Origin: Lytechinus pictus
Taxonomy: Eukaryota
NCBI RefSeq assembly: GCF_037042905.1
Contig: NC_087245.1
Span: 27,282,001 to 27,346,000 of the forward strand
DNA: 64,000 bases
Direction of reading: 5' to 3'
The notes under the pieces are model-generated. The model did no database searches. It was not told the DNA's origin and saw only the letters and a list, made by a program, of their open reading frames with translations. Shown piece by piece: positions 1 through 64,000 of this stretch (its first letter is position 1; each line of letters starts with the position of its first letter). Position numbers and translations under genes: made by a program.

Positions 1-199
1 TCAAAGTGTTCAATTTTTGGGATAGAATTTTGTAATTTCATTTATCAGGTAATAAAACTGAGTTTGGTAAATCTAAAAAAGGACACTAAAAATATGAACA
101 CTTGGAGATGCTCACTAAGATGAGGAAAAAACATGAAAGGAACTGGAACTTAAGTGGATGTTATAGCATGCCTTTTGAAGATCTCCAAGCACCTGGAAT

Positions 200-440
200 C
201 ATAGGCGGTGGAAGTGGGGGGGGGGGCGTATCCCACTAAATTTTAGGTGGGGAGGGGACGACCCCCCCCCCTCAATTTTTTGTTGATAACCTTTTTTTTT
301 TTTTTTTTTTGGCTTGTCAATTTTCACTTTTGTTTCCTGTGTCCCCCCCCCCCTAAGATTTTTGGTCACTATTTTTTTTTTTTTTTTGTCAAAAAGTTTT
401 GGCGGTTCCCCCCTAAAATTTTTGGCTTCCGCCGCCAATG
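200..440. mobile_element. hAT-like MITE (mirror copy at 5956-6197)
   Basis: TIRs cataggcggtggaag / cttccgccgccaatg; 8-bp near-TSD cctggaat / ccaggaat; poly-G/C subterminal runs. Confidence 0.75.
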
Positions 441-1180
441 CCAGGAATGATGATGTTCAACTGAGAGTCGCTGAAGTGGAACTTGTTGCAGAGAATGATT
501 ATTCCAGGACAAGTTAGATGATATTACCCAGCCCATACATCACAACAATGGAAGGGAGACAATATACCCCTGTACTACGTGAAGTATCATATTATCTTCA
601 GGTTGGTTTGGAAAGTAATAATAGTCCTCTAGTCAATATTAACGTCTGTCCAACATAATGGTACTATCGAGCAATTTGGGGGTTCAATCACAAACAGCAA
701 AAGTTTAGTAAATTGACACTAGTAAGATAATTAAACAAATATAATACAGCCAAACTGTCTGACCCCTTACTTGACTACTGACTTAACTACTTATTAAAAA
801 ATGACAAGTGATGCTTAGGCCCTTTGTAACCATTGTATTGGGCAGACTTTGAAGCAGATGACTAGAATTCATACTTTCATGAAGATGAAGGAAGATCAAA
901 AGAATTATTACAATTTAGCAAATATGAAATTAGAACACTGTCATGGTTATAAAAAATAATGAATTTCTATCCAGTAAAATGACAATACAATGTAAGAAAT
1001 AATTGCAATCAAGTAATTTCATTTGCAAAAGATATTTTCCATAATTTAATAACCAAATTTCTCAAGATAATATTCTTCTGCACAGAAGTGTATGACACGC
1101 TCAGTGTAAATCATGCTGTTTATAAATCTCTAGGAAACCTTTTTTTTCAAAATGAAAATACATGTAAACTTAATAAAAAC

Positions 1181-1390
1181 CAGGGGTGGATCCAGGATTT
1201 ATCCTGGGGGGGGGGGGGGCACATTTTCATGATGAAAATTTGTCAAGCAAAAAAAGGGCCTTGCTTTCCGGGGGGGGGGGGGGGGGCATACTTTGGTGAA
1301 AATGGCATATTTTCATTACAAATCTCGACTGAGGCTCTCTAAGGGGGGGCTGGGGTGAGCCAGATGTGCCCTCCCCCAGATCCACCAGTG
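1181..1390. mobile_element. hAT-like MITE (mirror copy at 5030-5225)
   Basis: TIRs caggggtggatcc / agatccaccagtg; 8-bp near-TSD ataaaaac / ataaaaat. Confidence 0.75.
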
Positions 1391-2319
1391 ATAAAAATCA
1401 ACATTTGTGAAAGATGGCATACGTACCTTATACTGAATTGGTAAATTCAATGCATATGTCTACAAAATGAAACTGACATGTTTGAATAAATTGCTTATTT
1501 TTGTTTCTAGAAAGAATTCATTAACAGCTTAGAGTTATTGAGAAAACATCAGGCAAACATAACATTCTGATATGCAATAACTAAATCTGTTTTAAATATG
1601 CTTTGTTTATGTCAAAGGCTTTATCGAAATAAGATTATGCTATAATTTATAAATTACTGCATTTTGGAGCCCATTATAATTCAAAATGAATCATATAGGG
1701 CAGTGCCACACCTTATTCACTAAAATAAAGGAGGGGTGCAGCTGAAAAATCTCATCAGCAGGGGCAATAATTTTCACCGCCATTTCAATAGTACTATTAG
1801 ATATCATGAAAACACATAATTAAAATAAAATTAACTTTCTCTCAGGAAGTGCCCCTGTATACTATTACAGCCCTTGACCAGTATATTCTCTCAAGAGGTT
1901 CAATAATTCCTTCCCTTCCCTTAATTGTAGAGTCGGTTCGGGTGCGAATGTGTCTGAAAAAAATGATAAGCCAAAAAAAAAAGATCATTAGTAAAAATTG
2001 TAGAGTGAACAGAACATATCATTAAAAAAAAATGACAAGCAAAAACAAAGATTGATCTGGCATTGGAAAATAAAAGGAAATTAATGAACACCACTTCAAC
2101 ATTTTTTGTTGTTTGCTTCTCCTGCTTACAACTTTATAACTTTACCTGATACACCATATATATGGACCTTTCAAAACTTTTGGCTCCATTATCATGACTT
2201 TGCCACTGTTCAAGTATTATTTATTTGAAACCAATGCTAAGACTATAAGGTGAAATGAAATTATATAAAGAAAAAAAAAAATTCACAAAGTATAAAATCA
2301 TAATGATGTAGGTCATGTT

Positions 2320-2790
2320 GAAATTAGACCCTGGACTGGACTCAAAATTAGATCAAGTGTAGTGTAGACCAAATGTAAATTACACAAAGTGTAGACCAAA
2401 TGGCAATTAAAAAAAATTAGACCAACTGGACATTTCGCAAAATGAGGATTAGACCAAGTGTAGACCAAATGGGTTTAGCCCATTTGGCATTAGACTAAAT
2501 GAGAAGTGGGCAAACTGCATGTAGACCAAACGAATATATACATATTTCACACTGTGGAACTGCATGATATAAAGCCAATTTTATGTACCGGTATTTGACA
2601 AAGTAAAAAAATTGTAATTATGTAGGTTATGCTGAAATTAGACCAACTGGACATTTCGCTAAATGAGAATTAGACCAAGTGTAGTGTAGACCAAATGGCA
2701 ATTCAGTAGACCAAATGGGTTTAGCCCATTTGGCATTAGACTAAATGACAAGTGGGCAAACTGCATGTAGACCAAATGAACATACACCAT
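2320..2790 (+). repeat. Degenerate tandem array of tagaccaaat(gg) units with ~220-bp higher-order duplication (mirror ~3525-4085)
   Basis: Many tagaccaaat/tagaccaagt units; aaattagaccaactggacatttcgc recurs at ~2415 and ~2635. Confidence 0.85.
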
Positions 2791-5029
2791 GTACACATAT
2801 TTCACACTTGGGACTGATAAAGAGAGCCGTAGCAGACGACGGAGATGCGTACATGATCTGCGTCCGCAAATAACGTGCACGCATGTATGTACTAACATGA
2901 AAAACAGCATATGGGACGATCTTACAAAAAATTGCACATGCGGGGCTATTGGAGAGTCACAGCAGATGACGGCTAGCAGACGCCGATGGGCGCGCGCATT
3001 TAGCGAGCACATCGTGATCGTTTTAACTATCGATAGTACGTACAGTGTATTAAAAAGGTACCGCGATGTCTATGGTAGGCAGGACAACAAGAATTTCAAA
3101 ATGTGTTTGTTGTCCCAAGAATGATATCAAAATATTCCTTAATATCTAATTTATCATGTGAAACCACTTAAAACTTACGTAAAATTCATTTAAACTGTAA
3201 AAAAAAACAAATTCATAGCACCAACATGGTCCGAAAAAGCCATAGACATCGCGGTACCTTTTTAATACACTGTTCGTACTATCGATAGTTAAAACGATCA
3301 CGATGTGCTCGCTAAATGCGCGCGCCCATCGGCGTCTGCTAGCCGTCATCTGCTGTGACTCTCCAATAGCCCCGCATGTGCAATTTTTTGTAAGATCGTC
3401 CCATATGCTGTTTTTCATGTTAGTACATACATGCGTGCACGTTATTTGCGGACGCAGATCATGTACGCATCTCCGTCGTCTGCTACGGCTCTCTTTATCA
3501 GTCCCAAGTGTGAAATATGTGTACATGGTGTATGTTCATTTGGTCTACATGCAGTTTGCCCACTTGTCATTTAGTCTAATGCCAAATGGGCTAAACCCAT
3601 TTGGTCTACTGAATTGCCATTTGGTCTACACTACACTTGGTCTAATTCTCATTTAGCGAAATGTCCAGTTGGTCTAATTTCAGCATAACCTACATAATTA
3701 CAATTTTTTTACTTTGTCAAATACCGGTACATAAAATTGGCTTTATATCATGCAGTTCCACAGTGTGAAATATGTATATATTCGTTTGGTCTACATGCAG
3801 TTTGCCCACTTCTCATTTAGTCTAATGCCAAATGGGCTAAACCCATTTGGTCTACACTTGGTCTAATCCTCATTTTGCGAAATGTCCAGTTGGTCTAATT
3901 TCAGCATGACCTACTTAATTATATTTTTTTTACTTATATATATTTTTTTAGTCTTTATACCAAATGGGCTTGACCATTTGGTCTATAAATTTTTTTTAAT
4001 TGCCATTTGGTCTACACTTTGTGTAATTTACATTTGGTCTACACTACACTTGATCTAATTTTGAGTCCAGTCCAGGGTCTAATTTCAACATGACCTACAT
4101 CATTATGATTTTATACTTTGTGAAATTTTTTTTTTTCTTTATATAATTTCATTTCACCTTATAGTCTTAGCATTGGTTTCAAATAAATAATACTTGGACA
4201 GTGGCAAAGTCATGATAATGGAGCCAAAAGTTTTGAAAGGTCCATATATATGGTGTATCAGGTAAAGTTATAAAGTTGTAAGCAGGAGAAGCAAACAACA
4301 AAAAATGTTGAAGCGGGGGGGGGGCGGTGTTCATTAATTTCCTTTTATTTTCCAATGCCAGATCAATCTTTGTTTTTGCTTGTCATTTTTTTTTAATGAT
4401 ATGTTCTGTTCACTCTACAATTTTTACTAATGATCTTTTTTTTTGGCTTATCATTTTTTTCAGACACATTCGCACCCGAACCGACTCTACAATTAAGGGA
4501 AGAGAAGGAATTATTGAACCTCTTGAGAGAATATACTGGTCAAGGGCTGTAATAGTATACAGGGGCACTTCCTGAGAGAAAGTTAATTTTATTTTAATTA
4601 TGTGTTTTCAGGATTTCTAATAGTACTATTGAAATGGCGGTGAAAATTATTGCCCCTGCTGATGAGATTTTTCAGCTGCACCCTTCCTTTATTTTAGTGA
4701 ATAAGGTGTGGCACTACCCTATATGATTCATTTTGAATTTTAATGGGCTCCAAAATGCAGTAATTTATAAATTATAGCATAATCTTATTTCGATAAAGCC
4801 TTTGACATAAACAAAGCATATTTAAAACAGATTTAGTTATTGCATATCAGAATGTTATGTTTGCCTGATGTTTACTCAATAACTCTAAGCTGTTATTAAT
4901 GAATTCTTTCTAGAAACAAAAATAAGCAATTTATTCAAACATGTCAGTTTCATTTTGTAGACATATGCATTGAATTTACCAATTCAGTATAAGGTACGTA
5001 TGCCATCTTTCACAAATGTTGATTTTTAT

Positions 5030-5225
5030 CACTGGTGGATCTGGGGGAGGGCACATCTGGCTCACCCCCCCCCCCTTAGAGAGCCTCAGTCGAGATTTGT
5101 AATGAAAATATGCCATTTTCACCAAAGTATGCCCCCCCCCGGAAAGCAAGGCCCTTTTTTTGCTTGACAAATTTTCATCATGAAAATGTGCCCCCCCCCC
5201 AGGATAAATCCCGGATCCACCCCTG
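5030..5225. mobile_element. hAT-like MITE, mirror of 1181-1390
   Basis: cactggtggatct ... ggatccacccctg with the same flanks reverse-complemented. Confidence 0.75.
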
Positions 5226-5955
5226 GTTTTCATTAAGTTTACATGTATTTTCATTTTGAAAAAAAAGGTTTCCTAGAGATTTATAAACAGCATGATTTAC
5301 ACTGAGCGTGTCATACACTTCTGTGCAGAAGAATATTATCTTGAGAAATTTGGTTATTAAATTATGGAAAATATCTTTTGCAAATGAAATTACTTGATTG
5401 CAATTATTTCTTACATTGTATTGTCATTTTACTTGATAGAAATTCATTATTTTTTATAACCATGACAGTGTTCTAATTTCATATTTGCTAAATTGTAATA
5501 ATTCTTTTGATCTTCATGAAAGTATGAATTCTAGTCATCTGCTTCAAAGTCTGCCCAATACAATGGTTACAAAGGGCCTAAGCATCACTTGTCATTTTTT
5601 AATAAGTAGTTAAGTCAGTAGTCAAGTAAGGGGTCAGACAGTTTGGCTGTATTATATTTGTTTAATTATCTTACTAGTGTCAATTTACTAAACTTTTGCT
5701 GTTTGTGATTGAACCCCCAAATTGCTCGATAGTACCATTATGTTGGACAGACGTTAATATTGACTAGAGGACTATTATTACTTTCCAAACCAACCTGAAG
5801 ATAATATGATACTTCACGTAGTACAGGGGTATATTGTCTCCCTTCCATTGTTGTGATGTATGGGCTGGGTAATATCATCTAACTTGTCCTGGAATAATCA
5901 TTCTCTGCAACAAGTTCCACTTCAGCGACTCTCAGTTGAACATCATCATTCCTGG

Positions 5956-6197
5956 CATTGGCGGCGGAAGCCAAAAATTTTAGGGGGGAACCGCCAAAAC
6001 TTTTTGACAAAAAAAAAAAAAAAATAGTGACCAAAAATCTTAGGGGGGGGGGGACACAGGAAACAAAAGTGAAAATTGACAAGCCAAAAAAAAAAAAAAA
6101 AAAAGGTTATCAACAAAAAATTGAGGGGGGGGGGTCGTCCCCTCCCCACCTAAAATTTAGTGGGATACGCCCCCCCCCCCCACTTCCACCGCCTATG
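5956..6197. mobile_element. hAT-like MITE, mirror of 200-440
   Basis: cattggcggcggaag ... cttccaccgcctatg, flanked by attcctgg / attccagg. Confidence 0.75.
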
Positions 6198-7419
6198 ATT
6201 CCAGGTGCTTGGAGATCTTCGAAAGGCATGCTATAACATCCACTTAAGTTCCAGTTCCTTTCATGTTTTTTCCTCATCTTAGTGAGCATCTCCAAGTGTT
6301 CATATTTTTAGTGTCCTTTTTTAGATTTACCAAACTCAGTTTTATTACCTGATAAATGAAATTATAAAATTCTATCCCAAAAATTGAACACTTTGATCAA
6401 ATTTGGTTACTTAAACTTAATGTTAAATAAACTGAAAATATGTAATAAAAGGCAAAATAATGATAATGATGAAAAAAATACCGGTAATAAAAACAAAAGT
6501 TACTCAAATTCACTCAAAACCATACACTTATCTACTCTCCTCAAAAATCAGTTCTCACTTTTAGGTATTGATCATTCATTCAGTCAATTAAATAATAAAA
6601 AGAGACAGGAGATCCTCATCAAAATAAACACAAACACAGTGTCTCACACACACACTACACATTAATAGTAAAATCAGTTTGTATCTTTCGTGGGATTTGT
6701 TTTTATGTAAATCTGGATTCTTCTTGGTAGTAGGGCCTTAGGTCGCTCTGACTTGAACTTGAAACTTCCAATCTCAAGAAGGCAAGATATATCTCGGGAG
6801 ATAGTCATCATCAAGATGTTTAGGAGTTCAACCTGGTGGTGAGGTTATTCATGATGGCATCTGGTATTCTGGCAGAAAGAATCAGAAATATAAAATGCAT
6901 AAATACAATTGTTTATTTTTTTCAATACAAATTAAATTACCTGAGTCATTCAAGATAGTGGGTATTTTTTTTTGGGGGGGGGGGGTGATGGCATGACAAG
7001 TTTTTAGTCAAAAGTATTTTTATCTTCATTTATCTTTTTTTTCCCACTTTGTATTACCATTTATTCAAAAATTGCAATAAACATATCAATAAATGAGTTT
7101 TTAATCTAGTTGGCAAAAGAAAAACCAGTGCAAAAGTAAAGCCAGTATTGGCAGTAAAACACTGACACCACGGCACTGACACTGACAGTGAATGTTCATT
7201 TTCCAGTGCATGCACATCACTGCCCCATCATCTTCACTCGTTTTCAGAAAATATTTAGTTATTTCTCAAATATGACCATGATTATCTTATTCATGTCATT
7301 ACTCTGGTGTTTATTCATGATTTTAAATTCAGGAAATCATTCAGCAAACGAAGAAAACAAAGCATTTCTTGACTGTGATTCCGTGTGATTCAAGTTCAAT
7401 TTCATTTCTGTGTGTATCA

Positions 7420-8180
7420 CAGGTACGCACGTACGTGACGTAATCTTAATCTCTATTATGATGTAAATTAATCATCCCGCGCGCGATTAAAATGGCTCGA
7501 AATTCGACCAAATTCAAGGGCAGCTCAGCTTGCAAACCTCACTGAGAAGGGCTTCCCCAGCCCTTGCGATTCCCCGCGCTGCAATTTCACTGCAATACAC
7601 AGAAAGGAAATCAACTCAAGTTTCACAATCAACGGAAAATCCGGAACCCTTCGAGACCCATTTTACAAGAAATACAACTAAATAAGGTAAGAATTGAAAG
7701 CAACTCAAGACATTTTCGACTTACCGACACTTTCATGTTTATTTTCGGAAGATTTCATGGAATTTGGGGCACGAAAATGACATCGGTAGCTCGCGAAAGT
7801 CCTGTGCAATATGATGACATATTTTTCATCGCACGGGAGGACAAGCACAAAGAGAAAATATCATGTTCATCCGCGATAACAGGGGCTTAATTTTGACGAT
7901 ATCGCATCGCTATGCGATTGCAATGATTGACATGCGAACGAAGCTTGCGTACAAATTTTGAGCACTTCCGCGACAGCGCCATCTAGTGACTACGGCCGTG
8001 CCTAGTCATGGCATGGGATAAAACTTCATTTCTGACATTACTACGCTCTCGTTGTTATTTTGAAACAAGAATTCATAAAAAAAATGAGAAAAATATTGTG
8101 AAAAGACGGAAGAGACTTGCCCGATGTTTACGCCGCCATCTTGTTTCTTAATCTTATTGTACTTCCCCAACGTTACGGAG
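7420..8180. promoter_or_regulatory. CpG-enriched, probably bidirectional promoter region upstream of SEC61B
   Basis: CpG density clearly above flanks; ETS-like cacttccg (7963-7970), CTCF-like cagcgccatctagtg (7974-7988), YY1-like cgccgccatcttg (8131-8143); splice donors on both strands (aag/gtaaga 7686+, tcg/gtaagt 7725-). Confidence 0.5.
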
Positions 8181-9951
8181 TCAAGATTTTAGCATGAAAT
8201 TTATACATAAATACCAGGGAATTGAATGATATCAAGATCTGTTTGAACAAAATAGAAAACAATAATAAGTCTTTGTTCACATAAATTAATTCATGGTTCA
8301 GTTTAGGCCTACTGCATATCAATAAATACATTTTTAAAAATCAAACTGCATCTTGTTTCACGTGTAATTATTTCATCGTTCTCATACATGAACAATCATT
8401 TCTATTGTCCTTTAAAACAGTATTATCAAAATAAAAAAAATTGAATTGTTATCAAAATTATGATTATAATTCGCAGTCTGTGTGAACTGATCAAATAATA
8501 AGGAGAGATCATATATCTGTCACTCCTTTTAGTTGAAATTAGTCATAACTTTCTTTGACTTTATCAGTTTGATGTTTAGCTTTGCACACACTGATTTAAA
8601 TAATTTTGCTTATCTCGCATATATACATGATTCAATTTAATTATAACAAAGGCAAAGTTTATCTGCATTTGTTTATAATTCTATTTATAAACAGTAACAA
8701 CTGATGACTACGGGTTAATGATAATTCCTTTTGCCAGCAACGAAATATACATTTTGCATCTATAAATGTAAAGCAATTATCAAATACTTTTCTTAACATA
8801 AAACAATGAAAGTAAACTTTCATTGGAATGTTAACAACTCAAAATTTCCCCCAAATTGCGAAGGCTGACACAAGCATCCGAATCCTAAACCTTTCAAAAT
8901 TGAGTGCGATACGTCAACGTTGTACCAATGCACAGAGAACTGCGCTTAGCGTACTTAATTTGCATAGCAAATAAACATGTTTAATCTTATACGGTATCCT
9001 AAATCAATGATGGGAAATAAATTCAAATAAGTGATTAAATGTTTCCAATATTGGTATTAAACTTTAAGCAATCTTTTCGCTGGGCGAAACAATAGTCACT
9101 AGATAAGATGAAAATGTTCTTTGAAATTCCATTTCTACCCTCATTCTCAACGTACATTTTCATTATTTTTCATGTGAGTGTGGTAATATCATTTAATTTG
9201 TATATAAGAATAGGAAGGCCTTTCATTACTGTTGAGTGTTCAAAAAAGGAAATTGAATTTTCACATGACATAACTTGTACATGTGCTTGTATTTTTAATA
9301 ATGAAAAGGTTCGCGCCTACAACCACAAAACAACACAGACACGAGGGCTGCTCAGGTTTCTTGTTTTCTTTAATTCGGTGTTGCCAAAAAACAAAACAGC
9401 TACGGTCAGAACACTAATTCATAATTTTCTTCAGCATCTTCAGCTACTGTATAATGAACATAAACATTATACTCAATGGAAGGGAAGTCCTTGCAGAAGT
9501 CTTCTAGTCCTACACTTCAGATTCAAACCTCTGCAGGCATCCTTCTCTAACAACATACGGTCTCATGAATACGCTGTTGATACTAGTGTCATGAGTCACT
9601 GGGCACTCTCCCTAGCTAATAACAAAATAAGTGCAATGGTGCACATCCAGATTCCAAGTACAAAGCAATCCCTAAAGGGGGTACCTGAATTAAGCATTAG
9701 TGATACCCCTAAAAAGGCCGGAAATAATTGACCATTGAACAAAGAGGAGGAAGCAGAGTTTCTAAACAATTGGCTAAGGGCAGAGAGGGAAAAGAGTACT
9801 AAGACAAAGTTTGCAAGTAGAGACGGAGACATAAGCATACACCATCTATAGACATACGTATGAAATGTAAATGCAAATACAACAGGTATACATTTAAATG
9901 GAATTAAATATTTAAAAATTGCTTTATTTTAACTAGATAACTAGATAAAAT

Positions 9952-11779
<1,828 letters not shown>

Positions 11780-12496
11780 AATGGACTCTCCCACATTTAA
11801 ATGGATCTCATAGCTGTATGGAGAGGGATGGATTGCAAGAACTGTTGAAAGCAGGGGGAATGCATGTGCTGAGGGACAGGATACTCCACCTTAATTCTGA
11901 ATCATGTGTGAAAATAGGCCATGATGGGTTAACCCATCGATGGTCGAGGAGAAAGTCCTCAGAAAGGTCACAAATTGTTTTATCAGCCAGTCACCTAATG
12001 TCCCATCTTCAAACGCCCAGAATTTCCGAGGGATCTTACAAAAAATAAATTCTCTGCCAATTGCCGTGTAACTTCTACATTTTCTTCCTCCTATCGATTC
12101 TAATCATGGTGGAGACCGATAGCAATTTCAGCAAAAAATGTGTATTTTGTCCTGTTTGCTTAATAATTTTGATGCATGTATTCCTGTGGATTTTAAAGAA
12201 CTAAGTTCCATCTCAAACATCTATACAAATTTATCTGTTTTTTCTCTTTCTTTTAGTATATATTTTTGATGTAATTAGTTTCATTGCTGGATAGATAATG
12301 TGGCATGTTTCTAATTTATTTTCTCCACACTCTTGCATTGTCTGATTTTGTATACCGGTAGACCGTGTCAGTTCATACATTCCCTAAGAGTAACAATTGA
12401 TCATTATTGTAGGTATAGGTAAAACTTATTTTATTCATTGTAGTGTAGAGCTGTTTGAAAAAGTAATTTGTTGATGGATTTTGGATTTTAAAGATT

Positions 12497-12502
12497 AATA
12501 AA
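12497..12502 (+). terminator. Candidate SEC61B polyadenylation signal AATAAA
   Basis: AATAAA after a T-rich 3'UTR-like stretch, followed by GT/T-rich sequence. Confidence 0.45.
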
Positions 12503-15069
12503 ATATCTGTGTAAGTTGTCTTCTACATCTACGTGTGTAAAGGTTACATTTTATTGATGTCTTATTTCTTCTGGTTGTTTCCATTCTGTAATTGTTTTCA
12601 TGATTGAATCCTTGAGTGCACTGAGTGTTGCTGAGAAAGTGGTTACTTGTGCTATAAAAGGATGTACAATATTAGTTCCGCTTTGTATCCTCTGCCAAAA
12701 AGCGCTGTATAAATCCAGTAATTATTATTATTACTTTGTACTTACCGTACACTGCAGATGCAGGATAATGATAAAACTAAGACATGTTGCCTGCTAACTT
12801 TATTACATGGTAAAAAAATTCTTCATACTTATAATTTATTATTTTAATTACTCTCCTAAATTTACTTTTGAATTTTCCTTCATAAGTAAGAAAAGAAGAG
12901 TTTTTGTCAACCCAAGCAAGAAGATTTGCATTATTAATTGGGAAAACTTGTAATTATTCAAATCATTTTATTACATGTATGTGAAATGAATTATGTTATG
13001 GTACCTTAAAAAAACCATGAATCTTATTTTCAGGGGGTTATTGATTCTTTGACCAAGTTTAATTATGTGCTTGACAGGACAAATGGGTAAGGATTCATGT
13101 CTTTCAATAGCAATGATGTATTGAGTCCATTTTGAAGGAGCTAGATATGACAGACTGAATAAAATGTATCAAAAAGTTGTGAGCGAGCAAGCAAAAATTT
13201 CCACTTTTTTATTAAAATATCACATTGGGTGATAGATTTTGACATATTCAGAAAACACATCATAGTTCATTTTCTATCGTTCCCTTTATTTCCTTTCCAC
13301 TTCTTTTTTTCTTCTTTTTTATTGAAGGGGGGGGGGGGGCACCCCGAGCCCCCGCCCATCTGCATGCCACTGTTCAAAGGCACCATAACCTTTGTAGCAC
13401 ACAATGAAAGGATTTGAAAAAAATACATGCTCTCCCATACTTCGGTTGAAAATTTTTTGTTTTTGCTTAGAAGGAATATTCAAAGCTAAAAGAGAACATA
13501 TTAAAAAGTAACAGGAACAGAACAATTCAAGCAAATAAACAAATTTGAAAATGAATTTTGACCCCATAATTCGAAAATTATGGCAAAGATAATGAAAAGG
13601 TTGAGAGGAAGTCTGCTGATTAGCAAGAAGTCCGATAATCATATTTATCATTTTATGCCATTTTGGCGCAAGCCTCCTTTTTAACCCCAGACAAAAACAT
13701 TCCGTGTCCGCTCAAGCATGAACAAAACTAATTTTTTTGTAGTGGCATTTGAAAGATAAGACTTCAGAGCACCTATAACACTAAAATATAGACATCATAA
13801 TTAGTAACAAAAATTTTATAGACTTCAAATCTGTCCCTTTTTTTATACGCACTATATAGTGCAGTTAGATGCTGTTACATGTACCAAGAAAAAAAAATTG
13901 AATACATTTATCTCAGAAGTTGTTTCTGTCCGCTCAAATCTTCTTGGGATGATGTAAATTGTGACAGTCTGGGGAGTGATTCATGAAGAGTTTTGTCGGG
14001 GATTTTCACTGACTTATTTGGTCTCGGCCAATCGGATGCAAGGATTTCTAGTAGCTTATAACATCTGCCAGTCAAGGCCACTGACAACAATCTACATGAA
14101 ATGCTCCCTAGTTCAAACAGAAAATGTAGGTGTTTTTTTTTATTGACACTAAATGCTACATATATATGATTACAATATATTTCAAAGACAAAACAAACTT
14201 CACTGATTCTCAAATGTTTAGTAAATACTTTGTTTTATTAAGATAATATCTTTATATTACACTTTTGACCATATACTATTTGTCATATAGTTTAAAAACA
14301 ATATATTCTACTTTCTACAGCATTATTAGTGTACTGCCCCTTTAAGCTTTCATGTTTCTCATAATTCAAATGTCTTTGAAATCCCCATTGAAATAAATAT
14401 CATGACTTAGTTTCAAAATAATTACACAACATTAGTAAAATTTCAGAAAATAATACCAATATCACAATAAGAGTATCTGCATGTTTAAAATTATCTCATG
14501 GGTAACTAATTCCTCCCCTTATAAGATAAAAGACAATAAAGCAAAATCAAATACAGAATTGAAAATTAAAACTAGATGTAACAGTGTAATCAGTTTTGAG
14601 TAAAATTGTGCTTTAGTTTTCCAGTATCCACTGTATATTGAAATAAACTCACCTAATAATCAAACATAAATTACAAAATAATGTTTTTTTTTTATAAAAA
14701 GGTTTTAAATATCAACATATCTATGAATGTAATTTCAACGATAAAATTTTACACTGAGATACCCTGTTAAGATCCGAATTACTCACATAGTTAGAATAAT
14801 GACATCACTACTAAGCATAAATTGATCTCACAATTAGCTTTCATAACACCCTTGCAGCAGATAACTAACTTCCTTCTTGTACTGCACTACAATCATACAT
14901 GTATGATAGACAATCTCTCGATATCAAACCAAATTGATCAACTCATTAATCTCAATTCCCATAGGATTAAGTACATTCATTTCATTGGCAGATCTAGACT
15001 GCGCCTTATGGATGCACGTCTGTATATATATTTTGAGAATCGCCAATTTTGCATCATTGTATACATATA

Positions 15070-15358
15070 CATCGACACTGTGCAGCACTCAACATAGTTG
15101 AGGTGAATAGGTACCCGGCAGGGTTATTTCCTTGAATGCACGAGCACTGAAAGGCAGCTCGCTCCTGCATTCAAGGAATTAATCCTGCAGGGTACCCATT
15201 CACCTCACCTGGGTTGAGAGCTGCAGGATTAATTCTTTGAATGCACAAGCGCTGAAAGGCAGCTAGAGCTAAAGCCGGGGTAATAAAAATAACAATGCGC
15301 CTCGGAATAGATAGTTTCTAGATAGATGGCGCTATACAAATGCCTATCGTTATTATTA
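15070..15358 (+). mobile_element. SINE (5'-truncated) with internal inverted duplication
   Basis: Shares gaggtgaat(a/g)ggtaccc core and gcgctata(c/t)aa...(tat)n tail with the copy at 39691-39883 and the related one at 27483-27768. Confidence 0.65.
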
Positions 15359-15822
15359 CATAGCTAAATCTATGAAAGTAGTCATCAGCACCCCCTTTGT
15401 TTTTATTTTTTCTTTGTGCCCCCTCTCATTTCTAATCATGGATCTGTCACTGCATTTAGTAAACTTTGCCCAAGTGAAAACTAACGTTTACACAGAGTTC
15501 ATTGTTCCAGTCAGATTATTCAATTACCTTGTGGGTGTTTTATAAAGCTGTTCACAAGTTAAGAGTGACTTTCAGAACGTGAATGTGAACCTCTCATACA
15601 CGCTAAATAATCACCAATGAACATTTAATGGCGAATATTAATTACAAGGATCACCAATCACTCTTAAATTACAGACAGCGTTATGAAACAGCCCCCTGAA
15701 TTAACAATGGTAGGTTTGAACCCAGTGTTCTGAAACCCTCTCTACGTAGATTTCACGTATTATCTACGATTAGTTCAGTGCATATATTTGAAGAAAAATA
15801 ACAGTCTATTAACAACTACATA

Positions 15823-16278
15823 TGGGCAATTCCATAGGTTGGTGGACATGAGCTCAATGTGTCTTTGTACATATAGCCCATCTGAACCGTAACGTGAGTA
15901 ACCACTTTATCTGAACCCCTAGTAAAAACCATGTGTTCTTTATTTTTTAAGTATATACAAATTTGTCTCCCTAATATACTTCTTTGAAATGGATATAATC
16001 AACTTTCATAAAAGCCTTGCATGAGGACACTTCACTTATGTCCACTTTTCATTTTATGCATGTCCAAATCATGTAACATGAGTAACCGACACATTTCAAA
16101 GATTTGCCAGGAGCATAATGAAATTTCCCAAGTTTTGTTTTTATACAAAGGATAGTCAGACTGCGTACTCTGTTGTGATAAAGAGATGTTTAGTTCCTAT
16201 CAATAATAATGGAGTTACAGCTCCAAGTATGAGTCAAGGTGTCTCCAAATGTAACGTGAGTAACCGTGGAATAGCCCA
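15823..16278. mobile_element. Non-autonomous DNA transposon, TA-flanked
   Basis: TIRs tgggcaattcca / tggaatagccca flanked by TA; internal repeated gtaacgtgagtaacc. Confidence 0.65.
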
Positions 16279-17393
16279 TATACTTTTGTAACAGCATGCT
16301 AAAGTCATGCTTTGTTCTGAGTAATAGAGAGGAAGACAGGAAGAAAGAGGGGGGGGGGGGATAGCGATGGAAGAAAGAGAAAGGGAGGAAGACAGTTGGG
16401 GGATATGTGGAGGGAGGATAAAGAAAAATGAATGAGGGGAAGGGGAAAGATATGTTTCTGATGATGAATTATTTGCAAGAAGAGCATTTAATGGATAGAT
16501 GATGAAAAGTTACCTATCCTGCAGAAAGAAATGGGAAATGTAAAATAGATGAATGGATACAGATACGCATAGATGAGGGACATATTCAGCAAATAGCAGT
16601 CCAATAATGCACAAATCCATCATTGAAACTTTCTATTTGATATTTCAGTCACTCTGGAGGCACCCCCCCCCCCCCATGAAGTGGCCAAACTTTACAACTA
16701 GAGAGCAGTGATACCTGACTTCCATCTCTACTCTTGCTCGATTTCTTGTTCTCTCCTCCAAACTCTCTCCCAGGCCATCTGCTAATGGATATGTGTGAGG
16801 GTGTGTGTGTGTTTGGGGGGGGGGGGTGGAGATGGGAGATGGAGGCTCAAATTATCACTTTCATGTTGCTTTCACTGGTTGACCAACGAAACAATTCTTT
16901 TGCAGGATGACTATCTGCCGTAGGACTACTCGCACAAGTTAGAACACATAAGTGTACAGAAACAAACCCAGATTTTAATGAATATAGTTAGTGCACCGGC
17001 CCACTATGCATTCCATTTGACAGTTTTTCTACAGGAATTCAATATCGAGCATGATCGACCTTCATATTTCGTAACCATACAGGTATCTGCAAATTTCCCA
17101 TGATGCAATGCTGCCTGTGATCATTATACCGATAACGCAGGATCTAGCCTCTATGCTACAATGTCATGGTCCTCCTGTTATATCAAGAAATAGTTTGGGA
17201 AATAGGAGGGGAAAAAGATAAATTGACATAAGAATGGTTTTGAGCTTATTAGGAGGTATTGAGATAAATACTAGAGTGTTTCATGAAGTATCTTGTCAGT
17301 AACTTTATTCTCTCTGAGCCAATCATATGCAAGGATTTTAGTAGCTTATAACACTAGTCATTTACCATTTATTTCATGAATGCTCCCCAGTGC

Positions 17394-17977
17394 TTAAAGG
17401 GATGGTCCAGGCGGGAAATATTTATATCTCAATAAATAGAGTAAAATTCACAGAGCAAAATGCTGAAAATTTAATCAAAATCGGATAACAAAGTTATTGA
17501 ATTTTAAAGATTTGCATTATTCCGGTGAATCAGTTCTAGGCATGTCATATGAATATTCATTAGGTGGGCTGACGTCATATCCCCACTTGTTATTTTGTAT
17601 TTTATTATACGAAATTAGGTTTATTCAAAAAATTTCTACCAAGAACTAAAACAATTGGATTGACAACTGATTAAGTGCATTAGTTATTTATTGCCACAAC
17701 TTACTTCATCATAATGGGGACACATCATTTACACATGTATGAAACATGATTTCATGTAATAACATAAGAAAAAGGAAAGTGGAGATGTGACATCATCAGC
17801 CCACCTAATGAATATTCATGACAATGTGCATATAACCTTTTTCACAAAATATTGATTTAAAATTCAATAACTTCTTTATTTATTATCTGATTTTGATGAA
17901 ATTTTCAGCATTTTGCTCTGTAAATTTTACTGTATTTATTTAGATATAAATATTTTCAGCCCGGACCATCCCTTTAA
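17394..17977. mobile_element. Kolobok-like non-autonomous element (TTAA target)
   Basis: ttaaagggatggtcc ... ggaccatccctttaa with long imperfect TIRs; same family at 37903 and 42457. Confidence 0.8.
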
Positions 17978-19887
17978 GGAATCATCTCCTTGTCCAAAAT
18001 GAAAATAACTATCAACAAGTTCATAGTGCAATTAAGCTGTTAGAAAAAACATGATTTAAAAAAAATCCTAACTTGACAGATCATCATTAATTGTCATGTG
18101 GTGATATGATGATGTGCCTATTATCATGAACATATTTGTATCTTTAAAAAAATGTTAATTGCACAATTCAGCCAGTGGCTGCGAGATACAATTTGAAATA
18201 AACCACGAATAATAATAAAGCCATGAAAAAATATCCTAAAAATCTCTATTTTACACCTTTCTACATGTTTTATAATTTTTTTTCAGTTGGTTTCAAAGCT
18301 TTTGAGTAAATGAATAGATCTTACATGTATCTTCACTTTGATTTTTTTTTGCTCACAATATCACCCACATACGTGTATACTACCAGACATTTATCATACT
18401 GATATTCCAACAATAAATGGCCACCTTTGATTAGATTAGAAAAACAGAATTAAATATTGGAAGAGATGATTATGCACAAAAGTAGAATAACTTGAAATCA
18501 GTGAGAAAATGCCAATTTACAGTGAGTGTATAGAGTAAATTAGTGGTGAGCCTGAAAATAAAGATTTATGTAGTAAAGAGAAAAGATTTCATGACCACAT
18601 TTACAAAGAAATAGCTGTAAGGGATTATGTATTGGATATATAGAAGAGCAAACAAAGACCAGAGAAATTATGACATCTTTTCAAGTTTAGTGATGAAGCA
18701 TCCATTTCATTAGCATTATCCCATAACCCTAAAGGCAAGGTTAAGGCTTTACTTGCAGCCTGTAAACGTAAGCAAATTAAACTTGAAGCTTTTCACTGCT
18801 TTGTGAAATGTAGCATTTGGAAGCAGTATTTACCTTTATTTTATGTTTGTAGCTACTAAATCAAGGAATTTCAATTCTTAAAAAAAGTAGGAGACAAGAA
18901 TGGTAAGGTGTGACTCATACAATATCACATTTTGTAATTTTTTGATTGCATCGAAATTTGTACATATTTTGTTCAATTGAAGGTATGTTTTATGTATTCA
19001 GTTGTTTCTGTATTTGATAGTATGAGCTCTGTGAATCTTGCATGTATTACATGATGGTTCTAGTCAACTTTGGTATGTTAAAGAGAAATAGTTAATATCA
19101 CTTTCAGCTACATGTATATGAATACACAGTATTACTATCCATTCTCACCTATCATCAACCACTCTCATCCCGCTACATATATTGAAACAAAATAAGAAAT
19201 TTGTTAATCATCATAAAGGCCACAAAAGATAATCTTGACTTACGCACAAAACCCGATTATGATCTTTTATCTATGACTGATACACTTATGTGAGATTTCA
19301 AAAATGTGTGTTTGTTATGTTGAATATATATATATATATATATATCTTCCTTTCCGAACATCCCAATAATGTCTACCTCATGTGGGAACCTTGCTATGTC
19401 TCGTCTTCTGCTGGAAATATTCATGTAAGAGAAAAAAATCAAAAGCGTTTTGAGTACAGCAATCATTGTGTGATAGTATGACCAGATTGGAGGCAAGATG
19501 GATGGTAACTCAACAGCACGCAACCATAAATCACTCAATGCATGTATCGTGTGGAATATACCATATTCATGAAATTGTAGTCAAAAGGCGCTTGCACACC
19601 AAGTACTGGCCAGGAAACCAAATCAAATTGCTTGCAGAATGGTTCCAGTAGGTCTGGAATCGATTGGTGTCAACAGACTCTTCAGAGTATTGTACACAAA
19701 AATTCTTTAAAAAAAAAAAAGATTCACACCACCAGACTGAGAGCTGAACAATATTTGGTGTACAGGCGACTTTAAAAGGGACGGGTGGGCCGCAGACTTG
19801 ATATTGGGGGGGGGGGGGGGAGAAATTAAAATTGATCTAACACGCTTTTCTATTGTCCTTTTCCAATATTATACACCTTTTCCCTTA

Positions 19888-20038
19888 TACCTCGGTCACA
19901 TTTACTCTACGGCGGCCGTATGGTGAGTCGAAAACAGCTGTTTTAACACTTTTCATACCAACTATACATAGGTGGTTCGAATAAAAATGAATAAAACGGC
20001 TGTTTTCGACTCCCCGTAGAGCAAATGTGACCGAGGTA
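19888..20038. mobile_element. Harbinger-like hairpin MITE (TTA TSD)
   Basis: TTA|tacctcggtcacattt ... aaatgtgaccgaggta|TTA; nearly the whole element is self-complementary. Confidence 0.75.
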
Positions 20039-23000
20039 TTAGGGACAAGGATGCCCCTATATGTCAGTGCTCCTCAACCTATTTATCACTAACAGCGAGG
20101 CAATGAATTAATTCAAGTCAGGTTTTATGAATATGAGCTATGATTTCAAATAAAATCTATAATAAGCCTAGTCATCACCAGCAAGTTGACAACTAGCCTT
20201 ATAAGCTCCATGAATATGGGCACACATTTTTAATTCATCGCTCACATCCACAAAATCCTTGAAAAAAAAAAAATCAAAGCCATTTTCTCCATTCTCATAT
20301 GATCTAATGCAATGAGCATGAAAATGAAAAGTTAATTTTAAATAACACTTGAAATCCCAAGCAATACTAGGTTCTTCACAATATATTCAATTCAATATGA
20401 ATATCATTTTATATACTCTCAAAAGAGAGAGCTGAGGCAAAAAAGCATGGCATAATAATAACATCACACATAGAAAAAACAACATTCCTTTATTTTCTTC
20501 AATAGAAATATATAAAAGAGTTACATCTAAGATTCACATCACTACCCATCACATGAGTATATTTGAAAAAGACAATAAGTTTGTAAAAGATCAAACTTAA
20601 GATATAAATATTTCAAGAATTATTATAAATAAACCACATCCAGAATATGAATCAATGTTTCATAGATACTGGTTCATGACTTTAAAAAAAATCAACATAG
20701 CTAATCTGCGGTGAACACTCATCAATGAAATCAAAGCAATTAAGAAATTTTTCATATCAGCCGCTCCACCATTACACAGGAAATAAATGCAGATTGAAAT
20801 GACCTGCCTTTCAAGTGCATCAGGATTTGCAGGCAACCTAACAGGAATTTTACAACTAAATGAACCAAGCAATAATTAAATTTCATATTAGTGACGTCGG
20901 ATTATGTAAACCTTAATATGCACCAAATTAGCATTTATTGAATTAGTGTATTACTAATATACATGTATTAGACAGATAAACCTGATATGGTACTTAACAT
21001 GAATAACAAAAAGGCTATCTTCATATATAACGAAAGACAACATAAATATTTCTACTGCAGCTAGCTAAATATACGTATTGTTTTTTAACATTTCAGCATC
21101 ATATGAAAACAAAAAAAAGCTATTCCAAGAACTTAAATAAATCAGCAAAAGATAAAAAGTAACCTAAATTTAAGAAAGTGTTCTCAGGCTTCTGATTTAT
21201 AACATTTCAAGGTGGATTTTTTATTCAGATTAGTCTATATTCTCTTTGTTTTCAATCACTGGATTCATGAGGCAGCTTCAAATGTTAAATTATTATTCAT
21301 TCCCAAATTTCATGACTTGTGTTATGTACCATAACTTTTCCTTACAAATTTCACCAAATCTGGTTGGACAAAACTTGTAATGGACAAAAATATAATCTCA
21401 AATTCTTTTGAAACTAATTATACACACTGAATCCTGTCCCATGCTAAAAATACAAAATGTCAAACAAGCAATTTGTTACAAACCTGTGATATAGATGTAT
21501 ATGTATCTTAAAATTGTCAATCACATGGATAAAGTGCAGTCGCATGCATGCGAATGTATATATATGCATTTCCCTGAATCAATGATTGACTTTGTACGAT
21601 TTGGTATCACTCTTTTTTTCCTAGACTATATTACATCAATCTTCAACACAATAAAAAAGCAAGTGGAATTAGAGCGGGGTTCTCTGACACCCGCTCCAAT
21701 CTCTGAAAATGGAATTTCATTTCCCTGACTAAAATTGAGGTTGATTTTTCAATGGAATCTACTGCAAATGGATAGTCTACAGAATTACATAACTACAAAT
21801 ATATGCTTTACTTTAACAACTACCCCTTATATACTGTAGGTGTAACCGATTACTTATTTGGTAACATAAATCTCAAGGCGGACCCAAGGTTAGTAAAGTC
21901 GACATATTTTTCAACCCTTGCTTGACGTGCATTTGAATAAGAAACCGTTCATATGACTGAGCCTTGTATTGACTGCTGGAATTTTACATAACATTCCATC
22001 ACCATGATGAAACTGTACAATTATAAATGTCCAGCTTTCATAACACACTCGAATGCAGATTTAATATTAGTATCATTATAACTACCAGACAATTTCTATA
22101 GTCCTGCACAAAACCAGAAGTGTAGCATTCACTCATCAATTCATTCAACACAAATTTATAATCTTAAAATTAATACGACACATATACCCTGTATACTTTA
22201 AAAGGAAGATTAAAACAAATAATTCAATGAACTGAAAAATAGAATGATTAATGGAAGAATACACACAATTATATAATAAAATATTCCCCCTTTTTTGCTG
22301 ATAAAAGAAAGGTTCTAACACATATATTTCAATCTTCAAGTGATTACTGATAAATCTACTCTCACTCATGGCACGCGCAGGTCTACTTTTGCAGGAACAG
22401 ATTATATCAAGAGATTTAATGTGGAATAAACATGGGCTACAATCGTGAAGATTAAAGTAGCAATTTCCTCCAAATTCTTCCATGCGCTTTGTATTTTTTA
22501 AAGAAAAGGTGCTACAGAAATTTTATTACTATTATACACTTTTTTTACATAACATTGACAATGAGCAAACATTCTGAATTTCATAAAATTGATATCAGGG
22601 GCCCGTAGCAGGAAGAAATGCATTCAAACAAAACATGAATTGCTAGTTGCGATCAATCACAAGTATGTATTTAGAACTTGCTTTGTTTTCAGAATTGCAA
22701 TTTAAAGCAGCTCTTTAAGCAACCCCCTTCAATTACTTGACCCTTAGTAACTACATTTGTATGCTGGGGGAGGGGCACAGGCATTTGAATTTTTTAAATT
22801 TATTGTGTGACCTTTATTTTTTTCTTTTGAATCTTACTCATCTTTGGAGACCAACAATCATAAAATACTGGGTATCATTTATTTCACATGAATATTGCTC
22901 AAACTAGATCAAAGATAAAATCAAATGAAAGAATTTCAATATTATGTTTTCAGCCTCAAGTCATATTTGTATGACAACGTTTTGCTTCTTCTTGAATAAA

Positions 23001-23489
23001 TTTAGACTTTCATCGACTGCAACATGTAAGCAACAAATGAATATACAAGAGCCCCACCCCATCCTCATAAGGTTCAAACTTCTTTTCATATTTCTATTGA
23101 AGTATTACACAAAAAATATTCATTCTTTCTATCTAGATTTAAAATAAGGCGGGGCATCAACAAAAGGCAAAGGAATTTAGCGTCACAACAGTCATGTTTA
23201 AAAATAATAATCAAAATATGTATTTTGGCAAAGATACAAAAGATAAAATGTATGTGTCACACTTGACAAGCACATAAACACTAGCTTTAACAGTGCTTTA
23301 TAACAGTATATGAAAGCATGCCATAAGAAATATTATAATCTTCAATGCGATTCAAAATTTCAAATATAATTTTTTCCACTGTAGAATATCTAAAATATTT
23401 CTGTAATTGCATCCATAGTTACCTATATTAGGTAGAAGCTTAACTTACTGTACCATCCACCCTCTGTGCGAATAGACAAGTTTTGAAAG

Positions 23490-24262
23490 TTAACCCTAAT
23501 TCTCCCGGGGGGGGGGGGGGGGCCATTATGGCCCCCCCCTCGACAATTTTCGCGATATATTTGCTGCGCAAAATTTTTTGACCTCGCCGCTCACTGACTT
23601 TTTACTTTCAAGTCTCGCGCAAATTTTGAGACCAAATTTGTGACGCCCAGGTACGCGGTTACGACATTACGCAACATTATGTAAGTGCATGTCAGACCCA
23701 AAATTGCTCATAAACGTGATTTCATGTACAAATCCAATGCAAATTGTGTATTTGGCCAAAATTCATAAATGTATCATTATTTCTACTTTTACTGATTAAA
23801 CTGAATCAATTTTGCCTTGTTTATGATCAGAATTAAGTCTGGAACGATTTCCATCGAAAAAACAATAAAAAACAAAAAGTAAAAAAACAGGGAAATACAT
23901 AAGAAATTTAAAAAACAATAAAATACATAAGAAATCGGTCTTGGTACCATAATTTTTTTCATTCACAATTGTTAGGAACGCTGTAAAGAATATTTTTACA
24001 AAAAAATAGCATTCTAGGAGCTTTATTTAGTGAATCAGAGCAAAAAGTATGATTTCATGAATAAATTAGCATAATTAATTCATATAAAATAAAAATATAT
24101 GAATTCAGTGAAATTTACCTATTACGTCATTCTCTACCATCATGCAAATTTTCGGTGTGATCGCGCAATCCACGGCTGAGATCTTAAGGGGGGGCCATAA
24201 TGGCCCCCCCCCCCCCCCCGGGAATGACAAGAATCAAAATACCCCGGGAGATTGAGGGTTAA
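23490..24262. mobile_element. piggyBac-like non-autonomous element
   Basis: TTAA|CCCtaattctcccggg ... cccgggagattgaGGG|TTAA; subterminal IR ggggccattatggcccc / ggggccataatggcccc. Confidence 0.8.
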
Positions 24263-24812
24263 AGGACCGATCAAAATAAATGACCCACAAAACATATAAC
24301 TAGTTATCAAGACAGCATATTTTGCATATATCCAATACATCACAAGTAACTTGTGTATCACGATCCATACATCTTAAATTATTATAAATAGGCCTACTGT
24401 ATATAAAAAAACATATTTCAAATATAGTGGTTGTAGACAAAATCAATGTTATATTTTGCTGATCCACATACCTGACAAGATAAGGTTAAAGACTAAAAGA
24501 AATAGGGAAAGAGAGAGAGGAGACAGTGAGAGAGAGAGAGAGAGAGAGAAAGAGGGGGGGGGGGGAGTAAAAGATGAGGAAGGTATAACATTAGTCACAT
24601 AAATACCATCATCATATATTTGTATAAATATTGTAAGTAATACCTCTACCTCACATAGATTATCTCTGCCACAGCTCTATTTATCATCTATAAAAATGTA
24701 TTAATCTATGAAATTAAATAAATGTAGGTGTTACACATCAGTCAATAAACAGCAAACATGGCATGAGATAATGAACCATGCACCACCCTGTGTAGGAATC
24801 ACAGCATTGTAT

Positions 24813-24923
24813 TTATACTCCACCTCCACTCCTGTAGGTCGGTATCAGTTTACGCTCCCACTTGTTGAGCGCCAGCTCCAGGCGAATGTTGGCCATTGCG
24901 CCAGTCTTTATTGCACTCATGAG
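24813..24923 (-). CDS. GPD2: GPD2 coding exon 15 (LMSAIKTG...RSGGGV*)
   Basis: ctttag acceptor, TAA stop. Confidence 0.93.
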   Translation of the reverse strand, partial: LMSAIKTGAMANIRLELALNKWERKLIPTYRSGGGV

Positions 24924-27900
24924 CTAAAGAAAAGAAAAAAAAAGATTCTATGAATTAGCCTTAAAATGCATTCAATTATTAACTTTATGCTAAATTCTTG
25001 TCAGAAAATTTAAGTAATATTTTTTGTCAAAGGTTATTAGTGCTGTGGTCGATAGGCCTCATATCGACATTGAGGTCGACATTCGAAGGATTTTCAATGA
25101 TTCCGACATGTCGACATGCATGCACCCACATCGACATGTAAACAAAAAAATAAAAAGGGGTCTATCCTAAACCTCACGAGTGTAAAGCTTACCTGAAAAG
25201 TTCAACATTAATTGGCGCGATTAAAAGCTTTATTCAGCTTAGCAGCGCATTAAAATAAGTGCGAGCTCGCCGAGCTGCGCGGCAGCAGAAATACGTCAGT
25301 GAGGGGCCAGCTTGCCCTAGTCGAACCCCCCTGATCCCGACGATCGCTCTAGACCTAGCTCTATGCATGCACGCGCACGTACCCATCCACGGAATTTTTT
25401 ATTGTCAATCTGAGGAGCTTGCGTTTGCAGCACATGTGTACCAGCGTATAATACGCAGTGATCACTGTTGTAATTAGTGATTCTCAAATTGGCTCCGAGT
25501 GTTATTGCGCAATGCTTTCGAGACCGGATTGTGGTACAAAAACTTGATTCTCCAGAAAAAATGTGGATTAAATCAGTGATTTTGGAAGTGAATTCACTCT
25601 AGCTTAGTGAAAATATGTTTTCTCGAACTGAGCCTGTATTATATAGATCTAGATCTAGTGTGAGGATATCACTCGTGTCAAGGTGAACACATTTGATTGA
25701 GAGTGTTATGTGCCGCAATCGAATGATTTTTTTTATGTTAGGGAGCATAGGCTGAATTACGGTCCCTTTTTCATGTCGACATTGTCGATGTCGGGATTAA
25801 TTTTTAAGCGTCATGTCGACATGGATTTTTGTTCCCGACAACAGCACTAAAGGTTATAGACCCCATCAGAGTCATGCATTTCTGCTTTTATAGTTACAGA
25901 GCTACATGTAAATTGTTCTTATAATTGATAAACTCAAATCATCATCAATTTAATTTTGGAATTTAACCATAAAGCAGAATTATGGCATGATTTTAGTGGC
26001 CATGATATCATCCCCTCTTCCCGAAGTTCCTCCAGTTAGAATTTATCTTTCTCTGAACAACTTATTGTTCATGTACCTATGTGCTTCGGTGCTTGTCTTT
26101 CACAGCACTTCTACAAATTCACCATCATTATCATTTTTCTGCTCTTGTGATAGAGTGTTTCATATCTAACGCTACGTACCTGTAGAAACTCGGTGAGTTC
26201 CACCCTGCCGTTCTTATTGCAATCCACTTCATTCATCATACTGCGTAGTTGATCTTCAGTCAAATCATCTCCAACACTCTGTCATAATACAGCAAAGGAA
26301 CCATCAATGAATAAAGAAATGTACATAAACACCAAGTGACAGAATAATCAACCTTTTGTATATTTCATCCCAGGGGAGTGTTTCATCAACATTTATGTCT
26401 GACAAGTTCTCAGATCTAACAACTTTCCTTGATTTTGATTGGCTGAGAAACCCTGTAACTATAGTAACTGTCGGATAAAACATATCTTGTCAGATAAAAA
26501 GCCGACAAGTCATTTCATGAAACGCTCCCCAGGTTTACTAAAAAAACAAACCCAACTTTACCACCATTTTGTCCATTGAGTAATGGGTCCTTTTATCCGA
26601 CTGACCGTATGCTGATCCCTATATACCCTCTTCAAACTCTGTTTGGTGGGGGTATTAATATAACAGATAACAGCTAAAACAATTTGGGTGTAGTACTATA
26701 CATGCTTATCTGTGTGCAGAACATGTGACTTCCAAAAGAATTGAGTCAATTAGTATTCACTTTGGTGATTCCATTTACGTACAGCAAACACCAATTCTTT
26801 GTTGCTTTATAAACAGCCTTTTTCAATCTACACCAAAAAATGATCAGTATATGGGCTCAGTTGAAAAGCTAATTGTACTTGTAATTGCACATGAAAGATG
26901 ACCAGTTACCTTTAAGAATTGTCTCATGTCATTAGGAGTAATGTATCCTTTCTTCTCTTTGTCCAACATCTGGAAACGCTTGGTGTATTTCTCCTTCTCT
27001 CCCTCTGTGAAGTTGATAGGTACAGTCATGAGCTCAGCTCGGCAATTGTATCCCATCTCCTCATTCAGAAATTTCCGTCCATTGGCAAGCTCCAGCTGTA
27101 GAACATAAAACAAAGGAAAACATTGTAGCATCTTACTTAATCTTAATACTGAAAGGCTTCAAGCATTTTACAAAGGGTTAAGTGTCATGGTGTAGCAGTT
27201 CTGACTCTCGCCTTGATATCAAAGGGTCATGACCATTGACTGGGTAATAATAATTACAATGTAAGGTGGTTAGAAACACAAAGTATTAAATGCTATATAA
27301 ATATAACAATTATTATTATCTATTATTATCAAGCCTGATTTGTTTATGTGCCAACGCACACAAGAATATTGATTGGTATCCTGAAGAGTATGTCTATTGA
27401 GCATAATCTGACTAAAGTGGTGATTGGTTTTACACCAAACACCTGTAGGTAAAAAAAAAGTGTAATTTCAAGAAAGTTGTGTGTTCGAATCCCACCACTG
27501 TCTGGCGTCCTTTTGCAAGGCGTTAATCCACACTTTGCCACTCTCGACCCAGGTGCTAAATGGGTACCCGGATGTGAAAGTCATTGTAGCTTGTCCAGTA
27601 CTGTGTGCGCCTCACAAGCGACTGACTGGAATATTCCCCAGGGAGTGGAGGATGTGCACACATAGTGTGCGGGAATGACTGAGGTAATGATACATCTGTA
27701 GAGCGCTTAGACACATCGTTCTGATATATCAAGCACTATATAAAAGTGGATAATTATTATTATTATTAAATCTGTGAAGCACCACTAGGTGCAAAAGACA
27801 CACCCAACACTAAGCAGCATTTCTAGCATTCAGGCAACCCTCCCCCCAAAAAATAGACACCCCCCAAATTATAAAAAGTCAACCATTGGGTTCTCCTTTT

Positions 27901-30900
27901 CAGGAGGATATCCAAAGCAACTGTTAGCTTACCTCTTGTCTAGTCTTATTCCAGCCGAGTTGTTTGGCCATGATCTCTACGATCCTTGGTAGGGCTTCTT
28001 CAGCTGCTTGAACATTGAGAAAGGCAAGACGGGTTCTCCTAGCCAACACATCCACTGCTGTACAGGCATATTCCTTCACTGCATATACCACCTGCAGTAG
28101 ATATGTTTGGTTTAATAGTGATACTGTGTCATTTAATACGGCATTACTATAATCCTAAACATATATATGTACTTCTACCTGTATCGGGATAACTAAATTC
28201 TATTGAAATAATAACAATTAAAAGCATTCCTAAGGAGACCCCCAAATAGTTTCTGTCTTTAACTTGTCCTTATCTGGATTGATAAAACTATTATTTATAA
28301 CACCATGCAAAACACTTGGTGTAATAGCTCAGTCACTAGAGCGGTGGATTCGCAAACCAGTAACCTAGGTTCAATTTCCCACTTGGTGTGCTAGTTAATT
28401 TTTGTATGGCAGTTACAAGTCCCCAGAGAGGACCTTAAGCCAACGGTCCTCTGGTTGCTTTCTTACAAGCATTCATGCTTTCTTAGCAATCAGGTAAAAC
28501 ATCACCATATAACCATTTACAAAATAGTTCCATTATTGAATGGAGGAGTGGCTTTTATGGTAAAGCCTTACCTCTGCTTCAATGTAAGGGAAATCTTCGA
28601 CCAGCCTCCTTCCTACAACGGGCCATCTCTTGCCCGTCAAGCTAGCCATTCGGGCTACCTCTACAGCCTTGTCTCCATAGGTATTAGACAAATGCTGGGC
28701 AACCTGTCAAAGAGATTATAATGCATGTGTTTCATTGAATTATTAGCCAGAGTAACTTTTGCTCACCTCGGTTTCGTTTCTTCTATAGTTTATGAATCAT
28801 CATGATATACACAGAATTCTTTGAGATATATTGACTATGTATTATTACTTTGATCATATTTTGTGAGCAGAAAAAAAAGAATAAAATTTGACTTCTAAAT
28901 CTTACTATATGGGGAAGATTAACTCATAAATGTGTAATACAACTCTATTAAATACAAATATCAACAGATTAATGATAAGAAAATTAACATTCAAATATTA
29001 AAAATTATTTTCGGAACAGTATTCTTCAGGTCTACCTTATCTGCATTGTGTACCCAACAAATCTTATCAACTAACTTTATCATTTGTTATAAATATATTA
29101 TATAACATGATTCAATTAGATATAACATGATAATAAAAATGCTTTAGCTACCACCTGTCCAAAAAGATCATATCTGTTGTTTCCCCTATTATTGGATCAT
29201 GTACAACAGAACCTGGTCACAAAGACCACTTGGTCAGAAAGACCGAATTCTCCCACATTCCTTGAATGCTTTTTGTGCACTGGTTTTATTTTAAACATAC
29301 ACAGTTCTTGCAAAGTGAACATCACAAATGATATAAATGCCTAAATGGGCACCTGTCTCACCTCATTTTCAAGACCAAAATCTTGAATGAGTCTGATGAA
29401 CATGGTGGGTGTCCAGCCGTGGGCGCCCTCTAACAGTAAACCATCGGTCAGTGAATTATGCCTTGGTTCTAGACCACATGCCTCCACTGCAGCATCAACA
29501 GCATCCACTGCCATGCTACGGTATGTCGTCCATTTACCACCTGAATAAATAGAATGGGAATATGAAGTATTGTCTTGTTGATAGCATCCACTGCTGCACT
29601 TGCACATTTTGTGCCTTTGGAGTGTGTTAAACATTTCACATTAGAGGAAGTAAACTTTGTGACAAAAACAGGATTAGGGATCTCACCAGAAAATATAAGC
29701 AAAATCTTTCTTGCAGGAACCCTCCAAGCATCTTTACATTAGTATATGCAGGCTATTACATTCATGTGGGATAGCTCCATTAATAAATGGATACAATAAA
29801 TGTAAAATACCAGTTTGTATAACATACAACACAACTAATGTAGGTTACCTACTTCTGTAAGACACGGTGGGCATTTCATAAAGTTGTTTGTAAGTTACAA
29901 GTGACTTTACAAACAACTGGTGATACTGTCTTAGGAGATAACTCCACACCAAATAAAATTTGGGTGCACATAATTTACATCAAGAAAGGATCACCAGGCG
30001 TTCATAGAGTCACATGTCACTTACAGACAGCTTTATGAAACACCCACATGCGGTTCTGGAAGCTAAGAGAACATTGCAAAACGTCTCTTTCTTACCTGCA
30101 ATTGTGATGAGTTTGTTATGAGAGACATCGATGACATGATTCCTTGAGATAGATTCGGTGTTCTTAGAGTTGGGGTCTGTCACTAAAGGTCTGATCCCAC
30201 TCCATGCTGCCATCACATCTCCTCTTCTTACTGCAGAAATCAAAGATAAATGAATGTAGTTGCAGTAAACACTGATTCAGGGTTCCTAGCTTTTCAAGAA
30301 ACAAAATTCCCTGATTTTTCCCTTATGAAGTTTAAAAATTCCCTGATAATTATTCAAACCTATTCCCAGTCTCGCATGTTTTTTAAGTTGTTGCAGTGAA
30401 TAACATGTACAGTATTTTCAGTATAAAAACAATAATGTAAAACTAATTAGTACCGCCATAACCAGTCATTCAATAGATTTTGTTTTGATATGCAGCAAAA
30501 TATAACAAAGTCTGACTGACTACCATGCTTTTGACTTTTCCCTGATATTTCCATCATTTGAGGCATTTTCCCCTGATTTGAGGTATTAAAAAAAATCAAA
30601 TTCCCTGATTTTTCTCTGACTGGAAAAAAGTAATATAATTTTCACAGAATTCCCTGATGGGCTTAAAACCCTGCTAATTTCATGACAAAGTCTGTAAATC
30701 CAAGGTTGATAATCAATATATCTTTGTAGATCTAGATCTGGTACAGTTACATAAACTGAACTTTGTGAAATCAAGAAATGTAAGCTGACAAAGAATCACA
30801 CTTCCCACACAGATAAGCACATATTGGGCAGTGTCTTGATATTGCTTGGAATGGTCCAATGGCAATATTAATCTCACCTGTGACATCTTTACTGAGGTAG

Positions 30901-33900
30901 TCTTTGATTTCTTTCAAGATGAATTGGATATCTGCTTCTGACGGTGAGGGATTATGGGTCACTTCACAAGGTCTATCTGTTGTCCCGGCAAGGGTAAATT
31001 TCTCCCAGGGAAGAAAGAAAATAACACGACCATCGCTGGTAGAGGGGTCCAACAAACCCATGGCTTCAGGACTAAACAAAGCAACAAGAACATACAACCA
31101 TCAGAGAAGATCAATGAATATTCAAACCTCAATGAGACAGATTAACCCTAATAAGACCCATGGCTTGAGGACTAGTAAAAAGAATCAAGAAAATCCAACA
31201 ACCAGAGAACAGCAATAAATGTTAAAATGACAATTAGATTAAGAGATGTTTGATAAAACAAGAACAAATTTGTGCATGTCTCTATATACATCAGACAAGA
31301 GAAATTGGACTCATGGAGGGCAAATGTTGCTTTAAAAACTTATCAATTGACTCATGATGGGGGAAAAAATGTTGCTAAAGGGAAATTTTCAATGAGTTCA
31401 TGGAGGGTAATTGTTGCTAAAAGGAACTTGTCAATGGATCTTTTGAGTTCGTCTAACTCATTTGATTGATAACAGCAACAATATCAGCAAAATAAAAATA
31501 TTGAAATGCAATGATGCATTCTACAAGCAACTGTCATATTCAGCATTTTTTTTTTTTTTTTTGGGGGGGGGGGGGTAAACTTGAGTCACATATGATAAAT
31601 AAAATAAGTCAAAAACATACTTCAAATATGAACAAGTGTAATGATCATAAAGCATAGCAATAATATTTAAAAAAATAATAATTACTGATTAAAGCACATT
31701 ATTTCCAATTAAGATTTGATTATAAATTTTGGTTTGATTTTAGTTTATATTATTGCAATACCCTACCTGTAATAATCTGGTAGTACTATATGAACTCCTG
31801 AGCTTGGCTGACAAATCTTCTTGCTTTCTGGAACTGCCATTTGTCTAATGCTGTCTGTAAATGGTCCAGTAGCATTGACCACACACTTGGCCAGGACACT
31901 GTATTCTTTACCTATAAAACAACCAGCAAGATATAAACCAATTCAATTTAAACTCATGACTTTATAATTACAATTGTAATCATTTGAATAAATCAACAAG
32001 CATAATCAACAAAAATCCAGAGTTCTTAGAAAAGCTAGAATAATGAGTGCCTTATTTATGATAAACTATAGACCTGATGCCATTATCATTGTATGATTTG
32101 TAGAGGAAATGAATTAAGGCTCACAAAAGATGTATTGCCAAGCACTGTGTAGTTATTGATCATGTAATTCTTTAAATCAGGCCAGATTTTTTTAAACAGA
32201 AAGTTCTGCCTCATTGAAAACATAGTACACTTGAAAACATAAACAATAACGCTGCATTTGAAAAGACCAACATTAACACTGTACATTGAAAAAAATCAAC
32301 AATAAACTGCACTTGAAATCACCAACATTAACACTACACTTAAAAGCACCAACATTGATACTGCACTTGAAATCGCCAACATTAACACTGCACTTGAAAA
32401 CTTCAACAAATGACACTGCACTTGAAAACATCAACATTAACACTGCACTTGAAAGCACTTCAGTGTCTACTAGAATGACACAACCGAGTCTATCCCTCAC
32501 CTGAGATTCTATCCCTTAGTCTTGCCCCTCTAACCTCCTCCTCGCCTACATCATTCTCAAACTTGATCAGATCAAGGACCTCTGTATGGTTAGCCAATGT
32601 GGCCCCCATCCTGGCTGCTGTTAGTGCTAAAGCTATATTCATTCTAGAATCATTGTGTTGACCTGAAATGATCAATAATAAACAATGATACATTACATCA
32701 TCATACTGTCAAATAAAAATATCCATACGATCAAAATTATGTATTCATACTTTTGAAGATGCATTGAGATTTTAAAAGGATTAGTCCTCCATAACTTGTT
32801 AAAGCCCATCTTCTTTAAGGACTCTTTTATGTCTCTTTTACTGAAATCCTAATCCTAATGTAATGACATTAGTTGTGTACATGTATGTAACTAATGTCTG
32901 TTATATTGACAATCTGCTTATCCTGTTACTAATGTTTTTAAAAATACCATGTACAAATGTTTGTGAACGAAAGAAAATGTATTATAAACTATGAATATGA
33001 ACTCAGACCTTACTAATGGCCAGGTGCCTTTAAAATGAAACAGGTTGAAGATAATGTAAAATTAAAAAATAAATAAATGCACCTATCAGACTCAGGGTAG
33101 GAATAACTAAAGAGTATTTCGAATTCTGATACCACAAGTTCTTTCTAATATAACTTGTCACCACTATACATCAAACCATGCAGTAATATAAATGGTTTCC
33201 TCTACAAAAATGACAGAAAAACATCTTCAGATGGGATTAATACCTTATTAAAACGTAAATATACCTATATATAAAATCTATGCTTCAAAGATGTGAATGT
33301 TATATTTTCACGGCTATGCCTTCGTAGGCAATCTTGTATTTCAGAAAGATTTTAAAAAGTAATACTATCATCCTTTATGCTTCAAATCGCAAGAAGAAAT
33401 GCTTTTACAATATCTCTGAAAAAAAGGAAGAAAATTAAAAAGTATAAAATTATTCTAAAATTGACTCTCACCATCATAATAGACAATAGCACCGACTAAT
33501 TTGTTTCGTTTCAGCATGGGAAACCTCTCTAATGCTCTTTCCTTGGAGAGGAAGTAGCTAGCCCTCAAGTTTTGTCTTCCAGCTACCAGATCATATGCTT
33601 TGATACCAGCCCAGTAGTACGGCAGCTGCCATAGTCTGTGTGAAAGTAACAGTCACGCAAAATAAACAGCATACTAAAAAATTACACATGCCTGAATGAA
33701 AATAATTCAAAAATTGCTAGTAGTTCTTATGATTCTTCTTACAAGATATATACAAGCACAATTTAAATTGAACTTACATTCTAGTCATTTACTGATATTT
33801 CATACAGTTGATAACATCAAACAAATGTAAATTCATGAGATAGTACATGTATGTACATTATTTCAGAAAATTTCATAGTCGTTGAATGATTTAAGAAAAA

Positions 33901-36900
33901 CTTCAACGAACATCTAAAGCCAACAAGGCCATGGATGCCCGATTGATAAGCCTCAAAGCCCCTTCATTGGGCTTAGATATTTGTGGGGCACTTTTTATTG
34001 ACTTTTTTGTTATTTAGCTAAAATATAGAAATGTGCCCTATAGGAAAGTAGCCTTGCATAAAAAATTGAAATTATAGGCCTAGAGGGATAGTTTGTATTG
34101 CAAAATCACTGAATCCTATTAAAAATAAAATGAAGTATTTTTTAACCAAAGATAGGCAAAGAGATCGTCTACACTACTTCATGCCATTGCCTTGTTTTTG
34201 GAAATACATAACTCAACTGTTTTTTTTTTTTTTACAAAATGACACTTACTTGTAAACAGGCAGCATAATTGGGAGAGGATAAGATAGATGTGGGGCAATT
34301 TCCAGTAGGTTTGCTCTCTCATGTAAGGCCTCCTTCACTAATTTGTACTGTGAAATGATCACAATAGGAATTAATCAATATTAATTAATAGGGGAAAATA
34401 ACAGGTTCCTAATATAATTCTTTAAGAAAGGGTGCTGGTTTGAAAATAAAAAAAAACTTTACAAGCCACCCCCCCCTCCAAAAAGGTTTTTGCTCCAAAA
34501 TAAAGGTTATTTTGGTCAAATTTCTACATAACCTGATTTCCAGGGGTGCTGCCTATGGTGTATAACATACACAGCACCCCCTCCCGAAAATCTTGGGGGG
34601 GGGGTGCTTCATCAGTACACCATCCCTAGCACCCATCATCCCGGGGCCATGGAAAATGAGGAATAATAATGAAGAATAAATCATTCTTATAAAGATAAAT
34701 ACTTAAAGGTTGATCTTCTACTAAGTATCCTTTTAACCGATTTGTGACTGAATTCTCTACTTACTGTAAGCTTTCTACCGGAACCACCCAGTTCCATGAC
34801 TAGCTATAAAGCACTGTGTTTGTCCGTTTTACATGATGCTCTTCATTGGTGTATATATTTTATTGATTTTCTTTACGTTGCATTATTTTTTAAAGATGTT
34901 ATATACACTTACACACTGTAAAATGGAATTAAAATTTGAATTTCATTAAAAAAAGTTATAGGAAATTGCATACCAATTACCTATTGAAAAACTGCACAGA
35001 TATTGAAGTTAGTAGTGCCTTTTCAAGAAGGTAACCAGTAGACTTACCTGGTCATAATCTAGACCAAGGATAGCTTTCTGAAGATAGCGTACACCTCCAT
35101 GGATCAGCTTGGTGCTTCGACTGCTTGTACCACTAGAAAAATCATACTTCTCTACCAGTGCCGTCTTCAGACCTGCATTGGATAAATTTAAATCAGAAAA
35201 AGTATTAACCTGTAGCCTACTAAATTCTGTAATTACCATAGGCTGTGTACAGGTGCAGCATGGTTACAGTAGGCAATGGGTTAAGAACTATGAACAGAGG
35301 TAAATTTAATTTCGGTGTTGGTGTTAATTCCCAATGTTGATGTTGGTGTCTAGAAAGACTTGGGCTGCTAATCTGAGCTCCTACTGACAGTGGGGGGGGG
35401 GGGGGGGAGAGGGGGGTGACAAATGATCATGACATACAAATTAATTTTCCAAGAGATGAGATGATATATATGCTTAAATTACTTCATTTTTCTGATACTT
35501 TTTATTCATTCATTTCATTTTGACAGGGAACGAAATCTGAAAAAAATAATCCAATAATAACCCCTTGTACAAAAGTCCATGAGGAAACATCAGTCAGACA
35601 TCGTTTGTCTAAAATCATTTTCAAAATGAGTAAAACTAATTAAAATACATGTACTAAGAATTGTATTTCAACTCACTTATCTGGAAAAATAAGAATTAAT
35701 GCATGATCATTGAATGCTATGCTTTAATAATCACAGTAAGGTCTGCCAAAATACTCATAATCATAATATTCTGGGCATGACTACCAGTAATCAAAATTTT
35801 TAACTTAGTAGATGCAAAACAAAAGCTATAGATACTTTTCTCTTCATATGAAATGCTATAATACACAGTTCATTAGATTTAGGATAGCCAGCTTGGGATT
35901 TCTTTATTTCAAGTAATTCCAGAATACACTGTATGAACAATACTAACCTCTGCTAACTGCGTCAAGTGCAACCCCACAACCGGTCGCTCCACCCCCTATC
36001 ACCAAAACATCATACTCATGAGTGTGTTGAAGGGATTGGATTTGCTGATCTCTGGTTGGTAGAGAGGAGATATAATGCACATTTCGGAGCTCAGCTGCCA
36101 CAACCTGAGCTTGTCGACTCTGGAAATCACCACAAAACATTTTTTTTTTAATCAAGGGATATCGAAAACTATTTCACATTAAACATAGTTTGAAGTTCTA
36201 AAGTGATTTAAAATACTAAGTAAAATGTAAATTGATTTATTGTCCATATCATTACTAACACATGGGTGGATACATCATAATGGCTTATTATTATGATTAA
36301 TCGTTCAAGGAAGAATTAGAGTTTACAAGGATTTGCCTAGCAAATTAATCAAGCCAGCTTGAAAATTCATGAGGTTCCATTCTCAATTTTTTTTTAATTT
36401 CCAAGGGTACCCTTAAAAATGAATTGGTTGGAAAGGTGACCTGTATTTTTCAAACAAAACTCCCAAGGCAATTACTCAAGTACCCTTGAAAATGACTTCA
36501 GTCTTGCCCCATCATTTCATTTTTGTAAATAATGGTAACACACATCAGCCATTTCATTACCAAATGTAAAATCAATCAACAGTTCTGTGAATTCTCTGAA
36601 TTGTATTGACATACAAAGAAGCAAATCAAACAACAAATGACTTGAAAAAGTAGAAATTTCAAGATAGGACAAAACCCTGTAAAAAATACCAAATAATTAT
36701 ACAAAAAGGTGGGGGAGGAAGAATGAAGAAAAAATGAGAAATGGACACTATAGTACTCAGAATAATTAGAAGTTAAATCAATAATGACTGAAACAATAGG
36801 AATGCTCGATCTAGTTAAAATATACCTTAAAATGAATAGATTATTCTAGATTTATATGTAACCATGCCTTAATTGAGCTGACTACTAGATCGTGAAAATT

Positions 36901-37134
36901 TACTTTAAACGACAATATGACAAACATGTGCAACTGGGGAGGTGGTGCCTTTGTTTTCTTTTTTTTTTAAACAGATAATGCTGTTCATCATCATCCAGAT
37001 ATACAATACCCTTGCCTTACCTGAGCTAATTTCTTTTCATTGTTCTTCGATACAATATATCCGGCTGTAAGCGCTCCAGCTCCAAGGAGAGCACCCCCAA
37101 CAAGTGCCTTCCGCAGACGGTGTGTTAACACCAT
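24813..37134 (-). CDS. GPD2: Mitochondrial glycerol-3-phosphate dehydrogenase (FAD-dependent, EF-hand), 15 coding exons, 724 aa
   Basis: Exon lengths 114,172,125,98,164,162,145,194,135,179,132,159,186,99,111 sum to 2175 nt in one open frame, all GT-AG. Motifs: YDVLVIGGGATGCGVALDA (FAD binding), DFSSGTSSRSTKLIHGGVRYL, GQHNDSRMN, VVNATGPFTD, DGRVIFFLPW, AWSGIRPLV, GGKWTTYR, DVLARRTRLAFLN, EF-hand DCNKNGRVELTE, C-terminal RSGGGV*. Confidence 0.98.
25038..25849. mobile_element. hAT-like non-autonomous element in the last GPD2 intron
   Basis: Perfect 8-bp TSD aaggttat; TIRs tagtgctgt / acagcacta; subterminal gtcgacat repeats at both ends. Confidence 0.88.
26180..26278 (-). CDS. GPD2: GPD2 coding exon 14 (EF-hand SVGDDLTEDQLRSMMNEVDCNKNGRVELTEFLQ)
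   Basis: gacag / gtacgt, 99 nt. Confidence 0.95.
26374..26529. mobile_element. Short Harbinger-like MITE (CAG TSD); related copies ~13968-14110, ~15531-15697, ~17272-17390, ~29866-30047
   Basis: CAG|gggagtgtttcat ... atgaaacgctccc|CAG; similar termini in the other copies. Confidence 0.6.
26910..27095 (-). CDS. GPD2: GPD2 coding exon 13 (LELANGRKF...MRQFLK)
   Basis: ctacag / gtaact, 186 nt. Confidence 0.93.
27483..27768 (+). mobile_element. tRNA-derived SINE
   Basis: B-box gttcgaatcc, core cacttt..cactctcgacccaggtg..aaatgggtacc, tail ctatataaa..(att)n. Confidence 0.7.
27933..28091 (-). CDS. GPD2: GPD2 coding exon 12 (VVYAVKEYAC...KTRQE)
   Basis: tgcag / gtaagc, 159 nt. Confidence 0.96.
28320..28500 (+). 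mobile_element. tRNA-derived SINE (degenerate)
   Basis: A-box-like tagctcagtc, B-box-like ggttcaatttccc, non-tRNA 3' body. Confidence 0.55.
28572..28703 (-). CDS. GPD2: GPD2 coding exon 11 (VAQHLSNTYG...PYIEAE)
   Basis: gacag / gtaagg, 132 nt. Confidence 0.96.
29362..29540 (-). CDS. GPD2: GPD2 coding exon 10 (GKWTTYR...GLENE)
   Basis: ttcag / gtgaga, 179 nt. Confidence 0.96.
30096..30230 (-). CDS. GPD2: GPD2 coding exon 9 (RRGDVMAAWSGIRPL...ITIA)
   Basis: tgcag / gtaaga, 135 nt. Confidence 0.96.
30878..31071 (-). CDS. GPD2: GPD2 coding exon 8 (PEAMGLLDP...SKDVT)
   Basis: tttag / gtgaga, 194 nt. Confidence 0.96.
31767..31911 (-). CDS. GPD2: GPD2 coding exon 7 (KEYSVLAKCVVNATGPFTD...LPDYY)
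   Basis: tatag / gtaggg, 145 nt. Confidence 0.96.
32228..32455 (+). repeat. ~27-bp minisatellite in a GPD2 intron
   Basis: Repeated cacttgaaatcaccaacattaacactg-like units. Confidence 0.85.
32501..32662 (-). CDS. GPD2: GPD2 coding exon 6 (GQHNDSRMN...RDRIS)
   Basis: ttcag / gtgagg, 162 nt. Confidence 0.96.
33472..33635 (-). CDS. GPD2: GPD2 coding exon 5 (LWQLPYYWAGIK...IVYYD)
   Basis: cacag / gtgaga, 164 nt. Confidence 0.96.
34250..34347 (-). CDS. GPD2: GPD2 coding exon 4 (YKLVKEALHER...LPVY)
   Basis: cacag / gtaagt, 98 nt. Confidence 0.96.
35048..35172 (-). CDS. GPD2: GPD2 coding exon 3 (GLKTALVE...GLDYDQ)
   Basis: tgcag / gtaagt, 125 nt. Confidence 0.97.
35948..36119 (-). CDS. GPD2: GPD2 coding exon 2 (SRQAQ...GGGATGCGVALDAVSR)
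   Basis: tccag / gttagt, 172 nt. Confidence 0.96.
37021..37134 (-). CDS. GPD2: GPD2 coding exon 1 (MVLTHRLRKALVGGALLGAGALTAGYIVSKNNEKKLAQ; mitochondrial targeting-like)
   Basis: aaaagATGG start, cag/gtaagg donor, upstream ttgcag acceptor at 37153; phase 0 matches the next exon. Confidence 0.88.
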
Positions 37135-37902
37135 CTTTTCAGGCCAAAATCACTGCAATATTTAAACAAAAGCAAAAAAAAAAGGAGCTAATGATCTTGA
37201 TAACATAGAATTCAGTATGTTTGTCATTATGTGGTAAGTAAAGTATTGCAGACTTGACACTTTAAGTTGACAGACATGATCATTACAACTTCAGTGCAAA
37301 TCCAACATATGACCTCAAGGGCCTTGAGTTTTTTTTTCTCCAAGATTCACAATAAAGAAATCAAGACCTATAGATCGCGTATTAAGATTGATCCAAGTTT
37401 GTTTCTTCTGTTAATACTACATAGTATTGCAACAATGAGGAGTGAAAACACTCAAGTTGTGCCTTGACTGAAAGCTCAACTACATATGTAACATGCCTTT
37501 TTGCCCTCAAATCATTTCAATAAGAACACTGTAAAGTGGAAAATCCTACTTGTCAAAGCAATATTTGTTCTGATTAACTTACATTTTCCCCACATTTTTA
37601 AAGAGAGTGAGCGGTATGGAGACTATAAAAGGAGTTTAAACTTCCAACCGAGGGACTTTGGATTTTATTGAGCAACAGCATTGCTACGGTACATTAAAAA
37701 GGCTATAGGATGGGAGGTCCGATGTCCAGACACTTGTAAGCAGATAAAAACAACATTTTCTCAAAATTTGTGCATTAAGTAGCAAAAATAATGGTTAATA
37801 TTTGTGCTTTTTAATACAGTCTGATATAAACTTATAAAAACTTGATCAACAAGCAAAAAATAGAAGAAAAAAAGTATTAGCAGATAAGGGGGATAATCAA
37901 TA

Positions 37903-39321
37903 TTAAAGGGATGCTCCGTGCTGAAAATATTTATATCTAAATAAATATAGTAAAATTCACAGAGCAAATTGCTGAAAATTTCATCAAAATCGGTTAACAA
38001 ATAACGAAGTTAATGAATTCTAAAGTTTAGCAATAGGGGAGAGTGGGGTAAATAAGGCCATGGAGTACATACATGTATGGCCACCTGTTAGTTTTTAGCT
38101 CACTGTTAAAACTTTAAAATGCAGTGTAGACATCTCAACACTTGATTATATAATAATGTATACAGTATGTGTCCACAAATAATATAACTTTGACAGTACA
38201 TGTAGGAAACACAATCCAAGAATCTTTTTTATCCCACAATATTGGATAGGATTTATAAATCAATCCTAAAATGGGGGTGTTTTGGTAAATAACGAAATGT
38301 TAATATGATTGTTACAGTACTAGTAAATGTTCAGTGATTGTATCCAACCAACTGAATTATTCTGAATTCGAATACAGCAACATAAAATAGGTTTCAATCA
38401 GGCAGCCTCATTTGCCCCATATCAGTGGTGCAAATAAGGCCACCTGACAAAAAATATTCATGACTCACTAATATGCAAATTAGGCTCATTAGTTCTAACA
38501 CTTCTAATGGATAATGTCGGTCTACTCTAGATCTAGTAATAGACATCTAATCATGTTTATACTGCTTTACATTAAGATATAATTGGAATTATGAATAAAA
38601 GGTAGCCTCATTCACCCCACTGTCCCCTATATTGCAAAAACAGATACATGCAAGTCATCATGGATATTCTTTAGATGGGCTGATGTCACATCCCCACTCT
38701 CCTTTTTATTATATATGTTATTACATGAAATTACTTTTTTTTCTTCATTTTTTCATACATATGTGAATAATATGTCTCCCTGGTAATGAAATTAGTTGCA
38801 GCAATGAATTATCTAATGCACTTAATCAATTGTAATTCCAATATGTTTGGTTCTTGAGGGAAAAAAATGAATAAACCTAATTTCATATAATAAAATACAA
38901 AAGAACAAGTGGAGATACAACATCATCTGTTTGCTCATTTAATATTTGATTTGATTTATTTTTTGTTCTGCATTCATAATTTCATTACGTAAAAAACATA
39001 ATAGATCGGTAATTGATTTTGGGATGAATCATAAAGAAAAAATACATAATAAAAAAGTCATACTAAGCAAATATGATCTATTACCAACAAAGAAAATTTA
39101 ACATTTACAGTTTGCAGGAGGATTGTCATTATAAGCAGATTGCTTGATATCATGAAGACATGCCTAGAACTGTTTCACCATAAATATGAAAATCTTTAAA
39201 ATGCCATAACTTCTTTATTCATTGTCCAATTTTGATCAAATTTTCAGTGTATTGTTCGTCTGATTTTTCTTAATGTGTTAAAAAAAAATCAAATTATTTT
39301 CAGTCTAGAGTACCCCTTTAA
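37903..39321. mobile_element. Kolobok-like element carrying a nested insertion
   Basis: ttaaagggatgctcc ... gagtacccctttaa; body matches 17394-17977. Confidence 0.75.
38036..38627. mobile_element. TA-target (Tc1/mariner- or pogo-like) MITE nested in the Kolobok-like element
   Basis: TA|ggggagagtggggtaaataaggc ... gcctcattcaccccactgtcccc|TA. Confidence 0.7.
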
Positions 39322-39690
39322 ATCTCTGACTTGAGACATTGCAGGAGAGTTCTCTTTTTCACTTGCTGAGCTTCCTTATTCAACTTGCCATCAACCTTGA
39401 TTTTGGGCAACAGAAGGAGGACAGACAAGATAAGACAAGCTGAAAATTAAATTGCTGTCTTGTCCGGACACACAATAACTGGGTATACAAATTTTGTGTT
39501 GAAAATATTTTGAATTATATTTTGAATATATTTCAATATCCTCAGAGCGCTCTTTCTAAAGCCTTAGGAAAGAGTGCTGTGAAGTAAAGCTAGGCCAGGG
39601 CTGAGGCATGTCACCAAGCTGAATAATGTCAGAAAATGTTTCTTTCCGGATTCTGGAATCTACAGTTAGTACTAACTGAATGTACAGTCT

Positions 39691-39883
39691 TAATAATAAT
39701 AATTAGTAAGTTCTTGTATAGCGCATAACAGTTAACAATATGAATAACGTCTATGCGCTTCCAAAGGACTTGGATATTATTACCCCAGTTCAGGCAGCTC
39801 AAACAGCCTTCAAGCGCTCTGAGTATTTCAAGGAATAAATTCCTGTCAGGTACCCATTCACCTCACCTGGGTTGAGTGCAGCA
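39691..39883 (-). mobile_element. SINE (same family as 15070-15358), interrupted by a DNA element
   Basis: (aat)n tail and ggtacccattcacctcacctgggttgag core on the minus strand. Confidence 0.65.
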
Positions 39884-41229
39884 CAGTGCTTCCACTTGCA
39901 AGGAAATTTCCTTGTTTTAGGGAATTTTAAGGATCTTTTGAGTTTTGACTCCACAAGGATTTTTAAAAGGAATTTTGACAATTCAAGGAATTACAAGGAA
40001 AAATGAAAAAAGTCAAGGAATATTTAAGGAAATCCAAGGAAATCTGAGAATTCAAGGAAATTGATTGAATTTCGAAGAAAATAAAGAAAAAAATAATGAT
40101 GAATCTTAAAAATGTTTCATTTCTCACACAATAAACGACTGGATGTCAGACTACTAAATCCACATTCATTTAAATTTTCTTATATGCTGAGACATGTATT
40201 TTATGTGCGCACAGTGGCTATAGCTCTGGACTAAGCCATTGTGAGTTGTGTGCATTGAATTGCTGCCTGTATTCAATGCACACAACTCACAATAGCTTAG
40301 TCTATAGTGGCGTAACTACGGGGGGCAAAAAAATATGGAGGAAAATCATTTGGTTAATGAAATACGTATAATGGTCTTAGTGAATTACTACAAACAAGCC
40401 TTAGAATGCCCCTCTTCAGGTCTGAATTTCAAAAATGTTCAGCTCGCGCTTCGCTTGCAATACTTGAGTAGTCAGATAGGCCTAAGTATCATGTTCATGA
40501 TTACAATGACTGCAAAAGGTGTTTCATGGGTTAGGTGTAATTCTAACAAAATCAGCAAGTGCTTGTATGGTGCTCGCATTAGATGACTATGGTGAGATAT
40601 ATATGCTCTTTATGAATTCCCGTAAACAGTACATGTCCCTGTTTCGTGTCAATATACAAAAAAATTCAGCTCGCGCTTTGCGCTCTCATTGTTTGTTTTG
40701 TGAGAGAGATACGTATCATGATTACAAAACTTTGCTCATATACTTTCTTAGGTCTGAATATAAAAAAAATTCCAGCTCGCGCTTCGCGCTCGCATTATTT
40801 GATAAGTCAGATACATAACCGTTTAATGACACCGTCCTTAAAATATCTCTATAGTATTAGGTTATACGTGGCAATTGAGCGCGCTTCGCGCGCCCACTAA
40901 GTGACTCAACATTTTTGCTGGTGCCCCCCCCCAATGCCATGACTCACAGCGCGCCACTGATTACCATACGGTGCATAAAGACGTCTCTGTTCTGTTTCTT
41001 TACTTTCTTCTCTGTACCTGATCATACCGTACAGCAATTATTAAAGGCTTAGTATTTGATCTGTTGATACATGTATGCAACATTCTACATGATCAGTGAA
41101 ACAACTAGGCTTGTAACTCAAAAATTTAGACAGGTTTTCTCCAGACTCTAATTCAAGGAATTTTGTCCAAATTTAAGGAAATTTTGGAGCTCAAATAATG
41201 AATTCCAGTTTTAAGTTGTGGAAGCACTG
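39884..41229. mobile_element. hAT-like element with aaggaa/ttcctt subterminal repeats, containing a further nested element (40305-40959)
   Basis: TIRs cagtgcttccac / gtggaagcactg; inner element tagtggcgtaac ... gcgccactg. Confidence 0.6.
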
Positions 41230-41764
41230 GTCATGGATAAAATTCTTTACCATTCCCTGTTTAGGAAAAAAAACTTGGACGAAACTAAACTGAAGCTCTT
41301 GTCTAATTTTCACCCTCAATGGCATTTGCACTGTTTCACCCTGGCATTAGTACCAGTAGCCGGGCCGGGTTCAGGATGTTGAGCCTGAGCTGCTGCGCTA
41401 AGCCGGAGGCCAGCTGGCAATCGCAAAGTCAAAGCCCCAGCCATGGACACACCCCGCGTCCCAAAATAAATGATGCGAGATGCTAGATGCGAGGTACGGC
41501 AGCATAGCCACAGGCACCATGCCCATGCCGAAGACACGGCGGACATGTTCATTTTTGGCCGGCGATTGATCCCGGCCCAGTCTAACTCTAAAAACCCGCA
41601 ATACATGCTATTCATTCATTTGAGTGAGAAATTGTTTTACTATATTCCCAGGTATTTATAAACATTTTAACACCAACAAAACACTATTTTGACACAACTT
41701 TTGCTTCCAATAGAATGTCAACTGATTCCAAACTGTCTCAATTTAGTGATTTTTTTTAACTTAC

Positions 41765-41850
41765 CGATACTGTCGCAGAATTCGAATTCAGCTGCTCAGC
41801 TCGCTCACGTTAACGTCAAAATTACCAGGGCAGGGTCGATCGTGAATAGA
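41765..41850 (-). other. GPD2: Probable GPD2 non-coding first exon and promoter
   Basis: Strong minus-strand donor tcg/gtaagtt at 41765 in a CpG-rich region (41350-42250); the coding exon at 37134 has an upstream acceptor that needs such an exon. The 5' end is approximate. Confidence 0.55.
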
Positions 41851-42456
41851 AAAAAATAACAATCACGTCATTCTAGCCAAAATCTTGCTCACACAATTCT
41901 TTACAAAATAAAAGTACGTAGTCTGAGAGGTGATGTTGGTCAAGTTTTTGTCTAAATGCCAATGATTTTCCAATTTACGTTAGGCCAAGGTTAGATGTCA
42001 TTAATTAATCTCGATCTCGAAGACAGATTCCATTGCGAGGAGTTATAATAAGAGATGAATACATTAAGAGTGTTAACACACTGACTATATGGTGTAGTAT
42101 AATTCTCGTTTAGCAGACCCTTCTCCTCCATAGCAAGTATACATCGATACGGACAACTATACGTACTACGCGTCAAACGGAAGAGAATGTGTCTCAAGAG
42201 GCATCTACCTTGGACGCGGAAGTGTGATTGATCAGGGATCGGGAGCATGATACTTAATAGTTCTGTAAATTAATATTGATTGCTACAGCTGAACTTTTGT
42301 GCCTATACACGCTATACAGTGCCTTCCTTTTTTAGAATGAGAGGCATGGCGTACAATTGATTGGGTCGTGTATTGGTTTGGTGGCATTAAAAACATAATT
42401 CTTCTTACGAATAATAACTTTCCTTGTATAAAATTTACGATCTATATATTACAGGC

Positions 42457-42975
42457 TTAAAGGTCTGAAAATATATCTAAATAAAAAAGTAAAATTTTCA
42501 GAGCAAAATGCTAAAAATTTCATCAAAATCGGATAACAAATGACGTAGTTATTGAATGTTAAAGTTAAGCAATATTTTGTGATAATAGTTATGAATATTT
42601 ATTAGGTGGGCTGGTGATGACACACCCCACTTTCCCTTTTCTTATGTTATCATAATTATGAAATCATAATTATTTCATTTTTTCACACAGGTGTGAATAA
42701 TGTGTCTCCTTTATAATGAAATAAGTTGCAGTAATGAATATCTATAATGCACTTAATTAGTTGTCAATCCATTTTCTCAGTTCTTGGTAGTAAAAATTTG
42801 AATAAACCTTATTTCAAGACATGAATGCCTAGAACAGTTTCACCGGCGGAATAATGCAAATCTTTAAAATGCAATAACTCCTTGTCCGATTTTGATCAAA
42901 TTTTCAGTGTTTTTTGGTCTGATTTTTCTTTATCTGTTTATATCATAATATTTTCAGCCCGGAGCACCCCTTTAA
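42457..42975. mobile_element. Kolobok-like element (left TIR partly deleted)
   Basis: ttaaagg ... ccggagcacccctttaa; body matches the 17394 family. Confidence 0.7.
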
Positions 42976-44483
42976 CTGTTAACATATTGTGTTTACTCTG
43001 CTGAATAATTGGTGAATGATTGACAACTATAATGGTCGCTGATCAAATCCAAGTATCTCCTTTTAAGAGATAGGCCAGAAAAACCGTAATAAAAAGAGAA
43101 AAGAATAACAATACTGGAAATGAAAAAATTACCTTTTTAGAATGAAATTACAATTTTATGATAGATTTGTGACATAATACTCACAAAATATATTTCACTT
43201 TCTCACCTTTCCCCTTCCTTTTTTTGTTTAGTTTTTATTTTCTCTTTTTTTTCCCCGTTGGTCGTGAACATCTTGGGGGTCATTCGCCCAAAGTCCCCTC
43301 CCCATCTGTATACGTCAGCGAGTCAGGTTAATATTTTTTCTTAGTTTTGTTCATGTAAAGTGTTCAAATAATTCTTTAGGACTTTTTATTCATCAGAACA
43401 TAGTTCTGAGAACATTTTTACATTCAAACTCGCGAAACATTTCATGACGTATTGGCCTACCTAATATCAGGGCTTTAATATATATATGATTGTCAAGGGC
43501 CCGATTCATTGTGCCAATGTCTACTAAGGGCCTTAACATGCATTGGATGTTTTATTTGTTTCTTCCAGTTTGTATAATTTTCCCTGTAAGGAGGTGGCCT
43601 TGCCGTAAAATCTGGGCGTAAAATATAATCATTTAAGACTGCGATATCTTGACAGGTGCAACTTTATTGTCATTATGATATTTCTTTCATTATTTTATCT
43701 GATATTGCCATTGGGCATGCAAGTGCCAATGGCTATTATACTCGCCCTATACTTTGTCATGATTTCTTTTCAAAATTCATTTTGTTAGGCATAAAAAGTG
43801 AGAGAAAGTGGTACTATTTATTGGTTTTAGGTACCCCCTTTAGAAACAGCCGCTTGATTATTTCAAAATTACTGGAGCAATCAATCTGATGAAGGATGTT
43901 TTGGTGAATCTTTTTTTTAAGATCAGCTTTATAATAAACCTTTCTGTATGTTCATTCATTATGTAAAGTTGGGGGCAGATTAAAGCATTCCAAACTGAAA
44001 AGATAAGAGTGCTGGAGAGGGAAAAATATTTGGACAGAAGGGGGTGGGGTCAAGAAGATTAACCCTGATCAGTCACATATCATTGCTCGCGATTCCGAAT
44101 CAAATACCCTTTACATTTTCTTGACTTTTTAGTTTACTATTATTGTGGGTGGGACACGCTGTGTTGACTTCCCTCTGATGATCATGGATCCTTCTAGTAT
44201 AGGATCCATGCTCTGATGTCACTCTTCAATGAACATAGGTGCATGAATTATTAGATATCAATACAAAATAAAGAATGCAACATTACATCTTATAATTTAT
44301 GATACGGGCACGCAGTAAACAATGCCATAATAAATCAGCTTAGAAAGAAAAAAAGTTGTGAATTTTTTTTTTACAGATCATATTGCTGCTCCTTTGAGCA
44401 ATGAATGTATAATCACTAGTTCTCACCCGAATGGTGACACGACATTTGCTCCGGGCTTTATGCCCTCTTATATAAAGTTAGGG

Positions 44484-44720
44484 CACTAGCGTACGTAAGG
44501 GGGGGGGGGGCAGACTGCCCCCCTGACGAGTCACAACTCAAGCAGGGGGCGTACCCCTGCCCCCCCCCTGACGAGTTTTTCTGGTACGAAATCCTTTATT
44601 TGCGGTTGAAGACCTTTTTTTTTTCTTTTTTTTTTGCTTGTCAAATTTTTTTTGCGGACGAAATATCCTCCAAAAACTTTGCCCCCCCCCCCCTTTGGGA
44701 AAATCCTGGGTACGCCACTG
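44484..44720. mobile_element. hAT-like MITE nested in another TIR element (~44433-44878)
   Basis: Perfect 8-bp TSD agttaggg; ends cactagcgtac / gtacgccactg; host IR gacatttgctccgg / ccggagcaaatgtc. Confidence 0.75.
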
Positions 44721-47584
44721 AGTTAGGGTAAGGGTTGCAACAGCATTTCATGTTAGCTTTAGCGTTAGGTTTAAGATAGGGTACCGTATATGTTCAATCC
44801 AGGATTGAATTTGGTCATTTCATTTGTGTGTGGAAGTTATAGTGGAGCAATTGTCGCCGGAGCAAATGTCATGGAACCCTTTCGAGTAGACCTCTGTATA
44901 CACGTAGGGGTCGAAGCCTATTGTAATTAGAATTAAGCCAGCGTGGATGGGTGGAGCCGTTCATGATTCTTTCACTTTGACTACCTGACTAGCCTAATAA
45001 TAGACTAGTTCTTTGTTAATTTAGAGTGGTCACTTCATCCCAAATCGTACAGCCAGCAGTATGTGTTCATTATACTGAACGAGTCAGAAAAAAAACTCAT
45101 TACACCTAAAGAATAATGAAAAAGCAGGAGATACTCTTTGCATGCTTTTCAATTAAATTAGCCTGAGAATTGATAATAACACATGTTTATCTTTTTCGTG
45201 TTGCCAATGAAAACGGATTTTGCAATGATTTTTAATGCAACTCTCGTAAGATTTTGAATTCATTGACAAAGAAATTTGGTGAAATTAAGTATGGCAAAGA
45301 ATGCCCACTGGTTATCCAATCGTAAACCTATACTGGTCATTAAAAAATGATATCCAATTCTATAATATCCATAGATCATGACGTCGAGTTGTTTCATTAA
45401 ATTTGATATTTTTTAGGTGTGTAGTGCTTTTTTCTATGTACAGTCAATCGGTAATATTCAAAAGTGTGACCATATAGCATGGTTGTTCCTATTACCCATA
45501 AATAATTGATCCCTCTTCGGTTTTCCAAACTACGGTCATTTTACCCATATTGCATTGCATTCTTGCTTTCGAGCCTAATTTTCACAATTTAAAGTAACAT
45601 AGTACAAGTCATAAAAAGAAAGTTGCGAACGAAGAGCGGGCAAGATTTCGAGAAACGCTTGAAACACGATCATATCCCGCCCTCTCCCCAAATAATTAAA
45701 ACCAAATTAATTACATGTGTCATGTGTGTGCTATTTTCGCAAATATGCTGTAAAGGACTCACATTTAATATTTTGATATCGAGGGAATCTTTGAGACATG
45801 GGACGGTTTGCTCGATGTCAGTTGGATTCGGACAAGCGACAAATATGATAGAGGGTATATCTTTTGTTAAAAGGGGCTCACTATTTATTCATATCGTGTC
45901 CTCACCGGTATACCATTATGACACAATCATGAGTCCAACGGTTGTTGATTGTACGTGACTAAAGTTTGTATAAAAAGTAAATATAATTACATGAAGATGG
46001 ACATATTTCGTTTAGATCTTCAATAATCAACACAATAGCCATATTATTGGTTGAGTAAGCCCATTGAGGGGCGATACAATTTGGGGTGGGGTGGAGGGGG
46101 GGGGGGGCTATTCCATTATCATTGCAGAGAGAAATTAGGGTGTGTGGTAATTTCATTGAGCGAAATATTATCACTCTCGTTAGCAATTTGTAAAGCAGCA
46201 GTAGTTCCATGCATGATCATGATCTTTCCTCCTCATGCCCTTTTTCGCCCCCCTTTCATCTTTTTCATCTTCTTCCTTTCCTCCGCCCTTTCCTTTTTTG
46301 TTTACGATAAGGAAATCTTTCAACCACCCCGTTCATGGCGCCGCCTCTATATTACTGGATAATTTTATCAAGACTGACAGGTGATGTGATATTGCGCCAT
46401 CTATCATTGTGTATTGTTATATGTTTTTTTTTTTTAAACCTGTATATTTTATCAGTGCCCCGGGTCTCTTTCGGCATTAATTTTGAAAATAAATTTTATG
46501 ACTTTAACAGTAACATTGATTATCTTATATGGTGTTTGCTTGACGCGTACCTCCATTGTAAACTTTGTTCGAAATTGATTTAAAGATTCATGTCCTATTT
46601 CTTCTGCCAGTCGTAGCATTAGCTCACAGGCGTTTTCTACTCGATAAAACCTACACACATTCATCATGAGTAATAACGCTTGATGTATACATTCCCCTAT
46701 TTAAATCCTGCTCCAATATTAGTCATGTTAGTCTCGCAAAAGACTATATCAAGAGCAGGATAAAAAAAAAAACATTGGCCTAGTACCTTATGAGAAAATC
46801 CATATATCAAAGTTGAAAAGATTGGATATTCTTTTTGTGTGTGCTCCTATGTCATTCTGAAGACAACGGTGAGCCTGTTTTTACTCATTAATCTGACAGA
46901 CATAAGGCCTAGTATTAGAATTAGCTTTTATTTGGTTGGTTTTATTTCATAAACCGTTTAAAATCACAACAAAATACATTGCACAATATAATATGATTAA
47001 ATATAAATATATAATTTATATAAACAATAAAAAAGATACGAATGGATCACTCTATTTTAGAGCCATTGATTTAATGGCTCTGTTCCTCTTAGAGGTCCAG
47101 TCAAAATAACATGAGAATAATATGAATTATATAATGATACATTAATGATAGCAAGTATTTGAATAATTATTAATCGAAAACAAAATAACTACTACACATG
47201 CAGAGCGAATGGTAAACAAAGGTATAATTACCACACGATGAAAAATATAGGGTATATAGGGTATTTTATTAAAGATATCAGGGAAAATATTTTAAGTTTT
47301 ATGATTATGTTTGGTGCGTTGATGTGCAGATTTATTCATAGGAGCAAAATGGGGACCGTATAATATACCGTTTTATACCTTTCATCGATGGAAAAACTTT
47401 AATATGCTTAGAATTGTTTCAATAAAACATCAGTAATTAATCTCCTTGTCAAATCCACATGATATTTGTATTAAAACAAGGGCATAGTCTGGTTTAAGCG
47501 TGGGTATGTGCACATCTTGGAGAGGTGCATGACACTAAAGTGGTATGACGGGGGGGGGGGGGTGTACATCTTGGGGAGGTGGAA

Positions 47585-48179
47585 TTAAAGGAGAATGAAA
47601 CCCTTGAAACCAGCTGAATCCATATCAAAGAGAAAAATCAAAGAAACATATTGTTGAAAGTTTGAGGAAGATTGAATGAATAATAAGAAAGTTATGAGCA
47701 TTTGAATGTCGAGATCACTAATGCCATGTAGATCCTCCCATTGGCAATGCGACCAAGATCTGTGATGTCACACACGTACAACTCCCTCATTACTTTAGTA
47801 CTTATTTCACTTCATATTCTCACTTTTATAAAGTCTATCACAAGTTGAGGTGTTCTCTTTATGAGAGGACAAGTACAGAGGTTTCACAACATTATATCAT
47901 TGATGAATCGTTTGTCATATGATTAGAATGAGCAAAAAGAGATGTTTTGGGGTATATTTTCAGTGTCCAAAAGGGGAGAGTTGTTCATCTGTGACATCAT
48001 AGATCTTGGTCGCATTGCCAATGGGAGGATCTCCATAGCATTAGTGATCTCGACATTCAAATGCTCATAACTCTTCTATTGCTAGTCCTATTTTACTCAA
48101 ACTCTTGTTGATCTTATTTTTTGATTTTTCTGCCGTTTCACAAAAGCTAACTTGCTCCAAGAGTTTCATTCTCCTTTAA
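47585..48179. mobile_element. Kolobok-like element, second family, with ~80-bp near-perfect internal IR
   Basis: ttaaaggagaatgaaac ... gtttcattctcctttaa; gttatgagcatttgaatgtcgagatcactaatg...tgatgtcaca mirrored at ~47990-48072. Confidence 0.8.
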
Positions 48180-48846
48180 AGTTTGGAAATCAGCTGTTGA
48201 AAGCAGAAGAAGGGGTACAAATTTCGTTTTTCTTGCCGGTTTCGGAACTCCTCTGCCTCAGCGGGAGGGTGTACGTGCACCCGAGTGCACCCCCAGCCTA
48301 CGCCCTTGAAAAAATAAAAATCACCGTTCTTCATGGTGCCATGAGCCTAATTACAGCAGGAGGGCTAAAGATATTCGTTCGACCCAACCCATATGCATTC
48401 GAATTTTTTCAATTTGATGTTGCTGATTGAAAAAAATGTATGAATATGATTAAAAATCTAACACTGATTCTAGAAATGGTAACTACTGAACTTCCTTCGC
48501 CCAAATTGGGAAGATAAATAAGTGACTTGGAACTATTTTTTGACTGGCGGACTAATTAGGGCTATTTTACTGTTTCAGTTGATAAATTTGATCCATTCAT
48601 AGTTATCTTCATAAATGGCGATTTATTTTTAAAATGAGCTGGCTACGGTACCCTTTCCTGGTCAGATATGGAATGTCAGATATATATCCTATCCAATGGT
48701 AGTAAACATTCCACCCTCTAATTTCACATTTATTTTTTTGTGAATTTTTAAAAAGTGCCATTTTAACACACAAGTCTATGGGGAATGTTTTACGCGCGTG
48801 AGACCTCATGCTAATGCTGACTTAAAATGGTCACAAGATGACGCTA

Positions 48847-49450
48847 TTCAAAGGACAAGTCCACCCCAACAAAAAGTTGACTTGAATGAAAAGAGAAAAA
48901 TGCAACAAGCATAACGCTGAAAATATTTATCAAATTCGGATGTAAAATAAGAAAGAAAATTTTAAGTTTCGCTTAATTTCACAAAACAGTTATATTTACA
49001 TCCTGGTCGGTGTACAAATGAGGGTACTGATGACATCACTCACTCACTATTTCTTTTGTATTTTATATGAAATATTCCATTCTCCCCACTGTCCTGTGAA
49101 ACAAAGTTTTATTCCTCCCTAAACATGTGGTATTACCATTGTTTTTTTATTTCATGGTTCAGTCAAGTTGGTTCTTATTGTCAAATCTATAAAAAGAAAT
49201 GAAATATCGTATAATTCAAACACTAAAAAACAAAAGAGATAGTGTATGAGAGACGTCATCGACTCTCTCATTCATGTCACTGAGTTCTGCATACTGACTA
49301 TTTTGTGAAAAATAAGCGAAACTTTAATAAATTGTCGGAACTTTTTTTATTTCACATCCGATATTGATGAAGTTTTCAGCGTTATGTTTGTTTGAGTTTT
49401 CTCTATTGATTAAAAAATTAACATTTTCTGGGGGTGAACTTGACCTTTAA
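48847..49450. mobile_element. Kolobok-like element, third family
   Basis: aaggacaagtccacccc ... ggggtgaacttgacctttaa; inverted sister copy at 59468-60049. Confidence 0.75.
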
Positions 49451-50084
49451 GAATACCCAGAGTAGTAAATTTTCTACTTTAAACCGGTGCCATACACCAC
49501 TGCACAGAAATATTGCAATCTTTGGCGCCATACAGTCTGCCCATGAACATGATGAACGTCGATTATCATCCAGACTTCGAACGAAAAACTAATCAGTGCT
49601 AATACCTCGTCCCCACTATCACGAATTGCGCCACGATCGCATTAATCGTAGAAAAAATTTGAATTGTTCAAAAATTTTGCGATCAAGTTACGAAAGGCCA
49701 ATCGTGGTTTTGGTAAAGAGTCACACGACAATGGGAACGAGGTATCAATGAGAAAAGCCAGAAGGAATGAGAAGAATGACGAGACAACAACAATATTTTA
49801 TTACATTCATGATGCTAATCTATCCATAATGACGTACTAATCAGAAGACCGTGTGTCAAACAATCCACTTGCGATTAGTTTTTTTTTAATAAATGGCATT
49901 TGTATTTTTTCGTCAAATTAATCATATAAAGTTATTTCATATTTGGTTCAAACTGAACCTGCCGGAAAACTCCCACGCAGGATATTTGTCCCGGCCTGGA
50001 TGGATCCCCTTGAGGACGAATCTCCCGAAGGACAGCTCCCCGATGAAAACTCCCCCAATGAACAACTCCTCAGGAGTACAACCC

Positions 50085-51939
50085 CATAGGCGGATTCAGG
50101 GGGCCCGAGAGGCCGCCCCCCCCCCCAATATCGGCGGAGCAAAAAAAAAGCAAAATAAAGGAGGCGAAAGAGAGGAGGAAAAAAAGAAGAGGACAAATAA
50201 GAGGAGGCAAAAAATTAATAAAAAAGGTGAGGGGAAGATTTGGAAAATATTTCATGTCACTATAAAAATTTTCGTTCGCGCTTCACGCTCGTATTGCCTG
50301 TTCGATGAGATACACATCTTGTTCAATAGGCTAATATGGAGCTTAAAGTATCAAGATTTAAGTCAATATGCAAAACAAACAAAAAATTGATTTACAAATT
50401 GATTTTTATCAAGTGCTTTATAAAATGTCAGTTTTATGGTCTGAATATCAAGATTTTCAGCTCGCGCTGCGCGCTCGCATTATTTTATTTGCCAAGTACC
50501 TATTCCCTTCGCGTATTCCATAAAGTTCTCAAAATAACTCTTTTCAGGTGTGATTGTCAAAAGTAAGCCTATCAGCTAACGCTGCGCGCTCGCATTTTGA
50601 TTGGTGGGTTATACCTCTATTCTATAACAAACTACTTAAATCCCCTTTTCATGACAGTTTATCAAAAATTTCGGCTCGCGATTTGCGCTTGAAGTAATTG
50701 TTAAATATATTAACCCATGCATTCTATTCATAATTAAAAAAAGTGCTTAAAAATTCAAATTTCCAGGCCTTAATATCAACAAATTTCGCACTCTCATTAG
50801 GTTTATTAGATAAACCAATTAAAAAATAACATTTTAATGAATTCCCAATAACTAAATTGAATCCTTTTTCAGAATGGAATATCGACAAGTTTTATCTCAC
50901 GCTTTGGATCCGAAGAGGAATAGGAAAATGTCCTTAGAATGTCCAGGTCCTAGGTCGAAATGACAAGAAAAAAAAATTCAGCTCGCGCTTCGCGCTCGCA
51001 TCGTTTATTAAGTGCAATCGATCCACATCCACTTCACAATTTTCCTACACAGTACTTGAAATAGTGCTTGAATTGACCCTTTTCAGACCTCAATATAAAA
51101 TATTATCAGTTTGCGATCCGCGCTCGATTTATTGATTTTCATGATAAAAAGAAGGGATTCAGAATGCCGAGATTCTAGGTCTTAATCTAAAACACGCACA
51201 CGCATGCTTAGTGGAAATATGTACAATTTTATTTATTCTTAACGTGCTCCAATTATCCAGTTTCAGATCAGAATATAAAAAAATATTGTAGGAAGATACC
51301 CAATTACCAATCATTTTCATAATTTACAAAAGATGAATAGATTGTCCCGTTTTTAGGTCTGAAATATATTTTATGTCCGCTCGCATAGATTGTTTAGTTA
51401 TATACCTATCCCGTTCATGATTACAAAAAGTTCTTAGAATGTCCATTTCTTAGGTCAGAATGTCAAAAAATTTCAGCTCGCTCTTCGCGCTCGCATTAGG
51501 TCTATTTAAATGGTGAAATATGTATCGTCTTCATGGCTATCTGGAACTAGTTCTTAACAAGTCCCTCGGGCCAGAACGTATATAAAAAAAAAATCTGCTC
51601 TCGCTTCGCACTCGCAGTACTAGTTACATTATCTATTTACATACGCATCTTGTTCAGGATCAGAAACATTGCCCAGAATGTTGAATTTTTCAGGACAAAA
51701 TACATGAAGTTTCCCCCCCAAAAAATAGCTCGCGCTTCGCGCTCGTACTATTTAAATAGGGCTTATGTGATTATTTCATAAAGTTATGCTGTTTTATAAG
51801 AATAAAGCTAACAAGTGACTGTTATGACTATACCCCTTCAAAGAAACAAACAAAAATCAACTTTGAGCGGCCGATCGGGGAAGATATGGGTGAAAAAATC
51901 AGCCCCCCCCCCTATTGGCGAAAGCTGGATCCGCCCCTT
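50085..51939. mobile_element. Long hAT-like non-autonomous element rich in gctcgcgcttcgcgctcg motifs
   Basis: Ends cataggcggattcag / ctggatccgcccct; 8-bp near-TSD tacaaccc / tacacccc; inserted in a ggacaactcccc repeat. Confidence 0.7.
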
Positions 51940-52558
51940 TACACCCCCCATGGAAACCCCCCCAAGGAAAACTCTGGTGGACAACTCCTCCAGTGGACAA
52001 TGCTCACCGTGGACAATTCATCCGGAATACATCTCCCCATATTGTAATGACTATCATTTTACTGACCGGAAAACAAATATGTTTTTGATGACCACGCCTT
52101 ACATGCAATGAACTGTACAGTTTGTTATCCATCTCTTGATAAGCAAACCAAATTGGTCAAATGTTGCTGTTTTAAACAACGTTCCCGGAAGAGAACAGAT
52201 CCATACGGAAATGAGAAGTATATATTGTTTTTCGTTAATTTGAAAATGTAAAATCTTTGGTAATTATTTCAGTGGCATAAATCAGGTCCGAGCAGTGGAG
52301 GGGGGGGGGGGGGGTGATAGCAATATTGAACTAAATTTAAAAATATTTGAAGGTCACCGACACATCATGGGCTTTAAATGATGCGTGGTATATAAACCAT
52401 GTACATGTACATAATACTACCATCTATCACGATTTTTGTCGTTGGCTGCTGCAATGATTTTCTGTCATAATAACAAATGAATTAACAGTGCATTTCAAAG
52501 TACGAGTGAGCGAAGCTGAGTATTTGGATGATTGAGTGTCAAAGAACGTCTTTCAAGG

Positions 52559-54480
52559 TATGGGCAGATCGAGCCTTCGCCACATTTTCCCTGATCGGCC
52601 GCTCGAAGTTGATTTTTGTTTGTTTCTTTGAAGGGGTAGTCCTGATAGTCATTTCTTAGCTTCAACATAAATATATAAAAATTTAATTAGCCTTATTTAA
52701 ATAGTGCGAGCGCGAAGCGCGAGCTAATTTTGTGTTCAAATTCTATGCACTTTTCCTTAAAATAGAACACTCTGGGTAATGTTTGTTATCCTGAACAAGA
52801 TGTGTAAACAACTAAATTATTACGCGAAGCGCGAGCAGAAATGTTTATATACATTTTTATCTGATCGGAAAGGGACCTGTTAGGACTGCTTGCAGCTAGT
52901 CATGAAGACGCCACATGTATCAACAATCAAATAATGCGAGCGCGAAGCGCGAACCGAAAATTTGACATTTCTACCTAAAGAATGGAAATTCCAAGCATGC
53001 GCTTTTTGTAATCGTGAAGAGGATAGGTAATACTTTAGCTATATAATTTAAAAATTGATGCGACCGCAAAGCGCGAGCTGAAAAATTCGAGATTTAGAAC
53101 TAAAACAGAACACTATTCATGTTTTGTAAATCATGAAAAGGATGAGTAATTGGGGATGTTCCTAGATTAATAATGCGAGCGCAAAGTGCGAGCAGAAAAT
53201 TTTTGATATTCTGATCTAATACCCCTTTCATATTGCGCCTTTCACCGGCGAACTTCACCGGCGAAGTTCGCCAGCGAAGGGGAAAGTGTCCAGTATGAAA
53301 GGTACACAGGAGAACTTCACCGGTGAAGTTCGCCGGTGAACTTCTCCACCTCTAGAGGTGGAGAACTTCGCCGGCGAAACTGTTTCACCGGCGAAGTTCG
53401 CCGGTGAAAAGGCCAGTATGAAAGCAAACCGGAGAACTTCTCCTCTTTAATGACGTCAGAAGTCAATTTTTTTCTCTCCCGAAGTCCCCTGTACCGAGAT
53501 TCCGCGCGCGATAGTTGCAAGCTCAGCTGAATGCTATGGCCAAGTAGATACCCTCGAACATTATTTTTTTTTTACTAACAATATTTATTAAAAAGCACTT
53601 TTTACATGTATAAAATGCGCTAAGATATAAAAACAAGGTGATATTGTTTGTTTTTATCGTAATACTTCCAAAATATGTTGTAATTAATTGTTTTGATACC
53701 TTTTTGTAATAGGTAAGAAGTAATGTTTACAATTTTCTTTCGTTTGTTCTGCAATCGCCCGTTGACTTTCGCCGGGGAAGAAATGTCAGTGCGAAAGGGT
53801 ACATTTTTTTCTTCGCCGGGGAAGTGAGGAATGCGAGGCGGAGAAGTTCGCCGGCGAAGTTCGCCGGTGAAAAATGAAGAGGGCAGTATGAAAGGGGTAT
53901 TAATGGATAATAGAACAAGCTGCGCAACTGAATAAACATGCGCGCGCGGGATTCAGATTTAGACCTAGAATTTGGGCATTCTAAATACATTTTTTCTCAT
54001 GAAAACAAAATAAAGTTAGCGCGAAGCGCAAGCTTTAAGTATTTGATATTTCGATCTGAAAAGGGTTAATTTGAGCTCTATATTTCAAGCACTTTGTAGG
54101 AACATTTTGAAGTGGATATGGATCGATCGCACTTGATAAAGAGCCAATATTTGTCATTATTTTTACTTCGAGTTTTGACATAGGACCGGTACATTCTAAG
54201 GACATTTTGTCATCATATGAAAATGATGACTATTTTCCTATTCCTCTTCCTATAATCGCGAGATGAAACTTGTCAATATTCCATTTTGAAAAACGGGAAA
54301 ATTTAATTATTAGATTAATATCTTACATAAGCCTAAAGAGAGCGCGAAATCTGTTAGTATATGGCCTGAAAACTGGACATTTTGTCGCCGTTCAAATTCA
54401 TGTGCATATAAAGGAAAGTATGGGTCTATTTGAAACGTCAAAAGAAAATGAAAAAAAGAAGAGAAATATTGTAATGTGAA
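52559..54480. mobile_element. Inverted, more degenerate copy of the 50085-51939 family (end approximate)
   Basis: gatcggccgctcgaagttgatttttgtttgtttctttgaaggggtagtc (~52593) is the near reverse complement of ~51828-51877; homology continues. Confidence 0.65.
53220..53899. mobile_element. Harbinger-like element nested in the previous element
   Basis: TAA|tacccctttcata ... tatgaaaggggta|TTA; internal ttcaccggcgaa / ttcgccggtgaa repeats. Confidence 0.7.
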
Positions 54481-55152
54481 ATTTGCTCTACAAATTGGGC
54501 TTGCACGCAGGCTACTAGAACTTGCTAAATCCAATTTAGTTAACAATGACCTTTGTTCAAAATGCATTAATGGATGCATCTCTAAATATACTGGACCAGT
54601 ATAATATACCAATAAAGAGTCAATGGGGATGCCAATCCCAGTAATGTAATTAAGTCAGCTAGGGCATGATTTTGGCGGAAAAGGGACAAAAGCAGGTTGT
54701 CTCGCCAGTGTATGGTCAAATCAATTGAGGTAATAGTTACTTACAGTGATTATGTCATTTGATATTTTTATCAATATGTATATATTTACAATTGTTCCCG
54801 CAGCGAGGCTGTTGCTTACTTGATAAATTCAGATACAACATACCAGTCTGGACTTAGCCTTCTTTCATAAAGTGCAGAACGAAAGAATGAAGATTAAACT
54901 GTTTTTTTTTTAATTTAAAACCAATTTTCAATTTAAAACCAATTTACTCACTGGTTAGAGGTGGAATGAGAATGAAAGAAAATGAAATCATGATTAAAAT
55001 GTGCCTTTGAAATGAATTACAGGTCATCACAGTCCGCAATATTAATTTACAAAAAAGTAGAAATAAAACAATGATGCAAATTAAAATTAAAAATAAAATG
55101 CAGAAATTAGAGATTTTGAATAATTATAAGAATTCAGAGATGATGCAGCACC

Positions 55153-56715
55153 CAGTGGCGTAACAGGCGGGGGGGGGGGGGCAGGGGGGGGGGCAAGTTG
55201 CCCCCCCTGGCAAAAATAAAAGAAAAACGGGAAAAAGAAAAAAAAGGAGGGAAAAAGAAAGGGAAAGGGGAATGAAAGGAGGAAAAGGAAAGGGAATAGT
55301 GAAAAGAAAACGAAGAAAAAACATTTTTTTAAATGGAAAAGGAAGGAAAGCATGAAAATGTACGAAAGAAGAACATTTGAAAAAGAACAAATCATTCTGA
55401 AATAGGCCTATGCAATGCAATAGCACGGTGGGAAATAAATTAAAAGATGACAAAATGGCAAACAATAGCGGGAAACGAAGGTAGATGTAATTAGTCAAAA
55501 GATAAATTGGAAAACAAAGAAAAGGGACAAGAAAAAAAATAATAACACGACCGGGCTTCCGATGATTGAAATTAAAGAGCGGGAAGAAAGATGGACTGCA
55601 TACAACATTGTGCTATATAAGCTTGCTAAATTTTATGCAAATAAGCTACCGGGGCTTTGCCCCAGACCCCACGCAGTAGGGGCTCTTCATTTATAAACTT
55701 CAAATGGCTCTATAACGCCCCCGTTCATTCACGTTCAATCACTGGCATACAGGCGCGGGGGGGGGGGGGTCTTGGTTCCACACCCAAGAGGAAATAAAAG
55801 AAATTATAGGAGACAACGTATAATGAAATTAATGGAAACAATAAAATGTGTTATTTGCTGAATCTAATGGAACAATCTATCACATAATTAGATTTTAATT
55901 TCAATAGGCAATTTTTTTCCAGCTCACTTTAATTGCACGCTGGCGACTTTTTACAAAATGTTCCAACATTGCTATGTTTTGCCCCCTCAAAATATTTGGT
56001 TCATTACGCAACTGGGTTGAATAAATGTGTTTTGTAAAAGCTATATTCTGTACATGCCCGCGATTTGATTGAAATAGCGGCAATCTGCGAGGTTTAAATG
56101 GCTTTGATATCAAGAGGTTCTGGGGCTCCGCCCCGGACCCCAACCGCACAGCACTGCGTAAAAAAGGAGGAAATAAAAGCGAAGGAAAAGTGTAGGATAT
56201 GATTTTATTTACTGAATATAATGTAAAAAATAGCTCAAAGTTCGATTCTCATGAAAAGGTGATTTTTTTTCTCGCTCGCTTCCCTCGCTCGGGACTTATA
56301 TAAAGCAGCTTTTTAGCACATATGCTATACTGCGCCCCCGTTTTTTTTTTTTTTTTTTTTTTACTCTTCACGCTACTGCCGCAAAGAATCCTGTTCACAG
56401 TGGCGTACAGACCACAAAAAAAAAAGGAATCTAAAGAGAGAAGAGTGAAATATATTATTCTCTGGATATCATGTCACAATCTAGCACAAAATTTGATTTT
56501 TGTATTAACATGGTCAAAGTTTTTGCTCACTCGCTTCGCTTGCTCGCAACTTTTTATTAAAGAGAAATTCTGCCCGATACGCAATATCTGGCCTTCTCAA
56601 AATAGTCGCCTCATTACACCATTACGCCTGTTCATACCATGATATGACCGGGATTTTTTGGCTCTTGCCCACCCCCCCCCCCCCCCCTTGGCCACCGACC
56701 CCTGTTACGCCGCTG
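55153..56715. mobile_element. Composite hAT-like element
   Basis: Perfect 8-bp TSD gcagcacc; TIRs cagtggcgtaacagg / cctgttacgccgctg. Confidence 0.85.
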
Positions 56716-59467
56716 GCAGCACCCATATTTCTGTACAAGAACATGTTTTATGTACGGCTTTTATTTGATCAATGTCATCAGTAACGTGACTTGAATGATA
56801 TATGGTTAGGCCTATATTTGTTTAGATTATCCCCCGCTTCCACGAAGGTGCCAGGATGTTATCCCCACACCAGGGTAATGAAAACTTTTAACCATATTTA
56901 AAAGTGTTCAGAATCATATAATTCATAAATGGTATAATGATTGTACTCTAGTGATGCAGCGGATATAACCTTTGCAGTAAAGCCAACGTTGAAATTTTGT
57001 TTAATTTAGCATTAATTCCATTTCATACAATCATTTGTTTTCTTCCATTTCACGAATTTCTTCATCTTTGTATACATGAATTCATACAAAATCAATTTGT
57101 CATAAGGAATATAAATATATACAAATAATGTAAGGCGTAAATGCCTAGAAGCAAATCTTGTGGCGGCCGGGATACGCCATGGATGATTGTCAGAGAAAAT
57201 TTTTAATAATAATGTAACTTAGGCCCTACCATTTTTTTCAGCAGAATATATTTTTTTCAGGGGGGTGGGGGCACCTGGGGAGGGCACATGATATCTCGGG
57301 GGGGGGGGGGGGCACGTGCCCCCCCCCCGTAGCTACGCCCCTGAGTGAGAGGATAATAAAAAAGGGAAGGGGGGTAGAGAAAGAAATGCAGAGGAAGAAA
57401 ACGAATCGATTAAAAGAGGTTTAGGTTGTTTAACTTTTTGATACCCGTTTTATTCAATTGAGCAGAAAAAAAATAAATATCAAGTCTTCTTTAGCTCACA
57501 TTTCCCTTAGTGCTACCGAATGCAGAATGTTGGTTATAAAAGGCAATCCTATCCGCATTGCATGTAGTTTTGTTTTCAACCAACCTTTGAAAGGGTCGGA
57601 ACGCTATATAACCAGCCTCATATATATTTTTTTTCTTAGAGAATGGTAACGTTATCCTGTAAAGGTTGCCCCCTGGGGCCGAGCAGAGATATGAAGAGTG
57701 TTGTAACATGTCCGCTGGTAGTATTAGGTAGACCCTTGAGGACAATTCTCAAAGGATCTAAACTCCGGAACAACTATATTAATGACCTCATCTTATTCAC
57801 CCGCATTTACCAATGTTCAAAATTTAAATTTCATAGACGGTGTCTCCAATTATGCAGATGCCTTTGAAATGCATACATGTCTGAAATAAAGTAAGGACAG
57901 TATGACAGCTTGTACCAGTGCTCATACTTATATATTTGAGTCTGTCTGGGCAATCTTAAAAATGTTGGGCAACATTATTTACTGTCTGCACAACAATTGG
58001 TTAAAATTTTCTCCAATTCTGGGTAGTTTTAAACCAATAATGTGTGCTTTGGGCATGTTGAAAACTACACAGTATTGGTTGAAAACTACCCAGAATTGGA
58101 TGACTTTTTAAACCAATTGTTGTGTGGACAGGATGTTGTCCAACATTTTAAGAGTGTGAGTGTGTGTCTTTTAATTCTAAACTTAACTCTCAGATGTAGA
58201 ACGATAGCATTTAATGTCTTTTCGTCATTTTTTTTTCAAGTGGGCAATGAAATGATCATTGAGAAACCGCATCGGCCTTTTTCATGCATAATTATGGGCT
58301 ATCATGGCTATGGTCTGTACGTGCTCTGTGTGAACAAGGATGTGGGTGTGTGGATATCTTCATGAATGACATCCTTAGAAAAACTTGCAAGGTAAAATCC
58401 TAAATCGGGATTAGCAGTATGCTGGTTAATATCACCGCCAGCTATCTTAAAAACATTCAGAAAAAGTCCCACGAACAAAGATTTTCAGAGGTCCGCTGTC
58501 AAGCTGAAAAAAAAAACCGGGAACCGTAGAATATCCCTATCTATTGCACGAGATGGTACAGGATAGAGGGGGGGGGGGGGGGGGGGGGGCATGGAGCACG
58601 CTCCCCTTCTCGCCCACTATTGACAATGTTGGTTAGGCTTTACGAGAAGTATCCTCTTTCTGAACTGCAATCATCCCATTTAGGACATTCTTGAGAAATT
58701 AGTTAACATTTTTAATCGTTCAAGTGGTGAACATGATAATGTAGTAGAGTATATAGAATTGAATAGCAGAACAAACACGAAAATTGATAATTCGAAGTGC
58801 ATCCAAAATTGCAACTTTCATGAAAAAAAGATTTTTTATGCAAGAAACTGAATGATTTGGCAAGCAAATGATTGTATGTTCTTTTTTTCGGGATTTTTTT
58901 AAATGAAAAACACCAAACTCACTGATTTTCACTGATTTTCTGCCTTCATCTCTCTCTATCCTACTCCTGATTAAAGGAAGGAGTATATAGGTCATTTTAA
59001 ATATGAGTTTGCAAAATGTTACCGTTTTCTATATTTCGTTTCCAAAGTACCCCAGTGGCAATGACGTACGGTGACCGATGGATCTAAATGACTCACATAT
59101 CAAGTTACCTTCTGAAATTAATCCCACGTAAAAGTAAATATATAGAAAGACGATACATTTATTACGGAGGATGGATTGAGCAGAGAGATTTTGAATTTTA
59201 TTTTCTTCAGGCTTGAATAAATGGGTAAAAAAAAAAGTTTTCTAGAAACCTCTGATTTTAATTAATACATTACCTGCCGGGCACTACATTTATTATTATT
59301 TTTCTCTCTCTCCTCCTTCTCTCTCTCTTTGGAAAAGGGTTGGGTGTTCAATCCATTATTTTTCCTAATTTAAAAAAAAAGAGAGAACCAGATGAATTGC
59401 GGTAAAATGTAAATAGCTGATTAATTCCTCTTTCCCTGAATAAAAATGTTTTATCAAAGGTTGAAGA

Positions 59468-60049
59468 TTAAAGGTCAAGTCCACCCCAGGTAAATGCTGA
59501 CTTGAATAAATAGAGAAAAATCAAATTAGCATATAGTGCTCAAAATTTCATCAAATCGGATATAAAATAAGAAAGTTATGACATTTTAAAAATTTGCTTA
59601 TTTGTCACAAAAAATGATATGCACAACTTGGTGAGTTAGTCGATGATGTCCATCACTCACTATTTCTTTTGTTTTTTATTGTTTGAATTATACAATATTT
59701 CATTTTTTACAGACATGAATGAATCATATATCATTAAACAATGCTAATTCCACATGTTCAGGGAGGAATTAATCGTTGTATCACTTGACAATGAGGAGAA
59801 AATCAGACTATTTCGTATTTCATATAATAAAATACAAAAGAAATAGTGAGTGGATGACGTCATCAGTCTCCTCATTTGCATACCGACGAGGATGTGAATA
59901 TAACTGTTTTGTGAAATTAAGCAAAGCTTTAAAATGTCGTAACTTTCTTATTTTACATCCGATTTTGATGAAATTTTTTGTGTCATGCTTGTTGGATTTT
60001 CCTCTTTTTATTCAAATCAACTTTTTGTTGGGGTGGACTTGTCCTTTAA
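59468..60049. mobile_element. Kolobok-like element (family of 48847-49450)
   Basis: ttaaaggtcaagtccacccc ... ggggtggacttgtcctttaa. Confidence 0.8.
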
Positions 60050-60319
60050 ATAGTTTTAAATGTTATATCCAGTTTTGATAAATCAAGACCGAAAAATATG
60101 AATGAGAACATTTTCCCGTTTTTAAACTAGTAAGCAGCAAGAAACGTTGGATACTTACACTGAAGTACTCCTAACATGATTTCCCCCGGTTATATGAATT
60201 ATACTGTATTCAAACCAGCGGAGAAGATAACTGAACATAATAGTGTCATATACATGGCATGGACAGAGTAACACATCTAGTTTGTATGTCGAATGAATGC
60301 TATATAGCTGTATTTAGAA

Positions 60320-60598
60320 TATCATCATCATCATAATCATAAGCATCATCATCATCATCATCATCATCATCACCACCAACACCAACACAACCACCACCAC
60401 CACCACCACCACCACCACCACCTCCAGCAGCAACACCATTATACTTATCATCATCGTCATCATTTTCACAATCTTAATCATCATCACATCATTTTCATCA
60501 TCATCATCATCATCTTCACCACCACCATCATCATAATCATCATCATCATTATCAGCACAACCTCCAGCAGCAGCACCATCATGATCGTCATCATCAAA
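60320..60598 (+). repeat. Compound (CAT)n/(CAC)n microsatellite
   Basis: Directly visible trinucleotide runs. Confidence 0.95.
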
Positions 60599-63249
60599 AC
60601 ATTCTCTTTCTTATTCTTATTTTCTGTTGCGCCAATATCACCATTTCTATCTGTTTCCTAGTAGTAGTAGCGTCATGAGCCACAAATTGTGAGGGGCAGA
60701 CATGTCGTATCGGGCATTTTAAAGCTGCGAATTATGACCTTCTTGTTACAAATATCTGACATTGCGACACATTTTGACATAATTTTTTTTTAGAGATGAT
60801 GTCATATTTTTTTTTTTTTTGGGGGGGGGGGTCCATGGCCCGAAGGCCCCATCTGTACCCCACGCCAGTGTTCCATGCAACTTCTTTCTCATTTTACCCC
60901 CTTCCATCAGCGAGAAGCAAACTCAATTAAAGACAATGTCCACATACATTAACAGATTGCAACGAATCTGACGACATATATCATGTATTTTTCTTTGAAT
61001 TCATTCGCAAATGCCCCAGGCAGGTAATGTATAAGGACATATCCCTTTAATGTCTCTGTTTCCGTGTGGGTGGTGTAAGAAAAAGTTAAAATTCCTTTCA
61101 AACTTTTCTGTATTCGTTTCATATTTCTTCAACGCAGAATTCGAATGAACTTTCAGTCACTTGATATTATGTCTGAGAAAACCTATTACTTAGTAAACTA
61201 TGTATTTTGAATATTTTTTTTGAATGAAATGAAAAATACTGACCAAGAAAACTGGTCTCTGTGTGTTATTGATTGCACTAGAGAAGTGATTCCCAATGTA
61301 TATGTGGGTAAAGCGAAAGTGCGTGTGTTCGAAAAGTAGGGAGAAAATATTGCTTTTCAACAAGTGAAAAATAAGAGGAAAAGGAAGAGGGGAAAATGAT
61401 AAATATTTTTTTAGATACCATCGCATTCGTTTCTCATGTTTGTTGGGGTGTTTGATCGTGTGTATGAGGATGGGGTGCACGGGAATGGAAATTCGTGTAA
61501 GGGGAGCTATGGGATGGTGTCAGTCTGGATGTGTATTGAGGGAGGGTGTATGCGTTGATAGTGTTCGCGTGTTCTAGAGGATGAGCTAGTGATTTTAAGG
61601 TGTGGGTGTGTATTTAAGGATGAGAGGGTGAATGTGTGGGTGAGTTTGTGTGTCGATTGTGTGTGAGGGCGTGTAAACGTGTGTGTGACCCAATATATAA
61701 AGGAGTTTGTTCTCGCGTGTCTGTTAGGGCGGGTGCATGTGAGGGTGTGTGTAGGTGCGTGCGTGTACATGTGAGTGTGTGCGTGTGGATCGCGTATGTG
61801 TGTGGGTTTGTGCGTTTGAGAGTTATAAATCAAGCTGTCCCCTTTCATGTCGTCGACATGGATTTACGTCCCTGCTTCAACTTCAAAAGCTCCATTTCAA
61901 AAGTCAAGTATCAATATCCTGTTTGCAATCTTCACTAAAATCCCCATTTTAAGTTGAAAGCACCTCCGTTCACCGACTGCCTTTGAGTCTCTCTCTAATT
62001 TTTGTAAAATTTCTGCGAATCCCGTAGAACATGGTTTCCGCTCTTAAAAGAGACAACTAGAGAAAAGGGATGTCACAGTGAACTTGATAAATTTGCTTCC
62101 ACCTTGATAAATGTATTATCTTCCTTTGACAACGGTTTTACTGTTATTGTAATGGTCATTTCTTATATTACCTGTCCTCTAAACGTTGAAACAAATAACT
62201 GATCCTGTCTGCCCCTTGACATTGTAAATTGGTTGCTGTCCTCACGCGGTGTCTTCAAAGTTTCAAGAGTCCTTGGTCTCTGATCAATGAACTATGTCAT
62301 CGAGACATTCCCTTTACCATCTCCCTTCGCTCAGATTTCCCAGTGGCATTATGTGAACAACATTTTACAGAATAACCTTTTCTAAAATTCGTGCTATACC
62401 CTTACAACCTCTCCCCATGAAATAATTATTCTCCATAGCAGAGTCAAATATTAAAAGAGTAATACCGGGGAAGCCATGATAAGAAATTAATGAGTTTTAC
62501 TTATTTTTTTTTAAATCGGTTTAAGGGGACAAATATACCATGGCATAAATCCATTGCATTCAGTTCGCTGGTGAGGCCTCTTCACAGCTTAACAAGAAAA
62601 ATAAAACACTGCGCTTTTTATAACAAAGTAAGGGGACATAAATGAAATATTTTGCAAAGGCCAACTTTTATTTTAAGATTTTACTGACAAATACGACACA
62701 TTTCCTGTCTCTCGTTTCGTGAATACGCTGCCAATTATTTTTTTCGGTTTAGATCATTATTTGGTCCAAAAAATGAAAGAAACTTTCAATAATTTGCGGA
62801 CATCAGATTACCTACGTTAACCATCTCTCTTCAGGTACACAGCCATACACATGCACGCTATTCCACTCTCAAGTACTCAAAACCATAATACATTTGACAT
62901 TTTTTGACCAGATGATATATATTTAATAACACATCATGTGAGATATAAAGAAATATTGGGTTTACATGAAAATAATAACACACCTTTACATAGAAAATAG
63001 TACAATTCTTTGATGATAAAGTTGGTTTTAAATAACAAATTGATATTTACAAGTAAATTGAGATGACCTGTTTACAGGGATCGTGTTCATATGCTCTAAG
63101 TTATGGTAAAATAACAGTGAAATAGCTATCAATATTTGCGTGTGGTAAAAGAGAACGTAAGAAAAAATGTGCATTAGCATAAAGGGTGGCAGAACAGTCT
63201 GAAATACCAAAGAAAACAATCTGCAAACTACAAAACAAAATAAACAATA

Positions 63250-63800
63250 CGTATAAGGTAACAGTGACAATTCGAACACGCATACTGTATATTTTCTATC
63301 ACTGATTCGGGAAACCTTTGTCTTTATGTTGTGTACACATATGTTGGAATAAAGAGGGGGTATTAAATACCTATCGGTAAATCGCCATTGATGCCAATAT
63401 AATTGATAAATCTGGAACATTATTGTATGATCTGTGTTTATTCTCATTATTCGTATAGTACTTTTTTAGCAGGCATGCCAACGAAACCGACTCCAAACCT
63501 ACCCATTATGTCATTAAAAATAACGCTAATTTTATCGGTTTGTAGTCGGTATTTCGTAAGTGTGAAAGCAACGTAAGGTAACTTGTTAAGTAAAAACTTT
63601 AAAGAAAAATTGAATGGATAAAAACATTATGAGTGTTTTGAATTTACATTGGTATTAAAGTTGTTCCGCAGTTATAATCAACGGTATTGCATACACTTTT
63701 TAATGGGATAAGTTACTATTTTAACTACATTGGAATGACTCCAACCAGTTTCCTTTCACATCTGAAAAATTTGGTTTGAATAACGGTACATATTAAAACA
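63250..63800 (-). mobile_element. Degenerate LINE ORF2 3' remnant (boundaries approximate)
   Basis: Minus-strand peptide RINTDHTIMFQIYQ...YLIP...HNIK...SLLPY loosely resembles the C-terminal domain of CR1/RTE-type ORF2; no intact RT motif seen. Confidence 0.35.
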
Positions 63801-64000
63801 ATTTAATAAAACAGAAATTATCCAACCCCTAGCACGTGAATCTTCAAATCATAATAGGTCTATATGCTATCATTGAACTTTTACCAAAGTGTATTCTTCT
63901 TAAATAAAATGAGAAGTAACAAGCGTTAAGTCTTTAGACTTTTTACCTTATCTTTCCAAATGAAAAGAGTTACAATATGCACAAAACGATTTATACAAGA

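Follow-up and report, generated by a model that had tools for sequence, protein, structure and literature searches.

An intronic palindrome of a Sec61-beta-like gene is very probably two copies of one repeat joined at a terminus

The window analysed here, a 64,000-nucleotide stretch of Lytechinus pictus DNA, opens with a long palindrome that is very probably composed of two copies of one repeat joined at a terminus (Table 1). The inverted pair occupies intron 1 of a Sec61-beta-like gene, and its members appear to belong to a non-autonomous, DNA-transposon-like family with TAGGCA...TGCCTA ends. Such a structure belongs to a known palindrome-forming route and is not a new kind of DNA. The explanation that we favour, though only tentatively, is that both copies entered a single target in head-to-head order and that a microhomology deletion took out the centre.

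Ends, copy number and content of the element

The initial annotation described arms of ~3.1 kb that mirror each other out to the window edge around a unique 164-bp spacer. A global alignment of positions 1–3075 with the reverse complement of 3240–6396 (3,035 matches, 15 substitutions and 10 indels) bears out this geometry; the mirror match reaches window position 1, and the likeness of the arms is far beyond chance expectation. The spacer, 3076–3239, is single in the window, but is unique in that sense only, because the summed depth of the DNA run X10 at 3113 is 10,067, as on the arms. The duplicated sequence likewise is inverted as had been proposed, but very probably represents two copies of a high-copy element rather than ordinary duplicated DNA. 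The left-arm copy, if full length, would end near position -1607.

The limits of the element are given by contigs of the public run X1: its record 1 begins at 3076, without the left-arm sequence that precedes this position in the window, and its record 6 follows the window as far as 8004, its remaining 144 letters belonging to a different flank. These contig limits in X1 coincide with the mirror 6-mers TAGGCA and TGCCTA, and the terminal inverted repeats at these read-defined ends are very short (6 bp perfect, 8/10 overall). The summed depth in X10 has a median of 12,194 across 15 bins (3030–8024) versus 44 in 7 flank bins, a ratio of 277 that compares summed contig depths and is not a copy number. 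X9 also has contigs on the element and a depth of 0 in the same 7 flank bins. The family is a high-copy one, with many near-identical dispersed copies, and is apparently active and common to at least two labelled species. The possibility of a tandem array unit was rejected, as no head-to-tail joint occurs among the 15 joints listed of 62 in the public runs.

Table 1. Features of the inverted element pair and of the neighbouring host gene (window coordinates)
Position	Strand	Feature	Basis or remark
1-3075	-	Left arm, very probably an inverted second element copy minus its terminal 164 bp	Continues past window edge
200-440	.	MITE 1 in element	Target near-duplication 8 bp (192-199, 441-448; 7/8); mirror 5956-6197
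1181-1390	.	MITE 2 in element	Target near-duplication 8 bp (1173-1180, 1391-1398; 7/8); mirror 5030-5225
3068-3075	+	Junction 8-mer GTCTATGG	Mirror of 3240-3247; fits 7-mer 8005-8011 with one extra base
3076-3081	+	Left terminal inverted repeat TAGGCA	8 of first 10 bases match other end
3076-3239	+	"Spacer", the first 164 bp of the element	Alignment and public runs
3076-8004	+	Complete high-copy element, 4,929 bp, no coding sequence detected	Public-run contig limits, depth
3082-3115	.	Hairpin close to left end: perfect 9-bp stem, 16-nt loop	Weak (z about -2)
3240-6396	+	Right arm, extent mirrored in window	Global alignment
3499-4143	.	Degenerate sub-repeats with TAGACCAA core	Mirror 2264-2816
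7999-8004	-	Right terminal inverted repeat, TGCCTA on +	Public runs and sequence comparison
8005-8011	+	GTCATGG, putative 7-bp target-site duplication	Left copy not directly visible
8012-8300	.	Different, more abundant repeat adjoining element	Right limit approximate; loose end at 8012
10146-10246	+	Host exon 2, Sec61-beta-like	135 reads carry upstream exon absent from window
10849-10944	+	Host exon 3	Pfam Sec61_beta, E 7.5e-05
11692-12718	+	Host last exon, coding end and 3' UTR	Public runs

Searches for coding content recovered no Pfam family in six read-through frames of the element, no match among 25 candidates for a 70-residue exon-like stretch (a weak search of one frame and part of the element), and none among 1.84 billion representatives for a 374-residue frame, again one frame and part of the element. 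A likeness of one motif to a transposase family was dropped after the protein searches gave no matches. As no transposase was found, we infer the cut-and-paste mobility of the element from its ends and copy number. An RNA-family search gave two chance matches, both on a poly-T MITE, and metagenome scans with the two termini found no further copies with flanks. A Helitron, suggested by CTAG/T at 8002–8006, was rejected: the nearby hairpin is no better than those of shuffled sequences (z -0.73), and the departure of the X1 contig from the sequence at 8004 also disfavours it.

Comparison of the arms with other family copies

The two arms differ by 0.49% (15/3,050), the right copy differs from the X1 contigs by 0.57% (26/4,528) and from the X9 contigs by 0.48% (13/2,729). 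The arm divergence is like that of unrelated copies, as expected of independent family members. At position 4684 the left-arm allele is encountered in X21, X1 and X10 and the right-arm allele in X9; this argument involves one site, and the X9 contig could derive from an allele of the locus itself. As the arms carry 25 differences, with some alleles seen in other samples, the earlier rejection of a single-molecule fold-back read holds.

The individual differences that had been reported are largely present. The extra segment in the right arm measures 91 bp (3902–3992, against ~90 bp at ~3900–3990 in the initial annotation) and represents one additional sub-repeat unit with the TAGACCAA core, and the claimed G-run insertion is found as an 11-bp G-rich insertion at 4317–4327. 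An indel does lie near 885/5512, at 881/5515, and is of 10 bp rather than 9 bp. The SNPs were said to be scattered, but the arm differences are clustered: 21/25 fall within 881–2414 (P about 0.007), with 4 in the about 1,540 bp beyond it, and there are two gaps of 665 and 627 bp without any difference (P about 0.0006). These difference-free tracts need gene conversion or a locally low diversity of the family; X9, too, has 0 substitutions over 5435–5987.

Both MITEs have the same flanking 8-mers in the two arms, as observed earlier, but the dating of the duplication to a time after their insertion fails. Contigs of other samples enter or cross both MITEs in the same context (records 3, 4, 11 and 20 of the public runs), and the MITEs therefore date nothing at the locus; they belong to the element family and not to the locus alone. 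Loose contig ends lie at 5956, the edge of the MITE 1 mirror, in X21 and X1.

The joint and its origin

The joint at 3075/3076 is blunt, coincides with the start of the element to the base and shows no untemplated bases. The 8-mer before it matches the 7-mer after 8004 with one bulge (background 5e-4 per position), the likeness of the flanks being 7/8 with the gap and 4/7 ungapped, with the left flank rearranged. Among about 9,840 positions within the element, 3 match the flank 7-mer as well and 9 more do so at one mismatch; the junction site is the nearest to the left end among these 3 best internal matches. In this comparison the 8 bases before the joint and the 7 bases beyond the far end are a candidate target-site duplication; the short homology of the parental sites would reach significance only on the premise that the 7-mer of the right flank was once present to the left of 3076 as well. 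The joint is not seen in any of the 4 runs among the 15 joints listed of 62, which is weak evidence because the runs probably come from other individuals and contigs drop rare variants.

In the double-insertion reading, which we hold as a tentative preference, the element would generate a 7-bp target-site duplication, here GTCATGG. A second copy may then have entered the same target in the opposite orientation, which would give a near-perfect palindrome of ~9.9 kb with the 7-bp target at its centre. A deletion could then have shortened this unstable centre, with the central target copy and the left copy's internal GTCTATGG serving as its short direct repeats; such a deletion would have removed the target along with 164 bp and left the more stable asymmetric centre of today. 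Same-site inverted insertion, known from Drosophila P elements, is rare. Also counting against the double insertion, the left copy of the target has to be deduced and the flanks agree at 4/7 positions when ungapped. The same geometry is known from yeast, where one arm lost the stretch that separated a short repeat at the inversion junction from a second copy farther out (PMC4689423 section 9).

A rather unlikely alternative is fold-back synthesis from a single copy, wherein a 3' end extended past the left end and the 7-bp target copy would anneal to the internal 8-mer 164 bases away, the element would be recopied in reverse, and synthesis would switch back to the flank. Such synthesis could occur, for example, in gap repair after excision from the sister chromatid, or at a stalled fork. 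This route yields the exact joint seen, with 7 base pairs and one bulge in a duplex of -4.5 kcal/mol. Its precedents are fold-back junctions with an asymmetric centre, where the microhomology measured 3 and 15 bp and untemplated bases were absent (PMC3834830 section 12). Shorter seeds, of 5–9 bp, are also known (PMC7999016 section 12), but those in yeast had spacers of 3–12 bp, not 164. Arms made in this way would be identical at birth, whereas the observed divergence is that of copies from other samples, and both alleles at 4684 exist outside this assembly. One conversion tract from another copy could account for the 881–2414 cluster, because only 4 differences lie beyond it. A second template switch is also needed to keep the chromosome intact.

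The initial annotation had named a haplotype mis-join as an alternative, and it stands as an improbable one: both haplotypes of a single insertion, or sequences from two loci, would have been joined via a chimeric fold-back molecule. No read or contig crosses the joint among those listed for the 4 runs, a 0.5% difference suits two alleles, and assemblers err in high-copy repeats. A random chimera would rarely place its joint both at the very start of the element and at the best nearby match to the flank 7-mer, but if the library was amplified, a chimera produced by the polymerase could exploit the same microhomology. The window has no N gap.

It is decidedly doubtful that a transposase transferred the left end to a position within another copy, sister or resident, in a hybrid-element, sister-chromatid or nested double Ds configuration. 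The joint is indeed blunt and exactly at the terminus, and a right-end-like site (10/14) begins 3 bp from the mirror of the joint, with 3 of 9,832 internal positions scoring equally. Sister-chromatid transposition yields inverted duplications that end at a transposon end, according to an excerpt of PMC3239180, and single piggyBac ends can attack their own element, whereas Sleeping Beauty seldom targets sites near its own ends, according to an excerpt of PMC3952818. However, nested insertion predicts an inverted 164 bp after 8004, which is absent in 8005–10145 (best local score 23, shuffle mean 23.3), and the hybrid-element version leaves the 7/8 right-flank match to chance or target preference. 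A Crypton-like origin, in which a tyrosine recombinase recombined the end with an internal sequence that mirrors the circle junction and the spacer would be a terminal hairpin, is very improbable and largely refuted: it could draw on a partial internal likeness to the joined ends and on the short terminal direct repeats of Cryptons (PMC3212892, in excerpt), but that likeness is attained by 2–4% of sliding windows, on neither strand does 3076–3262 fold into a long hairpin (z -0.61 and -1.15; no long-range pair above 0.05), and no tyrosine recombinase remnant was found by Pfam in six frames or by the 374-residue frame search.

Known systems, consequences and the host gene

In the singed-weak double P element, two copies of the same element lie in inverted order and one of their ends forms the junction; here, in contrast, the central target copy is not intact. 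Double Ds and sister-chromatid products of Ac/Ds also comprise an inverted pair with an element end at the junction (excerpt of PMC3239180), but differ from the present pair, which has no 164-bp end remnant after the far terminus. The yeast FS2 site, with two inverted 6-kb Ty elements and a 280-bp spacer (PMC7999016 section 8), likewise combines multi-kb inverted mobile-element copies with a short spacer. In contrast to FS2, the spacer here is the tip of one copy and the elements are DNA-transposon-like. The secondary deletion of ODIRA/SUL1 (PMC4689423 section 9) and fold-back fusions (PMC3834830 section 12) share with the joint a central asymmetry, a lack of added bases and a putative short homology. 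Central asymmetry without untemplated bases, a feature of microhomology-mediated inverted junctions, is present here; the homology, in contrast to those systems, would be a transposon target duplication and the duplicated DNA is the transposon itself.

FB and the sea-urchin TU elements are foldback elements with multi-kb inverted arms that carry internal sub-repeats. The foldback element Galileo shares with the pair the multi-kb inverted arms, internal sub-repeats and lack of coding sequence, and makes 7-bp target duplications (PMC4168063, in excerpt). Unlike foldback elements, this family ordinarily occurs as one unit of 4.9 kb whose inverted ends measure 6 bp. The X1 contig that starts at 3076 runs unbroken across 3239/3240 (one sample; contigs drop rare variants) and shows the left end without a mirror arm, which makes the long arms a feature of this locus and not the family norm. 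Elements of the hAT superfamily have YA...TR termini, which the present element shares, with a YARNG consensus and 5–8 bp duplications; the termini here read TAGGC, with a fifth base C that is off this consensus, and neither a hAT transposase nor a remnant was found by Pfam in 6 element frames or by two protein searches that each covered one frame of part of the element. The TA...TA termini are shared with IS3EU/GingerRoot (excerpt of PMC10045372), but IS3EU makes 6-bp duplications, against a putative 7 bp here. With a left flank that is not original, a 6-bp duplication gives 2/6 matches, and the Academ lengths (3–4 or 9–10 bp) give 0/3, 1/4, 1/9 and 1/10.

The pair has no function of its own; it probably makes the locus slightly fragile and may form a multi-kb duplex within the host pre-mRNA. 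Arm-to-arm conversion and long dsRNA, both suggested earlier, are possible. The suggested cruciform formation does not fare as well, since extrusion is unlikely with a 164-bp spacer: in eukaryotic cells a 52-bp spacer abolished frequent fork stalling, and the Ty pair with the 280-bp spacer is stable in wild-type yeast (PMC7999016 section 8). There is no evidence for RNA editing, because the A>G excess in X21 (36 versus 18 T>C places) is also seen in the DNA run X10 (41 versus 30).

If the junction is real, it would be a base-exact record of a target-site duplication seeding an inverted double, and foldback elements might originate in this way; it would also be a natural test allele with which to gauge the effect of a multi-kb intronic duplex on a housekeeping pre-mRNA. 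That the locus is a foldback transposon at birth, with the target duplication as the microhomology by which the copies became locked head to head in a 9.7-kb mobile unit with 4.8-kb arms and two right-hand termini, is quite unlikely; were it true, it would provide a route from ordinary short-ended elements to giant palindromic ones and place a multi-kb RNA duplex inside a housekeeping-gene intron. The analysis also delimits the ends of the 4.9-kb family, and adds a caution for the reading of single windows: a palindrome with a "unique" spacer may be two repeat copies, and its spacer a transposon end.

The Sec61_beta match in the host gene falls short of the gathering score, as the domain is split. 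The repeat that adjoins the element on its right has an X9 depth of 105–115 at 8040 and 8077, versus 3–6 on the element.

The inverted repeat and the element from which it is built

The assembled sequence does contain the inverted repeat. When the reverse complement of the right arm (3240-6396) is aligned with the left arm (1-3075), 3,035 positions match and the arms differ by 15 substitutions and by 10 indels; a 164-bp spacer (3076-3239) separates the arms, and the window contains no N. The left end of the palindrome lies beyond the window edge, and its arms are known from position 1 onward. The initial annotation had described these arms, the spacer and details of their differences accurately, except that the indel at 881/5515, given as 9 bp, measures 10 bp, and that the SNPs, called scattered, are clustered: 21 of the 25 arm differences fall within 881-2414 (P about 0.007), and two tracts, one of 665 bp and one of 627 bp, hold no differences (P about 0.0006). 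Four long homopolymer runs of MITE 1, the first of two small inserts present in both arms, are identical between arms (C10, T19, C11 and T16; 262-387, mirror 6009-6134), while in MITE 2 the lengths of the G runs differ by 4 and 8 bases. This contrast may reflect either conversion in the recent past or polishing of the consensus across both arms.

We compared region 3030-13000 with four of the 23 listed public sequencing runs, one from each of four studies. X10, a DNA run under a second species label, differs from the window by 55 substitutions in 947 positions (about 6%) of unique intron. Its summed contig depth, which is no copy number, nonetheless shows a large contrast, with a median of 12,194 over 15 bins (3030-8024) versus 44 over 7 flank bins (9357-10355 and 11022-12353), a ratio of 277; eight bins were excluded as other repeats (8025-8357, 10356-11021 and 12354-13000) or for depths of 120-327 (8358-9356). 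The spacer, previously regarded as unique, lies inside this high zone (10,067 at 3113). In run X9, seven contigs are listed over 4057-7779 (depth 3-6); the spacer is nearly bare (0.15, first bin), and the same 7 flank bins have depth 0. The six contigs listed for run X1 span 3076 to 8004; the first begins at 3076 with one unaligned base, and the last departs from the window past 8004 with 144 letters remaining. These limits are mirror images, TAGGCA at 3076 and TGCCTA at 8004. Together, the coverage and the ends indicate a single repeat of 4,929 bp at 3076-8004. Its first 164 bp make up the spacer, and the left arm represents another copy, inverted, that lacks these bases.

Both MITEs are entered or traversed by X1 records 3 and 4, X9 record 20 and X10 record 11. 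They therefore belong to the element family and give no date for the palindrome locus, contrary to the earlier proposal that the duplication followed their insertion. A Pfam scan of six frames recovered no coding remnant, and neither did two further protein searches, each covering a single frame of a portion of the element. In the RNA run X21, thin minus-strand RNA (about 1-2 reads deep in 6% of the run) covers most of the element and may come from any copy. At the CpG-rich right end, plus-strand RNA over 7359-7691 reaches depth 26 and stops at a donor-like AG/GTAAG (7686), which is the end point of an X1 contig as well; this is possibly an outward-facing first exon, from whichever copy. What we take to be a candidate CTCF-like motif (7976-7988) lies 16 bp inside the right end, and if true would spread with every copy.

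The junction and the origin of the inverted pair

The 3075/3076 junction, where the left arm meets the element, is blunt, with zero added bases, and falls at the element's first base. The preceding 8-mer, GTCTATGG, mirrors internal positions 3240-3247 and matches GTCATGG (8005-8011, past the far end) with one extra base. A match this good occurs at 5e-4 of background positions, a generous P as it was noticed post hoc. Among about 9,840 positions inside the element, 3 match equally well, of which the junction site is nearest to the left end, and 9 more match with one mismatch. On the simplest reading, GTCATGG would be a target-site duplication of 7 bp, and recombination would have taken place between its left copy and the look-alike within the element; the ungapped flanks match at 4/7 only, hence the duplication is not directly shown. 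Three bp from the junction's mirror, 3243-3256 resembles the element's right end at 10/14 bases, a likeness equalled at 3 of 9,832 internal positions of the same length.

The pair could have arisen by double insertion and deletion: a second copy would enter the same target reversed, and the unstable centre would then shed the target copy and 164 bp via short repeats, a geometry proposed for yeast amplicons (excerpt of PMC4689423). An identical joint is produced if one copy's end folds back onto an internal site and is copied in reverse, and fold-back-type junctions are documented (excerpts of PMC3834830 and PMC7999016). The arms differ by 0.49%, resembling the divergence of the right copy from X1 (0.57%) and X9 (0.48%) contigs; at 4684 both arm alleles are present in other samples, whereas at 4716 and the 10-bp indel the samples covering them carry the left-arm state. 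Overall, divergence slightly favours double insertion over fold-back copying, but the 4684 argument is a single site, and fold-back copying followed by one conversion tract explains the clustered differences equally well. Strand transfer by a transposase to a site within a copy (excerpts of PMC3239180 and PMC3952818) also places an end at the junction, but its nested form requires an inverted 164 bp past 8004, which is absent there.

Status of the palindrome and its position in a host gene

The 25 arm differences exclude a single fold-back read, as the initial annotation argued from the non-identity of the arms. A mis-join, such as a chimera of two haplotypes, is unlikely: the absence of the 3075/3076 joint from all four runs, among the 15 joints listed of 62, would agree with it, but the joint's exact position speaks for a biological event. 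An X1 contig runs unbroken over 3239/3240 without mirror sequence ahead of 3076, which implies that the palindrome is not the family's usual form in that sample; this fits a private allele and a mis-join alike. That the palindrome is real DNA is probable rather than proven.

In this AT-rich window, RNA reads define plus-strand exons of a gene for a Sec61-beta-like protein, with exon-exon joints backed by 161 and 151 reads. A further upstream exon is joined at 10145 in 135 reads; its 25-base end is absent from both strands of the window with up to 3 mismatches allowed. The first exon therefore lies further left, and the whole palindrome falls within intron 1 in this assembly. Given this position, the pre-mRNA could possibly form a duplex at least 3 kb long; X21 intronic reads are near zero and the duplex is unseen there, its animals possibly being without the insertion. 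Cruciform formation, which had been suggested earlier, and routine fork stalling appear unlikely with a 164-bp spacer (excerpt of PMC7999016). A small element in intron 2 is very abundant, and each of the four runs shows opposite-strand joints there.

Affinities of the element and other features of the window

The element's ends agree only partly with hAT end features. A list of superfamilies is given in an excerpt of PMC5753468. Agreement is likewise partial with IS3EU, which has TA...TA ends and a 6-bp duplication (excerpt of PMC10045372). Galileo shares the inferred 7-bp duplication but not the short ends of this element (excerpt of PMC4168063). A Crypton reading (cf. excerpt of PMC3212892) failed, as a long hairpin is lacking on both strands. 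The literature consulted concerned mechanisms and superfamily features. In it, both inverted doubles formed by a single element and junctions at microhomology are already known; the sole fresh detail would be a target-site duplication as the seed of the inverted double.

Elsewhere, the older inverted pair has 59-bp inner arms 690 bp apart, and two of the four MITE-like elements are about 76% identical to each other across 627 bp. The minus-strand gene is presumably mitochondrial glycerol-3-phosphate dehydrogenase-like.

Coordinates of genes and other repeats in the window
Feature	Position	Strand	Remark
Sec61-beta-like gene, exons	10146-10246, 10849-10944, 11692-12718	+	RNA reads
Abundant small element, intron 2	10434-10706		inverted ends
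DAO, DAO_C, EF-hand exons	26847-31100	-	Pfam
Older inverted pair	50847-51889 and 52580-54311		about 70% identity over 396 and 637 bp
MITE-like elements	48844-49450, 59468-60053, 17394-17977, 47585-48179		inverted ends
27-bp tandem array	32228-32458		8.5 copies
ATC microsatellite	60321-60596		92 copies
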